50,228 bases of DNA, taken from a virus. Below are positions 1-50,228 of the stretch, piece after piece. Location: the IMG/VR virus record IMGVR_UViG_3300037808_001410. One strand, 5' to 3'. Positions within the stretch are counted from its first letter, which is position 1; every line of letters starts with the position of its first letter. The translations under genes were made by a program, and so were the position numbers. The notes under the pieces were generated by a model, which ran no database searches, had not been told where the DNA came from, and worked only from the letters and a program-made list of their open reading frames with translations.

Positions 1-127
1 GAAAATATCCGGTTTCTCACATACCCCACATAAGGCATAAAATAATGCCTCCCCCCATGCATCAGGGGGAGGCATATCAACCAATTAATATCCTAATGCA
101 CCCAACACATTGACCACCATCAGGAGA
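1..127. repeat. Terminal overlap of the contig (nt 1-127 = nt 50101-50227): closed circular or circularly permuted genome, unit length 50100 bp
   Basis: Read directly. gaaaatatccggtttctcac...ttgaccaccatcaggaga occurs at both ends. The size is typical of an assembler k-mer overlap, so it does not prove a physical terminal repeat. Confidence 0.9.
45..75 (-). terminator. Rho-independent terminator ending the leftward mini-operon 738->85
   Basis: Perfect 11-bp stem ATGCCTCCCCC (45-55) / GGGGGAGGCAT (65-75) with a 9-nt loop. On the minus strand it is followed by TATTTTAT. It lies 10 nt after the stop of CDS 85..354. Confidence 0.75.
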
Positions 128-354
128 AGGAGAATTGCAATGATGCCCACCAGGAAGGCCTCCACCCTTGTCAACATATGTTCCCCCTCATGGGTTCGGT
201 CTTCTATGTTCCGATCTTCTGCATTCTCCCCAGGTCCGAGGCCTGTATACCCAGACACAATCTCCCCACCCATGGATAGGGCATGGAGGCATTCATCTGA
301 ATCAGGAAGGGAGATGATGCAGGTCTCCCCCTCTTGTAGAATGATTTCTCTCAT
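85..354 (-). CDS. Hypothetical tail-anchored membrane protein (89 aa)
   Basis: ORF track. ATG at 354 is preceded by AGGAAA. The N-terminal part is acidic and there is one C-terminal hydrophobic helix (VEAFLVGIIAILLLLMVVNVLGALG). Hairpins bracket the gene. Confidence 0.6.
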   Translation of the reverse strand: MREIILQEGETCIISLPDSDECLHALSMGGEIVSGYTGLGPGENAEDRNIEDRTHEGEHMLTRVEAFLVGIIAILLLLMVVNVLGALGY

Positions 355-376
355 GGCATTTCCTTTCGAAAGAGAA

Positions 377-397
377 GGGGGGAGAAGGCCTCCCCCC
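377..397 (-). terminator. Intercistronic GC hairpin (attenuator or partial terminator)
   Basis: GGGGGGAG (377-384) / CTCCCCCC (390-397) form a perfect 8-bp stem with a 5-nt loop. The minus strand continues TTCTCTTTC. It lies between CDS 409..738 and CDS 85..354. Confidence 0.5.
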
Positions 398-408
398 TGG
401 TTGTGGTG

Positions 409-738
409 TTAGGCCTTGCCCTTTGTGGGGGAGATGAAGGTATCCCCCTCGACCTTGTAAACCTTGCCCTTGGCCAGATCGGCAACCGAAATGCCTAGGG
501 TCGAGGCAAGAAGAGGTGTGTTCTTCGAATCGGTCTTGGCCGAGATCAAGATGCCACCCTTGACAGATTTCCAGGAGACACCACAGGATCGGCCGGAGAT
601 GGACAGGGCACCCTTCTTTAGGGATGTCTTGTAGAGGGTCCTGGCCTTATCCATGACCAGGGTGACCCTTCTATCGGTCTTCCTGGCAACCCATGCCTTG
701 TTGATTTTGGTGCCTTTCTTGAGATTGTGCCTTTCCAT
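409..738 (-). CDS. Hypothetical basic protein (109 aa)
   Basis: ORF track 409..792. An internal ATG at 738 is preceded by GGAAAGAAGGAAAG. The protein is Lys/Arg-rich (MERHNLKKGTKINKAW...). Confidence 0.6.
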   Translation of the reverse strand: MERHNLKKGTKINKAWVARKTDRRVTLVMDKARTLYKTSLKKGALSISGRSCGVSWKSVKGGILISAKTDSKNTPLLASTLGISVADLAKGKVYKVEGDTFISPTKGKA

Positions 739-782
739 GTCTTTCCTTCTTTCCTTTGTAGGGGAGAATTCCCCATGCCCTA

Positions 783-811
783 AAGATACCAAACCTTGAC
801 AATGATATCAA
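783..811 (-). promoter_or_regulatory. Sigma70-like promoter for the 738->85 mini-operon
   Basis: Read on the minus strand: -35 TTGATA (811-806), 17-nt spacer, -10 TATCTT (788-783). It is about 45 nt upstream of ATG 738. An imperfect inverted repeat ATATCAA...TTGATAT (805-811 / 821-827) overlaps the -35 element. Confidence 0.45.
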
Positions 812-861
812 CACCTATCTTTGATATTCCTATTGAATCTTTATTTGGTTTTATTCATTTC

Positions 862-888
862 TGGCATGGACCATCAATTACCATGCCA
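862..888. other. Perfect 8-bp hairpin TGGCATGG / CCATGCCA with an 11-nt loop in a non-coding region
   Basis: Read directly (862-869 / 881-888). No U-tract follows on either strand, so it is not called a terminator. Confidence 0.6.
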
Positions 889-965
889 ACACCAAGCAGG
901 GAGATTCGGGTGAAATCCCCCAAAAGAACCTTTTGTAACAGGTACAGATCTTGAATCCGAACCCC

Positions 966-1192
966 ACTTCGCCTTGGGTGATATGACCCAACTTCGCCTA
1001 ACACCTATTCCTGGCTTCTTCTATTTAGTTGGTACATGGCTTTTACAATTTAGTTGGAACATGGCTGTTACAATTTGAACGGTCCTCAGCCGGTTTCCCG
1101 AGAACTTCGCCTGGTAGGTCACCGGCCCGAAACGGACTAGTCATCGTCATCTCAAGAGACTAGGGGAGGACTTCGCCCCGAAACGGACTAGT
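966..1192 (+). repeat. Dispersed direct repeats: ACTTCGCC x4 (966, 991, 1104, 1170) and the 16-mer CCCGAAACGGACTAGT x2 (1126, 1177)
   Basis: Read directly. The first two 8-mers are 25 bp apart and the 16-mers are 51 bp apart. The palindrome GACTAGTC sits at 1136-1143. No credible ORF covers the tract. Confidence 0.8.
1023..1076 (+). repeat. 25-bp tandem repeat x2.2 (ATTTAGTTGGTACATGGCTTTTACA / ATTTAGTTGGAACATGGCTGTTACA / ATTT)
   Basis: Units at 1023-1047 and 1048-1072 differ at 2 positions. A partial third unit follows. Confidence 0.85.
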
Positions 1193-1389
1193 GCCTACCC
1201 AGGTTGATGCTCAGTGTGTACCCGCCTACAACTAACGGACTGGAGCTAGGGGTCTTAGACTGAGGTCTCCTCGCCCAGATGAAAGTTAACAGGCCAGTCA
1301 TGGCGACTACCCCTTTTTCCGTCTTCTCCACCACACATCTCCGTCCTCTCTCTCCCTCTTTCGTCAGGTTGGGGAGACACTGTTCCATA

Positions 1390-1418
1390 TGGTACACCCC
1401 TGTACCGTTTGGTACACC
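1390..1418 (+). repeat. TGGTACACC x2 (1390, 1410) flanking the palindrome GGTACAccccTGTACC (1391-1406)
   Basis: Read directly. The same TGGTACA core also occurs inside the 25-bp repeat at 1030-1036. Confidence 0.7.
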
Positions 1419-1465
1419 TCGTCGGATATGGCGACCGAATCTGAGCCTGGGACGATCTATCCTCA

Positions 1466-1495
1466 TTGAAGGCACTAGGTTGACGGTGATATCCT
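1466..1495 (+). promoter_or_regulatory. Candidate sigma70-like promoter of the rightward 1514-3523 operon
   Basis: -35 TTGAAG (1466-1471), 18-nt spacer, -10 TATCCT (1490-1495). The architecture matches the candidate promoter at 4518-4547. Confidence 0.4.
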
Positions 1496-1513
1496 TATCA
1501 GGAGAGGAGGCCA

Positions 1514-1846
1514 ATGACGGTCCTCCCTCGGAAAGGCGAAATCATGTATAAAGGCGAGGTTCACACCAGGATGGTCGAGGTCCTTGGCGAAGGTTGGGGA
1601 GACAGGCTGACCTGGACCCTGGACCAGGAGAGGACGGCGGCTTACCTGACCGGGATGATGGAATCTTGGCTATGGCCACCCACAGATGACACCGAGCTAA
1701 GGTGGGACAAGATAGGCCAAGCCATTGAACATGAGCTAAGGGGTCTTGAGACAACCGACGACCCCCAATACCACCTTGGCTTTGGCGAGGCCACCATGAG
1801 ATGGGCCATAGAACGGTTCTACCTCCTCCTGGTCGATATGACTTAG
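1514..1846 (+). CDS. Hypothetical protein (110 aa; possibly 100 aa from ATG 1544)
   Basis: ORF track. ATG 1514 lies 3 nt after GGAGAGGAGG. The alternative ATG 1544 follows GAAAGG. It is the first gene of a tightly packed rightward operon. Confidence 0.6.
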   Translation: MTVLPRKGEIMYKGEVHTRMVEVLGEGWGDRLTWTLDQERTAAYLTGMMESWLWPPTDDTELRWDKIGQAIEHELRGLETTDDPQYHLGFGEATMRWAIERFYLLLVDMT

Positions 1847-1978
1847 GGGGCCTCCAGGGGCACTACCCTTTCCCTGGATAGGCTATCTTATGTCATTGCA
1901 CCGACTTTCAGTCGATTGGTATCTTCAATATGAGGGCAGGGAACCGACTCCCGCCCCAAAACCCAAAGGAACCAAGCC

Positions 1979-2293
1979 ATGAAAATCGACAGAGACAACG
2001 GCACCAAGATCCAGGAGGTCAAGCTTGAGGACGGGGAGGAGATCTTCGTCTCCGGTCCCCATGGTGGGTCCGTCTTGATAACGGCCTGCATGATCCCTGG
2101 GTGTGGCGAGACCACCCAAGTCATTGTCCATGCCATGAGAGACGATATGGACATCGAGGTTGACGAGGAAGGCCTCATCAGCCGACCCGGGCACACCGTC
2201 CTCTTCTCCGATGGAGGGACCGTCAAGGAAGTCAAGAACAGGGACCTGATGACTGAGAAACAGATCGAGAACGAGGACCTGAAGGAAGCCTAG
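1979..2293 (+). CDS. Hypothetical acidic protein (104 aa)
   Basis: ORF track. AAGGAA lies upstream of ATG 1979. The protein is acidic with no recognisable motif. Confidence 0.6.
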   Translation: MKIDRDNGTKIQEVKLEDGEEIFVSGPHGGSVLITACMIPGCGETTQVIVHAMRDDMDIEVDEEGLISRPGHTVLFSDGGTVKEVKNRDLMTEKQIENEDLKEA

Positions 2294-2324
2294 AACAGAG
2301 ACGCCAAAAGGAAGGAAGTCAGAG

Positions 2325-2600
2325 ATGACAGAAGCCAAAGACAGGACCGTGTTGATCGAGGGAGGGGAGACCGTCACCCTGGCCCTGGTTGACAACGAAG
2401 GGACCCACAGACTGGTGGTCGATATCCAGGGAGCCTTCCTGGGAAGCCAGGATGCATGGAAGTTCGGAACCCTCAAGATGAACGCCTACATGGACGATGG
2501 CCACCCCAACACCGATTTCGTCACAACACATGCCGGTCGCCGGACCCATGCCACCACCGTGTTTGCCCACAGTCACCTGGAGGACAACGATGATGCATGA
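2325..2600 (+). CDS. Hypothetical protein (91 aa)
   Basis: ORF track. GGAAGGAAG lies upstream of ATG 2325. Confidence 0.6.
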   Translation: MTEAKDRTVLIEGGETVTLALVDNEGTHRLVVDIQGAFLGSQDAWKFGTLKMNAYMDDGHPNTDFVTTHAGRRTHATTVFAHSHLEDNDDA

Positions 2601-2799
2601 AACCGAGTCCTTCATCACCGAACACCTGACTGCCCCCCGTGGGGCACAGGTGACCGTGGCCTATGTGATCGACGGAGATCATCAGGTCGCCCATTGCCGT
2701 GGAGATGAGACAGAGGACTTCATCCGGGAAGGGTATGAGAACTACCCCTCCTTCGAACTCACCGAGATCCTACCCTACGACCCCTACCGTGAGGTGTGA
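2590..2799 (+). CDS. Hypothetical protein (69 aa)
   Basis: ORF track 2497..2799. ATGATG at 2590 overlaps the previous stop by 11 nt. The upstream part of the listed ORF is Pro-rich and looks spurious. Confidence 0.5.
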   Translation: MMHETESFITEHLTAPRGAQVTVAYVIDGDHQVAHCRGDETEDFIREGYENYPSFELTEILPYDPYREV

Positions 2800-2802
2800 A
2801 GC

Positions 2803-3105
2803 ATGGAAGATCCAGGATACGAACAGGAAGCCATCGAACAGGAACGGTGGGACGCCGACATGGAACAGGCCGAGTGGCAGGCCCTCGGGCGTGAACATGG
2901 CCACCGACTGGACCGGACCCGGGCTGCCATGAAGGCCGACGATTGGGCCAAGGCAGCCGAGATCTGTGACCACGGATGGTCGGGCCTCGCCCCCGATGGG
3001 GGGCAGCGGGTCTGTTACCACTGTGGCAGCCGGATCGATGACCAGTACCCACCGAACACCGTCGAGGCCGGGGCCTTCCCCGGTGAAGTCGAATGGGAGA
3101 GGTAG
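2803..3105 (+). CDS. Hypothetical acidic protein (100 aa)
   Basis: ORF track. GAGGTG lies 5 nt upstream of ATG 2803, which is 4 nt after the previous stop. Confidence 0.6.
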   Translation: MEDPGYEQEAIEQERWDADMEQAEWQALGREHGHRLDRTRAAMKADDWAKAAEICDHGWSGLAPDGGQRVCYHCGSRIDDQYPPNTVEAGAFPGEVEWER

Positions 3106-3107
3106 CC

Positions 3108-3326
3108 ATGGAACAGCCCAAGAGGACGCCCGTCAGGAAGACTACCATCTCCTGGATGACACTGGTCGAGGCCATAGGACGAACCGAACAGGCCCGACTG
3201 CAAATCGAACACAGGATGGCCGCGCCAGTGTGCCACCTGACCGGACGGGTCCTCACCGAGGACGACATGGCCAGGAAGGCTGAAGTCCTCCAGATGATGG
3301 CCTCAGTGATGAAGGGAGGTGAGTGA
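3108..3326 (+). CDS. Hypothetical protein (72 aa)
   Basis: ORF track 3093..3326. ATG 3108 lies 3 nt after the previous stop (TAG 3103-3105). Confidence 0.55.
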   Translation: MEQPKRTPVRKTTISWMTLVEAIGRTEQARLQIEHRMAAPVCHLTGRVLTEDDMARKAEVLQMMASVMKGGE

Positions 3327-3523
3327 TGAAGATCACCGTTGACCTGCCCGAAGGGGAGATCGTGAAATATCAGTTCAACCTGCCCGATGGGACGAGGTTC
3401 TACCTGACCTTTGACGAAGACTCTGTGCCCTCAGTGGCAGGGTCGGAAGAGTTCGATGAACCTGTGACCAGTAACCTGGGAGCCAACTGCATACCAGTGT
3501 CCTACTTCCCTCGATACAAGTAG
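3326..3523 (+). CDS. Hypothetical acidic protein (65 aa)
   Basis: ORF track 3323..3523. ATG 3326 overlaps the previous stop (TGATG) and GGGAGGTGAG lies upstream. Confidence 0.55.
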   Translation: MKITVDLPEGEIVKYQFNLPDGTRFYLTFDEDSVPSVAGSEEFDEPVTSNLGANCIPVSYFPRYK

Positions 3524-3532
3524 ATAGCAAGA

Positions 3533-3565
3533 GAGAGGCCCGGGGAGTGTGAACCCGGGCCTCTC
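3533..3565. terminator. Bidirectional hairpin between convergent genes
   Basis: Perfect 12-bp stem GAGAGGCCCGGG (3533-3544) / CCCGGGCCTCTC (3554-3565) with a 9-nt loop. It lies between the stop of + CDS 3326..3523 and the stop of - CDS 3599..3922. U-tracts are weak. Confidence 0.65.
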
Positions 3566-3598
3566 ATTGCTCCTCCCAGACACTCTGCCCAGGACTGA

Positions 3599-3922
3599 CT
3601 ACCGCGCTGTGGTAACTCGGAGCAATTCCTCGCGACATTCCCTCAGTGTCTTGGGGGTCCAGTGCAGGTCCCGTTCAATGCCCAGGCCAAACCGTCCCTT
3701 GAACCCCTCAAGCTCCTGGAGGGAGAAGTACCCAAGCTCGGTCTCAAGGATGTGGGCCAGTCCGAAGAACTGCCCACTCTCCAGGTCGAACTCCGTGGCA
3801 TACCATGTGCCGGAACCAGCCGGATTGAAGAACTTCACCCGAGCGATTGCCTCATCACCGTCACCGTCGGTCGATCCGAGGGCAGGCAGAGACTGGATGA
3901 TCTCCTTGGTCAGTAACTTCAT
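3599..3922 (-). CDS. DUF2958-like protein (107 aa)
   Basis: ORF track 3599..4114. ATG 3922 follows GGAAGG. The pattern ARVKFFNPAGSGTWYATEFD...FFGLAHILETELGYFSLQEL...ERDLHWTPKTL matches my recollection of the DUF2958 family, which is common in plasmid and ICE leading regions. Confidence 0.65.
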   Translation of the reverse strand: MKLLTKEIIQSLPALGSTDGDGDEAIARVKFFNPAGSGTWYATEFDLESGQFFGLAHILETELGYFSLQELEGFKGRFGLGIERDLHWTPKTLRECREELLRVTTAR

Positions 3923-3983
3923 GGTCAATCCTTCCGTGAAAGAAAAGGGGGCCAGCCCGAAGGCCAGCCCCCCACCACCACCC

Positions 3984-4322
3984 CTACTGACCACCAAGGC
4001 TCTTAAGGAGTCCACCGAGATCCAGGCCAGCGAGAGGGCTCTCCTCACCACCGATGGCATCGTGGATGACCCTGCTCTTGGCGTCAGGGTCCCAATCGAA
4101 GAAGTCCTGTTCACTGGGGCAGGTGTTGTGCATCACCGTGGCCAGATTGTCCATGGGCGACCGCCTCAGGTTGGCGACACCAGGGTTGATCGAGGTGTCG
4201 GCGGTGACAGCCAGACCGATGTCGGTCATCGTGATGTTGCAGACAACCTCGCCGTCCCGGGTGATCTCCATCTGATCGCCAACCTCCAAGTCCAGGCCCT
4301 CGATCTTGCGAATGTCGTTCAT
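3984..4322 (-). CDS. Hypothetical protein (112 aa)
   Basis: ORF track 3984..4379. ATG 4322 is preceded by GGAGGAAAGAG. Confidence 0.6.
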   Translation of the reverse strand: MNDIRKIEGLDLEVGDQMEITRDGEVVCNITMTDIGLAVTADTSINPGVANLRRSPMDNLATVMHNTCPSEQDFFDWDPDAKSRVIHDAIGGEESPLAGLDLGGLLKSLGGQ

Positions 4323-4517
4323 CTCTTTCCTCCAGTGTATCGATTCAGGTTCCGTCGGGTGGTTACATGGAAGTACCACAGGGCTGTCACCTTATTCAAT
4401 GTTACTTTGAAGATGTTCATCCGAGTGTTCTCCTTCCATCTAAGAGAATGATACCATGGGGGCTGTCGTCGATGCAATGGAAACCGGTAGTGGGCAAGGC
4501 CATGCGACCTTATGCCA

Positions 4518-4547
4518 TTGAAGAGTCATCAGTAGGTGTTCTATTAT
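4518..4547 (+). promoter_or_regulatory. Candidate sigma70-like promoter of the RadC-like operon
   Basis: -35 TTGAAG (4518-4523), 18-nt spacer, -10 TATTAT (4542-4547). It is 33 nt upstream of ATG 4580. Confidence 0.5.
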
Positions 4548-4579
4548 ATAGGCACAGATCGACACCCTACTGGAGGTAA

Positions 4580-5011
4580 ATGATGAAAGTAACATGTATG
4601 CTGGTGAGGGAGGAGACGGGCTCCTATCCGACCAACATCAGCGGCCCTGTCACTGTCGCCCGTTGGTTCAAGGAGGAGTACGGTGACCCAGTGCAGGAGC
4701 ATCTGGTAGCCGTGTTCTTCGACACCAAGCACCAGCTTATAGACCACATGACTCTTGGAGTCGGGACCATGGACCAGTGCATCGCCAATCCACGGGATGT
4801 CCTGAGGGCAGCCCTCCTTGTTCCGGCTGCCACCTTCGTACTGCTCCACAACCACCCGTCCGGGATGGTGTATCCGTCCCCCGAGGATCGAGACATGACC
4901 CGTCGGTTCTCCGGTGCAGCCAAGATTGTCGGAATCCCGCTCCTGGACCACCTGATCGTGGGGCATGACAAATGGTACTCCATGGAGCTTGAGGAGGGAG
5001 GTGAACTGTGA
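4580..5011 (+). CDS. radC: RadC-like JAB/MPN-domain protein (143 aa)
   Basis: ORF track. GGAGG lies upstream. The JAMM-type motif LLHNHPSGMVYPSPEDRDMT and the overall RadC C-terminal domain pattern are present. Confidence 0.85.
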   Translation: MMKVTCMLVREETGSYPTNISGPVTVARWFKEEYGDPVQEHLVAVFFDTKHQLIDHMTLGVGTMDQCIANPRDVLRAALLVPAATFVLLHNHPSGMVYPSPEDRDMTRRFSGAAKIVGIPLLDHLIVGHDKWYSMELEEGGEL

Positions 5012-5184
5012 AGAAATCGGAACGGATCTACGAGATCCTCCAGGAAGTCGAGGCCATGGATGATGAGTGCCAAAGTGAACACCCCAAGGCCTACGACAAG
5101 GAGCGCGGCATCGGTTGGACATTCAGTCGGTGTGCCGAGGAACTCTCTGGACTGATCAACGACCTGGAGGCCCTCGATGAGTAG
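5008..5184 (+). CDS. Small hypothetical protein (58 aa, below the ORF-track cutoff)
   Basis: My own translation. GTG 5008 overlaps the radC-like stop (GTGA) and follows GAGGAGGGAGG. The frame stays open to TAG 5182-5184 (VKKSERIYEILQEVEAMDDECQSEH...LEALDE). Confidence 0.45.
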   Translation: MKKSERIYEILQEVEAMDDECQSEHPKAYDKERGIGWTFSRCAEELSGLINDLEALDE

Positions 5185-5344
5185 GACAAAGGTCTGGTGT
5201 GGCAAGTGCCGCGACTGGCGGTTCTGCACTGACATCGAGAACATCGAATATTACGAGGGCTTCGAAGGAGACATGGGCAGCTTCAAGTGCCCAATCTGCG
5301 AGGAGTGGAGAGTCTCCAAGGTCAGGGTTGACACTACCGAATAG
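5177..5344 (+). CDS. Small zinc-ribbon protein (55 aa, below the ORF-track cutoff)
   Basis: My own translation. ATG 5177 overlaps the previous stop (ATGAGTAG). The sequence is MSRTKVWCGKCRDWRFC...FKCPICEEWRVSKVRVDTTE, with CxxC...CxxC pairs. The stop is TAG 5342-5344. Confidence 0.5.
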   Translation: MSRTKVWCGKCRDWRFCTDIENIEYYEGFEGDMGSFKCPICEEWRVSKVRVDTTE

Positions 5345-5357
5345 AGCCCAGTTGGGG

Positions 5358-5387
5358 TTGATCGGGCGGTCAGTTATGCGGTATAAT
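5358..5387 (+). promoter_or_regulatory. Strong sigma70-like promoter of the H1-like gene
   Basis: -35 TTGATC (5358-5363), 18-nt spacer, consensus -10 TATAAT (5382-5387). It is 55 nt upstream of ATG 5443. Confidence 0.6.
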
Positions 5388-5442
5388 GTGTGTAGAGACA
5401 GGGCCATAACGGTCCCCATACAAACCAACAAGGAAGGCGAAC

Positions 5443-5880
5443 ATGAACACCTCCACTGGGACCAGCAAATCGGTCCCCAAGAAGACGGTCAAGAAGGCTG
5501 TCAAGAAAGTGGCCAAGAAGGCAGTGGCCAAGAAGGTCACCGTCAAGAGGGTCATCGACCCGAAGGCAGCCACCAACGTGGCAATCCCTGACCGTCACCA
5601 GAATGGCACCGTCGAGGGGTTGGACCTCGGCAGTGATCGTAAGATCTACCTGACTTCCAACAAGGAGAGGGACGATGGGTCCAGGTCGGCAGCCATCAAC
5701 CTCGGTGGAGTCACCATCTCTGGCAAGGCCAAGTCGGTCAGGGGCAAGTGGATCTTCACGAAGAACAAGGAACTGTCCCCGAAGGCCTCCACGGCCTGGG
5801 ACGAGAGGGTCAAGAAGCTGAAGGATGCCAAGACCAAGGCGAAGAAGGCCGCTGGGGGATCGGTAGGCAAGTCCAAATAG
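5443..5880 (+). CDS. Histone-H1-like lysine/alanine-rich DNA-binding protein (145 aa)
   Basis: ORF track. AAGGAAGG lies upstream. The N-terminus KKTVKKAVKKVAKKAVAKKVTVKR and the C-terminus KKLKDAKTKAKKAAGG are low-complexity KA-rich tails around a central domain. Confidence 0.75.
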   Translation: MNTSTGTSKSVPKKTVKKAVKKVAKKAVAKKVTVKRVIDPKAATNVAIPDRHQNGTVEGLDLGSDRKIYLTSNKERDDGSRSAAINLGGVTISGKAKSVRGKWIFTKNKELSPKASTAWDERVKKLKDAKTKAKKAAGGSVGKSK

Positions 5881-5896
5881 TCCTCCACCTTTGGGT

Positions 5897-5927
5897 GCCG
5901 GGGTCCAGTCGGGCCTCGGCATTTTTT
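5897..5927 (+). terminator. Rho-independent terminator of the H1-like gene
   Basis: 10-bp stem GCCGGGGTCC (5897-5906) / GGGCCTCGGC (5911-5920) with two G-U pairs and a 4-nt loop, followed by TTTTTT (5922-5927). Confidence 0.8.
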
Positions 5928-6107
5928 GGCTCCATACCCCCCAAAGTCTCCACCTGGGCCAGGAGATCCCCGGAAACTGTCATATCAAGGCCCCCAGATG
6001 GCCCAGGAGGGCCGTCGAGGGGCAAAGGTGGGCCGATGGGCCACCTACCTCCTGCTGGCCGCACAGGGCCTCTCAGGGCCTCTGGTGGTAGTGTGGCGGG
6101 AGAGCCC

Positions 6108-6141
6108 AAAAAAAGGACCCCAGCCGGTCTGGCCAGGGTCC
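6108..6141 (-). terminator. Rho-independent terminator ending the early leftward operon
   Basis: The minus strand reads GGACCCTGGCC-AGACC-GGCTGGGGTCC (11-bp stem including 2 G-U pairs, 6115-6141) followed by TTTTTTT (6114-6108). It is 30 nt after the stop of CDS 6172..6405. Confidence 0.8.
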
Positions 6142-6171
6142 CCCGTCATAGAGAGGAAAGGCAGTAACCCC

Positions 6172-6405
6172 CTACGACTTCTCTTCGTCCTCCACAAAGG
6201 CTTTCTCGGCAGCAAGGAGGGCCAACTGAACACGACTCTTGTACCTCATCAAGGCGTCAAGGGTATGTTCGTCCAATGCGATCCGGCAGATGTCGGACTG
6301 TGAATGGCACCCGGGCTGGCCCCTCAAGTCCAACAGGATCTGGTAGCCGTCGAAGGAGGCATAGACGCCATCCCCGAGATAATCGTCTTCGATGATCTTA
6401 GGCAC
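6172..6405 (-). CDS. Hypothetical protein (77 aa)
   Basis: ORF track. GTG start at 6405 follows GAGGGGGG and overlaps the upstream stop by 8 nt. Confidence 0.55.
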   Translation of the reverse strand: MPKIIEDDYLGDGVYASFDGYQILLDLRGQPGCHSQSDICRIALDEHTLDALMRYKSRVQLALLAAEKAFVEDEEKS

Positions 6406-6571
6406 TCTCAGCCCCCCTCTCGATCCACCAGATCGTGATCTCTCTGGCTTCGGCCTTCGTCAGGCCCGGGTGGTCCCTGAGTAGGTACCTGTCAGCGCCG
6501 AACATGTTCGTCTTCCCGCTGTCCCTCAACTTGGTCATGTACTCCCGGTAGTCCTCGAAATTGATCTTCAT
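6398..6571 (-). CDS. Small hypothetical protein (57 aa)
   Basis: ORF track 6398..6718. ATG 6571 has a strong AGGAGG 5 nt upstream (MKINFEDYREYMTKLRDSGKTNMFGADRYL...). Confidence 0.55.
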   Translation of the reverse strand: MKINFEDYREYMTKLRDSGKTNMFGADRYLLRDHPGLTKAEAREITIWWIERGAESA

Positions 6572-6654
6572 CGTTTCCTCCTGTTTCAGTATCTCGTCCT
6601 GATATGAACCCATGTCTTTCAGTTCCCTCAGGGCCTCCCGTTCCCGACGAGGCA

Positions 6655-6918
6655 TCACCTCAGGCCCGTCCTCTCTTCGTACTCTTCCAGGGTCTCGTTG
6701 GGGTGCCACTGATTCCATGGTGCCATCGGATCGTCCCGGTAGGCAGGGTCATGCCAAGGCTGAGTAATGTCATCGGCCTCCCCCGGACTGTTCCAGGGTT
6801 GGTCGGGGTCAGTGTTCCTGTACTCACCACCTCCAGCGCATCCCATCAGGATCGCCATCAACCAGATCGCAGGAACAAGACTGATCCACCATTCAGGCGA
6901 TATGCCCCTTTTCGTCAA
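6655..6918 (-). CDS. Putative lipoprotein (87 aa)
   Basis: ORF track. TTG start. The signal peptide carries a lipobox (AIWLMAILMG-C-AGG). The mature part is Pro/Asp/Trp-rich. Confidence 0.55.
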   Translation of the reverse strand: MTKRGISPEWWISLVPAIWLMAILMGCAGGGEYRNTDPDQPWNSPGEADDITQPWHDPAYRDDPMAPWNQWHPNETLEEYEERTGLR

Positions 6919-7135
6919 CTGCGACCACCCCCTCCCGTGCCTTTTCGAGGTAGTCGGACAGGCGGTCCAAGACCTTGCGCTTGGAGCCCCTGAATCCGAA
7001 CTCCTCCTTCACAATCGCGTAGGTGGACCGACCACGCCTTGTCATGCCCATCATCTCCAGCCTCAGGGCCGACTTCAACACGGTCAGCCGGTACAGGCCA
7101 ATCGCGTGTGGGTTCGAAAGAGCTACACCCTCCAT
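6893..7135 (-). CDS. Hypothetical protein (80 aa)
   Basis: ORF track 6893..7138. ATG 7135 overlaps the upstream stop (TGATG). Confidence 0.6.
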   Translation of the reverse strand: MEGVALSNPHAIGLYRLTVLKSALRLEMMGMTRRGRSTYAIVKEEFGFRGSKRKVLDRLSDYLEKAREGVVAVDEKGHIA

Positions 7136-7371
7136 CACTGCCCTCCTTCCAAGTTACCCAAGGGCCTCATCGCCCCAAGGTCATCCTCTCGACTTGCCTC
7201 CGAGAAGGGTTCGCCGTCCCATCGGATGAACACTATACCCTTCTTGTCTTCAGTGGCGGGGACGCACTCGATGATCACGCCCTCCTCCAGCGGCTCCCAC
7301 ACATGGGGCCGCACCTCGCCCAACCTCTCGACCCGCTGGCCCACCCTCTTCTGGGCTTCTTCGAAGGTCAT
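7135..7371 (-). CDS. Hypothetical protein (78 aa)
   Basis: ORF track. ATG 7371 overlaps the upstream stop (ATGA). Confidence 0.6.
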   Translation of the reverse strand: MTFEEAQKRVGQRVERLGEVRPHVWEPLEEGVIIECVPATEDKKGIVFIRWDGEPFSEASREDDLGAMRPLGNLEGGQ

Positions 7372-8000
7372 GACTGTGCCCTTTCGAAGAGAGCCAGGAT
7401 CTTGTCCATGTCACTGTGGAGGATGGGCATAACCTTTCCGTTCTTGTCGTTCTTCAGGCTCCAGTACCCTTCACAGTCCTCAAGGGTCCACCCGTCCACC
7501 ACAAGACACCTCGACTCCAGGACTTCGATCCCGGTCGTGACTGTGGATACCTTCGGTTCGAACAGTGGGAGGTCGTCGGCCTTGGCTGGCAACTTCGGCA
7601 ACTTCTCACTGTTGCAGTAACCCTCGACAAGGGCCGTGACAGAGGCCGAGACCGTGTACCCCTTGGGGATGATGAAGGAGTACCCACAATACTTGGCCCA
7701 GGAGACCAGCTTGCCCTCCTCCAGGCCCAGTATGTTCTCAAGGCCACGGAGAGCCTGGAGGTTGATGCTCTTGTGGTGAGCCCTCTCGATCCGGCTCAAC
7801 CAGTCGTAGGACCTGCCGAGCTTCTTGCCGTACCAGTTCTGTTTGTGTCCATGTGTCTCACGGAGGGCCTTCACCAGTTGGCCGAAGTCCTCCCTGTTAT
7901 GCTTCCTCACCGTTATCCGGGTATCGTTGACCCGGGTCTCGACTGCCTTCCTGGTCTCCATGGCTGGATGCAGGGGCATCAGTGAAATTCTCTTTCCCAT
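7368..8000 (-). CDS. XRE-type helix-turn-helix regulator with a C-terminal domain (210 aa)
   Basis: ORF track. ATG 8000 follows GAAGGAAGG. The segment FGQLVKALRETHGHKQNWYGKKLGRSYDWLSRIERAHHKSINLQALRGLENILGL looks like an HTH. Confidence 0.65.
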   Translation of the reverse strand: MGKRISLMPLHPAMETRKAVETRVNDTRITVRKHNREDFGQLVKALRETHGHKQNWYGKKLGRSYDWLSRIERAHHKSINLQALRGLENILGLEEGKLVSWAKYCGYSFIIPKGYTVSASVTALVEGYCNSEKLPKLPAKADDLPLFEPKVSTVTTGIEVLESRCLVVDGWTLEDCEGYWSLKNDKNGKVMPILHSDMDKILALFERAQS

Positions 8001-8178
8001 TACTGCCTTCCTTCAGTTGGTATTCATACCATGCCATCTCACGGAGTAATATCTCCCTGGCCCAGAGCCTCCTCTTGAGCCTGTCTCGGGTGATCTGGGC
8101 GTACAGGCCGACACCATCGTGAAAGATGTGGCCTCCTACTTCCCTGGTCATGGCGTCTGCCCAGTGCTTCTCAGACAT
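7897..8178 (-). CDS. Hypothetical protein (93 aa), start and extent uncertain
   Basis: ORF track 7897..8355. Only the part from ATG 8178 (MSEKHWADAMTREVGG...) looks protein-like. Its 3' end overlaps the next gene by about 100 nt. Confidence 0.35.
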   Translation of the reverse strand: MSEKHWADAMTREVGGHIFHDGVGLYAQITRDRLKRRLWAREILLREMAWYEYQLKEGSNGKENFTDAPASSHGDQEGSRDPGQRYPDNGEEA

Positions 8179-8530
8179 CAGTGCGCTCACTTTCAAGTTG
8201 GATTGTGAGGAGCCAGACACAAGAGCAAGGGAGGTAGCCCTGAATCTCTCGATAGTCCTCGATCCACCACAACACTTTCTGGGTCTCTCCAGCCTCATCC
8301 TCGACTTCAACGACATCCTTCCACAGGCCAAGACTGTCTTCGCGTCTGATCCCATCGATCAGCCCATTGAGGCTTGGGCCACAGAATTTGGCGGCTATGG
8401 CATCGGAGAAGATCACCAGCACTTGCGCCGCGCTCTCGATGCCTATGCCGTCCCCTGCCTTCACAGCCCTAAGAGAGGCTTTCAACCGATCCGGTTCCTT
8501 TAGTGAACAGATGTTTGCCCTCCCGTCCAT
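8171..8530 (-). CDS. Hypothetical protein (119 aa), uncertain
   Basis: ORF track 8171..8536. ATG 8530 has no good SD and overlaps the upstream gene by about 60 nt. A + strand ORF (8126..8503) competes with it. The minus strand is preferred only on neighbourhood polarity. Confidence 0.3.
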   Translation of the reverse strand: MDGRANICSLKEPDRLKASLRAVKAGDGIGIESAAQVLVIFSDAIAAKFCGPSLNGLIDGIRREDSLGLWKDVVEVEDEAGETQKVLWWIEDYREIQGYLPCSCVWLLTIQLESERTDV

Positions 8531-9008
8531 CCTCAAGGCCTAGCCTGTAGGCGTCATGCAGGTGTCTGGTGATTGCCGCCACCATGCCATCCAACTCTTC
8601 CATGAGAGAGTCCCCCACCTCACATTTGCTGCCATAGGAGGAGAGTTCCCATCCGTTGGTGCCAGCTTTCAGGTGGTCGGGAATGCTGTCATTCTCCCAC
8701 ACTATTGGCACATCGATCTCGTACCCCTGAAGGTTGTCACCGTCATTGACAATGATCTCAGGGCCAAAGGGCGTCACCAGTCGAACACGCTCGACCATGA
8801 TCCTCGCCCCACCATCGATGCGTTCATCTTCGTTCTCATCATCAAGCTCTGAGATCCTGCCTGTGCAGTTGTCCACCTGGGTCACTAGGTCACTGATCTC
8901 ATCCTCCAGTTGGCTGAAATCCCGACTCTGGAGTGATTGGTAAACGGTATCGTTGATCTGTGATGTCAGATCGTCGATCTCTGTCTCAAGTTCAGATGCT
9001 GTCCACAT
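8469..9008 (-). CDS. Hypothetical acidic coiled-coil protein (179 aa)
   Basis: ORF track. ATG 9008 follows AAAGG and lies immediately downstream of the promoter at 9038-9067. Confidence 0.7.
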   Translation of the reverse strand: MWTASELETEIDDLTSQINDTVYQSLQSRDFSQLEDEISDLVTQVDNCTGRISELDDENEDERIDGGARIMVERVRLVTPFGPEIIVNDGDNLQGYEIDVPIVWENDSIPDHLKAGTNGWELSSYGSKCEVGDSLMEELDGMVAAITRHLHDAYRLGLEDGREGKHLFTKGTGSVESLS

Positions 9009-9037
9009 TCTATCGCCTTTCTGTGGTTGACAGGGTA

Positions 9038-9067
9038 ATCATATGATAATACTGTCACCACTGTCAA
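9038..9067 (-). promoter_or_regulatory. Sigma70-like promoter (internal to the early operon)
   Basis: Minus strand: -35 TTGACA (9067-9062), 18-nt spacer, -10 TATGAT (9043-9038). It is flanked by the inverted repeat GTTGACAG...CTGTCAAC (9026-9033 / 9061-9068). Confidence 0.55.
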
Positions 9068-9070
9068 CAC

Positions 9071-9310
9071 CTACCGGTCGCCCATCAATTGATCGTCCTT
9101 CCATCGGTCATAGTCATCATCGGCCTTCATGGCGATCCGGTCGATCTCGTAGTCGTCACAATTCTCATTCATGCAGACGAGGTTGCAGTCACTGTTCTCT
9201 TCAAGGGCCTCGCCACATTCTTCGCACTCCTCCACCTCCGTGGCATTGTCCACCATCGACGGTGTGACTCCAGGGGGTAGGTTCCAGTTCGGGTTCCCGG
9301 GCAGCTTCAT
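9071..9310 (-). CDS. Small acidic zinc-ribbon protein (79 aa)
   Basis: ORF track. ATG 9310 follows AGGAGGAG. Cys pairs are present: CEECGEALEENSDCNLVCMNENC. Confidence 0.65.
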   Translation of the reverse strand: MKLPGNPNWNLPPGVTPSMVDNATEVEECEECGEALEENSDCNLVCMNENCDDYEIDRIAMKADDDYDRWKDDQLMGDR

Positions 9311-9450
9311 CGCTCCTCCTTCCAGGGGTCGTATTTGAATGATGTACCGATCAGCGCCCCTGCTATGATTGTGAGAATCGCCACCCCTAATGAGATGGCG
9401 ACTCGCAGTAGAAAGTATGCCAGCTTGAGGATCTTAGTGAACCATTTCAC
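9307..9450 (-). CDS. Small single-pass membrane protein (47 aa, below the ORF-track cutoff)
   Basis: My own translation. GTG 9450 follows GGGAGGG. The sequence is VKWFTKILKLAYFLLRVAISLGVAILTIIAGALIGTSFKYDPWKEER. The stop overlaps the next ATG (ATGA at 9307-9310). It fills an otherwise empty 120-nt gap. Confidence 0.5.
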   Translation of the reverse strand: MKWFTKILKLAYFLLRVAISLGVAILTIIAGALIGTSFKYDPWKEER

Positions 9451-9802
9451 TGCCACCCTCCCGTTCCAGGGGCATGGACATCAACGTCACCTCTGAACAG
9501 GTGAAGTCTAAACCGGCCATGAACATTGCCCCGTCTGGGTCGCCCTCCAGTAGGCACCCGAAACAATCGCACTCACCATCCTGGTGGAAGTTGTAGGCAT
9601 ACTCCCATTCGATGAGGCACAAGTTGTCTCCCTCATCTGATATGCCAAACATCAGGGCCGACACTGGAATGCCGTCCTCATCCCTGACCACACCAAGCCC
9701 GATGTCGGTGACGGTCTTCCCGTGCATCTCTTCCACTTCTCTGGCCATTAAGTCCCAGGCAGCCTCTGCCTCAGGCCTGAGCTTACGCCGCCCTTCCACC
9801 AT
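9434..9802 (-). CDS. Hypothetical protein (122 aa)
   Basis: ORF track 9434..9853. ATG 9802 follows GAGGG (MVEGRRKLRPEAEAAWDLMAREVEEMHG...). Confidence 0.6.
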   Translation of the reverse strand: MVEGRRKLRPEAEAAWDLMAREVEEMHGKTVTDIGLGVVRDEDGIPVSALMFGISDEGDNLCLIEWEYAYNFHQDGECDCFGCLLEGDPDGAMFMAGLDFTCSEVTLMSMPLEREGGSEMVH

Positions 9803-10040
9803 TGGCCCTCGTCTTTCTCGACCGCGCTCTTGGCAGTCGGCGTTTTCCATCACCCGTCAAACAAAGGGATCGTGCCTGATTCGGAACTTCCCTCACCATT
9901 AAGCCAGCCTCGATCAGATCGGCACACGCGAGGTGAGCCGTTGCATAGGCAACGCCCATCTCTTCAGCAATCTCATTCAGGCTCGGTGGGAACTTCCTCT
10001 CCTTGGCCAGGTGGGCGAAGGCAATCAGACACTTGTCCAT
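9783..10040 (-). CDS. LexA-N-terminal-like winged-helix DNA-binding protein (85 aa)
   Basis: ORF track 9783..10151. ATG 10040 follows AAGGAGG. The segment KFPPSLNEIAEEMGVAYATAHLACADLIEAGLMVRE resembles the LexA DNA-binding domain pattern. Confidence 0.6.
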   Translation of the reverse strand: MDKCLIAFAHLAKERKFPPSLNEIAEEMGVAYATAHLACADLIEAGLMVREVPNQARSLCLTGDGKRRLPRARSRKTRANGGRAA

Positions 10041-10102
10041 CCTCGCCTCCTTCCCTCTCCATACTGTTGTCATAGTCACCTCCTCTCCATTGTTCTGACA
10101 GA

Positions 10103-10132
10103 ATTGTATACAACACACGATAACACTGTCAA
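10103..10132 (-). promoter_or_regulatory. Sigma70-like promoter with an overlapping TGTATACA palindrome
   Basis: Minus strand: -35 TTGACA (10132-10127), 18-nt spacer, -10 TACAAT (10108-10103). The palindrome TGTATACA sits at 10105-10112. The inverted repeat CTGACAG / CTGTCAA flanks the promoter. Confidence 0.55.
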
Positions 10133-10713
10133 GAATTTCTTCCTCGTCCATAGATGCAGATGCAGAAGGAGTCGCACATGTCGCTCTTGGGGCTCTCCCC
10201 CGTGAGGAGCTTGGTTAACCATTTGGCCGCGCCCTTCAACTCTGGACGGTGTGCCCCCCAGCCCTGTTTCAGAATTGGCGATTGCCAGGACGAGGGCTTG
10301 ACCATCACGACCCTCCATCCAGCCAGTTCAAAGATGACCTGCAACTTCGCCCGTGCAGTCACGGCCACGATGAGGCTCTTGGGGTTTCGTCCCAGGTAGG
10401 CGTCCTCGATGAAGACGGTGTGATCGTTCACCGGCAACTCAGCCAGCCGTCGGTACAGGCTGGCATAGGACGACGTATCATTGTCCACTTGCAGGGAATA
10501 ATACTGGGGGACTTGAGGACTGGAGAGCATGAAAGTGATGCAGTGGCCTTGCGATGATGGGTCTACTCCTGCGACAAGGGCTCCTGAGTCTCCCCGAACT
10601 CCTGGCCGAACAAGCCCCTTAAAATGTCCCTTGATGATGCCAAGCTCCCTGAGTTCTCTTCGTGCTGCCTTCGCGGTAACGAATCGGCCTCTGAGCGCTT
10701 TTCTCTCTCCCAT
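10129..10713 (-). CDS. RuvC-like Holliday-junction resolvase (194 aa)
   Basis: ORF track. ATG 10713 follows GGAGG. Acidic catalytic motifs sit in RuvC-like order: VAGVDPSS, VFIEDAYLG, SDMCDSFCI. The gene overlaps the 3' end of the RepO-like gene by 151 nt. Confidence 0.7.
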   Translation of the reverse strand: MGERKALRGRFVTAKAARRELRELGIIKGHFKGLVRPGVRGDSGALVAGVDPSSQGHCITFMLSSPQVPQYYSLQVDNDTSSYASLYRRLAELPVNDHTVFIEDAYLGRNPKSLIVAVTARAKLQVIFELAGWRVVMVKPSSWQSPILKQGWGAHRPELKGAAKWLTKLLTGESPKSDMCDSFCICIYGRGRNS

Positions 10714-11285
10714 GCCGCCTCCATCTCCCTGAAGTAGACCCTCTCAAACACACACGACCCATGGGTGTCGGCAAAGAAGAAGCCAAGGGAGTTGATTCTC
10801 ACCTTGGCCATCTTCGACTCCACCTTATCCACAAAGGGCTCTAGGCCGACCTCACCAGCCCACCTTGCCAACCTGACCCAATCAGCCGGGACTAGGCCAG
10901 ACTTCTTGCCATTCCACAGACCCCTCTTCCGAAGGGCACCGATGAACGTGGTCTCGATGGACAACTTCATGTCCCCGACCACCCATTCGCGGTACCTCTT
11001 GTTGACCGTGACCATGCGGTTCTCATCCACAAAAATCATAGCCTTGGCCCTGAGGGCCTTGATCGTCTTAGAGAGGTTGGTGGGATCGATGCCAGTCATG
11101 ATGGCGAGATTCTTCTGGACCAGCCTCGCGGTCTTCCTGTTCCACCCATAGGTCATCCTCATGATGCCCAGCATGACCTTGAATTCTCGCACTGTCATCG
11201 GCATTGCCATGAGGACTTCGAAGAGTTCGTTGGCAATCCTTACATACCCGTCTTCGCACTGTGGATTTCCTGTCCATTCATCCAT
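10563..11285 (-). CDS. Replication initiator, lambda-O-N-terminal-like (240 aa)
   Basis: ORF track 10563..11411, with ATG 11285. The segment GYVRIANELFEVLMAMPMTVREFKVMLGIMRMTYGWNRKTARLVQKNLAIMTGIDPTNLSKTIKAL matches the Phage_rep_O type pattern as I remember it. Confidence 0.65.
   Translation of the reverse strand: MDEWTGNPQCEDGYVRIANELFEVLMAMPMTVREFKVMLGIMRMTYGWNRKTARLVQKNLAIMTGIDPTNLSKTIKALRAKAMIFVDENRMVTVNKRYREWVVGDMKLSIETTFIGALRKRGLWNGKKSGLVPADWVRLARWAGEVGLEPFVDKVESKMAKVRINSLGFFFADTHGSCVFERVYFREMEAAWEREKRSEADSLPRRQHEENSGSLASSRDILRGLFGQEFGETQEPLSQE
10825..10833 (+). promoter_or_regulatory. Perfect DnaA-box 9-mer TTATCCACA inside the RepO-like gene
   Basis: Read directly at 10825-10833. 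A single perfect 9-mer could occur by chance in 50 kb. Confidence 0.3.
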
Positions 11286-11287
11286 CC

Positions 11288-11542
11288 TCAACCACCGAAT
11301 AGTTCGCGGTTGGGGCGATCCATCTGGCCCCTCAATATTGCGAACTCGTCGTAGACTTCTCTCTCGTCCCACCGGCCCGGGAAGGCTTCCAGCACCGCTG
11401 GTATGATCCATCCCCTGATGTAGTTGTAAGGGACCTTTTCCAACTGGGTATTGTATCGAGCCTTTGCAAGGTCCCTGATGGCCTCCATGGCCTCGGCGGC
11501 AGACCCTCTGTCGGGCCGGATGTATTCTTCCTTCTTTGGCAC
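11288..11542 (-). CDS. Hypothetical protein (84 aa)
   Basis: ORF track. GTG 11542 lies 6 nt after AGGAGG (11554-11549). Confidence 0.6.
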   Translation of the reverse strand: MPKKEEYIRPDRGSAAEAMEAIRDLAKARYNTQLEKVPYNYIRGWIIPAVLEAFPGRWDEREVYDEFAILRGQMDRPNRELFGG

Positions 11543-11568
11543 TGTGGGCCTCCTGTCTCTAGGTCGGC

Positions 11569-11597
11569 ATTGTATACAGGATTGTCAATACTGTCCA
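11569..11597 (-). promoter_or_regulatory. Sigma70-like promoter with an overlapping TGTATACA palindrome
   Basis: Minus strand: -35 TGGACA (11597-11592), 17-nt spacer, -10 TACAAT (11574-11569). The palindrome TGTATACA sits at 11571-11578. The -10 context ATTGTATACA is the same as at 10103-10112. Confidence 0.5.
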
Positions 11598-11812
11598 GAT
11601 GTTTTTGATGCTCTCACCTCCCCAGAATTCCACAGATACATGGCCTTCATCTCAGCCTCTATAAAGCCACCACACCTTGCCCAACAGACCTTCGTCTCGG
11701 CTCCACATTGCCAACACGTTGCCTGGGCATTGTATTCCATGTCGCTGACACGGTGCTTGGTGATGTCCGGGATTTCCTGTGATGCACAGGATGAGCAGGG
11801 TTTCCAGTCCAT
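11585..11812 (-). CDS. Lar-like (restriction-alleviation family) zinc-finger protein (75 aa)
   Basis: ORF track. Features are CSSC...CWQCGAETKVCWARC followed by EAEMKAMYLWNSG. This is the Cys-pair plus '...A..WN.R'-type ending that I associate with the Lar_restr_allev family. Confidence 0.5.
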   Translation of the reverse strand: MDWKPCSSCASQEIPDITKHRVSDMEYNAQATCWQCGAETKVCWARCGGFIEAEMKAMYLWNSGEVRASKTSGQY

Positions 11813-11828
11813 CGAATTACCCCTATAG

Positions 11829-11864
11829 AAAAAGCCCTGGTCGGGAGACAGGTCCGACCAGGGC
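11829..11864 (-). terminator. Rho-independent terminator or attenuator after ssb
   Basis: Perfect 11-bp stem GCCCTGGTCGG (11834-11844) / CCGACCAGGGC (11854-11864). On the minus strand it is followed by TTTTT (11833-11829). Confidence 0.75.
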
Positions 11865-11922
11865 CACGGAAGGCGATGAACAGAGATTGGAAGAATGGGC
11901 CACGGTCCACCGCCATGTCAAC

Positions 11923-12366
11923 TCAGAAGGGCAGATCATCCTCTTCATCGCGCCATGAATCTCCACCAGGGCCACCAGTCACCTGACCGGAATCCCCTCC
12001 ACTGGGGGCAGCGGTCTGCCCACCACCGTCATCTGACTTGGACCCCAGCATCAACATCTTGTAGGCCTTGATGCTGGTTGCATATTTCTCTACACCGTCC
12101 TGCGTGTACTTCCTGGTGTGGATCGAGCCCTCGACATAGATCTGTTTGCCCTTGTGGCAATACTTGGAGACGATCTCTGCCAACTTGCCCCAGAAGTCGA
12201 TCCTGTGCCAGTCGGTTTTCGACTTCTTCTCCCCGGTGTCCTTGTCCTTCCAGGTCTCGTCGGTGGCGAGTGAAACATTGCACACCTGGGAGCCGTTGTC
12301 GAAGGTCTTCAGTTCCGGGTCTTGACCCAACCGTCCAATCAGGGTCACCTTGTTGAGGCTTGCCAT
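11923..12366 (-). CDS. ssb: Single-stranded DNA-binding protein (147 aa)
   Basis: ORF track. The canonical OB-fold start MASLNKVTLIGRLGQDPELK, a Gly-rich linker and the acidic tail DEEDDLPF are present. Confidence 0.95.
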   Translation of the reverse strand: MASLNKVTLIGRLGQDPELKTFDNGSQVCNVSLATDETWKDKDTGEKKSKTDWHRIDFWGKLAEIVSKYCHKGKQIYVEGSIHTRKYTQDGVEKYATSIKAYKMLMLGSKSDDGGGQTAAPSGGDSGQVTGGPGGDSWRDEEDDLPF

Positions 12367-12369
12367 GGT

Positions 12370-12558
12370 TTAGGCCTCCAGGGGGTCGGTTTCGACGGGT
12401 GCCGTGACAGTGGCCTGATTGATCGCGTCGGCCACGACCACCAGGGCATCGGCATCACCGACATAAGCCAGATCACCGGCAATGCCAGACAGGACTTCCT
12501 TCGGCACATTGGCCAGGACTCTCTTCATCGCACTGTGTCTCTCTGATTTGGTCATCAT
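12370..12558 (-). CDS. Hypothetical protein (62 aa)
   Basis: ORF track. AGGAGAGA lies upstream of ATGATG 12558. Confidence 0.55.
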   Translation of the reverse strand: MMTKSERHSAMKRVLANVPKEVLSGIAGDLAYVGDADALVVVADAINQATVTAPVETDPLEA

Positions 12559-12571
12559 TCTCTCCTCGTTA

Positions 12572-12601
12572 GAAAATGCCCCTATCCCCAGGTCAGGGCA
12601 T
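12572..12601 (-). terminator. Weak hairpin plus U-tract after the annealase gene
   Basis: The minus strand reads ATGCCCT...AGGGGCAT (7 bp including one G-U pair) followed by TTTTCT. The structure is weak. Confidence 0.3.
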
Positions 12602-12660
12602 CAAAGACGGCCTGGAGGAGGCGATGAGACCTACCTGGGGACCGCCAAAACCACGAGCCT

Positions 12661-13581
12661 CTACTCGGGGTGTTTCGAACAACTTTCAAGGACCTCAATC
12701 ACCCTGTCGGCCTCTGAGTCTGTCAAGGCCATCGCCTTGAAGGGTACGGTGTCAGCCACCCTGCCACCCTTGCGTTCCCGGCCCTCGTTGACCCATTGGA
12801 CATACTTCTCGTAGATGGCCACAAACTCGGGGTCCTTGAGAGCCTCCGCTGTCTTGCGCTCCTTGGCCAGACCATGGATGAAGTACATCTGCTTCTTCGT
12901 GGCATAGCCGTCTGTGTCCACCTGAGGGGCCGTTGGGGTTCCATCCTCGTCACCTATCACAGTGGATGACCCAGCGGCCAACACCGCGCTCCCAGGGACC
13001 CTCACAAAGCCTTCAGGAGGCAAGGCCCAGGACGGCATCTCGGGAGGCCCCCAGTAGAATTTCGCCCAATCGGCGGCTTGGCCCTTCTTGGCCAGATTGA
13101 CGTTGGCAAAGTTGGGGGTCACCAGGGATGAGGAGCTATCGATCTGTGCCCAGCCCTCCTCCAGGTAGTACAGGTATCGGCCAATGCCCCACTGAGAACC
13201 GGCCCTCTTCATCGAACCAGAGATGCCGCCTTTGAAGGCTGCAAAGTTGGTCACCTCGGAGCCGTCTGTCTTGCCTACTCCTCCTGCCGTGATGGTGCAA
13301 AGGAAGCCACCATTGCCAACCGGGGCGATGACGGTATCCCAGCCCAAGGGGCCGAAGACATCATCGAGTCGGTTCATGATTGCGCGGTTATTGATGTAGG
13401 CAAGGATCTTCGCCCAAATACCTCCACCGCGCTTCTTGCCAACCCGATCAATCCTCCATTCGACATCATGAGCCGGGAAGGGGGCCTGCAACTTGGCCCT
13501 GGTCTCCCAGTCAGGTGAGTCGGTATTGATCACTATCGGGAAGTTGTCCGGTATGCCGAACTGCTTCAGGTCAGTCTCCAT
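12661..13581 (-). CDS. Rad52/Sak-like single-strand annealing protein (306 aa)
   Basis: ORF track. GGAGAG lies upstream. The segment APFPAHDVEWRIDRVG...AKILAYINNRAIMNRLDDVFGPLGWD...GGISGSMKRAGSQWGIGRYLY fits the Rad52_Rad22 family pattern. It sits beside ssb. Confidence 0.75.
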   Translation of the reverse strand: METDLKQFGIPDNFPIVINTDSPDWETRAKLQAPFPAHDVEWRIDRVGKKRGGGIWAKILAYINNRAIMNRLDDVFGPLGWDTVIAPVGNGGFLCTITAGGVGKTDGSEVTNFAAFKGGISGSMKRAGSQWGIGRYLYYLEEGWAQIDSSSSLVTPNFANVNLAKKGQAADWAKFYWGPPEMPSWALPPEGFVRVPGSAVLAAGSSTVIGDEDGTPTAPQVDTDGYATKKQMYFIHGLAKERKTAEALKDPEFVAIYEKYVQWVNEGRERKGGRVADTVPFKAMALTDSEADRVIEVLESCSKHPE

Positions 13582-13584
13582 CTC

Positions 13585-13821
13585 TCACTCTCCCATGTAT
13601 GAGTCTTTGACCCGGGGAGGTTCGACAACGGGCTGTTTGAGATCATCGGTGAGGCCACCCCTGGCAGCGACACCGGCCTTGTAGGCTTCCCAAATCTCAT
13701 GGTTGGTCAAGAGCGTGTCGGACATGAAGTCCTTGATCGAGATGCCCCTGTCTTTTGCCACCTTGCGGCAGGCATCGGCAACATCCTTGTTCACGCCCAG
13801 CACTGTGTATCCATCTGTCAT
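13585..13821 (-). CDS. Ribbon-helix-helix-like small regulator (78 aa)
   Basis: ORF track 13585..13896. ATG 13821 follows GGAGGG. The pattern YTVLGVNKDVADACRKVAKDRGISIKDFMSDTLL suggests a strand followed by two helices. It is the first gene after the promoter at 13865-13893. Confidence 0.5.
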   Translation of the reverse strand: MTDGYTVLGVNKDVADACRKVAKDRGISIKDFMSDTLLTNHEIWEAYKAGVAARGGLTDDLKQPVVEPPRVKDSYMGE

Positions 13822-13864
13822 CGTTCCCTCCATACGGTCTGTCTTTTCCGGGTGTCCGAGGCAC

Positions 13865-13893
13865 AGAATACCGAATGCTGGCAAACATGTCAA
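13865..13893 (-). promoter_or_regulatory. Sigma70-like promoter of the early leftward operon
   Basis: Minus strand: -35 TTGACA (13893-13888), 17-nt spacer, -10 TATTCT (13870-13865). Confidence 0.6.
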
Positions 13894-13960
13894 CATCCAT
13901 TTTGATACTAATGTCAGCCATAAAATTAGAATCTCTACCGGAAAGACATTTCGCCTTTAC

Positions 13961-14042
13961 GGGATTGGGGGGTGGAGGGGGGTTAGGGGGGAGGGGGATT
14001 GTAAGGGGGAGGGGGGGAAGGGGAGAGGAGGGGGGAAAGGGG
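13961..14042 (-). promoter_or_regulatory. Extreme strand-asymmetric tract: G-runs on + and C-runs on -. Candidate Rho rut site and insulator, or G-quadruplex/i-motif-prone DNA
   Basis: 82 nt consisting almost entirely of G3-G7 runs separated by 1-4 nt (gggattggggggtggaggggggttaggggggaggggg...). The minus-sense RNA would be C-rich with no G by eye. It lies between the last late gene (stop 14072) and the early promoter. Confidence 0.5.
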
Positions 14043-14071
14043 TTGACATGACTATCAGTCTCATGGCATTG

Positions 14072-14587
14072 TCAGGCAAGGTTCCTGTATCCCAAGTCGG
14101 GTGTCCAGACCAGGAACCGAGCCTTCGGCGGCAAGACCTCAATGGCCTCCAGGGCGAACAGGACAGTCCTTGGGTTGGAGAGGTGGACGAACCTGTTGGA
14201 CGGGTAAGCAATTGCCTGACCCACTGGAATCCCCTCGGCCATGATCCAGGCGATCAGGTGCAAGGGGTCGATACCGTGGAAGGTGATGTCGGCAGCCCCA
14301 ACTCCATAGGGATGGACATGGTTGGCGTAGAAGTGGTCGGACCTCTTTGAGGGCTTGCTCTTGTTCGTGCCTTCTCGGTCCTTGACCATCGCATCATAGA
14401 CTGCCCAGGACCGTGCCCCAGAGGTCACCCGGACTGGCCGTCCCTCATTGACCCTGACAGGCTCAAGAATGTCGAGGGCGAGTCTCTCGGCAAGGTAATA
14501 CCCCACCGAGGACAGCTTGACCTGGAACTTCTTCCTCCCGACCGACGCCTTCGTGAACTCATGTAGGCCAAAATGTGGGGAGAGCAT
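14072..14587 (-). CDS. Peptidase M15-family (D-Ala-D-Ala carboxypeptidase-like) cell-wall hydrolase (171 aa)
   Basis: ORF track. AAGGAG lies upstream. Features are FGLHEFTK..., TSGARS, HPYGVGAADI and a late FVHL, which gives the H..D / H zinc-ligand order typical of Peptidase_M15_3 as I remember it. Confidence 0.7.
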   Translation of the reverse strand: MLSPHFGLHEFTKASVGRKKFQVKLSSVGYYLAERLALDILEPVRVNEGRPVRVTSGARSWAVYDAMVKDREGTNKSKPSKRSDHFYANHVHPYGVGAADITFHGIDPLHLIAWIMAEGIPVGQAIAYPSNRFVHLSNPRTVLFALEAIEVLPPKARFLVWTPDLGYRNLA

Positions 14588-14596
14588 GTGGCTCCT

Positions 14597-15640
14597 TTAC
14601 CCGGTGATGACCACAGTGGTGACGCCCCCTCCACCAGCATCGGCAGACTGATGAGCGCCGATGTCCATGCCAGGGGAACTCGACCCACTGCCATCATACC
14701 CGGCGTTCCTGGCAGCGGAGCTTGCCCCAAGGGTGTAGTCGCTACCCTCTGCCGTGAACCCAGGCGCATCTGTGATGTCTGTGGCCTGGGCATCCGTCTC
14801 CCAGTTGACATACTGGTTTGTGTTCCCGTTGATGAGATTGTTCCGGCCAATGGCAAACCCATTGCATGGGGTCGCATCTCCGTTGATCCCATTCACGCAG
14901 TCGTAGATGATGGTATTGACGAGGACATGGGTAAAGTCTGAGTAGCCCGAGAAGTCCACGCCGGAGCCAGTGTCCTTGCTGTCACCATCAACGGTGCAGT
15001 TGATCGCAGTGCCACCACGCCTGACCTGGAGGCCGATGCTTGCGTTGGAGTTCGCCATCACGCCGAAGGCAACACCACTGTACCCAGGACACCGGACTCC
15101 ATACCCGCCATTGCCGCTGATATCTCCACCGATGACCTTGATATCGTTCTCGGCATAGATGCCATCACTGGAATTGCCCGTGGCCACGCAATCGACAAAG
15201 CTGGTGAACCCCCCAGTGTCGAACCCACGGATTCCGCAATTCAGGGCTTGGCAGTTTTCGAACATGATGAGGTACCGGCTGGAGAGGTTCCACCCGTCAT
15301 AGTCGGCGTTCTCCACCGTGATGTTCCTGAAGGCATAATACTGGTAGGTCGAGGTGGTGTAGAAGATGCCATTATTCAGGCCCGTGGCGTCGATGGTCGC
15401 CATGCCGCCGTCGCCGGGGGTTGATGTGTAACCCTCGATGATGACCGAGGCGGATGCCGTGCCAGCGGTGTCGATGGTCGCCATCTCGGTATAATCGCCG
15501 GAGGCCTTGACGTAGATGTGATCACCAGCGGAGAGGGTGTTCATGGCGTGGTCGATGGTGGCCCAAGCGTTGCCAGCACCTTCACTGGTGCCAGCGTTCC
15601 CATCGTTCCCGACAGCAGTGTCAACGTAGTAGGTGGCCAT
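14597..15640 (-). CDS. Right-handed beta-helix (pectate-lyase-fold) tail spike or depolymerase-like protein (347 aa)
   Basis: ORF track. The N-terminus YYVDTAVGNDGNAGTSEGAGNAWATIDHAMNTLSAGDHIYVKASGDYTE is followed by Gly/Asn-rich periodic repeats. Confidence 0.75.
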   Translation of the reverse strand: MATYYVDTAVGNDGNAGTSEGAGNAWATIDHAMNTLSAGDHIYVKASGDYTEMATIDTAGTASASVIIEGYTSTPGDGGMATIDATGLNNGIFYTTSTYQYYAFRNITVENADYDGWNLSSRYLIMFENCQALNCGIRGFDTGGFTSFVDCVATGNSSDGIYAENDIKVIGGDISGNGGYGVRCPGYSGVAFGVMANSNASIGLQVRRGGTAINCTVDGDSKDTGSGVDFSGYSDFTHVLVNTIIYDCVNGINGDATPCNGFAIGRNNLINGNTNQYVNWETDAQATDITDAPGFTAEGSDYTLGASSAARNAGYDGSGSSSPGMDIGAHQSADAGGGGVTTVVITG

Positions 15641-16029
15641 TATTCCTCCGGGTCGATCCCGTCTTCAGACGGCACGGCGTAGTAGTTGTAGATCCCGGGG
15701 CCGATCTGGTGGCCATAGCAAAGGTTGGCTTTGATCTCCACCGTGATGGTCTCGGCACCGATTACAATGTCCTCGGAGTTGGTGACAACGTTCCTGCGAA
15801 CAATCGCTCTGTTGCACTTGGTCATGGTGCTGCCAGGAGGGACTTCGCAGTTCACCAGATTGCAGCGAGTGAAGGTCCTGGGTGTGTCATCACCAGGGAA
15901 GACACGGACACCGATGTAATCAGCGCCATCGAGGACAGGTTGTGGATGCGCGAAATTGCAATTGGTGAACTCGGTCTCACCGCCGACATCTGGATCGGTC
16001 TCACCGAAGAAGTTCTTCTCAGTGATCAT
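15640..16029 (-). CDS. Hypothetical tail-associated protein (129 aa)
   Basis: ORF track. Coupled start and stop codons (TAATG, ATGA). It carries repeated (F)T.CN motifs. Confidence 0.6.
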   Translation of the reverse strand: MITEKNFFGETDPDVGGETEFTNCNFAHPQPVLDGADYIGVRVFPGDDTPRTFTRCNLVNCEVPPGSTMTKCNRAIVRRNVVTNSEDIVIGAETITVEIKANLCYGHQIGPGIYNYYAVPSEDGIDPEE

Positions 16030-16241
16030 ATCTGTATCCCCGCCCTATCGGCAAAATTGCCGACCTGTTTTGCAATCTTCACGAACTCCCGAAGTAGGGG
16101 GTCACGCTGGTACAGCCATCGCAATTGCTCCTCGGTCATCCGGCTCATGATCGGGTGGTACCGGTCCTTGAAGTTGGTATAGATGGACTGTAGGTCTTCC
16201 AGGGCCGCAACATACTGTCGGTGGTCTGGGTTGATGATCAT
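16026..16241 (-). CDS. Hypothetical protein (71 aa)
   Basis: ORF track. Lies between the fibre genes and is coupled to the downstream gene. Confidence 0.55.
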   Translation of the reverse strand: MIINPDHRQYVAALEDLQSIYTNFKDRYHPIMSRMTEEQLRWLYQRDPLLREFVKIAKQVGNFADRAGIQI

Positions 16242-16243
16242 CC

Positions 16244-17137
16244 CTAAGCCTCCTCAAAGCTGATCTGAATTCGGAGTTTCGTCGGTGTACCGGACACTGC
16301 ACTCGCAACGTATTCCAGGCCAGCGTGAGCGGCCAGGGAGGCATTGGCGAAGCTGGTGTCCACCGAGTTGGTGCTGCTAGATTGCTCGTCGGAGGCGTAG
16401 ACATCGGTGCCAGCCGTGAAGGGTGTGGCCTCGGCCCTCTCCTCCAGGTTCCAGTCAACCGTCCCGGTATCAGTGATGTGGGTGATCCTGGTGATCGTGC
16501 AAGCGAAGGGTACCGAGAAGACCGGCCATGTGTCTGTGGCACTGAGGCCGTCGCCGTTCTCGATGTGGATGATCTTCTTGTACTTCTGCTTCATCACCGC
16601 GCCAGCCGCAGCGACATTCGTGGCATCGGTCACATCGGCGGCAGCCTCGATGCCATCGAGCTTGGAGCCATCGGTGGCAACATCCCTGCCATCCACCGTG
16701 CCGGAGAGGGTGATGTTCACGATGCCGGATAGGCTGTCAGCGTCATTCAATATCACGCCACTGTCCTGGATGATCTTCCCGTTGGTCCCGTTGAATCTGG
16801 TCAGAGCATTGTCGGTCCCGGAGGCAGCGCCGGTCACCTTTGCGTCGATCTCGGTGCTGATCTTGGAGGCACTGTAAAGCTCGGTTGAACTGGTCCCGCC
16901 ATCGTTGATGATCCGGTGTTCCCCGGCAGCGAAGTTCGTCAGTGCATTGTGGTCGATGCTCCCGTGCTGGACCTTCTTCTTGCTGTTGGAGTCGGCAGAA
17001 TCTTCGATGATGAAGAGGTCGGCGGCAATCGGGGTGGCCTTCTCGGTGAGGGCAGAGATCTCGGCGGCGGTGGCCTTGTGGATGGCGGTTGTATCGACGC
17101 CACCCGAACTGCTCGTACTGGTAAAGCCTTGGGCCAT
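16244..17137 (-). CDS. Tail fibre-like protein (297 aa)
   Basis: ORF track. The protein is Ser/Thr/Gly/Ala-rich. The motif TEKATPIAADLFIIEDSADSNSKKKV is one I have seen in phage fibre proteins. The position is within the tail module. Confidence 0.6.
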   Translation of the reverse strand: MAQGFTSTSSSGGVDTTAIHKATAAEISALTEKATPIAADLFIIEDSADSNSKKKVQHGSIDHNALTNFAAGEHRIINDGGTSSTELYSASKISTEIDAKVTGAASGTDNALTRFNGTNGKIIQDSGVILNDADSLSGIVNITLSGTVDGRDVATDGSKLDGIEAAADVTDATNVAAAGAVMKQKYKKIIHIENGDGLSATDTWPVFSVPFACTITRITHITDTGTVDWNLEERAEATPFTAGTDVYASDEQSSSTNSVDTSFANASLAAHAGLEYVASAVSGTPTKLRIQISFEEA

Positions 17138-17466
17138 CAGGTGACCTCCGATCCGAAGAGTTGGAATGTGAGGTTCCCCGAAGAGGCATAGACCCTGAAC
17201 TCATCGGTCTCGCCAGCGGTAAGCCCTCCTGTGAGAATGAAGGTGTCATTCCCGGGGATCGTGACATCGTAGTAGAGGTAATCGGTGATGCCGGTAGCGT
17301 CACCATCCTCTGCAATGGACACCCTGAACGTGGAAGAGGTTGCGCCACGGTTGCAGACCACCAGCGATGAGATGACGACCGAGGTGGAGGCCGGTACCGT
17401 GTAGATGGTGGTCTCGGTGGTCGCCAGTGGGACTACCTGACAGAGGATCTTGTAGGTGTCGGCCAT
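17137..17466 (-). CDS. Hypothetical tail protein (109 aa)
   Basis: ORF track 17137..17541. ATG 17466 lies 1 nt after the upstream stop (TAGGATG). Confidence 0.6.
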   Translation of the reverse strand: MADTYKILCQVVPLATTETTIYTVPASTSVVISSLVVCNRGATSSTFRVSIAEDGDATGITDYLYYDVTIPGNDTFILTGGLTAGETDEFRVYASSGNLTFQLFGSEVT

Positions 17467-17467
17467 C

Positions 17468-20400
17468 CTAGCCTCCCATGAGCAAGAAGATGGAGGAAGT
17501 GCTTGCGGCAGAATCTGCCCTTGGATCGACCCCCATACCACTCAAGGTTATCTCATTATGAGGGGCCGGGAAGTCTGTCCAAAGAGTCCCGGTGTGAACG
17601 CCAGAGGAAGTCGGCCAGAAGGAGACCTCGATAGAGTCCGTGCCGCTACCGGCCTCTACATACATCTGATACTGTGGAACTTTGTTTTTGTCTGCCGAGG
17701 TAATGGAGAAAGCGTTCTTGCTGCTGTCATTGGTGAGGGATACCACGGAAGACAGTGCTGGAGACCCCGACGGCGAGGTGTTGGAGACTATCCAGGTCTC
17801 CTGAGACCCCCTGCCCATATCGGTAGGGTTGAAGTCTATGCTGGTTAGCCCCCTGGGGCTTGGTGCCCAGCCGGTTCCATTTATCGGAATGATGCCATGG
17901 TCGCCACCGGAGAAGGTGATGTATCCGGTGAAGGTACCCACGCCGGTCGGGGTGAATGCAACTACCGGCCTTACGGTTTCGTAATGACGGAGGTCGTAGA
18001 TCCCACTGCCCCAATCCAGGGAGAATTCAGGATCTCCAGATATGAGCGTGGTGCCGGTAAGGTTGCCCCAGCCAATATTGTAGAGGAGGCCTTCAGAATG
18101 GACAGTCGTGCTGACAGGGGCAGTCATGACAATGTTCGCTGGGATGGTCAAGGGTGCAGGGTCATCGGTCACAGGGTCATAGACGCCTGGTTCGGCACCA
18201 GCACTGACACCAGAGATCTCCATGGTGCCAGCGATGATGTTCATGGAAAATCCGGTCACCCAGTAGAACCCGCTGACACCGGCCTCTGCGTCGGTGAAGT
18301 AGAACCCGCTGCCAATTCGCATGAAGTATTCGTTGCTGTCATCCCAGAAGGCATCGATGGTTGTCGAGAAGGAGATGCTGGAATGAAGGGTGCCATACAG
18401 GGCGTTGATATCATCAGAGATCCCCTGGACCCAGGTTGTGTCGTCTGGGTCCGACCCTACATCAAAGACCAACCCTTGCCCGGACCCGAAACGCTTCGGC
18501 TTTGTCCTGAACCCTGTAGGCGTTAAGGAGGACTTCACCGACCGAGACTCTGTGTTGATCACGCCGGTCGGCATGAAGCCTGGGGACTCCAGGTCTATGG
18601 TCTCCTCGTACAGGGCTCTGTACCTGTATTCGACATGTTCGACAACCTTCCAGTCATGCCAATCGTATTCGACACCCCAGACGTTCCTGGTTGTCTGGTC
18701 CCCAGGCAACGGTGTGTCGCCACTCAGGTCGGCAGAGAAAGTCCAATTGTTATCCCCGGCTCCAGGGCTACCGTTCTGGCACCAGACATCAACCCCGCCC
18801 CAGGGGGTGGAGAACACATAGAAGCCCAGGCCGCGACACAAAGTCTCTATGGGCTTCTTCCAGGCCTCCTTGGGGGTGATGTCAGCCTCGGTTAGTCCGA
18901 CACGCACACCACGTTGGTCCTGGAACTTAGAAGACCCGGGCCATCGGTTGGCGTCCCGCTGGTAATACTGTTGACCAACCCAGGAATAAGAATTGTCATA
19001 GGAGCCTGTGGTCAGGGTGTGAGCGCCATCGGGCCAGAACAGGTCCTCACCGGTTATCCCAGAGGAGACCCCAGTGTCGATGTCGAAGGTGGGAGGCCTA
19101 CCGTACCTCCACACCTTGGAGAGGACAGAGTATATAAGCTGGCATGGCTCGTCCCTGGTGGACACCACAGCCGACCCTGGCCACACCATGCCGCTGATGC
19201 CAGTTAACCAGCGTTGCCCGGGGCAATAGGCGACTCTCAGCCATGGTGAATCCTTGTCACCGCTGGGCCAGCTTGTTGCAACATCGCCTGGGCCTTGCCT
19301 TACATCCGGCCAGAGCGACTGGTTCTCCTCCTTGAGGTCCATGAATGTGGCCGCGTAGGAGATCCAGCCATGGGCATCGTCCACCCACGCGCCATTCTCT
19401 TTCTTAACCTTCCAGGGGTAGTAGTCGTATGCATGATGGCTGTAGCTGTGGTTGCCCCCAGGGTCCCAACCCATGTGGGGGCAAACATTGTTGTTGAGCC
19501 CAGCGGCCTGCCTGATGCCGAACAGCCGCCAGTTATTGAACCGTGCGCCAGAAATCGGATTACCCTCGGAGAGGGAGGGCCTCTCAATCCTGTCCGGGAG
19601 GAAGATCGGATGTGTTACCCCGTCATTGCCATCTCCAACCGGCGTGTCCTCCTGGAAATGCACCTTCCAGACATCAGCGCCACGGGGCTTCCTGGAACCC
19701 TTGGAGGGGGATGGCCCAGACCATGCGGAGCAGCCCCCACTGACGAGCGCCGTAGCGCCTTGGTTTACTAGGCCGAGTGGTGGCGTCTGCCCTGTGCCAT
19801 CAACGTACTTGATTGCTGGTGGGGTGATGCAGTAGTAGATCTCATTCAGGTAGGCGGTCTGGGTCCCGTAAGGAGGGTCGGAGGTGAAGGGGTGATAGGC
19901 ACCAAACCAATTCAGGCCGCTCTGGACATCGGTGTCCCAGGTCCCGCTGATGGTATGCCCCTGGGTCTTAACGACAACGAGTGATCGGTTGTCATCGACG
20001 CAGGTGTAGGCGTATGGCGTGTTGCCTTCCCTGTTGCATATCCGGGGTCCACCAGAGCTAGTGTCAGTGTACCACCAGTCGTTAACGTCCTCTTCTATCC
20101 AGACAGAGTATGTCTTCGGCCAGTTCGCATCGTAGTTTGTTAGGTCGGCATCTTCCCACCGCTCAGAATCCTCGATCTGGTCATTGAGGATGAAGTTTCC
20201 TTGACCGGGGTCGCGGCCCTTGAAGGTCTTGGGGCTTGAGACGTACCTGTCGGGAGTGAGGGCATACCAATCATCAGGAGCCTCGTTGTCCATGGACCAT
20301 TCGAAGTGGTGGTGCGCCGTGATCTCTACGGTACTGTCTTCCTCGTATTTGATCTCGGTGATGCGACCGACAAACAAGGTTCTCATCCCAAAGGAGCCGT

Positions 20401-20731
20401 CATCGAAGTCGGCATCCCCGAACCGGACATACACGACAAGATCGTCACCGATCTGGTCTTTGGTGAGGGTCGTGGTGAAATAGTCGGTCTTCTTGGTGAA
20501 GACGAAGGAGGTGTCTTTGCCTTTGCCGAGGCCTCCGAATTTCTCAAAATCGATAGACCATGCAAAGTCATCGCACGACAGCAATTCCTCATGGTCAGTT
20601 ATCCGACTGAGAGCCCCGCCCTCGTAGGGGCGGGTGTAGATCCAGATATTGGCTGGGCCGACAGAGGTTGACCTGGAAGAGAAGTGGTCGAGCCAGCCCT
20701 GTGGGACCTGAATCCATCTGTCAGTGGCCAT
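17468..20731 (-). CDS. Large distal-tail, tip or host-recognition protein (1087 aa)
   Basis: ORF track. It is the largest ORF, lies 2 genes after the tape measure, and is Trp/Gly/Asp/Thr-rich. Confidence 0.7.
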   Translation of the reverse strand: MATDRWIQVPQGWLDHFSSRSTSVGPANIWIYTRPYEGGALSRITDHEELLSCDDFAWSIDFEKFGGLGKGKDTSFVFTKKTDYFTTTLTKDQIGDDLVVYVRFGDADFDDGSFGMRTLFVGRITEIKYEEDSTVEITAHHHFEWSMDNEAPDDWYALTPDRYVSSPKTFKGRDPGQGNFILNDQIEDSERWEDADLTNYDANWPKTYSVWIEEDVNDWWYTDTSSGGPRICNREGNTPYAYTCVDDNRSLVVVKTQGHTISGTWDTDVQSGLNWFGAYHPFTSDPPYGTQTAYLNEIYYCITPPAIKYVDGTGQTPPLGLVNQGATALVSGGCSAWSGPSPSKGSRKPRGADVWKVHFQEDTPVGDGNDGVTHPIFLPDRIERPSLSEGNPISGARFNNWRLFGIRQAAGLNNNVCPHMGWDPGGNHSYSHHAYDYYPWKVKKENGAWVDDAHGWISYAATFMDLKEENQSLWPDVRQGPGDVATSWPSGDKDSPWLRVAYCPGQRWLTGISGMVWPGSAVVSTRDEPCQLIYSVLSKVWRYGRPPTFDIDTGVSSGITGEDLFWPDGAHTLTTGSYDNSYSWVGQQYYQRDANRWPGSSKFQDQRGVRVGLTEADITPKEAWKKPIETLCRGLGFYVFSTPWGGVDVWCQNGSPGAGDNNWTFSADLSGDTPLPGDQTTRNVWGVEYDWHDWKVVEHVEYRYRALYEETIDLESPGFMPTGVINTESRSVKSSLTPTGFRTKPKRFGSGQGLVFDVGSDPDDTTWVQGISDDINALYGTLHSSISFSTTIDAFWDDSNEYFMRIGSGFYFTDAEAGVSGFYWVTGFSMNIIAGTMEISGVSAGAEPGVYDPVTDDPAPLTIPANIVMTAPVSTTVHSEGLLYNIGWGNLTGTTLISGDPEFSLDWGSGIYDLRHYETVRPVVAFTPTGVGTFTGYITFSGGDHGIIPINGTGWAPSPRGLTSIDFNPTDMGRGSQETWIVSNTSPSGSPALSSVVSLTNDSSKNAFSITSADKNKVPQYQMYVEAGSGTDSIEVSFWPTSSGVHTGTLWTDFPAPHNEITLSGMGVDPRADSAASTSSIFLLMGG

Positions 20732-21117
20732 CAGATCTCCTCAAGGGTCGCCGTGAGAGCATACATGCACCCTCTCTGGGGGACAGGCTTAAACTCTTTC
20801 TCCCTCCAGAGGACATCGTACCAAGTGCTGGAGGAGGGGGTGACAGTATTGTAAGCGGGGGAGAATTGGAAAAGCCTGGAGGTCCACCAATCCCTGATGA
20901 CGAGAATCTCCGCTTCGGTGAGGTACTTCCATTGCAACTTCCACAGATACTTGTCCCCGTGATGGACGATGCCCATGACAATGCCCATGCGCCTGTGTAC
21001 GTCAGTGTGGGCAACGCCCCAGGTCAGGCCTGAAGGGGCGGCAGTAGGGTGATGGGGGTCAGCCCATTGTTCCCAGGCTCCAGAGGTTTCAGCAGTGTCC
21101 CAGGCACCGATAGGCAT
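20731..21117 (-). CDS. Minor tail protein (128 aa)
   Basis: ORF track. It lies immediately downstream of the tape measure gene with coupled start and stop (TAATG). Confidence 0.6.
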   Translation of the reverse strand: MPIGAWDTAETSGAWEQWADPHHPTAAPSGLTWGVAHTDVHRRMGIVMGIVHHGDKYLWKLQWKYLTEAEILVIRDWWTSRLFQFSPAYNTVTPSSSTWYDVLWREKEFKPVPQRGCMYALTATLEEI

Positions 21118-24080
21118 TACACGTCCTCCAATGCTTCCATCAACATCCTAGCATGTTGCCTGACCTGCTTCTTGTCGTTGGCGTAGAACATGCCGGAATA
21201 GCTCACAGAGAGGTTGGTGCCCCCTCCTCCTTCGACGGATGTGGTCCCATCGCGCATAGCCTCCAGAAGAGATGCATTCGACAGGGCCTGATCACGGGGG
21301 ACCACGAACTCACCCTGGGTCAACATTGCAGGCACGTTGTCATGCCCGGGGTTGCCATCAACCCAGCCACCTTCGGCCAGACCCTGAGGGGGGAAGCTCA
21401 GGGCAAACGCGGCAACCTTCGCGCCAAGGTGAATGCCCATCATGGTGGCCAGGATTGTGGCGGCAGCGGCTGGTGCCGCTGGCCCCATCCATGAGACAGA
21501 CGCAAGAACCTCTGCTGACATGAGCGAGAGGGCGGCAGACTCAAGGACCTTTGCCGCTTTTGTTTTTGCCGTTGCATCGGCAATAGCTCCAGCGGTCTGA
21601 GAGGACGCAAAAGCTGCCTGCGCGGCGGCGATAAGCATCTGACCTACCAGTCGCCACAGGCCACGGGTGATGATCTTGAAGATGTCCTCCATGCGTTCCC
21701 CGAGGTCCTCCGCACCGAAGGCGATGGTATCCCAGACCTGAAGGAATGTGCCCTCCATGCCCTTGATCTCCTCCGCAAGTCTCTCGTTGAAGGACATGAC
21801 CTTTTCGGAGGTGGCCTCTAGGTGGATTCCGAGTTGCGCGAAAACTTCCTCACCGAACCTCGTCAACACACCGGTCTCTTCATTGATCAACCCCATAGAG
21901 ATGGTGATATCGTCTGCGAGTTGGTAGAAGGCAGCGGCAATGTCCACCGTGTCTGCATCAACACCGAGAGACCCAAGCATGATTTTGAATTGGGCTAGAT
22001 TCGCAGACCCCTGGAGGGCAAAGTCCAAGGTGGAGGCAGACATGCCCTCCATGGCGTCAGAGAATCCGATCAACGCCTCTCGGGCTTGATCCAGGCCTGC
22101 CTCCCCGGAGAAGGTCACCTGTGGGTCGAGTTCGACATTCAATTGCTTGGAGACGCCCTCTACGCCCTCAGAGATGAACTGTGTGATCCTCTCCCACATC
22201 TCATGGGTGATGCCATAGGCACTCTCAAGCTGTTCGCCCCATTCCACCCACATGGCATCAAGGCCAGCCCTTGTGCCACCGAGGTCAAGGTGTTCGTTCA
22301 AGGCGATGAGGCTCTGCATGGTCACCTCGGACAACTTGGGGACTATCATCCCCCAATTGTCCTGGAACGCATCGACAAATGCCTCCTGGGAAAGGCCAAG
22401 GCTGTCGGCCATGGTAGCCACCCACTTATCGGTGACCCCCTTGGTCTCCGAGAATTCTGCGCGGTTGGCGATGTCGGTCTCTGCCATGTGAAGCAAGGCC
22501 TGAATCTCTCCGACAAACTCGGCCAGAGCGGCAGCCTTTTCACTGTCTGGGATGGTAAGCATGGACTCCAGAATGCTGCTTATCTTCCCGATGCCTTTAA
22601 GGGCAGGAGAGAAGGTAGTGCCCAAGACGCTGCCCATGCCCTTAACCATGTCCCTCAGTTCAGATTGCACATCTGCGATCTGGCCTCTGAGGTTTGTCGC
22701 AAAATTGGCCATCTGCTCGGGCGAGAAGATGGCATCCATTGGTGATTCCTGGCCACCGCTCAACTTTGTATCTAACGCCGCCATGACCCGCTTCAATTCG
22801 GCCTGGAGCTTAACAAGCTCTGCCTGGGCCTCCTGGGTGTCCTGGGTGAAATTGTTTGCCCAGCTTCGACCGGACAACTTGTCCAGGGCCGCCATGTCTC
22901 CAGCGAGATCCTTCATGTCTGTTGCCAACTGCTGGATTCTGGCCTCCTCGATGAAGGCCTTCATGGCAGGAGTGGATTTGTCGGCAGTGACGCCGATCAT
23001 TTCCAGGTCGGCTACCATCCTCTCCCAGGGACCCATGTCGGCCCTACGCAATTCAGTGGCTATGACCGACCCGAGCTTCTGCAACAAATTGATGACAGCA
23101 GAAAGCCTCGGTTCGACAGCCGCGAAGGCACTCAGGGCAGCATCCTTGAACTGGTTCCAGGCAACAATGGCATTGTTCTTCAGGGTGTCCAACTGGATGT
23201 TGAACATCCTCTGGGCAGCCCCAGCGTCATTCATCTTCTTGATGTATTCAACGAATGCATCGGTGCCGATGGACTTCATCACCAGGGCGGCGTTGACAGC
23301 CCTGACATTGAAGATCCTGAACATATCCTCGTTGGACATCCCGGCATCATTCAGCCTCTTGAAGACCTCGACAACGCCATGGGTCTCAAGACGCGCACCG
23401 GCCAAGACATCCCTCAACTCCTTGGTGGGTTTGTTGAGCTTTAGGAGCATCTGCCTGAGGGTGGTACCGGCGATAGAGCCCATGAGGCCTGCATCATGGA
23501 GGGCGGCGAGGGCGGCGGCAGTCTCTTCCAGGGTCATGTTGGAGGCCCTGGCAATCGGGCCGACATACTTCATCGACTCTGTGAGACGGTCCATGTTGAG
23601 GAGAGAGTTCTGGATCGAGGCAGCGAACACATCGACCACATGCCTCGACTGGGTGAACTCCAACCTGAACTGTTTCATGGCAGCGACTACAAGCTCGGAC
23701 ACCTGCCCCACCGAAGACATCGTGCCACCGGCCAGGGTCATGATCGGCTTGGAAGCCTGCATAATCTCATTGACCTGAAGACCGGCAGAGGCGAGGGCAT
23801 ACATGGATCTGGTAGCGTCATTAGCGGACACGGTGGTGACCCTGGCCATGCTCCTGGCAGCCCTCTCCAGGCCCGAGAATTGAGCAACGGTACTCTTGGA
23901 GACCGATTGGACATTGGCCATGCCCTGCTCAAAAGTAGAGCCGAGCCTTGTCATCGCCACAGAGGCAGCAGTGAGAGCCGCTGTCATGGTCTTGATGGCA
24001 CCACTGACGGAGGCGAACCCCCTCGCGGTCTGGGTCGCGCCAACAGCCTTCATCCCAAAGGAGATTACATTAAGAGCCAC
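21117..24080 (-). CDS. Tape measure protein (987 aa)
   Basis: ORF track. GTG start at 24080. The protein is long, Ala/Leu/Met-rich and helical, with a hydrophobic C-terminal third. It follows the G/GT chaperone pair. Confidence 0.9.
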   Translation of the reverse strand: MALNVISFGMKAVGATQTARGFASVSGAIKTMTAALTAASVAMTRLGSTFEQGMANVQSVSKSTVAQFSGLERAARSMARVTTVSANDATRSMYALASAGLQVNEIMQASKPIMTLAGGTMSSVGQVSELVVAAMKQFRLEFTQSRHVVDVFAASIQNSLLNMDRLTESMKYVGPIARASNMTLEETAAALAALHDAGLMGSIAGTTLRQMLLKLNKPTKELRDVLAGARLETHGVVEVFKRLNDAGMSNEDMFRIFNVRAVNAALVMKSIGTDAFVEYIKKMNDAGAAQRMFNIQLDTLKNNAIVAWNQFKDAALSAFAAVEPRLSAVINLLQKLGSVIATELRRADMGPWERMVADLEMIGVTADKSTPAMKAFIEEARIQQLATDMKDLAGDMAALDKLSGRSWANNFTQDTQEAQAELVKLQAELKRVMAALDTKLSGGQESPMDAIFSPEQMANFATNLRGQIADVQSELRDMVKGMGSVLGTTFSPALKGIGKISSILESMLTIPDSEKAAALAEFVGEIQALLHMAETDIANRAEFSETKGVTDKWVATMADSLGLSQEAFVDAFQDNWGMIVPKLSEVTMQSLIALNEHLDLGGTRAGLDAMWVEWGEQLESAYGITHEMWERITQFISEGVEGVSKQLNVELDPQVTFSGEAGLDQAREALIGFSDAMEGMSASTLDFALQGSANLAQFKIMLGSLGVDADTVDIAAAFYQLADDITISMGLINEETGVLTRFGEEVFAQLGIHLEATSEKVMSFNERLAEEIKGMEGTFLQVWDTIAFGAEDLGERMEDIFKIITRGLWRLVGQMLIAAAQAAFASSQTAGAIADATAKTKAAKVLESAALSLMSAEVLASVSWMGPAAPAAAATILATMMGIHLGAKVAAFALSFPPQGLAEGGWVDGNPGHDNVPAMLTQGEFVVPRDQALSNASLLEAMRDGTTSVEGGGGTNLSVSYSGMFYANDKKQVRQHARMLMEALEDV

Positions 24081-24764
24081 GACGGCCTCTCTTCGATTGG
24101 GTCCTTGCCTTCTGCTTGGCCTCTTCTGCCTCCCGCTCCTCTCTCTGGTAGGCGGCTACCTCAGAAGAGATGACATCCATGCAGACCATCACAGACTCTT
24201 CCTGATCATATAAGCCGCCGCCCAGTGGCAAGACCTTGTAGTTGTTCCACCGGAGCCAAAGAGAAAAGCGTGACCACGCCCAGGGGGGGACGTCGAGGAT
24301 GTCGATGCCGAACCCTCTACGGATGAACGAATTCCCTGGGCAACGGTCACGCTTCTCCTTGTCACAGCTACAGGTCCTGCAATCTGGAGCTACCCCACTC
24401 CGAGGGCCTCCCTCTATTTCGTATCGGACAGCGGCTCGGAGAAATTTTCATCTTCCTCGTTGAGGCCAGCCGTCTTCATGATCTTGGACACCACCTCGTT
24501 GGCTATCGTGAGAGGAAGGGCCTCTACGATCTCAGGTGTCAGCTTGGCAATGTCATTGCCGTCCTGGTCCTCAAGGTTCTCGACCCGGAGGATCAGGCTG
24601 GAGGCAACAAGCTGGAGGGCGGCGACAGGGTTGTCCTTGTCCATGGACCTCATGTTGTCCATGTCGGAAACCAGAACAGGTCGATAGAAGAACTTCACCC
24701 CCTCGACTTCGATGCACTCAAGGGCCTCGACCGGATAGTCACCAGTGTAAATTCTGAATCCCAT
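24070..24764 (-). CDS. Tail assembly chaperone frameshift product (gpGT-like) via a -1 slip at 24447-24441
   Basis: My own translation. After the heptamer A_AAT_TTC the -1 frame stays open for about 125 codons (KFLRAAVRYEIEGG...QSKRGRRGS) and stops at TAA 24072-24070, overlapping the tape-measure GTG. This frame has no start codon of its own. Confidence 0.65.
24414..24764 (-). CDS. Tail assembly chaperone (gpG-like, 116 aa)
   Basis: ORF track 24414..24848. ATG 24764 follows AAGGAGAG. The protein is acidic and sits between the tube gene and the tape measure gene. Confidence 0.75.
   Translation of the reverse strand: MGFRIYTGDYPVEALECIEVEGVKFFYRPVLVSDMDNMRSMDKDNPVAALQLVASSLILRVENLEDQDGNDIAKLTPEIVEALPLTIANEVVSKIMKTAGLNEEDENFSEPLSDTK
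24441..24447 (-). promoter_or_regulatory. Candidate -1 programmed ribosomal frameshift heptamer A_AAT_TTC
   Basis: Zero-frame codons are gaA AAT TTC (E N F of ...EEDENFSEP...). It fits the X_XXY_YYZ rule and lies 9 codons before the G stop. Confidence 0.6.
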
Positions 24765-24778
24765 TATACTCTCCTTTG

Positions 24779-24842
24779 AAAAGCGGCCAGGGGGAGGCCT
24801 GGGAGGTTCCCGAAGGAACGAGGAGAGAGCCGCCCCCCGGCC
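24779..24842 (-). terminator. Compound hairpin after the tail tube gene
   Basis: The outer 14-bp stem GGCCGGGGGGCGGC / GCCTCCCCCTGGCC (minus sense, 2 mismatches) encloses GTTCC-TTCG-GGAAC. It is followed by GCTTTTC. Confidence 0.5.
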
Positions 24843-24848
24843 AAACAA

Positions 24849-25853
24849 CTAACTTGCATTGCCCCTGCCGAAGGTAGCCACCGCGACATCATCCTCCATC
24901 TGGATGGTCGGCATGGTACCAACAGCCCTCGCCTCAACCGTGAACTCTGTCCTCTCGGAGGACCCATCGATCTCAGGCCAGAGGTTGCTCGTCATCTGGA
25001 ACTTCGACCCCGTAATGGTGCAGACCGAAGAGGCAGTCGTGGAAGCAACCGCAGTGAAAGAGAAGTACCCGTCGGACCCTGACAGGGCAACATCATAGAA
25101 GCCATCGGAAGACGTGTCCGCACCGATGACCATGGAGATGGTCACCTCTCGGGCACCCGGCACCAGATTGACGCTGCTGTTGGTCGAGGTACACATGTCG
25201 TAGTAGAACTGGAAGCCATTGTTGAAGGTCAACGTAGCCTCCTTCGGGCAGAGGGTAGTGTCCGGGGTTCCGGTGTTGAACCCGAAGGTCCAATTCCAGT
25301 CATCGAACACGAAGGCCCTCTCATGGGCACCCTCTCCAGGGAAGACCGGAGAGGTCATGTTGATCGTGTTGTGGGCGGCAGACCGGGCCATGCCCTCTAC
25401 CGCGATGGTCGTGACCTCTCGGAAGGGGAAGCTGATGGTCAGGGTGTTGCCAACCGCGCCGTAAGCATTCCTTCGGCCAATGCTGGTGGTCTCGGAATAC
25501 CCGCTTGTCCAGCCGATAGTCCACGGCTGGATCGCATCGTTGACTGCATCCCATTCGGCACCGGCCCAAGTGTGGTCTCCGCTGGTTTCGGTCATGCCTC
25601 CATAGCCATTGGAGAACAGGTATCCGGCGTACTGAGGAAAGAACCACATCTCAGCAGAGTAGGTGACCTCGTTGCCGATCTTCACACCATGCTCGGTGTC
25701 GAAGGACCCGGCACCCTGCCACCAGCCCCAGGTCGGCTCCTCGTTGAGGGCTGCCCGGGTGAGGGGTATGACCTGATCACTGGTGACAGCCGTACCAGCC
25801 GTGACCTCGTTACCGAAGTTGAAAATGCCCTTCAGTTTCGCTACCTGGGCCAT
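24849..25853 (-). CDS. Putative major tail (tube) protein (334 aa)
   Basis: ORF track. The position is upstream of the chaperones and a terminator-like structure follows. No motif was recognised. Confidence 0.55.
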   Translation of the reverse strand: MAQVAKLKGIFNFGNEVTAGTAVTSDQVIPLTRAALNEEPTWGWWQGAGSFDTEHGVKIGNEVTYSAEMWFFPQYAGYLFSNGYGGMTETSGDHTWAGAEWDAVNDAIQPWTIGWTSGYSETTSIGRRNAYGAVGNTLTISFPFREVTTIAVEGMARSAAHNTINMTSPVFPGEGAHERAFVFDDWNWTFGFNTGTPDTTLCPKEATLTFNNGFQFYYDMCTSTNSSVNLVPGAREVTISMVIGADTSSDGFYDVALSGSDGYFSFTAVASTTASSVCTITGSKFQMTSNLWPEIDGSSERTEFTVEARAVGTMPTIQMEDDVAVATFGRGNAS

Positions 25854-26053
25854 TAGAGGGCCTCCTCATCTTCAGGGTCTTCCAGGGGGGCGGGATTGTC
25901 ATCGACTTGAGCCTCCATTTCGGAGATCGGCTCCAACATCGGATGATCAACCTGACCCTCTAGCTCAATAATCGCCCCGGGCTTCAGGGCAAGCCTCAAC
26001 CTGCCAACCTTGTATCGCCCGGGAATTGTAACATTTGCTCGATACTTCATCAT
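25853..26053 (-). CDS. Hypothetical protein (66 aa)
   Basis: ORF track. Coupled to the downstream gene (TAATG). Confidence 0.55.
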   Translation of the reverse strand: MMKYRANVTIPGRYKVGRLRLALKPGAIIELEGQVDHPMLEPISEMEAQVDDNPAPLEDPEDEEAL

Positions 26054-26058
26054 TCCCC

Positions 26059-28227
26059 CTACGTCGGAATCAAGCCGAGGGCATTGACACCCTTCCCAGC
26101 GGCCTTCGGTTGGGAGCCCTCGTCAGACCCCTGGTATTCCCTGATCTGATCAACCGCAATGTGTCCACCACCAAAGTCCACGATCCACAGCTTGACCTCC
26201 GTCCCGACCAGTGCGCTTACATCCCACACTACCTCTTCGACAACATGGCTGTCATTGCCAGTTGCAGAGGCGACCATCTCTGAGGTGTCATTCAGAAGGA
26301 GGCCGACATACTGGGTCGCATAGTTGTTGGTCCCCCCGACGGAGATTGAGATGCGGTTCTTGGTCAGAACCCATGGCGAGGATTCGATGATACCGTACCT
26401 GGACATGTCGGGCCACATCTCGCCAGAACTGATCGTACTCTGGGTCAGGCCTGGACGGTAATGCTTGAAGGCGGTGGCGATGTAGCTGTTGCCGGTCATG
26501 TTCGAAGAGGTCCCGGAAGCGGCCATGTAGGCATCGCCCCAGATGGGTTGGTAGTAGAATGCCCCTGTAGCCGCCTCCTGGTTGTATACGCCGCTCCAGA
26601 CCAAAGATTGGTCCATGGTGCCCGATGCCACCGATAGGCCCCCAGAGACCGCCACACAGCCCTCCATGTTGCCCCAGTTGGTCTCGGCAGGGTAGTTGCC
26701 GTAGGTGCCAGAGGTCAGATCGCTGAAATCGCACTCTGAGTATTTGTAGTAGAAGTACCCAAGGTTGGATGTCTTGTCCTTGTGCTGGGACAGGACATAC
26801 TGGGTCCCGCTGATCTGGACAACTTCTGAGGCAGAGCCGGTCTCGCCGGTCCCGGCACCATGGGGGGTCGGGGAGCCAAGAAGCGGTCCATGGTACTGGT
26901 TCTCGGACCATGACCCCTTCATCGAGGATTGGCTTTGATGCCTTGTGCCGCTATTTGCGCCCCACATCAGGTGCCATTCGTCATCGATCTTGAACAACGT
27001 CGAGGCCTCGGCACCGAAATTGGTCAGGTCGTTGTCGGAGATCGTGGTTGCCGAATGGATGAGGCTGGTGAAATCAGGATAGCCGCCACTCTCGGTGACG
27101 GTCGCATGGCCGAGGGTCATCTTGCCAGCATTGCTGGACCTCGCGCACAGGAAGAGGTTCCAGGTACCGCCATCCTCGACCACATAGGCGTCCCTTGAGT
27201 CTCCATCCCAATTGGCGGGGTCGGAGTAGGTGCCCCAGGGGGCTCCACCCGCATAGGCCCCACCGTTGCCGGTGTCATCCATGTTTGCCCAATAGATAGG
27301 CTGTTCAGAGTTCAGGGTTGTCCAGATATCGTTCTCGTAGTCGGCATCGGACAGGCATCCGGCAAGGCCGATCTTCTGCTCCCTTGTCGCCGTTGGGCTG
27401 GTGTGGGTCACGCCGGTAAAGAACATCAGGTACTTGTAGGTCGTCTGGGGTGCGCCACCGATCCCATAGTTCGGGTTGTCGATGATGTAGCAGGCCCAGA
27501 CGTTGTGGTTCCAGTCCCCCTGGTTGCCGGTGCCAAGCTGGATCAGGGTCCTGCTGCCCCAAGACCTGAGGTCCGGGGATGAGTAATGGGCAAAGTATTC
27601 AGAGCCGTTGGTCTCCCCGGGGCCAGAGATGCCGATGGAGTGCCATCTCCCGTTCACGAACTTCAGAGAGTGGTCATTCTGGGTGGTGCTGGCAGGCCCC
27701 TGGATATAGGGCTGGTTGAAGGTCCAGACCACGCCGTTCTCGCCCTGGTTCCCGGCGTCACCGGCCTCGGAGGGGTAGGCCTCACCCACCTTCACCAACA
27801 GCGTGACAGTGGCCTCATTTCGGTAGGAGCCGTCCTCCAGGTTCCACCCATAGACAACGCTGGCGATGGAGGTGTGCATGGCGTTGGTCCCCCATTGGGG
27901 ATTGGTCCTGGCAACCTCCTTCACGACCTCGGCCATCCACAGAACATTCTGCACGTTTGTGGTGTTGTCGGCCTCGGCCTCCCGGCACCGGACCTCGATG
28001 TAATACTGGAAGTCATCGAAGCAGGTCCCGGGCTGTTGCCCAGGCTCCTCCTCGGTGGGCGTGATCGAGATAGTCGGGTACTGGACATTGACCGGGAAGT
28101 CTCCAGCGTGGACAGCCTTGAGGTCAACAAGGGCAAGCTCCGCATTGAGGGAGAGGTAGGCCTCGATAGCCTCGATGATCGTCCACATTCTACCGGCAGA
28201 TGGTGTTGCCCCATGGCTCATCGTCAT
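26059..28227 (-). CDS. Neck or tail-completion-like N-terminal domain fused to a beta-propeller glycoside-hydrolase-like domain (722 aa)
   Basis: ORF track. The N-terminal ~145 aa (WTIIEAIEAYLSLNAEL...ATVTLLVKV) look like a tail-terminator or DUF3168-type domain. The rest carries repeated W/D-rich blades (WNLFLCARSS, DEWHLMWGANS). The end ...VKLWIVDFGGGHIAVDQI is reminiscent of GH32/43-clan enzymes. Confidence 0.55.
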   Translation of the reverse strand: MTMSHGATPSAGRMWTIIEAIEAYLSLNAELALVDLKAVHAGDFPVNVQYPTISITPTEEEPGQQPGTCFDDFQYYIEVRCREAEADNTTNVQNVLWMAEVVKEVARTNPQWGTNAMHTSIASVVYGWNLEDGSYRNEATVTLLVKVGEAYPSEAGDAGNQGENGVVWTFNQPYIQGPASTTQNDHSLKFVNGRWHSIGISGPGETNGSEYFAHYSSPDLRSWGSRTLIQLGTGNQGDWNHNVWACYIIDNPNYGIGGAPQTTYKYLMFFTGVTHTSPTATREQKIGLAGCLSDADYENDIWTTLNSEQPIYWANMDDTGNGGAYAGGAPWGTYSDPANWDGDSRDAYVVEDGGTWNLFLCARSSNAGKMTLGHATVTESGGYPDFTSLIHSATTISDNDLTNFGAEASTLFKIDDEWHLMWGANSGTRHQSQSSMKGSWSENQYHGPLLGSPTPHGAGTGETGSASEVVQISGTQYVLSQHKDKTSNLGYFYYKYSECDFSDLTSGTYGNYPAETNWGNMEGCVAVSGGLSVASGTMDQSLVWSGVYNQEAATGAFYYQPIWGDAYMAASGTSSNMTGNSYIATAFKHYRPGLTQSTISSGEMWPDMSRYGIIESSPWVLTKNRISISVGGTNNYATQYVGLLLNDTSEMVASATGNDSHVVEEVVWDVSALVGTEVKLWIVDFGGGHIAVDQIREYQGSDEGSQPKAAGKGVNALGLIPT

Positions 28228-28670
28228 GGCTTTTTCCCATCCTTAATGTAGGTTGCCAACTTCTTACTGAAAAGCCGATCTGAGGCGGGACCCCAGTGGA
28301 GGAACGGGCGCTGCACCATGTTGGCAGTACCATCCTGGTGGTACTTGTAGTACGGCACATGCGATTCTCTGACGCCGATTTTGGCTGTCCTCTCTGTGAC
28401 CCGCCTCAGATGGCCGTGGCCACCCTTCTGGGTTGCAGAATAGAGCCGACCAGTCTTTATCAGTATAGGATTTGGGCTCCTGGTGGCCTCCCATGGGGAA
28501 ATGCCATCATAGGCTCCCGCTGCCTTGAAGCGACGGTCGGTATCTTCCTCCACCCGGTCAGCAGCCCAATGCATGACAGGGCGAAGGTTCTTGACCCTCT
28601 TCGCCCTGGTAAGGGTGTCGAGCTTGGCCTTCGTTAGACCGACTGTTCGGACCTGGACCCGAAACGCCAT
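28224..28670 (-). CDS. Mu-gpG-like virion morphogenesis protein (148 aa)
   Basis: ORF track. The pattern RFKAAGAYDGISPWEA...IKTGRLYSAT...YYKYHQDG fits the Phage_tail_S / virion morphogenesis pattern as I remember it. Confidence 0.6.
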   Translation of the reverse strand: MAFRVQVRTVGLTKAKLDTLTRAKRVKNLRPVMHWAADRVEEDTDRRFKAAGAYDGISPWEATRSPNPILIKTGRLYSATQKGGHGHLRRVTERTAKIGVRESHVPYYKYHQDGTANMVQRPFLHWGPASDRLFSKKLATYIKDGKKP

Positions 28671-29098
28671 TCCTCTGCCACCTCGTTCACATTCACCACC
28701 TGCACATTCGAAGGCAGTGAGTACATGATGTTGTTGTCAGTGTGAGATCCCCACGGACTCTGCCTCGGATGGTTTGCCACCGTCAGCATCGTAGGCTTCT
28801 CCAGGACCATGTTGAGGCGGCGAACAGCCCACCGCCTCAACTCGTCCACCTTCTCGACCTTGTTCGACATGTGGGAGCCCGTGTAGGCCTCTAGGGCATA
28901 GGCGGCACCGAAGGCCTCCGATACGCCCTGGATGACCTTATCCACGGATGCCCCGAAGGGGGTCTGGAACATCGGCCTCAACCAAGCGTCGATGTCACCA
29001 TCCCCCCTCAGGATGTGTCCAGACGCAGTGGTATCCCCCATGACCGAAGAGGTCACGAAGGGAATGAGGTCACGGAGGCCAGACACATTGCAGTACAT
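28634..29098 (-). CDS. Head-tail adaptor, DUF1320 / Mu gp36-like (154 aa)
   Basis: ORF track. It starts MYCNVSGLRDL. The position is after the capsid block. It is coupled to the upstream gene (TGATG). Confidence 0.5.
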   Translation of the reverse strand: MYCNVSGLRDLIPFVTSSVMGDTTASGHILRGDGDIDAWLRPMFQTPFGASVDKVIQGVSEAFGAAYALEAYTGSHMSNKVEKVDELRRWAVRRLNMVLEKPTMLTVANHPRQSPWGSHTDNNIMYSLPSNVQVVNVNEVAEEWRFGSRSEQSV

Positions 29099-30405
29099 CA
29101 GATCACCTCATCGAAGAGTTCGACCCACTTCTTGCAGACATTCGGCCACGCGATCTCTTCAGCGTAGGCCATCGCATTGTCCAACCTGACCTTGAGTTCA
29201 TCTGGCGTATTGCCAGCCCGGTCCTCCAGGATCATCTTCGCCACATGGGTCATGTTGTTGGTCAAGTTGTTTACCGAAACCCTGGGACGGAATCCGGTGC
29301 CATCGACCTGCACCATGCCCTGTGGCCCCTCGCCGCATTTGACCGGCCACCCACGAAGGAGGTCAGAGTTCTCGGCTTCCTCGGCCCCGGGGATGTTAAG
29401 CATCTCCGACAGGGAGGTGTTGTGGGGCGCGATCACCGGGGTCATCGTCGCCATTGCCTCGGTCACCGGGAGGCCCCAGCCCTCGCCAAGGGTGGCCGTG
29501 ACAAAGATGTCGGCAGCGTTGTAGATCATGTTCAGGACATCGACGCCCACCGCCCGACCCGGATTGTGATCCTCCTTGAAGGACACGTCCTTGCCTTCCC
29601 CAACTTCCATCCCCAATGACAGGACGGCTGCGTGTTGGTGTGGCCCGTTGTCCTCTGGGTGCATGTGGAAGTAGAGGTGAGATTTGATGTCCGGGTTGGC
29701 TTCCTTGAACCCATGGTAGGCAAGGATGATGTCACCGTTGGACTTCCTCACCTGATTCCTGGCCACCTGGACAAAGAGAACAGTCTCATCGTCCACCTTC
29801 ATCACGTCACGCCGGAAGGCCATGACAGACTCCTTCTCCTCGACGCGGAAGGATTCGATGTCCGTCCCATGAGGGATGACCTTGCAGCGATTGGCAACGG
29901 CTGGGTTCACAAGCCCGACCATCTCTTTCGAGAACTCGTTGTAGGTCACTGGGGCATCTGCATGTTCGACCCCAGGGAGCCAGCCCTCATGGAGGAAGTA
30001 GGCGTCGATGGGGAAGTAGTAGATGATCGGCGCGGAAGGAGGCGTCGGTGTGCCGGTCGGTGAGGTCTTCAGAATGGCCAACCGCTCGGCCAGGACATTG
30101 ATGTCGTTCAGGATGAAGACGCCATCGTACTCATCGGACCAGTACCGGAAGCCGAAATTAGGACCACCGAAAGCATCACCGAAGCCTGTCTGAAGGGCAC
30201 TCTTCTTCTCGATGCCTCCAGGCCAGACCCGGTATGGATACTCTTCGGGGTCATACGGATCGCCCCAGTAATTCACGCCGATGAAATCGATCTCGTATCT
30301 CCCGGTGTCATGGAGGGCTCTGGCGATGTGTCGGTTCACAGTGCCGAACCCGGTGGTAACCATGGGGCCATCGCCCCAGAACAGTAACTTCTTCTTGTCT
30401 CCCAT
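29098..30405 (-). CDS. GT-B (GT4-like) glycosyltransferase embedded in the head module (435 aa)
   Basis: ORF track 29098..30561. ATG 30405 follows GAGGAGAG. The C-terminal signature LGEGWGLPVTEAMATMTPVIAPHNTSLSEM is the classic E-x7-E region of group 1 glycosyltransferases. Confidence 0.85.
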   Translation of the reverse strand: MGDKKKLLFWGDGPMVTTGFGTVNRHIARALHDTGRYEIDFIGVNYWGDPYDPEEYPYRVWPGGIEKKSALQTGFGDAFGGPNFGFRYWSDEYDGVFILNDINVLAERLAILKTSPTGTPTPPSAPIIYYFPIDAYFLHEGWLPGVEHADAPVTYNEFSKEMVGLVNPAVANRCKVIPHGTDIESFRVEEKESVMAFRRDVMKVDDETVLFVQVARNQVRKSNGDIILAYHGFKEANPDIKSHLYFHMHPEDNGPHQHAAVLSLGMEVGEGKDVSFKEDHNPGRAVGVDVLNMIYNAADIFVTATLGEGWGLPVTEAMATMTPVIAPHNTSLSEMLNIPGAEEAENSDLLRGWPVKCGEGPQGMVQVDGTGFRPRVSVNNLTNNMTHVAKMILEDRAGNTPDELKVRLDNAMAYAEEIAWPNVCKKWVELFDEVI

Positions 30406-30420
30406 TTTCTCTCCTCGTGT

Positions 30421-30452
30421 AAAAAGGGGGACGGAGCGTTGGCCCCGCCCCC
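30421..30452 (-). terminator. Rho-independent terminator or attenuator after the major capsid gene
   Basis: The minus strand reads GGGGGCGG-loop-CCGTCCCCC (5+3 bp with a 1-nt bulge) followed by TTTTT (30425-30421). Confidence 0.65.
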
Positions 30453-30485
30453 CAAGGGATGCTCTCACCCGAACCCTGACCGAAG

Positions 30486-31481
30486 CTAGACGGTATTTAC
30501 GATGTAGATACCTTCGGGCTTCGTCAGTCCTGCGAGGCAAGTTTCCTCCACCAAGATCCAAGTACCCGCAGGGTCTTCCTCGACCCAGGACTTGGAGAAC
30601 TTGCCGACGGTCCCACCAGCACGGGGGTCCACCGGAGGGGCGACAACCTCGTCACCGACGGTCCCAGGGCCGACGATAATGAAGTGATCGTCCGTGATGA
30701 AGGAGTTCCAGGTCGAGGAGCCGTCGGCCACATGGCCAGCCTCATAGACCTGGATGTCCAGACCCAGGAAACGCTTCAGGTAACCCCACTGGGCAACCTG
30801 ATCCTTGAGGGAGTCGCCCATCAAGGCCTTCACGCCACTGTTCTGGATCAGGTACTTCATGACCGTCTCGGTGCAGTACGCCCGTGTGGGCATGACACCG
30901 TGGTCCTGCATGATGAGCTTCTTGCCGCTGATGATGTCACCGATGATAGAGTCCGACCCCGTTCCGCTCCATGCCGTACCGGCATTGACCTTGTGCGAGG
31001 TAGAGAACCCGAAGTCATAGGTGGCAGAAGCGGTCACAGCGCCATCGGTGATGGAAACCGTGAAGTACCCATTGGTGTCGCCACCATTGAGTAGCTGCCA
31101 CCGCCACCATTCCTTGCGCTGTTCCAGACGCTGGTTCAGTTCCGAGAGTTCATCAGCCAGCATCTGCTTGCCGTACTGCTGATGTTCCGTACCGGGACGG
31201 CGCAGCCAGTTCATGGCGGCACCGGACAGGAGCTTCTTCTCACGGATAGTCGGGATGATGACCGAGGTCTTCTTCTTGGTCATCGGGTTGACCATACCGG
31301 CCTCTGCCTGAGGGTCACGGTACTTGGCCAGATCCCGGCTGTACTCCAGAACGTCGAAGGTGTACTCGTTCGTGGGCGAAGGGACGCCCTGCCGGAAGAG
31401 AGACGCGCCGAGGCCAAAGTCCACTTTGAACTTACGGACCAAAGCGGTCATGGTCTGATGTCGAAGAACTTCGTGCTGCAT
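30486..31481 (-). CDS. Major capsid protein, lambda gpE-like (331 aa)
   Basis: ORF track. AGGAGGG lies upstream. It is colinear with lambda E as I remember it: RKFKVDFGLGASLF / PTNEYTFDVLE / IPTIREKKLL / ...KPEGIYIVNTV. Confidence 0.85.
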   Translation of the reverse strand: MQHEVLRHQTMTALVRKFKVDFGLGASLFRQGVPSPTNEYTFDVLEYSRDLAKYRDPQAEAGMVNPMTKKKTSVIIPTIREKKLLSGAAMNWLRRPGTEHQQYGKQMLADELSELNQRLEQRKEWWRWQLLNGGDTNGYFTVSITDGAVTASATYDFGFSTSHKVNAGTAWSGTGSDSIIGDIISGKKLIMQDHGVMPTRAYCTETVMKYLIQNSGVKALMGDSLKDQVAQWGYLKRFLGLDIQVYEAGHVADGSSTWNSFITDDHFIIVGPGTVGDEVVAPPVDPRAGGTVGKFSKSWVEEDPAGTWILVEETCLAGLTKPEGIYIVNTV

Positions 31482-31490
31482 GACCCTCCT

Positions 31491-31862
31491 TTAAGGTCCG
31501 AGGAAGAGTTTGGCGTTCACGGTCGTGCCGCTCACATTGATGCACTGTCCACTGGAGACTGCGCCGATAACCACGATAGCACCGGGGTGGTCGGCATGGG
31601 AATTGGCGGTGTCGCCATCCTTCATGTCCACTGCCCGAAGCAGAACACCATTCGTGGCGGTGTGGGTCGTACCATCAGTGTAGTACCATTTCTGGCCACT
31701 GTAGGTCAGGCACACGCCCTCGCGGATGATGTGGGTTTTGCCGGAGTGTCCGGTGTCGGAAACCGTGGCATCCAGGATTCCCTGGATAGACACATAGGTG
31801 TCAGACAGCAGGAACCATCGGTCGGTCGCAGTCTTTGTGGTGGTCCAACTCATACCAGCCAC
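31491..31862 (-). CDS. Putative head decoration protein (123 aa)
   Basis: ORF track. GTG 31862 lies 7 nt after AGGAGG. The gene is small, predicted beta-rich, and lies directly upstream of the capsid gene, a position like lambda gpD. Confidence 0.45.
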   Translation of the reverse strand: MAGMSWTTTKTATDRWFLLSDTYVSIQGILDATVSDTGHSGKTHIIREGVCLTYSGQKWYYTDGTTHTATNGVLLRAVDMKDGDTANSHADHPGAIVVIGAVSSGQCINVSGTTVNAKLFLGP

Positions 31863-31874
31863 AGTAAGACCTCC

Positions 31875-33200
31875 TTAGGTCAACGTGTGAGGTCCGGGGT
31901 TCCGAGACTTGTAGTCTTCCATCATCTCGGCAGCCCGCTCCTCGTCCTTATCGGTGTCGGTCTTCTCGGCGTCGATCTCGGCCTGTTCGTCGTTCTCGGC
32001 CATCTTGGCGACGCTGGTGAGAAGGTCCATCAGAGTCTTGTCGAAGGGTTCGTCACCCTCGGCAAACTCGATGGTGTCACAGGATTCCGACATATGGACG
32101 AGTACCTTGACCCATTTGTCCTTGTCGTCGGCCTTGATCTTGTTCTCCTCCAGAAGGCTGTCGGCAAATGCAACAGCTTTCTCTCGGATCTCGCTGGCCC
32201 GTCCTTCGGCCATCTTCAGCTTCAGGGCCTCATTCTCCTCTAGGAGAGCTTTGGCCTCTTCCTTGGTCACTTCTTCCTCCTCTTGGTCGAAGTCCAGGGT
32301 GATGTCCAGCGGCTTGATAATGTTACCACTGTCGTCGTACCAGATCCAGCCCCCGGTTGTCCAGGACTGTCCTGTGTTGTCGGTGGCTTGTCCCCACCAA
32401 TGTTGAGTGTCATTGGTCGCATAATTGCCCCAGAAGCTGTCCGAGTCACTGGTGTCGGCGTAATAGAGCTTGGGCAGGTCGGCCAGGGTCTTGACCTCAG
32501 GGACGTTCGCCCCCAGGAAGGCCAAGGCCCGGAGCAGGTAGGGGTACTGCTCCCCGTTCATGCTTCGGTCTCTCATTAACTCGACAGACACCCTTCGGTA
32601 TCCACCATGGCCGATGACTCGGGCGAGGGCCTTCGGGACACCCTTGATGTCGGTGACAACCTTGTCTCCCACGCGCCGAAGATTGTAGAGCCACCCCATC
32701 GACGGTTGGCCATCGGTGTAGGGCTGGTCCTCGTTGTGCCCGAGCTTCACGAAGGGCTTCAAGGCGTCCAGGTTCTTGTTCGTATCCTGAACGAGCCGGT
32801 CCAGGGTCTCCGAATCGAATGGGATGCTCTTGTGGGTCCCAGCCTGGAAGATCTCCACATTACGGATGTCCACAGTGGCCATGCCACTGGGCTCATCCTC
32901 GGAGAGGCCTGGGATTGGCCCCCGGCCGTCCTTGCCGCCGCCACCCGCAGGAGCAGCCGAGGGGGCGCTCTGCCTGGGTCGCCGCAAGGCCCTCTTCACC
33001 GCTGACAGGCCACCATTGGCCAGTATCTTCTGCGCGGCAGCCTGAGGATTCTTCACCCCATCCTTCTTGAGCTTGGCAATCAGCTTCGCCATGAAGTTGG
33101 CCTCGTCAAGAGTCAGGTCTTCGCCATCGAGTTGTGTCGGGAACCCCGCTGCCGCCACCTCTTCAATGGTCTTGAAATTAATAAGCACCAGGGCCTCCAT
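31875..33200 (-). CDS. Mu-I-like prohead protease/scaffold protein (about 441 aa, start uncertain)
   Basis: ORF track 31875..33269 (TTG). Candidate ATGs are at 33200 and 33092. The segment IFQAGTH...GHNEDQ...PSMGWLYNLRRVGDKVVTDIKGVPKALARVIGHGGYRRVSVEL resembles the Mu-like_Pro family. The C-terminus is acidic and coiled-coil. Confidence 0.65.
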   Translation of the reverse strand: MEALVLINFKTIEEVAAAGFPTQLDGEDLTLDEANFMAKLIAKLKKDGVKNPQAAAQKILANGGLSAVKRALRRPRQSAPSAAPAGGGGKDGRGPIPGLSEDEPSGMATVDIRNVEIFQAGTHKSIPFDSETLDRLVQDTNKNLDALKPFVKLGHNEDQPYTDGQPSMGWLYNLRRVGDKVVTDIKGVPKALARVIGHGGYRRVSVELMRDRSMNGEQYPYLLRALAFLGANVPEVKTLADLPKLYYADTSDSDSFWGNYATNDTQHWWGQATDNTGQSWTTGGWIWYDDSGNIIKPLDITLDFDQEEEEVTKEEAKALLEENEALKLKMAEGRASEIREKAVAFADSLLEENKIKADDKDKWVKVLVHMSESCDTIEFAEGDEPFDKTLMDLLTSVAKMAENDEQAEIDAEKTDTDKDEERAAEMMEDYKSRNPGPHTLT

Positions 33201-33627
33201 TTGCTTTGGCACGGGCGATCTTCTCTGCGCTTCGGCCAAGGATCTTCGTTCCGTAGACTGCACCGGCAAACCACCAGAACTCGACAGGGAACGTGATTGG
33301 GGCCTTCCCGGTCATTGGGAGACCTCCGAAGTTGACAACGATCAAAGAGGTCAGAGCGACCATGGTCAGGGGTCGGTGGTTCCCCGCCAACCATGACTCG
33401 CTCTGGGCCTCTGCAACGCGAACACTATCCTGAGACCTCTGGAGATCCACTTCCTTCTGGGAAAGGATCATGACCAAGCTGTTCTCTGCCTTGTGCAGTT
33501 CCACCTTGGCCGAGGTTTTTTCGGCTGAATCAGGCAGAAGTTCTAAGGCCTTCTTGGCCCCACCGAAGACGCCACCGACCTTGTTGGCGATGGCCCCAAT
33601 CAGACTTCCTGCAAGTTCGGCCAACAT
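33178..33627 (-). CDS. Holin-like 3-TM protein (GTA_holin_3TM-like, 149 aa)
   Basis: ORF track. The segment ELLPDSAEKTSAKVELHKAE...RVAEAQSESWLAGNHRPLTMVALTSLIVVNF resembles the 'holin of 3 TMs for gene-transfer release' family as I remember it. Confidence 0.55.
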   Translation of the reverse strand: MLAELAGSLIGAIANKVGGVFGGAKKALELLPDSAEKTSAKVELHKAENSLVMILSQKEVDLQRSQDSVRVAEAQSESWLAGNHRPLTMVALTSLIVVNFGGLPMTGKAPITFPVEFWWFAGAVYGTKILGRSAEKIARAKANGGPGAY

Positions 33628-33630
33628 GAT

Positions 33631-33828
33631 CTACTTCTTTCCGGTCAGCTTGGCGATGAGGGGCTGGCCAAGGTCAACCGCACTCTGGCCAATCAGGTAG
33701 AACACCACGACCTCGGTGATGGAGTCTATCAACGGGGTCGCCAGATTCTCGGGCATCCCGGCGTTGATGAGGATCAGGGTGACGACACCTGCCACGCTGA
33801 CGATGAGCTTCCTTGAGAGCCATTTCAT
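33631..33828 (-). CDS. Small 2-TM membrane protein (65 aa)
   Basis: ORF track. GGAGG lies upstream. Two hydrophobic helices are present. Confidence 0.6.
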   Translation of the reverse strand: MKWLSRKLIVSVAGVVTLILINAGMPENLATPLIDSITEVVVFYLIGQSAVDLGQPLIAKLTGKK

Positions 33829-33839
33829 TTTCCAGCCTC

Positions 33840-34067
33840 CTACTTGGCCATGAATTCACGCAAAACCACAACGATCACTGACACGCCCAGGCCCCACGCA
33901 CCGCCGAGAAACGAGGCCCTAGTCCTGGCCGAGGCCTTTATTTCGGCTATCTCGACCCGCAACGCCCCAATATCCTTACGGATCTCCTTAATGTCCTTAC
34001 CGTGGCCCTCCAGGGTGATCAAGATGTGATTTGCCCAGGCCTTAAAATCATCATGAACTTCCGGCAT
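33840..34067 (-). CDS. Small C-terminally anchored membrane protein (75 aa)
   Basis: ORF track. AGGAAGG lies upstream. An amphipathic N-terminus is followed by one C-terminal TM (FLGGAWGLGVSVIVVVL). Confidence 0.6.
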   Translation of the reverse strand: MPEVHDDFKAWANHILITLEGHGKDIKEIRKDIGALRVEIAEIKASARTRASFLGGAWGLGVSVIVVVLREFMAK

Positions 34068-34452
34068 CAGGGTAGCCTTCCTCTGCTGGGACCGTGACCG
34101 CGATAATCATGGTGTCTTCTACAGCGGTAAATGAGTGCGGTACATGCGGCCTAAGGCCACAATGATCTCCAGGGAAAAGCTCTACCTTCTCCCCACCATT
34201 GACCTCAACAATGGCATGGCCACTGACAAGTATGAGGTGTTCGGTGACGGGATGTTCATGACGGGGGTATGTATCACCCTCAGGGACAATGCCCCTAAGG
34301 ACGGCAACACGGTTTTCCTTGTAGAGCCCATAAAGAGCGGTACTGCCAACAGCGCCGAGCATCACCATAGATGGTGCGGTCGGCAGCTTGTTGGTAAGCT
34401 CTCTCAGCTTTTCGATGTTGTCTGCCACGCTGGGGGCTCCTCTGGTCCTCAT
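34051..34452 (-). CDS. Cupin-fold protein (133 aa)
   Basis: ORF track 34051..34542. ATG 34452 overlaps the portal stop (ATGA). The cupin motifs are YPRHEHPVTEHLILVSGHAIVEV...GD...PHVPHSF. Confidence 0.7.
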   Translation of the reverse strand: MRTRGAPSVADNIEKLRELTNKLPTAPSMVMLGAVGSTALYGLYKENRVAVLRGIVPEGDTYPRHEHPVTEHLILVSGHAIVEVNGGEKVELFPGDHCGLRPHVPHSFTAVEDTMIIAVTVPAEEGYPDAGSS

Positions 34453-36878
34453 CGGCCGATCCATTCTAAGACAACATCGCCCCCAAAACCCATCAGGGTT
34501 GTGGAAGCGGAATCGATAGAGGCACATGCTTCGGTCTTCCAACAGGGGTCTTTGAGGGCCACAGAGATCGACTCTCTGACAGCCTCCTCGGGTTTCCCAC
34601 TGGCCATGCCCAGCTTGCCAGCAAGAACCCCACCCTGAACCATCGCGTTCATTGTCCCGGCAAGGGCATAAGCCGCCTCATTGATGCCACCCAATTTACC
34701 ACTGAAGAGAGGTGTCAGATCTCCATAGGTCTCCACCATGGCCTCTGACAGGCCCATGGGGGGTCGTTCACCATCCGGGAGGGCATACACCTCATCCCGG
34801 TCCTTCTCGGCCCCCTGGAGGGCATGGGCGGCACCCCTGAAGACATTCTCGGCAAGAACCTCGGCCAGGGTCTCTTTGAATCGGCCAAGCTGGCGAACCC
34901 TGATCTCTTCGAACCTCTTGGGGTCGCCGGAAGCCAAGACCTCTTTCTTGTCGAGTTGTCCGAGGAATTGCTCCCTGCAAATCCTGAACTCTTCCTCAAC
35001 CAGTTCCACAACAGGCCCGGTAACGGGGTCTGGCAAGTCTGATTGCTTGGAGGTCCCGGAGCCCTGGTTGACGGGAATCCACCTGTCTGGCGGCTTGGGG
35101 CCATCCTCCTCCCCCTCGCCAATGCCCTCCTCACCACTCTTGGGTATGGAGTTCTCGACAACAGACAGCGGAACCGGGTCCATGATCTCATGCCCATGAT
35201 TCAGGTCAGGCCAGACCCGAGAGGCTACAACCTGATGGCCGTGGTCCACCGCAACAGCCTTGTCACCTATGACTGGATGGGCGTGACCATTGGAAGCGCC
35301 GGTCGCGGAGAACCCAGTCTGGAGGTCATGGGTGTGGCCATTCACGGGCATGACAACACCGTTGGCTATCTTGTGTTGGTGGAGGATCGGTAAGGCAATA
35401 CCATTGCCGAGGTCATCGAGGACGATACTGTGGGCATGGCCATGGATTACAGTAGAGACAAAGGCCTGCGTTGGCTTTGCCTGCCCATCCCCCAAGCCGC
35501 TGGACCCGCACCAGTCATCCGAATGTGTAGTGGTGGCGCGGTTATCCTTCGGCTTCGGCTCGACACCGGTCTTGTCGTCGGTGGGCTCTCGGAGCTTCTC
35601 TTCTCCGGGCACACCCAGGGCCGCGATAGGGTCGGGCTTGGGCTCCTTCTTCGGGAGGCCTGCACCCTCCGAGGGCAGGTTGAGACGCTCCCTGATGATC
35701 GGGTCTTCGGGAGAGACGATCTGGCCATCGACCAGAGCCAGGAACATGTCGGCAACAGACCGCTCATCGGCAGGCTTGTACCCCATGAACCGGAACTTCG
35801 GGTACTCCTCGACATCGGAGAAATTGACATCAATGATCCGGCGAACCAACTGCTCCCTGACCACGGTCTCAAGCTCTCTGCCGATGCCCTCAAGGACCCA
35901 GATGAAGTTGGACGCATGGACCTGACCGAGGGAGTAGGAGCCGGATCGGTCACCTTGATCCTGGATCAAGTCAGGAACAAGGATGCCCCTGGCAATCATC
36001 TTGTTGAAGTAAGACAGGGCCTTCAGGAAGGCGTCCGAGCCCCCGGTGCCGACCTCTAGGAGTTCAACCTCCCACTTCTCCGGGATGATGACCGCCGAAT
36101 TGCCCTGCATCCTTCGGAGGAAGTCCAGGACCTCTTTCTTTTCAGTCTGAGCCGACCCGGGAGGGTACTTGCCGACCGCAGTCGGGGATGCAAACTTCTC
36201 CAGGTGTGCGCCCCACCACTTCTCCAATGCCTTTTTGATGAAGTAGGGCCTGTAAACCGGCTGAAGATCTGACCGCCCATAATACCCTGTCGGCTCCTTC
36301 TGGTAGGAGTAGACGATGAACTTGTCGGTCGGGTACTTGCGCTCCTTGCCGGTCACTTTCTGGACAACGCCCCACCGGAGCATGTTGCCGAATCGGTCCA
36401 CCCGGAGTTGGATGCCATGAGGCGGCTTGGCCTTCAGGGCCTTGACCCCCAGGTATCCAGCCCATGGGCCAGATTCATAACGCCCCCAGATGATCTCCAC
36501 ACAGGCAAAGCCATAGCGCAGGGCCTCCATCAAGTCCCGAAGGAACTCATGGGTAGAGCCTTGCATGTGGTCCAGGGTGTACTTCAGGAAGTCGAGGTGT
36601 TTCTTGCCGCCCTCGGCGGCGGTGTACTCCCACCCGGTCATCAATCTGGCCATGACCTTCGTGTGGTGGCAGGCACGGACCTGGGCATCCGTGGCATACA
36701 TCTCATCGAAGACCTCAAGGCCCTGAGACTGTGAGACGGGATCGGTATATGGGGGGCCAATGGTGGCCTCAAGGGCCACGGGGGAGGTCACTGAGAGCGC
36801 GTATTCCCTCTCAGTGAGAGACTGCTCCTGGACCTCATTGCCGTAGGCGTCGAAGAGAAGCGAATTCAGTCTGCCCAT
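34449..36878 (-). CDS. Portal protein (Mu gp29 / DUF935-like) fused to a His-rich insert and a MuF-like C-terminal domain (809 aa)
   Basis: ORF track. GGAGA lies upstream. The N-terminal ~400 aa show a portal-like pattern (FDEMYATDAQVRAC...ALRYGFACVEIIW). The position is after TerL. The length is about twice that of a typical portal. Confidence 0.8.
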   Translation of the reverse strand: MGRLNSLLFDAYGNEVQEQSLTEREYALSVTSPVALEATIGPPYTDPVSQSQGLEVFDEMYATDAQVRACHHTKVMARLMTGWEYTAAEGGKKHLDFLKYTLDHMQGSTHEFLRDLMEALRYGFACVEIIWGRYESGPWAGYLGVKALKAKPPHGIQLRVDRFGNMLRWGVVQKVTGKERKYPTDKFIVYSYQKEPTGYYGRSDLQPVYRPYFIKKALEKWWGAHLEKFASPTAVGKYPPGSAQTEKKEVLDFLRRMQGNSAVIIPEKWEVELLEVGTGGSDAFLKALSYFNKMIARGILVPDLIQDQGDRSGSYSLGQVHASNFIWVLEGIGRELETVVREQLVRRIIDVNFSDVEEYPKFRFMGYKPADERSVADMFLALVDGQIVSPEDPIIRERLNLPSEGAGLPKKEPKPDPIAALGVPGEEKLREPTDDKTGVEPKPKDNRATTTHSDDWCGSSGLGDGQAKPTQAFVSTVIHGHAHSIVLDDLGNGIALPILHQHKIANGVVMPVNGHTHDLQTGFSATGASNGHAHPVIGDKAVAVDHGHQVVASRVWPDLNHGHEIMDPVPLSVVENSIPKSGEEGIGEGEEDGPKPPDRWIPVNQGSGTSKQSDLPDPVTGPVVELVEEEFRICREQFLGQLDKKEVLASGDPKRFEEIRVRQLGRFKETLAEVLAENVFRGAAHALQGAEKDRDEVYALPDGERPPMGLSEAMVETYGDLTPLFSGKLGGINEAAYALAGTMNAMVQGGVLAGKLGMASGKPEEAVRESISVALKDPCWKTEACASIDSASTTLMGFGGDVVLEWIGR

Positions 36879-36975
36879 TTCATCTCCTTGCCAATGGCAC
36901 TTTGGTCAACCCGGTGTGGAAAAGTCAAGTACGGAACCAGTCAATCGCCCTTGGAATGGCAAGTCGATAAAAGCA

Positions 36976-38259
36976 TCAAAGGTAGTGATCGAAGTCCATT
37001 CGTTCACCTGCGACCTCGGGTTCAAAGGGCTGGTAAGAGTCCCTGATGCCCATGATCAGGTACCTCATGGCATCCATGCAGTGATCCCGACGCTTCTTCG
37101 GCTTCTCCGGGATGTTGGTATCCATCGTGTCCTCGTACTTGTAGTGCGTGATCTCAAAAACGAGATCCTTCAGGCCGGGGGCAAAGGTCAACATGGACGG
37201 GTCATTCTCCATCATCGAGGCCACCGCAGCGATGCCACCCGGGATGTCACGGTTGCAGGAATTCTCATCATCGACCCGGACGCCAGCGTTGTAGGACTGC
37301 ATGACCAGATCCTTGGCGCTTTCATCGATGAAGAATTGCACTACACCGTACTTCTCCTGGACCTCCAGGAGCTTCTTGACCAGTTCTGGGGAGGTCATCC
37401 TCGGCTTCACGAACTCGTAGAAGATGTGGACCCTGAGAGGCTTCTCAGACAGGACCCCACCAAGCATGATTACCGACGGGTTGGCAACCCCCCAGTCCAC
37501 ACCGGCCAAGATGCGTGAGTACCGGGTGACGGGATAGAAGTTCATGTCGATGTGGATGGCCGGATCGAAGGGGTAGACCATGCCACCAACAGCCACGAAC
37601 TCCGCGCCATACTCCTGCCGGAACAGGAGGTCTGGGAGATCCTTCTTGGCGGCAGCGATCTCCCCTGGGTCAATCAGTGGGTTTGAGGAAGAGGGGTTCT
37701 GGAAGGACTCCCATTGATCGTCCTTGCCCTGCCCAAGAGCCCACAAGGAGTAGAAGTAGTTGAACCCCCTGGGGGTGGAGATCAACAGGGCGTCCCCACG
37801 CCGGTCAGAGAGGGTCGGCCTGATGTACTGGGTCCACACCTCTTCCTTGAGAACCGCTGCCTCATCGATGATCACAAGGTCATGGCCATCGCCCAGGATA
37901 CCCTCAGGCTTGTCGGCACTCTTCTTCACCACCCGGGCACCCCATGGCGTCCTGATCTCGTATTGGGTCACCCTGGAGGTCGGCATGGATTTCTCCTGCA
38001 CGATCCTCCGATGCACCTCGTTGAACACGATGTCCGCATGGGAGTAGGTCGGGCCGACCACAGCCACAGAGGCATTTGGCAGTCCCAGGTACGTTAGGGC
38101 TTCCTGAGAGACAGAGTAGGATTTGCCGAATCGACGACCACAGCATACTACCCTGAATCGAGCCTCTGACATGTGGATATTCCATTGCCCCTCCGAGTGT
38201 GGATTGTACCCAACAGAGGCGAACCAATCCTTCTTGTATTGGTTCGGAATTTTACCCAT
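36976..38259 (-). CDS. terL: Terminase large subunit (427 aa)
   Basis: ORF track. Walker A is CCGRRFGKS and Walker B is DLVIIDEAA. The C-terminal nuclease-like half contains IDES... and ...DHCMDAMRY. Confidence 0.92.
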   Translation of the reverse strand: MGKIPNQYKKDWFASVGYNPHSEGQWNIHMSEARFRVVCCGRRFGKSYSVSQEALTYLGLPNASVAVVGPTYSHADIVFNEVHRRIVQEKSMPTSRVTQYEIRTPWGARVVKKSADKPEGILGDGHDLVIIDEAAVLKEEVWTQYIRPTLSDRRGDALLISTPRGFNYFYSLWALGQGKDDQWESFQNPSSSNPLIDPGEIAAAKKDLPDLLFRQEYGAEFVAVGGMVYPFDPAIHIDMNFYPVTRYSRILAGVDWGVANPSVIMLGGVLSEKPLRVHIFYEFVKPRMTSPELVKKLLEVQEKYGVVQFFIDESAKDLVMQSYNAGVRVDDENSCNRDIPGGIAAVASMMENDPSMLTFAPGLKDLVFEITHYKYEDTMDTNIPEKPKKRRDHCMDAMRYLIMGIRDSYQPFEPEVAGERMDFDHYL

Positions 38260-38695
38260 CGATTACCTCGCCATCTTCAGCCCTCTGCTTGTTCATGAAG
38301 GCCTCGAAAGGACTCTTTGGCCCCTCGGCGGCATTCGGGTCGGGAGAGCCGGTGAGGATGTGCTGCAACCGGACATTCTCCTGCATGACCCTGAGGAGTT
38401 GTTCAAGGCTCTTGGCCTCAGGTTTGTCGTTCTGGAGACGCTCAAGGATCTGCCCCTCGATGATCTCGGTCAGCTTCCACCACCGCTCAAACCTCTTGGC
38501 GGTCTCATCGGCCAGGGAGACTACAAGCTGATCCCGGGCAGCGGACATCACCTCATTCCTGAAGGCGTTCTTGTCTTTCACCCGCAGCCTCTGACGGGCC
38601 ATGGGGTAGGACAGGCCCTTCTCTTCAGCGAACTCCTTCACCGAGCCGGTGTAGACATTGAACTCCATCTGGAGGGATGCCCAGTCATTCCCCAT
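38252..38695 (-). CDS. terS: Terminase small subunit (147 aa)
   Basis: ORF track. An N-terminal HTH-like segment (SVKEFAEEKGLSYPMARQRL) is present. It lies immediately upstream of terL and overlaps it by 8 nt. Confidence 0.65.
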   Translation of the reverse strand: MGNDWASLQMEFNVYTGSVKEFAEEKGLSYPMARQRLRVKDKNAFRNEVMSAARDQLVVSLADETAKRFERWWKLTEIIEGQILERLQNDKPEAKSLEQLLRVMQENVRLQHILTGSPDPNAAEGPKSPFEAFMNKQRAEDGEVIDG

Positions 38696-39371
38696 CGCTC
38701 ACCCTCGGGTCCTGCTCGGTAAGGGGTTCCTGGGAAGAATGGACAGCCATAATCTCCAGGGCCTGCCACCTGTTCCCCCTGGTGAGGCCGTAATAGGCGG
38801 CAATCCTGTCCACCTCGGCCTCGATGACAACGGCAGCATCCTTGGGGACAGCCTTCCTGCCCATCAGGGACGCGAGGGTTACCCAGTCATCCTCCTCCCC
38901 CTCACCGGGAAGGGTGATGTCGCGGTTGGCCAATTCATCGAGGTCGATGGAGGCAACGTCGATGATGTTCTCAAGCTGGTCAGCGGTGTAGGGCATGGTC
39001 GAGAGGAGATCCTCAACGTCCAACTCCTTCTTCAGGTTGGCCAGCATCTCAGAGAGGAGGATCGGGTCGGCGTCACCGCGAAGCTCATTCATGGTGATGG
39101 TGAGCCTCTTTGCCGTGGGTTCATCGACATCGATGATCACGACAGGGATCTCCTCATGGCCAAGATCCTTGCAGGCCCTCCACCGATGTTCGCCGTCGAT
39201 GATCTGGTAGGAGTCCTCGCCACCAGGGAGGGGCCTGACCAGGACAGGATCGATCATGCCGAAGCGATTGATCGATTCCTTCTCCTTCTCAAAGACCGGT
39301 GCGCTCATCCTGTTCGGATTCCAGTTGTTTGGAAATAGCCTCTCCATCGATATTGACTCGGTGCGCGGCAT
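38685..39371 (-). CDS. ParB-N-terminal-domain (ParB/Srx) protein (228 aa), possibly DpdB-like
   Basis: ORF track 38685..39542. ATG 39371 lies 6 nt after AGGAGG. The motif is GMIDPVLVRPL...YQIIDGEHRWRACKDLG. It overlaps the dpdA-like 3' end by 83 nt. Confidence 0.75.
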   Translation of the reverse strand: MPRTESISMERLFPNNWNPNRMSAPVFEKEKESINRFGMIDPVLVRPLPGGEDSYQIIDGEHRWRACKDLGHEEIPVVIIDVDEPTAKRLTITMNELRGDADPILLSEMLANLKKELDVEDLLSTMPYTADQLENIIDVASIDLDELANRDITLPGEGEEDDWVTLASLMGRKAVPKDAAVVIEAEVDRIAAYYGLTRGNRWQALEIMAVHSSQEPLTEQDPRVSDGE

Positions 39372-40302
39372 TGGCCAGCCTCCTGTTCCAGATGTTGGTA
39401 ATCTCTCTCTGCATCTCGACGAGATGGCAGATGTTCTCGACGCACAGGGCGTCCTTGTCGGCCCGTCGGCCTGTGATCTTTGCGCCGACATCGTGAGAGA
39501 TGTGGTGCCGCAATTCCCTGAGGTGTCTGGCCTTGGCGGCATCGGTGTTAGAGCCGGCTTTTTCCAGGGTCCTCTTGAGCGACCGGAGGGAATTCTTGGT
39601 GATCATGTACCCATGCCCACCTACACGCGAATCATAGAACTCGCTCTGGCCGAACTTGTCGGTGGTGGTGAAGGCGGTGGTCGAGTCGGCGGTGTCTAGG
39701 TTGGAGGCCTCCATGAGGGGTCGGCGTACCGCAGCGAATCCGTGACATCTCTTCCCGTGCGAATGGACCTGATCAACGAGCCGCCTCCAGAGAGGAGGAT
39801 CAGAGTAGGGAATGTCGCGATTGAACCCCATCCAGTGAATGTCGGGGTGGTTGAGCATGATGTCCCACCCCTTCTGTCCGAGTTCGCGGTGCCATACGAA
39901 GATGCAAGGCCTGCCGCTCTTTTGTTGGTACTGGAACATGAGGGGCCAGACATCCTCGATGATCTTCTGGTTCCCGTAGAGCTTGTAGAGATCAAGATCG
40001 ACGAATCGATCCCATAATGGAGACAGTCTATCGAGGTATCTGAAGTAGGCATCGCAGTAGTCCTCTATGGTTGCATAGGGAAGCTCCAGGCCCCCCTGCG
40101 CGTTGAGGTAGGTGAAGGCCCCGGAATCCACAATGCATTCATCGCCATTGGCCCGGAGCCATGCCCAGTATTTGATGGCCTGGGTGGACTTCCAATAGGC
40201 GAAGGACATGAGGTAGTTGACCTCACCGGGGTACCGCTTCATGACCTCACGCGCCCGACGCATGTGCCCCACCGATGCCGACGCCACGAAGAAGATTTTC
40301 AT
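39289..40302 (-). CDS. dpdA: DpdA-like DNA-guanine transglycosylase (TGT superfamily, 337 aa)
   Basis: ORF track 39289..40392. ATG 40302 overlaps the upstream stop (TGATG). It contains IVDSGAFTYL (compare the TGT motif DSGGFQ) and later LDTADSTT. It sits in an operon with folE/queD/queE/queC. Confidence 0.75.
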   Translation of the reverse strand: MKIFFVASASVGHMRRAREVMKRYPGEVNYLMSFAYWKSTQAIKYWAWLRANGDECIVDSGAFTYLNAQGGLELPYATIEDYCDAYFRYLDRLSPLWDRFVDLDLYKLYGNQKIIEDVWPLMFQYQQKSGRPCIFVWHRELGQKGWDIMLNHPDIHWMGFNRDIPYSDPPLWRRLVDQVHSHGKRCHGFAAVRRPLMEASNLDTADSTTAFTTTDKFGQSEFYDSRVGGHGYMITKNSLRSLKRTLEKAGSNTDAAKARHLRELRHHISHDVGAKITGRRADKDALCVENICHLVEMQREITNIWNRRLANAAHRVNIDGEAISKQLESEQDERTGL

Positions 40303-40865
40303 CAGATCCAATCCCTGCCGGGGGCAAGCGTCTGGGTCTCTGCCATCCATGACCCCTTGGACTCTTTGGGTGTTCTCCAGCCCTTGCCCCACACCAGTTC
40401 ACAGTATTCGACAGCAGGCCACAGCATCGGATAGGTCACACCTTTGAACAGGAACGGATGAACATCGAACAGCCTCGCTGGCAGGGTCTTCTTGCCGTGG
40501 GCATTGAGGTTGAAGATGACGCTGGGGTCGGCAGTAGGCTGGTAGGTGATGATGTCTACGAGGCATCCGTCACGGTGAAAACACTCCTGGTGGGCGCGGT
40601 AGCTACCGTCCTCGATGGTGCCCTCCTTTGGGCCGTCGAGAAACCCTTCGGCGTAAAAGTTCTGCCGTAACACCTTCTTCCATCCCGAGGTGTCACCCTC
40701 CCTTGGCAGGAGGACAGCAAAGTCCAGGTCGGTGTCGGAGGAATGGGGGGCTATCTCGTACTGCCGGTACATGGACAGCAGTTGCCCAGCATAGACAGCA
40801 TAGGGGTAAGGTTGCCTGCTGAGAATGTCATTGGCGACAGCCATGATGTCTTCAGCGTGATCCAT
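40302..40865 (-). CDS. LicD/fukutin-family-like phosphotransferase (187 aa)
   Basis: ORF track 40302..40889 (GTG). ATG 40865 follows AGAGGG. The segment YAGQLLSMYRQYEIAPHSSDTDLDFAVL parallels the LicD motif GTLLGAVR..G.IPWDDDIDV. Confidence 0.55.
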   Translation of the reverse strand: MDHAEDIMAVANDILSRQPYPYAVYAGQLLSMYRQYEIAPHSSDTDLDFAVLLPREGDTSGWKKVLRQNFYAEGFLDGPKEGTIEDGSYRAHQECFHRDGCLVDIITYQPTADPSVIFNLNAHGKKTLPARLFDVHPFLFKGVTYPMLWPAVEYCELVWGKGWRTPKESKGSWMAETQTLAPGRDWI

Positions 40866-40875
40866 GTTCAACCCT

Positions 40876-41292
40876 CTAGGATAACTCACGGAGCCCCTCC
40901 TTGATCTCAGTTGAACAGATGCCCTCGGTGTAGGGGATTGGGATTATCGCCACACCATTGCGGATGCACCACATGATGCCCTTGACTTGTTCGACACCCC
41001 ATGACCCATGGTCGGTGCCGACGAACCTGACATTGATCCCGAGGTCGGCGTAGTCGATCTCATCGAAGGCATTGTGGGTGATGACCGCCCTCACGCAATC
41101 CAGGTGGTTGATGACATCGGCCCTCACCTCGTAGGGCTGCATCGGGTCGCCCTTCTTCTCATGGTGTATCTGGTCTGAGGCTACACCCACATACAGGATG
41201 TCACACATGGAGGCTGCTCTGTGGAGGATGTTCGCGTGACCTGAATGGAAGATGTCGAACGATCCATCTATGTACCCGATTTTCCACTTCAT
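40876..41292 (-). CDS. Cytidylyltransferase-family protein, TagD-like (138 aa)
   Basis: ORF track. The motif is GYIDGSFDIFHSGHANILHRAASMCDILYVGVASD (HxGH nucleotidyltransferase motif). The size matches glycerol-3-phosphate cytidylyltransferases. Confidence 0.8.
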   Translation of the reverse strand: MKWKIGYIDGSFDIFHSGHANILHRAASMCDILYVGVASDQIHHEKKGDPMQPYEVRADVINHLDCVRAVITHNAFDEIDYADLGINVRFVGTDHGSWGVEQVKGIMWCIRNGVAIIPIPYTEGICSTEIKEGLRELS

Positions 41293-42272
41293 TCAGGCAA
41301 CACCCCTTCGATAGCCTGTGAGAATTTCTTGCCAGCTAACCGAACCACTTCAGCGCCCACAGCCACATGGCCCTGATACTCATCGGGATCGAGAGCAGCC
41401 AATAGAGACACAGAACGCGCAAGACCTCTCGCGTCGAGACTTCTGATTCTGCCGGGGTAGTCGTATCCGTAGAGTTCTGGGTAGCAGAGGTCTTCGGGGA
41501 TGGAGGGCAAGGTCCCGCAGAGAAAGGCCTCGGCGGCGACGAGCCCGAAGGTCTCCTTTCTCGATGGAACGGCTGCCACCCTCGCCCCTGCCAAGGCGGT
41601 GTAGTAGGCAGTCCTTGAAGTGAATCTGGCCATTCGGATGTGCGTGTATTTGTTGGCCTCCAGGGCAACATCGTAACCCTTGTCTGCCGACTTCCTCGAT
41701 ACGAAGATTGCGCCATCTTTTTCCTCCAGGGGAACGGGTTCGATGCCGCTGGGCTCGGCAACCGGAATCCCGACAATGGAAATCTTGTCCAGATAAGTTG
41801 CACCGTAAGCAGCATAGAGCAGGTCGCGGTGATATGCGGTGGAAACCCAGATCTCATCCAGGCAATCCAATTGCGCTATGAATGCCCTGTGGTAGCTGGC
41901 AGGGTTAGCAGAATAGGCGTCATGCTCCTCATACGGGCCACCATGGACATACCCAATGAGGCGATGGTTGCCGTTATCGAAGGCCATGATGTTCATGCTC
42001 TGAACATCGGGGAAGAAGATGGTCGCGGTCGGGTACCTCTCGGCGGCAGAGATGCCAAGGGCACAGGCTCTGGCAGCCTTCATGTCCAACTTCTCAAAGA
42101 TGGTCCGGTCCTTACTGTCCCGATCCTCGTAGGCCATGGTGAGCATCCTTGGCCCAAGAATCTCATACATGGTCTTCAGCATGTGAGAGGACCAATTCAT
42201 CGTGCTGTTGTGCTGGGAGACAGCAATAAGGTCAGGCACCTTCGACCTCCGTTCCTGGATAACCAGAGACAT
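41289..42272 (-). CDS. GT-B glycosyltransferase (327 aa)
   Basis: ORF track. The C-terminal signature is PSRKETFGLVAAEAFLCGTLPSIPED. The stop overlaps the next ATG (ATGA). Confidence 0.7.
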   Translation of the reverse strand: MSLVIQERRSKVPDLIAVSQHNSTMNWSSHMLKTMYEILGPRMLTMAYEDRDSKDRTIFEKLDMKAARACALGISAAERYPTATIFFPDVQSMNIMAFDNGNHRLIGYVHGGPYEEHDAYSANPASYHRAFIAQLDCLDEIWVSTAYHRDLLYAAYGATYLDKISIVGIPVAEPSGIEPVPLEEKDGAIFVSRKSADKGYDVALEANKYTHIRMARFTSRTAYYTALAGARVAAVPSRKETFGLVAAEAFLCGTLPSIPEDLCYPELYGYDYPGRIRSLDARGLARSVSLLAALDPDEYQGHVAVGAEVVRLAGKKFSQAIEGVLPE

Positions 42273-42795
42273 ACTCCTCGGGTGGGATGCCGTGACTGCA
42301 TAGGGCCTCGATCACATCATCCTTCGTGGTCCACAGGAGCGGGGTTGTGATCTTCAGGGGGCACAGGGCTGGGTCACGGGCGAGATTCATCGATGTCACC
42401 ATGTTGTCGGCAAAGCTCTTTGAGCAGTCTGGGAAGAGGGCCTGATCGTCCTTGTCGAACCCGACCCAGATCTCGTCGGCCTTGTAATGCTCCGACCATG
42501 AGGCAGCGATGGCCAGGAAGACAGCGTTCCTCCCTGGCACCCAGGCGTCGGACACATTCGGTGATTCGTTCCTCGGCGCATCCCCGGTGAGGGGGTTGGG
42601 TGGCAGGCGTACCTCAACGCAGTCTATGTGAAGCTGGAGCCGGTGAGCGGTCTCAAAGGCCTTCTGCCTCTCCTTCATCTTCTGGCCATAGTCAATATGC
42701 AGGAGACGGATGTCGTCCTTGTCGAAGATCTCTAGGGCTCGGTGCAGCATCAGGCGGGAATCGGCCCCGCCCGAGTACAGGATAATCTTCTTCAT
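42232..42795 (-). CDS. queC: QueC-like PP-loop ATPase (187 aa) lacking the C-terminal Cys cluster
   Basis: ORF track. Motifs are YSGGADS (PP-loop), VPGRN and FPDC. The protein ends before the position where canonical QueC carries its CxxCxxC zinc site. No C-x2-C pair is present in the translation. Confidence 0.75.
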
Positions 42796-43352
42796 TTGGC
42801 CCCCCTTACTAAAGACATAAACTCACCCCTGCCCTCACTCTCCATTAGACATCCCCTGAGAGCAGAGGTGACCATCTCGCTATTCTGTTTCTCTACCCCA
42901 CGCGCCCTCATGCACAGGTGGGAGGCCTCGATCACGACAGCAACGCCTTTCGGATGAAGGACGGTATCGACTGCATCCGCGATCTGGTCTGTGAGCCGCT
43001 CCTGGTTCTGGAGGCGTCTTGCAAATAGATCGACGGCCCGTGCCAGCTTAGAGATGCCGACGATGCGCTTGTCAGGTATGTACCCGACATGGGCCTTGCC
43101 GAAGAAAGGCAGAAGGTGATGTTCGCAGGTAGAGAAAAATTCCACGTCACGCAGGATGACAAGACCATTGTGTCCCTCCGATTCAAAGAAGGTGGAGAGG
43201 ACCTCCTCGGCGCTCTGGCTGTAACCGACGAGAAGGTCTTGCCAAGCCGAAGCAATCCGGCGAGGTGTGTCTGCAAGGCCCTCCCTTTCGGGGTCCTCTC
43301 CGACAGTGAGGCAAAGATGGTGAAACCATGAAGCGTTGAAGTCTATGTTCAT
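42792..43352 (-). CDS. folE: GTP cyclohydrolase I (186 aa)
   Basis: ORF track 42792..43442. ATG 43352 overlaps the queE stop (ATGA). Motifs are TPRRIASAW and [22 protein letters not shown]. Confidence 0.92.
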
Positions 43353-44032
43353 TTCAACCTCAAGAACTTGTGCATCTGGACAGACAGACGCCATGGTGAA
43401 TGGCTCTCCACAAATTGGACGCACCACCTGAGGTTCGGCCAATCGATAAGGTCGCAGCCCTCATCTCCGACACGGGTCCTGTTGGCCTCTGAGAACTTGT
43501 TCATCGGTTGGACAAACCAGCAGTTGCAGGTGAGGACCTCTGGGTATGAGCCCCTGAAGGGTCCGACCCATGGACGTTGCCCCTTGGCCAGGACGATCTT
43601 CACCTCGTCGGGTTTCTGGATGACAACCCTCGCCCCCTTCTTGGGGGACACGGTGACCCAATCGACAATCTTGGCATACTCATGTTCCAGCTTGATTGTG
43701 CCGTTGGTCTCGATGTGGATGTTGAACCCTTCCTTCTTCAGCCTTGCCAGGAGGGGCTTGCAATGCAGGAGGGGTTCGCCGCCGGTCAGGCACACGGTCT
43801 TCGGCCTGGACTTCATCTTCCCTGCGACCCGGAGGTAGCAATCATCGGTCACGTTCTTGATCTCATGGATGATGTCATCCTCGGTCATCATCTCGCCGTC
43901 ACGCCAATCGGTATCACAAAAGATGCAGTCGAGGTTGCACCCGGCGAACCTGACGAAGACAGTTGGGAGGCCCGTGTGCATTCCCTCGCCCTGAACGGAC
44001 AGAAAGATCTCGGTGATCTTGTACGATATCAT
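43349..44032 (-). CDS. queE: 7-carboxy-7-deazaguanine synthase, radical SAM (227 aa)
   Basis: ORF track 43349..44089. ATG 44032 overlaps the upstream stop (ATGA). Motifs are [30 protein letters not shown]. Confidence 0.9.
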
Positions 44033-44661
44033 GGTGACACTCCGTCGAATGGGATTGTGAATCTCTCGGAACCAGGGACGCCACCCCACTTCTTCATGTA
44101 GTGGTCCCTCGGGCCAACCTGCTCTCCACCGGAGGAGGCATTGCGCTTGTGGAAGGGGTCGAGAGACTTTGCATTCCCAACAACCCCCAGCTTTCCCAGC
44201 TTGGCCCTGTAGAGGAAATCCCTGTCCTCGTAATAGGCTGGGAAGAAGGCCACATCAAACTTACCAATCGATTCAAACACCCCGCACTTGAGGGCGAAGG
44301 CACACCAGTGGAAGGGGCCGATCATAAGGTCGGGCTCTCCATTACGGAGAAGCTCCCTCTTGATGTCTTCCGGGTCCTGGCCAAGAACTATGTCATCGTT
44401 CAGGTGGACAACATAGTCGGCCTTGAGGGTGTGGAAGGCGATGTCCGATGCCAGATTCCATGACCCAGCCACGCCGAGATTCCTTCCGGCCTTCACGATC
44501 AGGGTAATGGGCTTCAGGGTCTCCGGGAGGTGGAAGGTCTGCCAGCCGTTATCCACCAGGACCAGTCCAGAGAAGGCGTGGACCCTCTGGGCCAAGTCCT
44601 GAAGGCTTTCGGCCAGGAGGTCAGCACGGATGATTGTTGGGATGGCGAACACCAGCTTCAT
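44029..44661 (-). CDS. GT-A (GT2-like) glycosyltransferase (210 aa)
   Basis: ORF track 44029..44883. ATG 44661 overlaps the queD stop (ATGA). Features are MKLVFAIPTIIRADLL..., VLVDNG..., and HLNDDIVL (DxD-type). Confidence 0.7.
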   Translation of the reverse strand: MKLVFAIPTIIRADLLAESLQDLAQRVHAFSGLVLVDNGWQTFHLPETLKPITLIVKAGRNLGVAGSWNLASDIAFHTLKADYVVHLNDDIVLGQDPEDIKRELLRNGEPDLMIGPFHWCAFALKCGVFESIGKFDVAFFPAYYEDRDFLYRAKLGKLGVVGNAKSLDPFHKRNASSGGEQVGPRDHYMKKWGGVPGSERFTIPFDGVSP

Positions 44662-45140
44662 TTGACCCTCGCCACAGCCTTTGATGTCGGGGTCTCCCAG
44701 AGGGTCACGCCCCTGGGTTTCAAGGAGTGCCGCGCCCAATGGTCCAGGGCCTTCTGGAGAACGTACCGGGAGATGTTCTCGGCGGTGGGCTCCCAGGGGA
44801 CGGTGATGATGCCATAGGCCCCATCGAGGCCACGGATGGCCATAATGGGGTCTTTCTCGTTGAGCATCATCTTGTGGTCCCATGGCTCGATGATGTCCTT
44901 GAGGAAGGCCTTGATCTGGGCGTAATCCACGATCATGCCTGTGCCCTCATCCAGTGGGCCGGTGATGCCAAGCTCGATCTGGTACCGGTGGCCGTGGAGG
45001 TTGTGGCATTTGCCATCGTGATGCATGAGCCGGTGACCCATGTCCCATTCCATCGTCTTGGTGATGTAGATGTAGCCGTCTTGGACGTGCCCATCGAAGG
45101 GTGACGCGATAGTGTGGTCTTCCTTCTTGCCGTTGATCAT
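44658..45140 (-). CDS. queD: 6-carboxy-tetrahydropterin synthase (160 aa)
   Basis: ORF track. The CxxxHGH motif (KCHNLHGHRY) is present. It is coupled to the upstream gene (TGATG). Confidence 0.9.
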   Translation of the reverse strand: MINGKKEDHTIASPFDGHVQDGYIYITKTMEWDMGHRLMHHDGKCHNLHGHRYQIELGITGPLDEGTGMIVDYAQIKAFLKDIIEPWDHKMMLNEKDPIMAIRGLDGAYGIITVPWEPTAENISRYVLQKALDHWARHSLKPRGVTLWETPTSKAVARVK

Positions 45141-46261
45141 CAGAAGATCTCCTTCCAGGCTGCCCTGATCTGCTTGGTCGCGATGGCCGAAGAGTAGGTG
45201 TTTTCGATGATGTTCATATTCTCGATTCCGATCCCCTCCCAGTAGGTGCGGCCTTGATCGATTGCCGATTCGATCCTCAGGGCCAAGGCCTCTGCGCTGG
45301 GGGGATACCAGCTTGCCTTCTCCCAGACCTGCCTTATACCAGACAGCGAATCAATCGCTGGGATTTCGACAGGTTCGGTCGAGGCTGCGAACACCTGTGA
45401 TGCGCTTTGCAGGTTGGCGACGAGCAGTTCCGCGATGCCCGAAGAGTCTGACCCGATAGAGGGTGTGCCCAAGGCCCCGGGCTCAAGAATCGCCTTCGGG
45501 ATGGTGTCGCCATAGGAGGGGTAGAGGTTAACATCGATGGACGCGTAGAACTCCCGAATGCCACCCCTCTCCTTGGTGTTATCCACCGCCGCGAACTCCA
45601 CATTGTCTAGGCCTTCGAACAGCTTCACGGCGTCCTTGAGGCTCTGGGTGGGGGCGTCCGAGAAGGTAGGCCTGAGGCGCAGAACAGCATCACCTGTGTC
45701 GGCCTTACCCCAGGCCTCGGCAAGGACCTTCCAGCCCTTCCGTTCGATCCAGGCACCGGTCATCCCAAAGGTGAAATGCTCGCTTCGACCCTCGTCTACA
45801 CAGCCGAACTTGAAGAACTCGGTGTCCACATGGTTCGGCACCACGAAGATCGGCGCATCCATGACCGGTCGGGCTTGGTTGGCACAATACTCGCTGGTGG
45901 TTATCAGGGCCTTCCACTGGATGTCCTTGAAGAAGGCCTTGAGCATGTCGGCATTGAGAAGCACCTCCCACATCGTCAGCCAGATGGTGGCATGGATGCT
46001 CGCCCCGGCGCTCCAATTGTCCCCGCCAATAAGGACCTGGGCTGGCGAGGCGCACAGCAAGTGCGGGTAGGTGATTTCCTGTGGGCAGGTCATCTTCGCG
46101 TAGGAGAGGTATTGCCGTTCCACCTCCGCATTGTCGCCAGCATTCAACGACTGTGCAGTGACACGGTAGGAGGTCAGATGGTCGAGCAGTTCTCGCCAGT
46201 AGTTGTCGTACCCAGTAGTGCCAAACATGGGTCCGATCAGGTTCGCTTCGAAGGATCGCAT
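45140..46261 (-). CDS. GT-B (group 1) glycosyltransferase (373 aa)
   Basis: ORF track. The signature is YPSYGDTIPKAILEPGALGTPSIGSDSSGIAELLV. It is coupled to the upstream gene (TGATG). Confidence 0.7.
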   Translation of the reverse strand: MRSFEANLIGPMFGTTGYDNYWRELLDHLTSYRVTAQSLNAGDNAEVERQYLSYAKMTCPQEITYPHLLCASPAQVLIGGDNWSAGASIHATIWLTMWEVLLNADMLKAFFKDIQWKALITTSEYCANQARPVMDAPIFVVPNHVDTEFFKFGCVDEGRSEHFTFGMTGAWIERKGWKVLAEAWGKADTGDAVLRLRPTFSDAPTQSLKDAVKLFEGLDNVEFAAVDNTKERGGIREFYASIDVNLYPSYGDTIPKAILEPGALGTPSIGSDSSGIAELLVANLQSASQVFAASTEPVEIPAIDSLSGIRQVWEKASWYPPSAEALALRIESAIDQGRTYWEGIGIENMNIIENTYSSAIATKQIRAAWKEIF

Positions 46262-47160
46262 CAGATCGTCCCCCAGGTATTAGGGTCTGAGAATTCATGC
46301 GGGGCACATTTGGACCAGAAGCCTGCATTGACGTTCTTCTCGGCATAGGCGAGGGCGATCCTCAGGTCCTTCTTGTCGGCAACCATGAGGCAGTCATGGA
46401 AGACATTCTTGAAAGAGGTCCCGATGGGCCAGCCGGTGCCGTCCCTGGTGACCTTGGCCCAGGAGCATCCGTCGGAGGCAATGCCGTAGACCAGGAGGGC
46501 ATCCCCGGCCTTGGCCGACTCGACGTCCTCCCTGGACTTCCATTTGCCGACACTCTCCCAGAGGCGGTAGCCCTTGTCGATGGCAGAGCCGTTGAAGAGG
46601 ATGCCTTCAGCGCCTTTGCCTCGGAGGCCAGCGAGGGCTCTCAGCCATGCATCCATGACGAGCATCTCTTCGGGTCGGTTTGAGCCGAAGGGCCAGACGA
46701 TGGCCTGTTCGTCGGGGTCCAGGCCCCACCACCGGACGTTGGGATCGAAGTCATCGATGAAGAGGCCTCGGCATCCGGCCCAGACCTTTGAATTGAGGAC
46801 GGCGAAGCACATCTCGGCAAACCGTTGGTCGTGGAATTGGTCCATCCGGTACGGGAACTGTCCCTTGTCGGCCCGGACATAGGGGAGGGTCGCGTAGATG
46901 TCGGCGGGGCCAAGCTGCCAGGATGGGTGGTTGTTCTCGGCCACGGTCCTGTAGGAGCAGCCCCAGTAGTCGAGGTAGAGGTAGGTCTTGGCCAGGGTTC
47001 GGGTGAAGGCCTCCGGGCCGTAGGTTCGAAGGAGGTCCATCGAGGATGATCCGGTGACGATCTGCTCGACATTCATCATGCCTTCGAACTGGTCCTGGGT
47101 GATGAGGTTGGGGTCGTAGGAGTTGCCGTAGTAGAAGCCTATGGGTCGGTACATGTTCAT
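46261..47160 (-). CDS. Hypothetical protein, tentatively TIM-barrel glycoside-hydrolase-like (about 299 aa; start at 47160 or 47154)
   Basis: ORF track 46261..47259 (TTG). ATGs at 47160 and 47154 follow GAAGGG. The segment ...GCRGLFIDDFD... is reminiscent of GH114 / GHL-type barrels. This call is weak. Confidence 0.4.
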   Translation of the reverse strand: MNMYRPIGFYYGNSYDPNLITQDQFEGMMNVEQIVTGSSSMDLLRTYGPEAFTRTLAKTYLYLDYWGCSYRTVAENNHPSWQLGPADIYATLPYVRADKGQFPYRMDQFHDQRFAEMCFAVLNSKVWAGCRGLFIDDFDPNVRWWGLDPDEQAIVWPFGSNRPEEMLVMDAWLRALAGLRGKGAEGILFNGSAIDKGYRLWESVGKWKSREDVESAKAGDALLVYGIASDGCSWAKVTRDGTGWPIGTSFKNVFHDCLMVADKKDLRIALAYAEKNVNAGFWSKCAPHEFSDPNTWGTI

Positions 47161-47221
47161 CCCTTCAGGCTGGGGTTCCCCCACACTGTCTTCCTCTCTG
47201 GCACCCATGTCAAACAATTTG

Positions 47222-47251
47222 TTGACAATATTGCCACCTTTTGTGTAACCT
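47222..47251 (+). promoter_or_regulatory. Candidate promoter of the rightward 47274-49607 operon
   Basis: -35 TTGACA (47222-47227), 18-nt spacer, weak -10 TAACCT (47246-47251). It is followed by AAGGAGG and ATG 47274. Confidence 0.35.
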
Positions 47252-47273
47252 CCTGCCAATCAAGGAGGTTAGG

Positions 47274-47537
47274 ATGGCGACGAGCAAGGTTGGTGGTGGT
47301 CCTCAGGGGGACGGGCATTTTCTATCGAGGGGTGAATGCACGGTAGCGATCCGGCAGGTTCTGATCGGGATGCAGGTCACGGGGGTCTCTCCCTATCATC
47401 TTGACGGCGTAGACATGGTTCGGGTTCATTTGACGAGGGAGACCCTGGATCATGAGAAGGCTCCCTTGGGTCCTGGGGCGGCCTACCTGGACTTTGACGC
47501 ACACGGGCTGATGGACCATTTGGAGGGTATGAGATGA
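47274..47537 (+). CDS. Hypothetical protein (87 aa)
   Basis: ORF track 47241..47537. ATG 47274 lies 5 nt after AAGGAGG. Confidence 0.6.
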   Translation: MATSKVGGGPQGDGHFLSRGECTVAIRQVLIGMQVTGVSPYHLDGVDMVRVHLTRETLDHEKAPLGPGAAYLDFDAHGLMDHLEGMR

Positions 47538-48025
47538 GAAATCCGAATCCGTTCTTCGTCTGCCTGATCGGCATCGTGGTGATATTCGCACTGATGCTCA
47601 TAGGCATCGATTGCACACCTGTCCAGCAGGGTGGGTCCTTGCCGGGGATGCCGAAGGAGGTTGTAGACCAGTTGGAGCCTGGGACGATCATCGGCGGGAT
47701 CAGTATGACCGATGAGGAGGCCTGGATCATGGCCTACAACAATGGCTGGGAGGGGTGGCTTCCCGCGAACCCGGACACGAGCTGGTACGAGTGGATGGAC
47801 TATCTTCCCGCGAAGCATGACAGCACCAGCGGCGGGGGCATGTGGATGTGCGAGGAGCGGTCGAGGGGTGCGTGGCCTACGCCTTCCGGCTGTGCGAACT
47901 TCTACATCCTCTGGTCGGTGGAGGGCGCAGACACGACGGGCCATCTCTTGATGATCCGACTCCAGGACAACAAGGCGGTCCCCATCTGGATGCCTCACAT
48001 TGCCCGGGCTTACGGGGGTCCCTGA
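47534..48025 (+). CDS. N-terminally anchored membrane or exported protein (163 aa)
   Basis: ORF track. ATGA coupling. The N-terminal hydrophobic helix is FFVCLIGIVVIFALMLIGI. The ectodomain is Trp-rich. Confidence 0.65.
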   Translation: MRNPNPFFVCLIGIVVIFALMLIGIDCTPVQQGGSLPGMPKEVVDQLEPGTIIGGISMTDEEAWIMAYNNGWEGWLPANPDTSWYEWMDYLPAKHDSTSGGGMWMCEERSRGAWPTPSGCANFYILWSVEGADTTGHLLMIRLQDNKAVPIWMPHIARAYGGP

Positions 48026-48026
48026 T

Positions 48027-48422
48027 TTGGCCTACACGGGCGAGAACCAGTGTCACATCTGTGGAGGGGAGAGGGAGGAATCGAGGCGTGATAAGACCCG
48101 GTGTGAGGATTGTGGGAGGAAGGCAGCCGCTGATTCCAAGGCTTATCGGGCTCGGATTCGGGCGAATGGGAATTACCCGCCTTGGCAATTGGAGAGGGAG
48201 AAGAAGCGGGTTCTTTTGCGTCAGATCAAGGAGTTGACGGGTGAGGTTCGGGTGTTGACGGAGGAGAGGAATCTGTTCCGGGACCTGTATGCGGGGGTCC
48301 GGGACGGGTACTGGGAGCGGGAGCATCGGAAGGCCTGGAGGCACATTGATGACCTTGAGGCAGAGATTTCAGAACTGAAACCTGGAGGCGAGGATTCCCA
48401 GCCCACCAAGGAGGAAGCATGA
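48027..48422 (+). CDS. Zinc-ribbon plus coiled-coil protein (about 131 aa; TTG start at 48027 or 48000)
   Basis: ORF track 48000..48422. There is no in-frame ATG. Features are CHICGG...CEDCGRK followed by a heptad-like helix (LLRQIKELTGEVRVLTEERNLFRDL). Confidence 0.5.
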   Translation: MAYTGENQCHICGGEREESRRDKTRCEDCGRKAAADSKAYRARIRANGNYPPWQLEREKKRVLLRQIKELTGEVRVLTEERNLFRDLYAGVRDGYWEREHRKAWRHIDDLEAEISELKPGGEDSQPTKEEA

Positions 48423-48628
48423 GCGACCAAGAGCAGATCACAATGAGCCGTGATGCCCTGCTGTGTGTCTTATGGAGCCTCTGCCTGTCCGACCATATGG
48501 GCGATGTCTGGGATAGCATCGGCCCCCTAACGAAGCTGCTGGACCTGCCGCAGTACTTGGGGGGTGGCGAGTTGCTCGACGAGATGAAGCTCCGGGACTT
48601 GATCCCCGAATACCAGAGGGAGGACTGA
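48419..48628 (+). CDS. Hypothetical protein (69 aa)
   Basis: ORF track. ATGA coupling at 48419-48422. Confidence 0.55.
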   Translation: MSDQEQITMSRDALLCVLWSLCLSDHMGDVWDSIGPLTKLLDLPQYLGGGELLDEMKLRDLIPEYQRED

Positions 48629-48630
48629 TT

Positions 48631-49287
48631 GTGACCCTACTCAAGCCAAACCAGTCACCGCCCGACAACGCAGTGGATTATGTGAAGACGAGCGAGGGAT
48701 TCAGGGGCGGGCTCTACCTGGACGCGGAGGGCTACCCCACTATCGGGTACGGGTGCAGGGTGAGTGACTTGCCGTTTCCGCTGCTGGACAACGCAATGGA
48801 TGACCTTGACGGTTCTGGCGACTGGCTCCCCGAACCCGTAGCCGCCTACTGGCTCCAGCACAGGCTAGAGCAGTGCGTCACTCAGGCCATGGATGACATC
48901 GGGCCTGAAGCGTGGAGGGCGATGGACAGCCCTAGCATCGCGGAGATGCGGAGGTCGCACCTACAGGAGTTCGGCACAGCGTACCCGTGCAATCTCGATG
49001 ATGAGGTGGTTGACGCCTCCCCTCGCCAGACAGCAGTGATGGACTTCAACTACCACAACGGGAGCATGGTCAACTTCCCCGGCCTCAAGGCTGCGATAGC
49101 GGAGCAGGACTGGGAGAGGGCAGCGAAAAACCTGCGCTTTGCCAATGCCCGCTGTGGTGGTGCCGATGACCCGCTCCGCATTATCTCGTCCAGGGAAACC
49201 GCCTACTACACCAAGCACACCAAGAGGGCAGAGCGCAACATGTGGTGCCTGAGAACTGGAGCCTTCCCACCGGAGGAGATGTGGTGA
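48631..49287 (+). CDS. GH24 (T4/lambda-type) lysozyme, endolysin candidate (218 aa)
   Basis: ORF track. GTG 48631 follows AGGGAGGA. The catalytic pattern SEGFRGGLYLDAEGYPTIGYG gives E..D..T spacing as in T4 lysozyme. Confidence 0.85.
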   Translation: MTLLKPNQSPPDNAVDYVKTSEGFRGGLYLDAEGYPTIGYGCRVSDLPFPLLDNAMDDLDGSGDWLPEPVAAYWLQHRLEQCVTQAMDDIGPEAWRAMDSPSIAEMRRSHLQEFGTAYPCNLDDEVVDASPRQTAVMDFNYHNGSMVNFPGLKAAIAEQDWERAAKNLRFANARCGGADDPLRIISSRETAYYTKHTKRAERNMWCLRTGAFPPEEMW

Positions 49288-49607
49288 TCCACTATCACGG
49301 CACACCATGCGGCGGGTCTGGGGTCGATGCGGCGAAGTTTCTGCAAGGTCGCCACGCTCTTATCTCGTTCCAGGCACCACAAGACCTCGCCATCGCCGCC
49401 GAAGTGTGCCAGTCTTTCTGTCTCGACAGCGGGGCGTATACAGTCTGGAGGCAGGGGGGGTTGCTGGCCAAGATGCTGAGAGAGGGAAACATCGGCTTCA
49501 TCAAGTACCCGGAAGAGGGGCCGGAATGGCATGAGCCGAGGATCGCAAAGATGGAGAAGGTCGAAGGAGGCTGGGCCTTCCGAGTGATCTATCCGTACCT
49601 GGATTAG
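49281..49607 (+). CDS. Short DpdA-N-terminal-like protein (108 aa), possibly a truncated paralogue
   Basis: ORF track 49242..49607. GTG 49281/49284 follows GGAGGAG. The sequence VVIHYHGTPCGG...ALISFQAP...CLDSGAYTVWRQGG parallels KIFFVASASVGH...YLMSFAYW...IVDSGAFTYLNAQGG of the 39289..40302 protein. Confidence 0.45.
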   Translation: MVIHYHGTPCGGSGVDAAKFLQGRHALISFQAPQDLAIAAEVCQSFCLDSGAYTVWRQGGLLAKMLREGNIGFIKYPEEGPEWHEPRIAKMEKVEGGWAFRVIYPYLD

Positions 49608-49714
49608 GGAGTTGTCATCTTAACAAGAAGAGGCATGAAGGTGTCCCGTAGGGGGCGGGGAGGGGGCCTTGGAAAATGCTTGCGGGGAATCTTGGCACGG
49701 GACCTGCTCTTAAG

Positions 49715-49781
49715 ATCTTCTCTTAATCTTCTCTTCTTCTTCTTCTTAAAATCGCTTTGTCTTTTTCAGAGAAGAGAAGAA
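49715..49781 (+). repeat. Polypyrimidine tract with ATCTTCTCTT x2 and (CTT)n, plus the inverted purine partner AGAGAAGAGAAGAA
   Basis: Read directly. ATCTTCTCTT occurs at 49715 and 49726, followed by cttcttcttctt to about 49747. The purine arm lies at 49768-49781, which gives a 10-11 bp inverted repeat and mirror symmetry. Confidence 0.8.
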
Positions 49782-49810
49782 CACAGAGATATACTCAGAT
49801 AAGGAGAGGG

Positions 49811-49834
49811 GAGTTATCCACAGAGTTATCCACA
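49811..49834 (+). promoter_or_regulatory. Two perfect tandem DnaA boxes (GAGTTATCCACA x2)
   Basis: TTATCCACA occurs at 49814-49822 and 49826-49834. It is identical to the E. coli-type DnaA-box consensus. The boxes lie in a ~500-nt non-coding region beside the AT/pyrimidine-rich tract. Confidence 0.7.
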
Positions 49835-50067
49835 TTTCCCCTTTCTTGACCGGATGGCCCTGAGGGGCCAAGAGAAGACACAGGAGGACCTTTTTTGAAA
49901 AAGATACCCAGAGGGTCATCTGGAGGATTCAAATCGACCCTGGGGCAAATGAGAGGCCTGGAGAGGGTGTCTGTAGAGAATCCGAAAGGTGTCCACCAGA
50001 AGGCGGTGGGGTTACATTTGGGAGGCATTGCTGGAACACGGGGACAGTCGCTAGGTCACAGATGCCT

Positions 50068-50133
50068 TGAAAATATCCGGTTTCTCACATACCCCACATA
50101 AGAAAATATCCGGTTTCTCACATACCCCACATA
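50068..50133 (+). repeat. 33-bp perfect tandem direct repeat x2 (GAAAATATCCGGTTTCTCACATACCCCACATAA); the second copy equals nt 1-33
   Basis: 50068-50100 and 50101-50133 are identical by eye. There is no spacer and the tract is non-coding. It abuts the terminator hairpin at 45-75 in the circular map. Confidence 0.9.
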
Positions 50134-50228
50134 AGGCATAAAATAATGCCTCCCCCCATGCATCAGGGGGAGGCATATCAACCAATTAATATCCTAATGC
50201 ACCCAACACATTGACCACCATCAGGAGA

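Follow-up and report, generated by a model that had tools for sequence, protein, structure and literature searches.

A phage 7-deazaguanine gene cluster containing a candidate deazaguanine glycosyltransferase

Bacterial DpdA, which exchanges guanine in DNA for a 7-deazaguanine, requires the ParB-like ATPase DpdB (PMC10164549). Among phages, an unidentified G modification was reported for PA5oct DNA (PMC12191111), and dpdL and dpdA of ACP17 alone failed to reconstitute dDG (PMC10516641); the proposed product of DpdL is unsubstituted 7-deazaguanine. QueC-family enzymes can couple the precursor 7-carboxy-7-deazaguanine (CDG) to other molecules, namely proteins for Cap9 and QatC and amino acids for RoyL. 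In huimycin biosynthesis, the glycosyltransferase HuiG acts on the 2-amino group of the free 7-deazaguanine base. Huimycin-family clusters carry PF13439 glycosyltransferases, and secondary-metabolite deazapurine clusters characteristically lack dpdA. We found no report of a sugar-bearing deazaguanine base in DNA in the literature searched. Here we analyze a window of 50,228 nucleotides from the IMG/VR virus record IMGVR_UViG_3300037808_001410, in which deazaguanine genes are interleaved with sugar genes. We give a probability of about 50% to the reading that a complete phage module for 7-deazaguanine modification of DNA, with its own dedicated glycosyltransferase built in, is encoded in this region.

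Deazaguanine genes in a tightly packed cluster

The ORF listing and start-codon analysis place twelve consecutive, co-directional genes on the minus strand at 38685-47259, in the order proposed by the initial annotation. The range given there (39289-47160) omits the ParB-like gene that it lists itself (38685-39371). Neighboring genes share 1-nt overlaps of the TGATG type at 46261, 45140 and 40302, and 4-nt ATGA overlaps at 44658, 44029, 43349, 42792 and 41289, so the eight start/stop overlaps described earlier were all recovered in a junction test. They had also served as an argument for translational coupling of the sugar enzymes with the deazapurine operon, and this argument is weak: the overlaps are moderately enriched (8/12 cluster junctions versus 7/26 in the adjacent structural region) and join functionally unrelated genes. 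Thus, they indicate tight operon packing and not a common function.

The cluster proteins were searched against Pfam, PHROGs and NCBIfam profiles, and some also against the PDB and GenBank phages. The labels FolE, QueD, QueE, QueC-like, cytidylyltransferase-like, ParB_N and two GT-B glycosyltransferases were borne out by these profiles. QueD (44658-45140; 6-carboxytetrahydropterin synthase) matches PTPS at 1e-30 and TIGR03367 at 1.7e-25, the latter at cutoff, and has the CxxxHGH-type motif. QueE (43349-44032; the radical SAM 7-carboxy-7-deazaguanine synthase) contains CNLDCIFC and matches TIGR04508 (1.6e-38) and phrog_2076 (7e-37), and FolE (42792-43352; GTP cyclohydrolase I) matches PF01227 at 2e-68. 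The prediction that FolE, QueD and QueE together make CDG is well supported by these matches.

The next gene encodes a 187-residue QueC variant without the zinc motif (42232-42795; QueC profile, 1.3e-30), whose alignment to 3BL5 is confined to residues 5-165. In 4/4 copies from the window clade, the protein ends at ~187 residues with GYPGTE and lacks the C(x)8CxxCxxC motif seen in BCD7 QueC. Compared with the reference QueC motifs (PMC13329287), SGGADS, VPGRN and FPDC are kept and YGQKMKER replaces YxQxHxxE. This variant is probably not a canonical preQ0 synthase. It would instead turn CDG into another product, most simply the amide ADG, or alternatively an amide with another amine; RoyL-type QueC homologs, which form amides with other amines, offer a possible parallel.

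The DpdA-type DNA-guanine transglycosylase (39289-40302) has no match in Pfam, NCBIfam or PHROGs, and its assignment comes from a family profile, catalytic motifs and a fold match. Its 630 relatives share the invariant residues D59-S-G, D104, H187 and D206. When the family profile was compared with the PDB, the sole match was DpdA (7UI4), in which DCGAF (Asp95/Phe99) pairs with DSGAF of the window protein (within VDSGAF) and Asp256 pairs with D206. The presence of both catalytic aspartates is thus well supported by the alignment. The AF2 model is a TIM barrel (pLDDT 85), its Foldseek matches in BFVD are phage proteins annotated as queuine tRNA-ribosyltransferases (E down to 7e-14, TM 0.65-0.75), and tblastn ties the gene to annotated phage DpdA/TGT genes. 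The earlier DpdA-like label therefore stands on the fold search and the catalytic-motif alignment. Overlapping the end of dpdA is the ParB_N-domain gene (38685-39371; ParB_N, 1.6e-15), which carries the GxxR-type motif IDGEHRWRA and is kept in all clade members; a ParB-like gene likewise adjoins DpdA in phiFN37. The ParB-fold protein is probably a DpdB-like NTPase helper of DpdA.

A glycosyltransferase family beside deazaguanine genes

Between QueC and DpdA lies GT-B2 (41289-42272, alternative GTG start at 42239), a GT4-like glycosyltransferase with the motif ETFGLVAAEA that matches Glycos_transf_1 (1.2e-6) and GT4-conflict (2.8e-5). The four clade lineages all have it in this position (31-43% identity). 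Since the clade comprises only ~4 lineages, the shared gene order could reflect common descent. Outside the clade, the GT-B2 family adjoins deazaguanine genes in 10/10 independent phage groups examined (PA5oct, ACP17, Phosso, BUDD, BCSR5, PhiXhv-12 and four IMG/VR lineages), which include the cultured phages PA5oct, ACP17, BUDD, Phosso and BCSR5. At nine loci, QueE/FolE-type genes lie no more than ~9 kb from the glycosyltransferase (PA5oct, ACP17, Phosso, BUDD, BCSR5, L096, L097, L098/L099 and L100). At the tenth locus, PhiXhv-12, a Gat-QueC gene lies two genes away. In 8/9 distant loci, a scan with the fam3 HMM showed the glycosyltransferase directly adjoining a TGT/DpdA-type gene. Signs of the TGT-like identity are a Pfam TGT match at 1.2e-5, a GDSGGYQ motif and an hhalign alignment with the window DpdA family (83% probability, E = 9e-6); the BUDD gene is annotated as a queuine tRNA-ribosyltransferase. 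The distant modules sit among DNA polymerase, clamp-loader and primase genes and not among structural genes. No GT-B2 homolog was found in phiPsal1, S-CBS4, TJE1 or ~75 TerL relatives without dpdA, and the matches include no phage whose deazaguanine DNA is chemically known and sugar-free.

Family invariants are R193, K198, G243 and E248, together with W27, D89, H110 and D118 in the N-domain, and the donor-binding residues R193, K198 and E248 are unchanged across 13 members. These comparisons give good support to GT-B2 as a GT4-like enzyme that uses NDP-sugars and whose relatives accompany DpdA-type genes in many unrelated phages, and guilt by association argues strongly that it acts in the deazaguanine pathway. 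HuiG provides a precedent for glycosylation of a 7-deazaguanine base, and GT-B2 is a candidate deazaguanine glycosyltransferase. The modified G of PA5oct and the failed dDG reconstitution with ACP17 genes are in keeping with this. The distant lineages carry DpdL and no QueC, whereas the window clade carries the QueC variant, so a common handle at C7 is not obvious. The sugar might be accepted by N2 or by a carboxyl or amide group, or might go somewhere other than the base. Variable sugar-tailoring genes accompany GT-B2 in the distant loci, and the radical-SAM/SPASM gene of L100 has a homolog among the inserts of clade member L003.

Two sets of sugar genes

The initial annotation assigned all sugar genes to one set acting on deazaguanine. 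The neighborhoods above favor this for GT-B2, and a different picture emerged for the GT-A-like glycosyltransferase (44029-44661). Its label was borne out by phrog_29879 ("galactosyl transferase", 4.6e-13) and GlfT1 (1e-4), with no significant match in Pfam (best, Glycos_transf_2, E = 0.12). L002 and L004 have one or two GT-A copies in the corresponding place. Homologs in phiPsal1 (29%, 1.7e-12) and S-CBS4 form contiguous cassettes with a capsid-type GT-B and a methyltransferase beside capsid/portal genes, in genomes without que or dpdA genes, and the methyltransferase of L004 is homologous to that of these cassettes. The window has a GT-B of this type itself (29098-30561, minus strand; Glyco_trans_1_4, 2.5e-7), whose true start is probably downstream of 30561. 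The major capsid gene (30486-31481; Phage_cap_E, 3e-34) is its immediate upstream neighbor, an arrangement kept in L002 and L004, where the GT-B is 52-55% identical, and homologs occur in phiPsal1, S-CBS4 and TJE1. At least part of the sugar set thus probably has another target. Based on these cassettes, GT-A more likely acts on virion proteins with the capsid-adjacent GT-B, as does the L004 methyltransferase. GT-A and this methyltransferase may be found in the operon only because the region upstream of the terminase genes is a hot spot for accessory genes. Since the sugar genes split into two sets, the original interpretation is supported in part.

GT-B1 (45140-46261; Glyco_trans_1_4, 1.1e-8; phrog_2170, 9e-12) is GT4-like and has no homologs in the relatives or distant modules. 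The HxGH nucleotidyltransferase (40876-41292; motif FHSGH; CTP_transf_like, 6.8e-15) is cytidylyl/adenylyltransferase-like and nearer to rfaE_dom_II (5.5e-17) than to TagD (2e-12), all below equivalog cutoffs. It is a clade-variable insert missing from L002, L003 and L004, and probably activates a sugar-phosphate or alcohol-phosphate. Two proteins, g01 and g10, had been labeled TIM-barrel hydrolase-like and LicD-like, and neither label found support: both proteins lack matches in Pfam, PHROGs, NCBIfam, GenBank phages and the PDB, the last searched with single sequences or family profiles. The g01 gene (46261-47208, start at 47208 or 47160) matched only itself among 5.8 billion proteins. It aligns end to end, at 23-26% identity, with cluster ORFs of L002 (5973-6806) and L004 (6146-6940) and shares the motifs GxxxDD...RWW, NG, RxWE and GD with them, which makes it a conserved cluster member within the clade. 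The g10 gene (40302-40889, start at 40889 GTG or 40865 ATG) contains DTDLD and has three homologs only. The L008 copy shares 79% identity, against 99% for the neighboring DpdA and ParB; judged from this comparison, g10 is a fast-evolving insert. The suggested transfer of phospho-alcohol units by LicD/TagD-like enzymes depends on an unconfirmed label for g10 and on the nucleotidyltransferase, to which no substrate can be assigned.

Competing readings and a proposed pathway

Virion glycosylation by phage glycosyltransferases is documented, and, in the manner of the mycobacteriophages Che8 and Corndog, all glycosyltransferases here, GT-B2 and the capsid-adjacent GT-B included, might act on virion proteins. 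In that case, que and dpdA would separately give unglycosylated deazaguanine DNA, and the two gene sets would be interleaved only because both collected in the accessory stretch ahead of the terminase genes. The phiPsal1/S-CBS4 cassettes, the retained capsid-type GT-B, start/stop overlaps that are common genome-wide, and a TJE1 sugar-gene cluster upstream of terminase (no que genes in the first 16 kb examined) are consistent with this. The initial annotation had raised the same alternative, which we favor for the GT-A subset. For GT-B2 the evidence is contrary: ten unrelated phage groups keep its family beside DpdA-type/que genes in their replication modules, and it has no homolog in phiPsal1, S-CBS4, TJE1 or the TerL relatives without dpdA; the new sugar genes of the clade were also inserted inside the que cluster and not beside the capsid GT. 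As an account of the whole set, we consider it unlikely. Still less probable is that the sugar genes alter the host envelope (LPS, teichoic acid or capsule), thereby masking receptors or excluding superinfecting phages, and share nothing but a transcript with the DNA-modification genes. Phage glycosyltransferases are well known to modify glycans on the host surface, cyanophage papers interpret many in this way, the nucleotidyltransferase resembles RfaE domain II and TagD, and L004 and L002 have a weak GT9 heptosyltransferase-like ORF. Yet profile searches found no membrane or lipid-carrier-associated domain in any of the glycosyltransferases, the operon is late and terminase-proximal instead of in a lysogenic-conversion position, and the GT-B2/DpdA adjacency would be left unexplained; we regard this possibility as remote.

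GT-B2 could also serve the deazaguanine pathway off the DNA, as in huimycin/dapiramicin chemistry, by glycosylating the free base or nucleoside, or DpdA or another protein, leaving virion DNA sugar-free. HuiG and the attachment of CDG by Cap9, QatC and RoyL are compatible with this, as is the acidic nature of GT-B2 (pI 5.8); T4 beta-glucosyltransferase is basic. The module always has or adjoins a DNA transglycosylase and replication genes, however, and deazapurine metabolite clusters characteristically do without dpdA. A TGT-type pocket would moreover accept a base poorly if it were glycosylated at N2 or N9, as we infer from PMC10164549. We therefore hold this reading to be improbable.

In the module with a dedicated glycosyltransferase, which we prefer, DpdA would swap guanine in double-stranded phage DNA for the base made by the QueC variant, and GT-B2 would use a nucleotide-sugar to glycosylate the deazaguanine once inserted, much as T4 beta-glucosyltransferase does on 5-hydroxymethylcytosine. 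Variable genes around GT-B2 would make, tailor or extend the sugar: in the window, the nucleotidyltransferase, g10 and perhaps GT-B1 and g01; elsewhere, radical-SAM/SPASM proteins, GT2, oxidoreductases or an LmbE-type deacetylase. The product is probably a sugar-bearing deazaguanine; the links between these steps all come from gene neighborhood. As GT-B2 adjoins the same kind of gene in ten unrelated phage groups, sugars on a deazaguanine base may occur. If so, this would be a DNA modification never described in the literature searched, and it would provide these phages with DNA glycans that differ between strains and block restriction as well as other defenses aimed at DNA.

Organization of the cluster and its close relatives

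The window resembles an almost complete phage genome, about 50 kb in size. Profile scans identified genes for terminase, a Mu-type portal, an E-type major capsid protein, tape measure, Rad52-like, SSB and replication-O-like proteins, and no close relative was found among the GenBank phages searched. The cluster consists of twelve consecutive minus-strand genes running from 47259 down to 38685, with terS/terL directly downstream in the same direction. The eight start/stop overlaps listed in the initial annotation are all present; they are 1 nt long at 46261, 45140 and 40302 and 4 nt long at 44658, 44029, 43349, 42792 and 41289. Overlapping junctions make up 8/12 in the cluster versus 7/26 in the structural region. 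Since such overlaps are common elsewhere in the genome, they mark a compact operon structure, not a shared pathway, and translational coupling was rejected as a sign of shared function. A short plus-strand block (47534-49607), divergent from the cluster, is probably the lysis region; one of its proteins, of 218 aa, matches the phage-lysozyme N-terminus only weakly (E = 1e-3).

Profile searches bore out the assignments of QueD, QueE, FolE, a QueC-family protein and a ParB N-terminal-domain protein, and placed the two GT-B enzymes of the cluster, GT-B1 (45140-46261) and GT-B2 (41289-42272), as GT4-like. GT-A (44029-44661) matched PHROGs and, weakly, GlfT1 only. The HxGH protein, proposed to be a cytidylyltransferase, belongs to the nucleotidyltransferase family, and is slightly nearer to heptose-1-phosphate adenylyltransferase than to glycerol-3-phosphate cytidylyltransferase. 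The labels "TIM-barrel hydrolase-like" for g01 (46261-47208) and "LicD-like" for g10 (40302-40889) found no support in any library or profile searched. Neither protein matched Pfam (even at E <= 5), PHROGs, NCBIfam, the PDB (as single sequences, as a 3-member profile for g01 and as a profile for g10) or phage sequences by tblastn. An invariant D52-x-D54-L-D56 motif is present in g10 and is not diagnostic of LicD (PF04991). GT-B1 as a query in the viral scan returned nothing.

The searches recovered four lineages related to the window: L008, which is almost identical to it; L003, with DpdA at 79%; and L002 and L004/L005, with DpdA at 64%. Throughout this clade, GT-B2 is placed between QueC and DpdA, and one or two copies of GT-A separate QueD from QueE. 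L002 and L004 also have a g01-like gene. The accessory genes are the nucleotidyltransferase, g10 and GT-B1 in the window, a radical-SAM/SPASM enzyme and a GT2 in L003, and a SAM methyltransferase, a second GT-A and a weak GT9-like ORF in L004. L008 and the window are 99% identical in DpdA and ParB and only 79% identical in g10 (L008 72-635 versus window 40302-40889), implying that this insert evolves or recombines much faster than its neighbors. The accessory gene just upstream of dpdA is a site of sharp local divergence or a recombination hot spot. Another metagenomic fragment (L007, 642-2023) encodes a g10 homolog (52% identity) and, after it, an unknown ORF of 241 aa and a radical-SAM/SPASM protein of 219 aa; g10 is therefore also associated with radical-SAM genes.

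The deazaguanine core

The DpdA-like protein of the window has no match in Pfam, NCBIfam or PHROGs, and a Pfam scan of 80 members of its family returned no TGT match. The family comprises 630 distant relatives in which D59-S-G, D104, H187 and D206 are invariant. Its profile has a sole PDB match, the bacterial DpdA structure 7UI4, which is weak (E = 0.064). In this alignment, the family-invariant D59 and F63 (DSGAF) fall on DCGAF (Asp95/Phe99), and D206 falls on the aspartate of SIDSTT, the nucleophile Asp256. The two aligned aspartates are 161 residues apart in the chain, the same as the published Asp95-Asp256 spacing. In Salmonella DpdA, Asp95 is the general acid/base, Phe99 stacks and Asp256 is the nucleophile (PMC10164549). 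An AlphaFold2 (AF2) model built from only four close sequences was poor (pLDDT 57), and we used a model from an 80-sequence alignment (pLDDT 85.4, pTM 0.83), in which alternating beta/alpha elements form a predicted TGT-type (beta/alpha)8 TIM barrel. A Foldseek search of this model against the PDB returned generic TIM barrels only, with TGT/DpdA absent from the top 50. The BFVD search returned phage "queuine tRNA-ribosyltransferase" proteins (E 7e-14 to 1e-7, TM 0.5-0.75), and the viral structure library was decisive for the fold identity of the predicted model. Taken together, the family invariants, the 7UI4 alignment, the TIM-barrel model and the viral fold matches uphold the DpdA-like label. 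Metagenome contigs scanned with the DpdA clade alignment yielded nothing. The 80 loci of TerL relatives contained no further dpdA or GT homologs, and hence no decoupled case was found among them.

The ParB_N protein (match 1.6e-15) has an IDGEHRWRA motif, of the GxxR type; its gene runs into the dpdA stop and is conserved throughout the clade. Bacterial DpdA needs DpdB, a ParB-like ATPase (PMC10164549). From this requirement and the overlap with the end of dpdA, the ParB-fold gene is probably part of the DpdA system, in a candidate DpdB-ATPase role. The resemblance to the bacterial Dpd restriction-modification system (DpdA/DpdB/DpdC; PMC10164549) lies in a TGT-fold DpdA with Asp95/Asp256 equivalents and in a ParB-fold protein adjoining it that could act as DpdB. 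However, DpdC and the restriction components (DpdD-K) are absent here, and the ParB_N candidate is 228 aa long. In Fusobacterium phage phiFN37 (OR492271; 7348-9657), DpdA directly follows a ParB-like gene and precedes a queuosine-precursor (YhhQ-type) transporter. This locus is a salvage-type DpdA system and a second phage instance of ParB-DpdA adjacency.

The QueC copies of the clade (window 42232-42795, minus strand; L002 8393-8959; L003 354-914; L004 8393-8962) are about 187 aa long and end in GYPGTE. The window protein retains the SGGxDS, VPxRN and YPDC motifs as an SGGADS P-loop, VPGRN and FPDC; E. coli QueC Y131F partly keeps its activity (PMC13329287). The signature of preQ0 synthases includes a full YxQxHxxE motif and a zinc motif with the essential Tyr189 (PMC13329287). 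All four clade QueCs lack the C(x)8CxxCxxC zinc motif, or any cysteine cluster, whereas BCD7 QueC has the motif. Met also replaces the His of YxQxHxxE in all of them, and the window sequence reads YGQKMKER, with the Glu displaced. With the zinc motif and the His/Glu pair missing, it should not be filed as a canonical preQ0 synthase (PF06508 cluster 1). The divergent QueC homologs RoyL, Cap9 and QatC make amides, not nitriles (PMC13329287), and the phage variant QueC* is the proposed maker of ADG, the 7-amido-type base. For the window protein, an ADG synthase of the QueC* kind and an amide ligase are both candidate identities, and the motif loss, together with the amide-making homologs, implies that the base inserted in this phage is probably not preQ0. 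In L004 alone, an 83-aa Cys-rich ORF (8176-8427, seven Cys, CxxC) lies between FolE and QueC and could be a detached zinc module.

The GT-B2 family and the capsid-linked sugar genes

The first distant relative of GT-B2 was gp167 of the Pseudomonas jumbo phage PA5oct (NC_071039), a full-length homolog in the replication region, five genes from QueE (gp162). PA5oct DNA is restriction-resistant at G-containing sites, and an unidentified deazaguanine-type modified G has been proposed, in a paper whose available portions name only QueE and PTPS (PMC12191111). Two neighboring genes annotated as hypothetical are gp168 (7097-8719), a TGT-like protein of the neighbor-protein cluster fam3 (HMM 1e-148), and gp166 (9865-10242), which is DpdL-like with the variant motif LGYPHFHYF. 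Scanning viral contigs with a broadened GT-B2 alignment retrieved four independent large contigs, with QueD, QueE and FolE 1-9 kb upstream of the GT in 4/4. Using one of these GTs in tblastn, we found the family in cultured ACP17, Phosso, BUDD/X1, BCSR5 and PhiXhv-12-like phages, in each of which the GT-B2 homolog adjoins deazaguanine genes. 

Clustering of the neighbors defined a conserved distant module of FolE, QueD, QueE, DpdL (signature LxxxHRHxF), a variable insert, GT-B2 and a TGT-like protein. The latter is 400-540 aa long, matches Pfam TGT (1.2e-5), contains a GDSGGYQ motif and aligns with the window DpdA family in hhalign at 83% probability (E = 9e-6); in BUDD its gene is annotated as queuine tRNA-ribosyltransferase. 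The GT directly adjoins this TGT-like gene in 8/9 distant loci. DpdL itself was rejected as the GT family, since it is a QueD paralog and equals fam1, another of the neighbor clusters. The variable inserts encode sugar-tailoring enzymes, such as a GFO/IDH/MocA oxidoreductase, another GT1 and a Zn-dependent dehydrogenase, and a radical-SAM/SPASM insert in one distant module is homologous to that of clade member L003. In PhiXhv-12 (PV764601), the gene at 5618-7141 annotated as "L-glutamine-D-fructose-6-phosphate aminotransferase" (GlmS) is really a Gat-QueC fusion with an intact zinc motif, followed by an LmbE/BshB-type deacetylase (7138-7746) and the GT-B2-family GT (7749-8852). This GT4-deacetylase pair recalls bacillithiol/mycothiol synthesis and, by analogy, hints at a sugar converted from GlcNAc to GlcN. 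The distant modules are set among DNA polymerase, clamp-loader and primase genes. At three IMG/VR loci (L097 12947-15514, L096 1509-4145 and L100 12947-15751), a DNA polymerase A with an N-terminal uracil-DNA-glycosylase domain lies beside the deazaguanine/GT module; these genes fit the recently described UDG-PolA fusion subfamily (bioRxiv 2025).

The 13 members of the GT-B2 family all keep R193, K198, G243 and E248, which bind the donor, and have an acidic residue at position 240. The N-terminal domain, otherwise unique, has four invariant residues, W27, D89, H110 and D118. The family sequences contain the GT4-type C-terminal Rossmann domain, E-x7-E and the Arg/Lys diphosphate-binding pair. 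Glycos_transf_1 matches 8/13 members and GT4-conflict 5/13. The solved relatives are GT4/GT5 enzymes only (WlaC/PglH best), matched in the donor domain alone. Phages with chemically characterized, sugar-free deazaguanine DNA (CP220, phiST, 9g, CAjan and others) are absent from the GT-B2 tblastn matches.

The initial annotation treated the sugar genes as one deazaguanine set, and offered glycosylation of virion proteins as the alternative. The adjacency of GT-B2 to que genes and DpdA supports the former for this enzyme. For GT-A, the L004 methyltransferase and a fourth GT-B (29098-30561, minus strand), immediately downstream of the major capsid gene (30486-31481, minus strand), virion glycosylation is the better and more likely reading. 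The capsid-adjacent GT-B is kept at 52-55% identity in L002 and L004. In the Pontimonas phage phiPsal1, the gene order is major capsid, GT-B homolog, SAM methyltransferase, GT2 (the GT-A homolog) and neck protein, and the Synechococcus phage S-CBS4 has the same trio between portal and protease/capsid genes. The capsid GT matches its homologs at 6e-34 (S-CBS4) and 7e-9 (phiPsal1), with 28-31% identity, and GT-A matches those of phiPsal1 and S-CBS4 at E = 1.7e-12 and 9e-9. The cassette methyltransferases are 34-37% identical to that in the L004 que cluster (E about 1e-30); this gene is found in L004/L005 only (5e-30, 9e-34) and is absent from the window. Neither phiPsal1 nor S-CBS4 has a que or dpdA gene by annotation and HMM and BLAST scans, and GT-B2 homologs were not found in such que-less cassette phages. 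This places GT-A and the methyltransferase in a sugar system that is independent of deazaguanine and physically tied to head genes. However, the cassette is not contiguous in the window, where only the GT-B lies by the capsid gene and GT-A is 13.5 kb off, between QueD and QueE.

Virion glycosylation by phage-encoded enzymes is on record in mycobacteriophages, and the window resembles Che8 (gp110) and Corndog (gp38) in encoding a set of GTs (Freeman 2023, cited through PMC12363180 and PMC11256854). Sequence similarity between the window and mycobacteriophage GTs was not detectable. The S-CBS4/phiPsal1-type cassettes also include methyltransferases, and in the window a GT comes immediately after the major capsid gene. 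In the Tetrasphaera phage TJE1 (NC_019930; 5388-10731), genes for a nucleotidyltransferase, a guanylate kinase, an NDP-sugar epimerase, a methyltransferase and a capsid-GT homolog form a sugar cluster that precedes terS/terL, as the window cluster does, and no que genes are annotated within the first 16 kb of this phage. The capsid-GT homologs of phiPsal1, S-CBS4 and TJE1 are accompanied by GT-A, methyltransferase or sugar-nucleotide genes. This suggests that capsid glycosylation may occur outside mycobacteriophages, and the split capsid-type cassette suggests that virion glycosylation may reach well beyond them.

Precedents and a candidate glycosylated purine

The cluster is a mosaic of a deazaguanine core plus sugar genes. 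By homology, FolE, QueD, QueE, the QueC variant, DpdA and the ParB/DpdB-like protein make up a predicted deazaguanine DNA-modification module, and GT-B2 appears to be its dedicated, widely conserved GT4-like partner. Known phage deazaguanine systems comprise DpdA1-4 and FolE/QueD/QueE/QueC, plus DpdL, DpdM, DpdN and QueC* (Hutinet 2019 PMC6884629; Cui 2023 PMC10516641). Like them, the window encodes in one operon the enzymes of base synthesis and a DpdA-type transglycosylase whose catalytic aspartates are conserved, and the distant GT-B2 lineages resemble phiST and ACP17 in having DpdL and a DpdA3-like TGT. It differs in the motifs missing from its QueC, and in that none of the eight known phage deazaguanine derivatives bears a sugar and no GT has been assigned to those systems. 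The expected base was not obtained with ACP17 dpdL plus dpdA, which led to the suggestion that further enzymes may take part (Cui 2023, PMC10516641). The ACP17 GT (gp124), which sits between dpdL (gp125) and the DpdA3-like gene (gp123), is not considered in these accounts of phage deazaguanine systems.

Glycosylation of 5-hydroxymethylpyrimidines, by the T4 alpha/beta-glucosyltransferases or the TET/5mYOX- and ThyS-associated GT-A and GT-B enzymes (bioRxiv 10.1101/2023.12.21.572611), provides a second comparison. There too, a base-modifying enzyme is clustered with one or more GTs, and epimerases, second GTs and ParB-like genes are frequent companions. Modification follows replication, with a handle placed first and glycans added after, and the tailoring genes vary between relatives. 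However, the handle in those systems is a pyrimidine hydroxymethyl group, and the partner in the window is a purine-exchange enzyme. Neither a thymidylate-synthase-like hydroxymethylase nor a TET was found among the window ORFs scanned, and glycosylation of another base was rejected on this ground; no sequence relationship between GT-B2 and T4 BGT was detectable.

The huimycin/dapiramicin clusters (HuiG GT, HuiC methyltransferase, preQ0; PMC7439116; bioRxiv 10.64898/2026.04.15.718813) likewise combine a preQ0/CDG (7-carboxy-type deazaguanine) pathway with a GT and a SAM methyltransferase. HuiG is a biochemical precedent for a GT with a 7-deazaguanine base as acceptor (PMC7439116). The GTs of the huimycin-family clusters belong to PF13439. 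Unlike the phage cluster, these are bacterial secondary-metabolite clusters that act on a free O6-methylated base, characteristically without dpdA.

In vertebrate tRNA, mannosyl-queuosine and galactosyl-queuosine are made by one GT-B and one GT-A enzyme, with the cyclopentenediol of queuosine as the acceptor. As a candidate only, the phage system would share with these a sugar on a 7-deazaguanine derivative in nucleic acid. There are no QueA, QueG or QueH genes in the window and hence no cyclopentenediol acceptor.

Enzyme identities, conserved catalytic and donor-binding residues and repeated gene adjacency are shown, and from these we infer the acceptor, the sugar and the outcome at the DNA level. 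Judged by its recurrent genomic context, GT-B2 very probably acts in the deazaguanine pathway. Whether virion DNA carries a sugar-decorated deazaguanine is close to an even call. In the most economical mechanism, DpdA would insert a deazaguanine base into DNA, GT-B2 would next glycosylate the inserted base and the neighboring variable genes would supply or tailor the sugar. GT-B1, the nucleotidyltransferase, g10 and g01 could each belong either to this module or to the probable virion-glycosylation set. Candidate acceptor sites are N2 (as in huimycin), the C7 carboxyl or amide, and direct C-glycosylation; a common C7 functional group is not evident, since the distant lineages have DpdL without QueC and the clade has the QueC variant. 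We assign a probability of roughly 45% to the reading that GT-B2 is the first family of DNA deazaguanine glycosyltransferases. The siphovirus-like window phage, PA5oct, ACP17 (Acidovorax), BUDD (Xanthomonas) and Phosso (Sinorhizobium) would then exchange guanine for a 7-deazaguanine that is subsequently glycosylated, the sugar being diversified by lineage-specific tailoring enzymes (nucleotidyltransferase, radical-SAM/SPASM, oxidoreductases, deacetylase and extra GTs).

The literature searched places DNA glycosylation on pyrimidines only (5hmC, 5hmU and base J), and contains no GT tied to deazaguanine DNA and no report of a glycosylated deazaguanine. The conserved GT-DpdA pairing would surprise specialists. 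With GT-B2, the ACP17/phiST-type pathway gains a specific candidate for its missing "unknown enzyme". The comparison also carries the problem from a metagenomic phage that is uncultured over to cultured ones open to analysis now, in which the identity of the PA5oct modified G and the missing ACP17-type step become directly testable. If GT-B2 does glycosylate deazaguanine in DNA, this would account for both the PA5oct modification and the failed ACP17 reconstitution. There would be consequences for how such phages are sequenced and cloned, among them Pseudomonas and Xanthomonas phages considered for therapy or biocontrol, and for enzymatic tools for site-selective purine labeling. Glycosylated 7-deazaguanine would then represent a new kind of hypermodified purine, the equivalent among purines of T-even 5hmC glucosylation, and would bear on the evasion of restriction enzymes, CRISPR and glycosylase-based defenses, and on modified-G-sensing nucleases of the type IV and END types.

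Follow-up and report, generated by a model that had tools for sequence, protein, structure and literature searches.

A Putative Cytidylyltransferase and LicD-Like Transferase Cassette Beside the preQ0 and DpdA-Like Genes of a Phage and Its Possible Role in Phospho-Alcohol Decoration of Glycans

Introduction

The LicD, fukutin and FKRP proteins (PF04991; FKRP structures PDB 6kaj-6kan) have a nucleotidyltransferase fold with a G..LLG..R...IP.D.D.D motif and a second conserved Asp. The cytidylyltransferases TagD and TarD (PDB 1coz, 2b7l), ECT and CCT consist of a single HxGH Rossmann-like domain of about 130 amino acids. LicD-type transferases are partnered by a CDP-alcohol synthase, as with ISPD for FKTN and FKRP and LicC for LicD.

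Phages are known to carry several kinds of glycan-modifying gene sets. Freeman et al. in 2023 reportedly described mycobacteriophage glycosyltransferases of the Che8 type as virion glycosylation cassettes. A link has been drawn between virion glycosylation and the immune recognition of mycobacteriophages. The presence of glycosyltransferases in mycobacteriophages has also been interpreted as pointing to capsid glycosylation (PMC11256854). DNA glycosylation clusters, whose complement of glycosyltransferases and sugar-activating enzymes varies, produce 5hmC glycans (10.1101/2023.12.21.572611) or arabinosyl-5hoC (PMC13326640). These clusters need a pyrimidine hydroxyl supplied by 5mYOX or a ThyA homolog, one of them uses a CTP_transf-like enzyme, and none uses LicD. 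Phage DNA glycosyltransferase genes are reported beside ParB-like and terminase genes (10.1101/2023.12.21.572611). Some members of the 'Flandersviridae', a group of gut phages, carry licD beside ispD, for which a function in the host envelope was proposed (Benler et al. 2021; PMC8008677).

The DNA analyzed here is a stretch of 50,228 nucleotides from IMG/VR virus record IMGVR_UViG_3300037808_001410 and is referred to as the window. It encodes a putative cytidylyltransferase and a LicD-like protein directly upstream of a DpdA-like gene.

Results

Gene Organization

All genes described in the window are encoded on the minus strand. The first gene of the unit (46261..47208) encodes a 315-aa protein with no Pfam, PHROG or PDB match. 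Three proteins in related loci, L001_241, L017_247 and L017_277, were likewise without a family or PDB match. The next gene encodes the GT-B glycosyltransferase GT4_373 (45140..46261; Pfam Glyco_trans_1_4 1.1e-8), followed by QueD of the PTPS family (44658..45140; Pfam PTPS 1e-30). The GT-A type glycosyltransferase GT2_210 (44029..44661; phrog_29879 3.4e-13) is nested between QueD and a QueE-like radical SAM enzyme (43349..44032; Pfam Radical_SAM 3.1e-10), and the latter is placed between GT2_210 and the GTP cyclohydrolase I FolE (42792..43352 as given by the gene caller; Pfam 3.2e-68). A short QueC follows (42232..42795; Pfam QueC 1.3e-30). It matched profile positions 2-188 of 210 and is without the C-terminal part of the profile. 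Based on Pfam the preQ0 synthesis genes FolE, QueD, QueC and QueE-like radical SAM are therefore present at the locus.

Downstream of QueC are the GT-B (GT4-like) glycosyltransferase GT4b (41289..42272; Pfam Glycos_transf_1 1.2e-6, GT4-conflict 2.8e-5), the cytidylyltransferase CT138 (40876..41292), the LicD-like protein (40302..40889) and a divergent DpdA-like (TGT-like) protein (39289..40302). The DpdA-like protein matched phrog_887, queuine tRNA-ribosyltransferase, at 2.9e-18 and a Fusobacterium phage TGT by tblastn at 2e-6. It had no match in Pfam or the PDB, so its assignment is weaker than those of the Que genes. Successive genes overlap from QueC through GT4b, CT138, LicD and DpdA to ParB. 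GT4b overlaps both the 3' end of QueC and the start of CT138, and the ATG of CT138 overlaps the GT4b stop as ATGA. The TGA of the LicD-like gene overlaps the DpdA-like ATG by one base as TGATG. This layout, with 10 nt between CT138 and the LicD-like ORF read from its ATG and the second stop overlapping the dpdA-like start, agrees with the preliminary description of the locus. No promoter-like sites were found in the 11.5 kb region and terminator-like sites were fewer than in shuffled sequence.

All proteins of the cluster are soluble. Their pI values are acidic for the glycosyltransferases, CT138 and the LicD-like protein (4.8-5.8) and basic for the DpdA-like DNA enzyme (8.6-9.2), net charge being weak evidence on the acceptor. 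Elsewhere in the window the GT-B glycosyltransferase GT_435 (29098..30405; Pfam Glyco_trans_1_4 2.2e-7) is encoded directly after the major capsid protein (30486..31481; annotated by Pfam as Phage_cap_E), a candidate glycan acceptor.

The Cytidylyltransferase CT138

CT138 is 138 aa in length and its sequence starts MKWKIGYIDGSFDIFHSGHANIL. It matched Pfam PF01467 CTP_transf_like (E=6.8e-15). The HxGH motif is FHSGH at residues 15-19, near the N-terminus, and H16, G18 and H19 are invariant across the aligned LicD-linked cytidylyltransferases (n = 5). As a single sequence CT138 matched ECT (6e-11), the Fom1 CyTase domain (6e-11), TagD (8e-10) and PPAT (~6e-3) in the PDB. When the five LicD-linked cytidylyltransferases were used as a profile, TagD was matched at 4e-36 over its full length, ECT at 2e-33 and CCT at ~1e-19. 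With this profile TagD, ECT, TarD and Fom1 ranked together at 1e-29 to 1e-36, compared to 1.6e-18 for the RfaE-like 3glv and at least 2.6e-5 for PPAT. The top PHROG and NCBIfam matches of the single sequence were RfaE domain II-like (phrog_7878 1.7e-16; TIGR02199 5.5e-17), with NCBIfam equivalog scores of 47-62 bits against cut-offs of 165-181 bits. Sequence similarity thus supports placing CT138 among the TagD/ECT/CCT cytidylyltransferases and not in the FAD/NAD/PPAT adenylyltransferase branches. The TagD-like identity proposed in the preliminary description was upheld by the Pfam match and by both the single-sequence and profile matches to the PDB. An FAD/NAD-type adenylyltransferase had been named there as the alternative, and similarity favored TagD/ECT/CCT over PPAT and RfaE. 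The description had grouped TagD with TarI; TarI has an IspD-like fold which differs from that of TagD.

CT138 shares the HSGH motif with TagD and TarD and may have a C-terminal counterpart of their (R)TEGISTT-like motif, but its identity to them is only distant. The C-terminal signature RTEGISTT is PYTEGICST in the window, PYTQGISST in L011 and PRTLGISTT in L015. CT138 keeps a TEGI-ST-like core but has Tyr in place of the family Arg, so that its substrate or activity may differ. It also has GTDHGSW in place of GDDW. In contrast to TagD and TarD, CT138 is phage-encoded and is partnered by LicD rather than by a TagF-type polymerase.

The LicD-Like Transferase

The LicD-like ORF is 187 aa long when read from the ATG at 40865, 10 nt after the CT138 stop. 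Gene callers picked the GTG at 40889, giving 195 aa. Either start is plausible, given an AAGGAGG 6 nt ahead of the GTG and a GAGG 7 nt ahead of the ATG.

The protein had no match in Pfam (E<=0.01), NCBIfam, PHROG or PDB sequences, and so falls on its own below the Pfam threshold of the family. Only four close homologs were found among 5.8 billion proteins. A profile of the window protein and three close homologs retrieved 201 remote relatives. Pfam LicD was matched by 66 of the 72 sequences scanned, comprising the window protein, its close homologs and the top remote matches. D44, D46, D48 and D104 were invariant in the alignment of 72 sequences. The G.LL..R...P...D.D.D segment pointed out in the preliminary description is real and matches the invariant family columns G27, L30, R34, P40, H41, D44, D46 and D48. 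The four invariant Asp residues align with DYDVD and HVDLW of FKRP. The extended LicD profile matched human FKRP at 4e-15. When the four-sequence profile was aligned directly with the FKRP fragment by hhalign, only a weak match resulted (48 columns, E 0.0035), and the family assignment therefore rests on the intermediate sequences and on the second of two AF2 models.

The first AF2 model, built from four sequences, had a pLDDT of 57 and was discarded as poor. The second had a pLDDT of 95.2 and a pTM of 0.91. Foldseek matched it to FKRP (4.5e-7, TM 0.61) and to viral LicD proteins (1.9e-9, TM 0.74), with the caveat that the input alignment consisted mostly of LicD relatives. LnuA (1e-5) and ANT(2'') were also returned. 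The predicted structure and the profile matches to FKRP and viral LicD support the LicD-like identity claimed earlier, with a LicD/FKRP fold and an acidic metal motif in the 187-aa protein. It is much smaller than the LicD, fukutin and FKRP proteins described (187-195 aa), with no stem or zinc-finger domain. It would define a compact LicD subfamily missed by Pfam.

Pairing of the Two Genes

A cytidylyltransferase gene adjoins LicD in 7 of 10 independent LicD loci, these being the window, L011, L012, L013, L014, L015 and L048/L049. The adjacency holds down to 24-30% identity. In L013 the pair lies within a large polysaccharide-type cluster. In L001 the gene immediately upstream of LicD is not a cytidylyltransferase. 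The two domains are also fused in both orders, as cytidylyltransferase plus LicD in P0047 and as LicD plus cytidylyltransferase in P0026. Other fusions join LicD to a GT-B domain (P0017 and the 566-aa protein of L012) or to methyltransferases (P0085, P0110, P0111), and P0007 adjoins a GT2 gene. Judged from these sequences, CT138 and the LicD-like protein very likely form a donor-synthase and transferase pair.

[quoted passage not shown] It differs in that the partner has the IspD/TarI fold there and the TagD fold here, and in that the genes are in the replication module there and in the late, packaging and head region here. The host group also differs.

A phosphonate pathway was considered due to the resemblance of CT138 to the Fom1 CyTase domain and the occurrence of radical SAM and methyltransferase genes in sister cassettes. 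It was rejected as the lead idea as no PEP mutase was seen.

Distribution in Related Phages

The closest relatives, L017 and L018, keep the order FolE-QueD-QueE-QueC-GT4-DpdA-ParB-terminase. Between GT4b and DpdA the slot is empty in L017 (DpdA 64% identical) and holds rSAM/SPASM and GT2 genes in L018 (DpdA 78% identical). CT and LicD are absent from this slot in both and are thus not co-inherited with Que/DpdA. Around the cassettes of L012, L015 and L048 no Que/DpdA genes were present within the stretch seen. L012 has an SU10-type capsid gene, a 120-aa gene, CT and then the LicD::GT fusion. In L015 the cassette is just before the terminase gene. CT and LicD are best read as a mobile, optional tailoring cassette, occupying a slot that varies between relatives within a long late transcription unit.

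GT4b is conserved at the same position in L017 and L018 (31-43% identity). In three lineages it overlaps the short QueC and glycosyltransferase genes are interleaved with Que genes. GT4_373 has a 40% homolog in L018. GT_435 has a 55% homolog in L017, where it also follows the capsid gene, and the capsid protein has a 70% homolog there. Searches for homologs of GT4b and GT4_373 returned the same phage clade only. For GT2_210, phiPsal1 (2e-13) and S-CBS4 (4e-9) have homologs within their head modules. In both phages the GT_435 and GT2_210 homologs are grouped with a SAM methyltransferase, and GT_435 likely partners GT2_210. A GT_435 homolog was also found in TJE1. The order is MCP-GT-MT-GT2-neck in phiPsal1, placing the cassette between capsid and neck, and portal-x-GT-GT2-MT in S-CBS4, placing it between portal and protease. 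The annotation of phiPsal1 contains no Que, DpdA, ThyA-like or TET-like genes, its sole base-modification gene being an N6 methylase.

Against 50,697 phage records there was no match by megablast of the cluster or by tblastn of LicD, GT4b and P0006, and only marginal tblastn matches of P0010. A search of viral contigs with the LicD alignment found no related loci, and a metagenome scan for LicD loci found two, both distant. DpdA and TerL scans of representative genomes gave no prophage relative. TerL relatives at ~30% identity lacked the entire cluster.

Discussion

The families of CT138 and the LicD-like protein, the seven adjacent loci and the fusions in both orders make the production and transfer of a CDP-activated phospho-alcohol a sound reading of the locus. 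This part of the preliminary description stood. Its further claim, that both steps belong to the pathway which installs a modified base, found no support.

The enzyme families, the fold, the pairing with its fusions and the distribution among relatives are shown by the data; which alcohol is used, how it would be transferred and what accepts it are inferred as follows. CT138 would form a CDP-alcohol from CTP and a phospho-alcohol. Glycerol-3-phosphate is the closest structural match as substrate, and ethanolamine phosphate, choline phosphate or a phosphonate would be alternatives. The LicD/FKRP-fold enzyme would move the phospho-alcohol to a glycan hydroxyl via its DxDxD...D metal site with release of CMP. 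The glycan would be made by the soluble phage glycosyltransferases GT_435, GT2_210, GT4_373 and GT4b. Its carrier would most likely be virion proteins of the head rather than the 7-deazaguanine base. The slot of the cassette is variable within a long late unit, so the cassette would be co-expressed with a separate preQ0/DpdA system and form no part of it. The tentatively preferred reading, with a probability of about 0.45, is that a glycan made by the phage and probably carried by virion proteins receives a phospho-alcohol. The locus resembles the Che8-type, phiPsal1 and S-CBS4 cassettes in its siphovirus-encoded soluble GT-B and GT-A enzymes, with GT_435 and GT2_210 homologous to genes of the latter two. 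It differs in that CT and LicD are absent from those cassettes, and virion glycosylation is putative in phiPsal1 and S-CBS4 too. We know of no phosphodiester-linked alcohol on a virion glycan in any phage.

It is very improbable that the two genes form no pair, with CT138 making an NDP-sugar (ADP- or CDP-heptose) for the GT-B enzymes and the LicD-fold protein being an unrelated nucleotidyltransferase, for example one adenylylating small molecules as LnuA or ANT(2'') do. The RfaE domain II-like best PHROG and NCBIfam matches of CT138, the precedent of NEB contig 53 and the Foldseek matches to LnuA and ANT(2'') would fit such a division. However, the seven adjacent loci and two-order fusions argue for coupling, the profile puts TagD, ECT, TarD and Fom1 well above 3glv, every NCBIfam score is far beneath its family cut-off, and the top fold and sequence matches of the LicD-like protein are FKRP and viral LicD. 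A host-envelope role is unlikely. Host teichoic acid, LPS or capsule would then be altered at the stage of the lipid-linked precursor, with the glycosyltransferases, CT138 and LicD working on the cytoplasmic side. Glycerol phosphate or phosphocholine might be added, for instance, so as to block superinfection or change the receptor. Bacterial LicD and TagD canonically serve envelope glycans, which counts for this reading, as does the polysaccharide-type cluster around the pair in L013. Peripheral GT4 and LicD enzymes work without a transmembrane segment. Such a role was also proposed for the licD and ispD pair of the 'Flandersviridae' (PMC8008677). The window cluster, however, contains no initiating phosphoglycosyl transferase, flippase, polymerase or membrane protein, and its genes are in a late unit with packaging and head genes, outside a lysogenic-conversion position. 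Homologous cassettes are contained in head modules, and four or five glycosyltransferases are many for receptor masking.

The target may instead be DNA, with DpdA inserting a 7-deazaguanine derivative and the glycosyltransferases adding sugars, and CT138 and LicD a phospho-alcohol, before or after insertion. Virion DNA would then contain a deazapurine bearing both sugars and a phosphodiester decoration; in one variant the divergent DpdA would insert an elaborate base already completed in free form. This scheme is quite unlikely, and DNA as the target of the cassette is rated similarly or slightly lower. A glycosylated 7-deazaguanine on which CT138 and LicD place an alcohol cap through a phosphodiester, for instance as glycerol phosphate, is decidedly improbable. 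One route to it would be N-linkage of the sugars to the ADG carboxamide, ADG being a possible product of the unusual short QueC. The unbroken chain of overlapping genes from QueC to ParB, the absence of promoter-like sites and low number of terminator-like sites in the 11.5 kb region and the interleaving of glycosyltransferase and Que genes in three lineages, with the short QueC always overlapped by GT4b, are consistent with a DNA target. So are the high divergence of the DpdA-like protein, the variable slot, as in glycan-diversifying DNA-modification clusters, and the proximity of ParB-like and terminase genes, which are often near DNA glycosyltransferase genes. In one phage cluster a 'CTP transf.' enzyme puts heptose on 5hmC. 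Against this, L017 and L018 have Que and DpdA with neither CT nor LicD, and the cassette occurs after the capsid gene (L012) or before the terminase gene (L015) with no Que/DpdA in the stretch seen. Two cultured phages, including phiPsal1 with no deazaguanine genes annotated, have the GT2_210 and GT_435 homologs together as a cassette of the head module, and the glycosyltransferases and LicD are acidic. preQ0 and ADG provide no hydroxyl handle, and no enzyme giving the base one was found in the window. A Pfam scan of 40 window ORFs, which included part of the small ORFs, detected no ThyA homolog or 5mYOX/TET, nor was QueF found, and a link to a hydroxylated pyrimidine was rejected on the lack of ThyA-like and TET-like genes. 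Glycosylated deazaguanine was not reported in the literature searched. Adjacency to dpdA and the stop/start overlap with it are evidence of co-expression and not of a shared pathway. Taken from gene content and order, the comparison suggests that a virion glycan is a more likely target than the neighboring 7-deazaguanine base.

If virion glycans are the target, some phages would attach phospho-alcohols of a teichoic-acid-like or phosphocholine-like kind to glycans of their own by means of a portable CT-LicD cassette, a new chemical layer on virion glycosylation. If DNA is the target, a purine analogue with a sugar or phosphodiester decoration would be seen in DNA for the first time, adduct diversity across phage lineages would come from the slot between GT4b and dpdA, and the finding would bear on restriction evasion and on the sequencing of modified DNA. 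Sharing a tight operon with dpdA, or even being interleaved with Que genes, does not suffice to place a gene in a DNA-modification pathway. The translational coupling of the short QueC with GT4b and the glycosyltransferase/Que interleaving would fit a DNA-linked function, and phage DNA glycosyltransferase genes have also been reported beside ParB-like and terminase genes.

Genome Organization

The genome is approximately 50 kb and siphovirus-like, with a G+C content of 57%. The same contig was recovered by assembly from at least five metagenomes. The genes of interest are all encoded on the minus strand in one tightly packed unit. From high to low coordinates they encode a 315-aa protein (46261-47208), the GT-B glycosyltransferase GT4_373 (45140-46261), QueD (44658-45140), the GT-A type glycosyltransferase GT2_210 (44029-44661), QueE (43349-44032), FolE (42792-43352), a short QueC (42232-42795), the GT-B glycosyltransferase GT4b (41289-42272), the 138-aa cytidylyltransferase CT138 (40876-41292), a LicD-like protein (40302-40889) and a DpdA-like protein (39289-40302). 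The unit continues with genes for a ParB-like protein, TerS, TerL, portal, protease and capsid (30486-31481, minus strand). The GT-B gene GT_435 (29098-30405, minus strand) lies directly after the capsid gene and is followed by neck and tail genes. Stop and start codons overlap at GT4b/CT138 (ATGA) and at LicD/DpdA (TGATG). No sigma-70-like promoter was found in 36500-48000 (11.5 kb; 4.4 expected) and terminator-like sites in this region were fewer than in shuffled sequence. One long late transcript, with stop and start codons overlapping at many points, appears to cover the accessory, packaging and head genes.

Searches of Pfam, PHROGs and PDB returned nothing for the 315-aa protein, and it has no detectable similarity to the 322-aa protein encoded at the same position in the related contig L018. 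The remainder of the window codes for Rad52, replication protein O, SSB and an HTH regulator, with no DNA polymerase. Pfam annotation placed a Cupin_2 protein and a GTA_holin_3TM protein between portal and protease (34051-34452 and 33178-33627, minus strand).

The LicD-like Protein and CT138

The LicD-like ORF encodes 187 aa from the ATG at 40865, the start used in the preliminary description, or 195 aa from the GTG at 40889 chosen by gene callers. A Shine-Dalgarno-like sequence precedes both. Direct family and PDB searches gave no match, and only four close homologs were found among 5.8 billion clusters. A profile built from the close homologs retrieved 201 remote relatives. A joint scan took in the window protein together with its close homologs and the top profile matches, and 66 of these 72 sequences matched Pfam LicD. 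G27, D44, D46, D48, D104, and W163 are invariant in their alignment. The extended profile matched FKRP (4e-15) with the G..LLG..R..IP.D.D.D block and the second Asp aligned. An AF2 model based on the remote-relative alignment had a pLDDT of 95.2. Its best Foldseek matches were FKRP (4.5e-7) and viral LicD proteins (1.9e-9, TM 0.74), with the small-molecule nucleotidyltransferases LnuA and ANT(2'') ranking below. Profile, Pfam, residue and model evidence thus place the protein in the LicD/FKRP family, and the LicD/fukutin fold suggested in the preliminary description stands.

CT138 contains an FHSGH motif and matched PF01467 (6.8e-15). Both members of the gene pair first seen in the sequence are confirmed. 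As a single sequence it matched ECT, the Fom1 cytidylyltransferase domain, TagD and CCT in PDB at 6e-11 to 1e-8, and PPAT only at approximately 6e-3. A profile of five cytidylyltransferases located beside LicD genes matched full-length TagD (4e-36), ECT (2e-33), TarD (1e-32), the Fom1 domain (2e-29), CCT (about 1e-19), the RfaE-like protein 3glv (1.6e-18) and PPAT (2.6e-5 or weaker). This ranking argues against an FAD/NAD-type adenylyltransferase and bears out the proposed cytidylyltransferase. Its earlier grouping as TagD/TarI holds for TagD and fails for TarI, which has an IspD-like fold. NCBIfam equivalog scores of CT138 were far under the family cut-offs, and PYTEGICST stands at the place of the RTEGISTT signature. 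The substrate of CT138 is not revealed by sequence alone. Both enzymes belong to known families, within which they are divergent.

Pairing of CT138 and LicD

Ten independent loci encoding the compact LicD subfamily were retrieved. A TagD-type cytidylyltransferase adjoins LicD in seven (the window, L011, L014, L012, L013, L015 and L048/L049). L011 shares 54% identity with the window in LicD and 53% in the cytidylyltransferase. Two of the other three loci are contigs of <2 kb and the third, L001, has a different gene upstream. Remote homologs include fusions of the two domains in either order (P0047, cytidylyltransferase then LicD; P0026, the reverse). Other fusions join LicD to GT-B domains (P0017 and a 566-aa protein of L012) or to methyltransferases (P0085, P0110, P0111). 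Adjacency and fusion together are strong comparative evidence for a predicted donor-synthase/transferase pair active in glycan tailoring, in line with the earlier proposal that a CDP-activated phospho-alcohol is made and transferred. A CTP_transf-type enzyme making NDP-heptose for a GT-B enzyme has precedent in contig 53 of an NEB preprint (10.1101/2023.12.21.572611), but the recurrent adjacency and two-way fusions argue against CT138 merely supplying such a donor. In an uncultured element a cassette of cytidylyltransferase, LicD and methyltransferase (L048 683-2113; L049 1723-4934) adjoins phage-like GroES/GroEL and a CAP-domain protein.

The Variable Slot

The IMG/VR contig L017 is 64, 63, and 70% identical to the window in DpdA, TerL and capsid, respectively. 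Its order is methylase, QueD, GT2, GT2, two genes with no functional assignment, QueE, FolE, QueC (188 aa), GT4b and DpdA, with no gene between the last two (9803-10001). L018, whose DpdA is 78% identical, encodes the 322-aa protein, GT4, QueD, QueE, FolE, QueC (186 aa), GT4b, radical SAM/SPASM, GT2 and DpdA, the slot content lying at 6087-7840. The position of CT138 and LicD (40302-41292) is judged to be a variable slot because relatives sharing this backbone hold the pair, nothing, or radical SAM/SPASM and GT2. The L017 DNA methyltransferase (1986-2732, just upstream of QueD) was called by eye from an SPPY motif and shows that the region gathers DNA-modification genes.

L015, an unrelated AT-rich phage contig, encodes radical SAM/SPASM, LicD, methyltransferase, TagD-like cytidylyltransferase, a 131-aa protein and GT2 directly upstream of TerL (1752-5575). 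No Que or DpdA gene occurs in the stretch in view. Its radical SAM protein is homologous to that of the L018 slot (27% identity, E 1e-28). In L012 portal and scaffold genes are followed by an SU10-type capsid gene (7e-82), a 120-aa gene, a TagD-like cytidylyltransferase and the LicD::GT-B fusion, the stretch from capsid to fusion lying at 3650-7373. The cassette is, from these gene orders, optional and swappable with other tailoring enzymes (radical SAM, GT2, methyltransferase). Exchangeable tailoring genes are the pattern expected for a surface structure under diversifying selection.

Glycosyltransferases and Head Modules

The sole cultured-phage homolog of GT2_210 is in Pontimonas phage phiPsal1, where MCP, GT, SAM-methyltransferase, GT2 and neck genes are consecutive (cassette at 6979-9351). 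This GT is homologous to GT_435, and the 31 kb phiPsal1 genome has no annotated Que, DpdA, ThyA-like or TET-like gene. Synechococcus phage S-CBS4 has a GT_435-like, GT2_210-like and methyltransferase trio between portal and protease (6049-8415). The cassette in both head modules looks like a putative virion-glycosylation module. In Tetrasphaera phage TJE1, genes for a nucleotidyltransferase, an epimerase and a methyltransferase accompany a GT_435 homolog upstream of TerS. The conserved partner of the Que-nested GT2_210 is therefore GT_435 behind the capsid gene. As this pair also travels without deazaguanine genes, interleaving with Que genes cannot be taken to indicate a common pathway.

Proposed Mechanism and Acceptor

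The most likely mechanism is CDP-alcohol synthesis followed by phospho-alcohol transfer to a phage glycan. CT138 would make a CDP-alcohol, with CDP-glycerol the nearest structural analogy, and the LicD-fold enzyme would transfer the phospho-alcohol onto a glycan, at a sugar hydroxyl, and release CMP. The acceptor glycan would be built by the phage glycosyltransferases, most likely on head proteins. The glycosyltransferases, CT138 and LicD are acidic (pI 4.8-5.8) while DpdA-like proteins are basic (8.6-9.2), which is weakly consistent with a non-DNA acceptor. No cluster protein has a hydrophobic segment.

Remodeling of the host envelope is the canonical role of LicD and was suggested for the licD-ispD pair of Flandersviridae (PMC8008677), but it is rather unlikely here given the late operon, the homologs in head modules and the lack of lipid-carrier machinery. 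The pair had been placed in the pathway of the modified base. Judged by gene content it probably does not belong to the deazaguanine pathway, as the slot differs in L017 and L018, the L012 and L015 cassettes lie at capsid and TerL, and the glycosyltransferase homologs are in head modules. DNA or a free base as target is quite improbable. In favor of such a target, DNA glycosyltransferase genes have been reported beside ParB-like and terminase genes (10.1101/2023.12.21.572611), and each of the three lineages has a QueC of unusually small size whose 3' end is overlapped by GT4b (GT identity 31-43%). Also in its favor, the DpdA-like protein is very divergent, with no Pfam TGT or PDB match. Against it, no base-hydroxylating enzyme was found among 40 window ORFs scanned against Pfam, and glycosylated deazaguanine was not described in the literature searched.

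QueC is 186-188 aa in the three lineages (42232-42795, minus strand; L017 8393-8959; L018 4603-5163). It matches positions 2-188 of the 210 in the Pfam QueC profile and the C-terminal part, the site of the Zn-binding Cys cluster, is missing. Its product could be other than preQ0. The DpdA-like protein (39289-40302, minus strand) matched only phrog_887 (2.9e-18) and, weakly by tblastn, the TGT of Fusobacterium phage phiFN37, and may represent a new DpdA subfamily.

The CDP-alcohol/LicD logic is already known from LicC-LicD and from ISPD with FKTN/FKRP. In phages, a licD-ispD pair was noted earlier but not studied (PMC8008677). The recurrent cassette of TagD-type cytidylyltransferase and compact LicD in phage late, head or packaging regions appears to be new, as do its fusion variants and its placement in the variable slot of a Que/DpdA/GT cluster.
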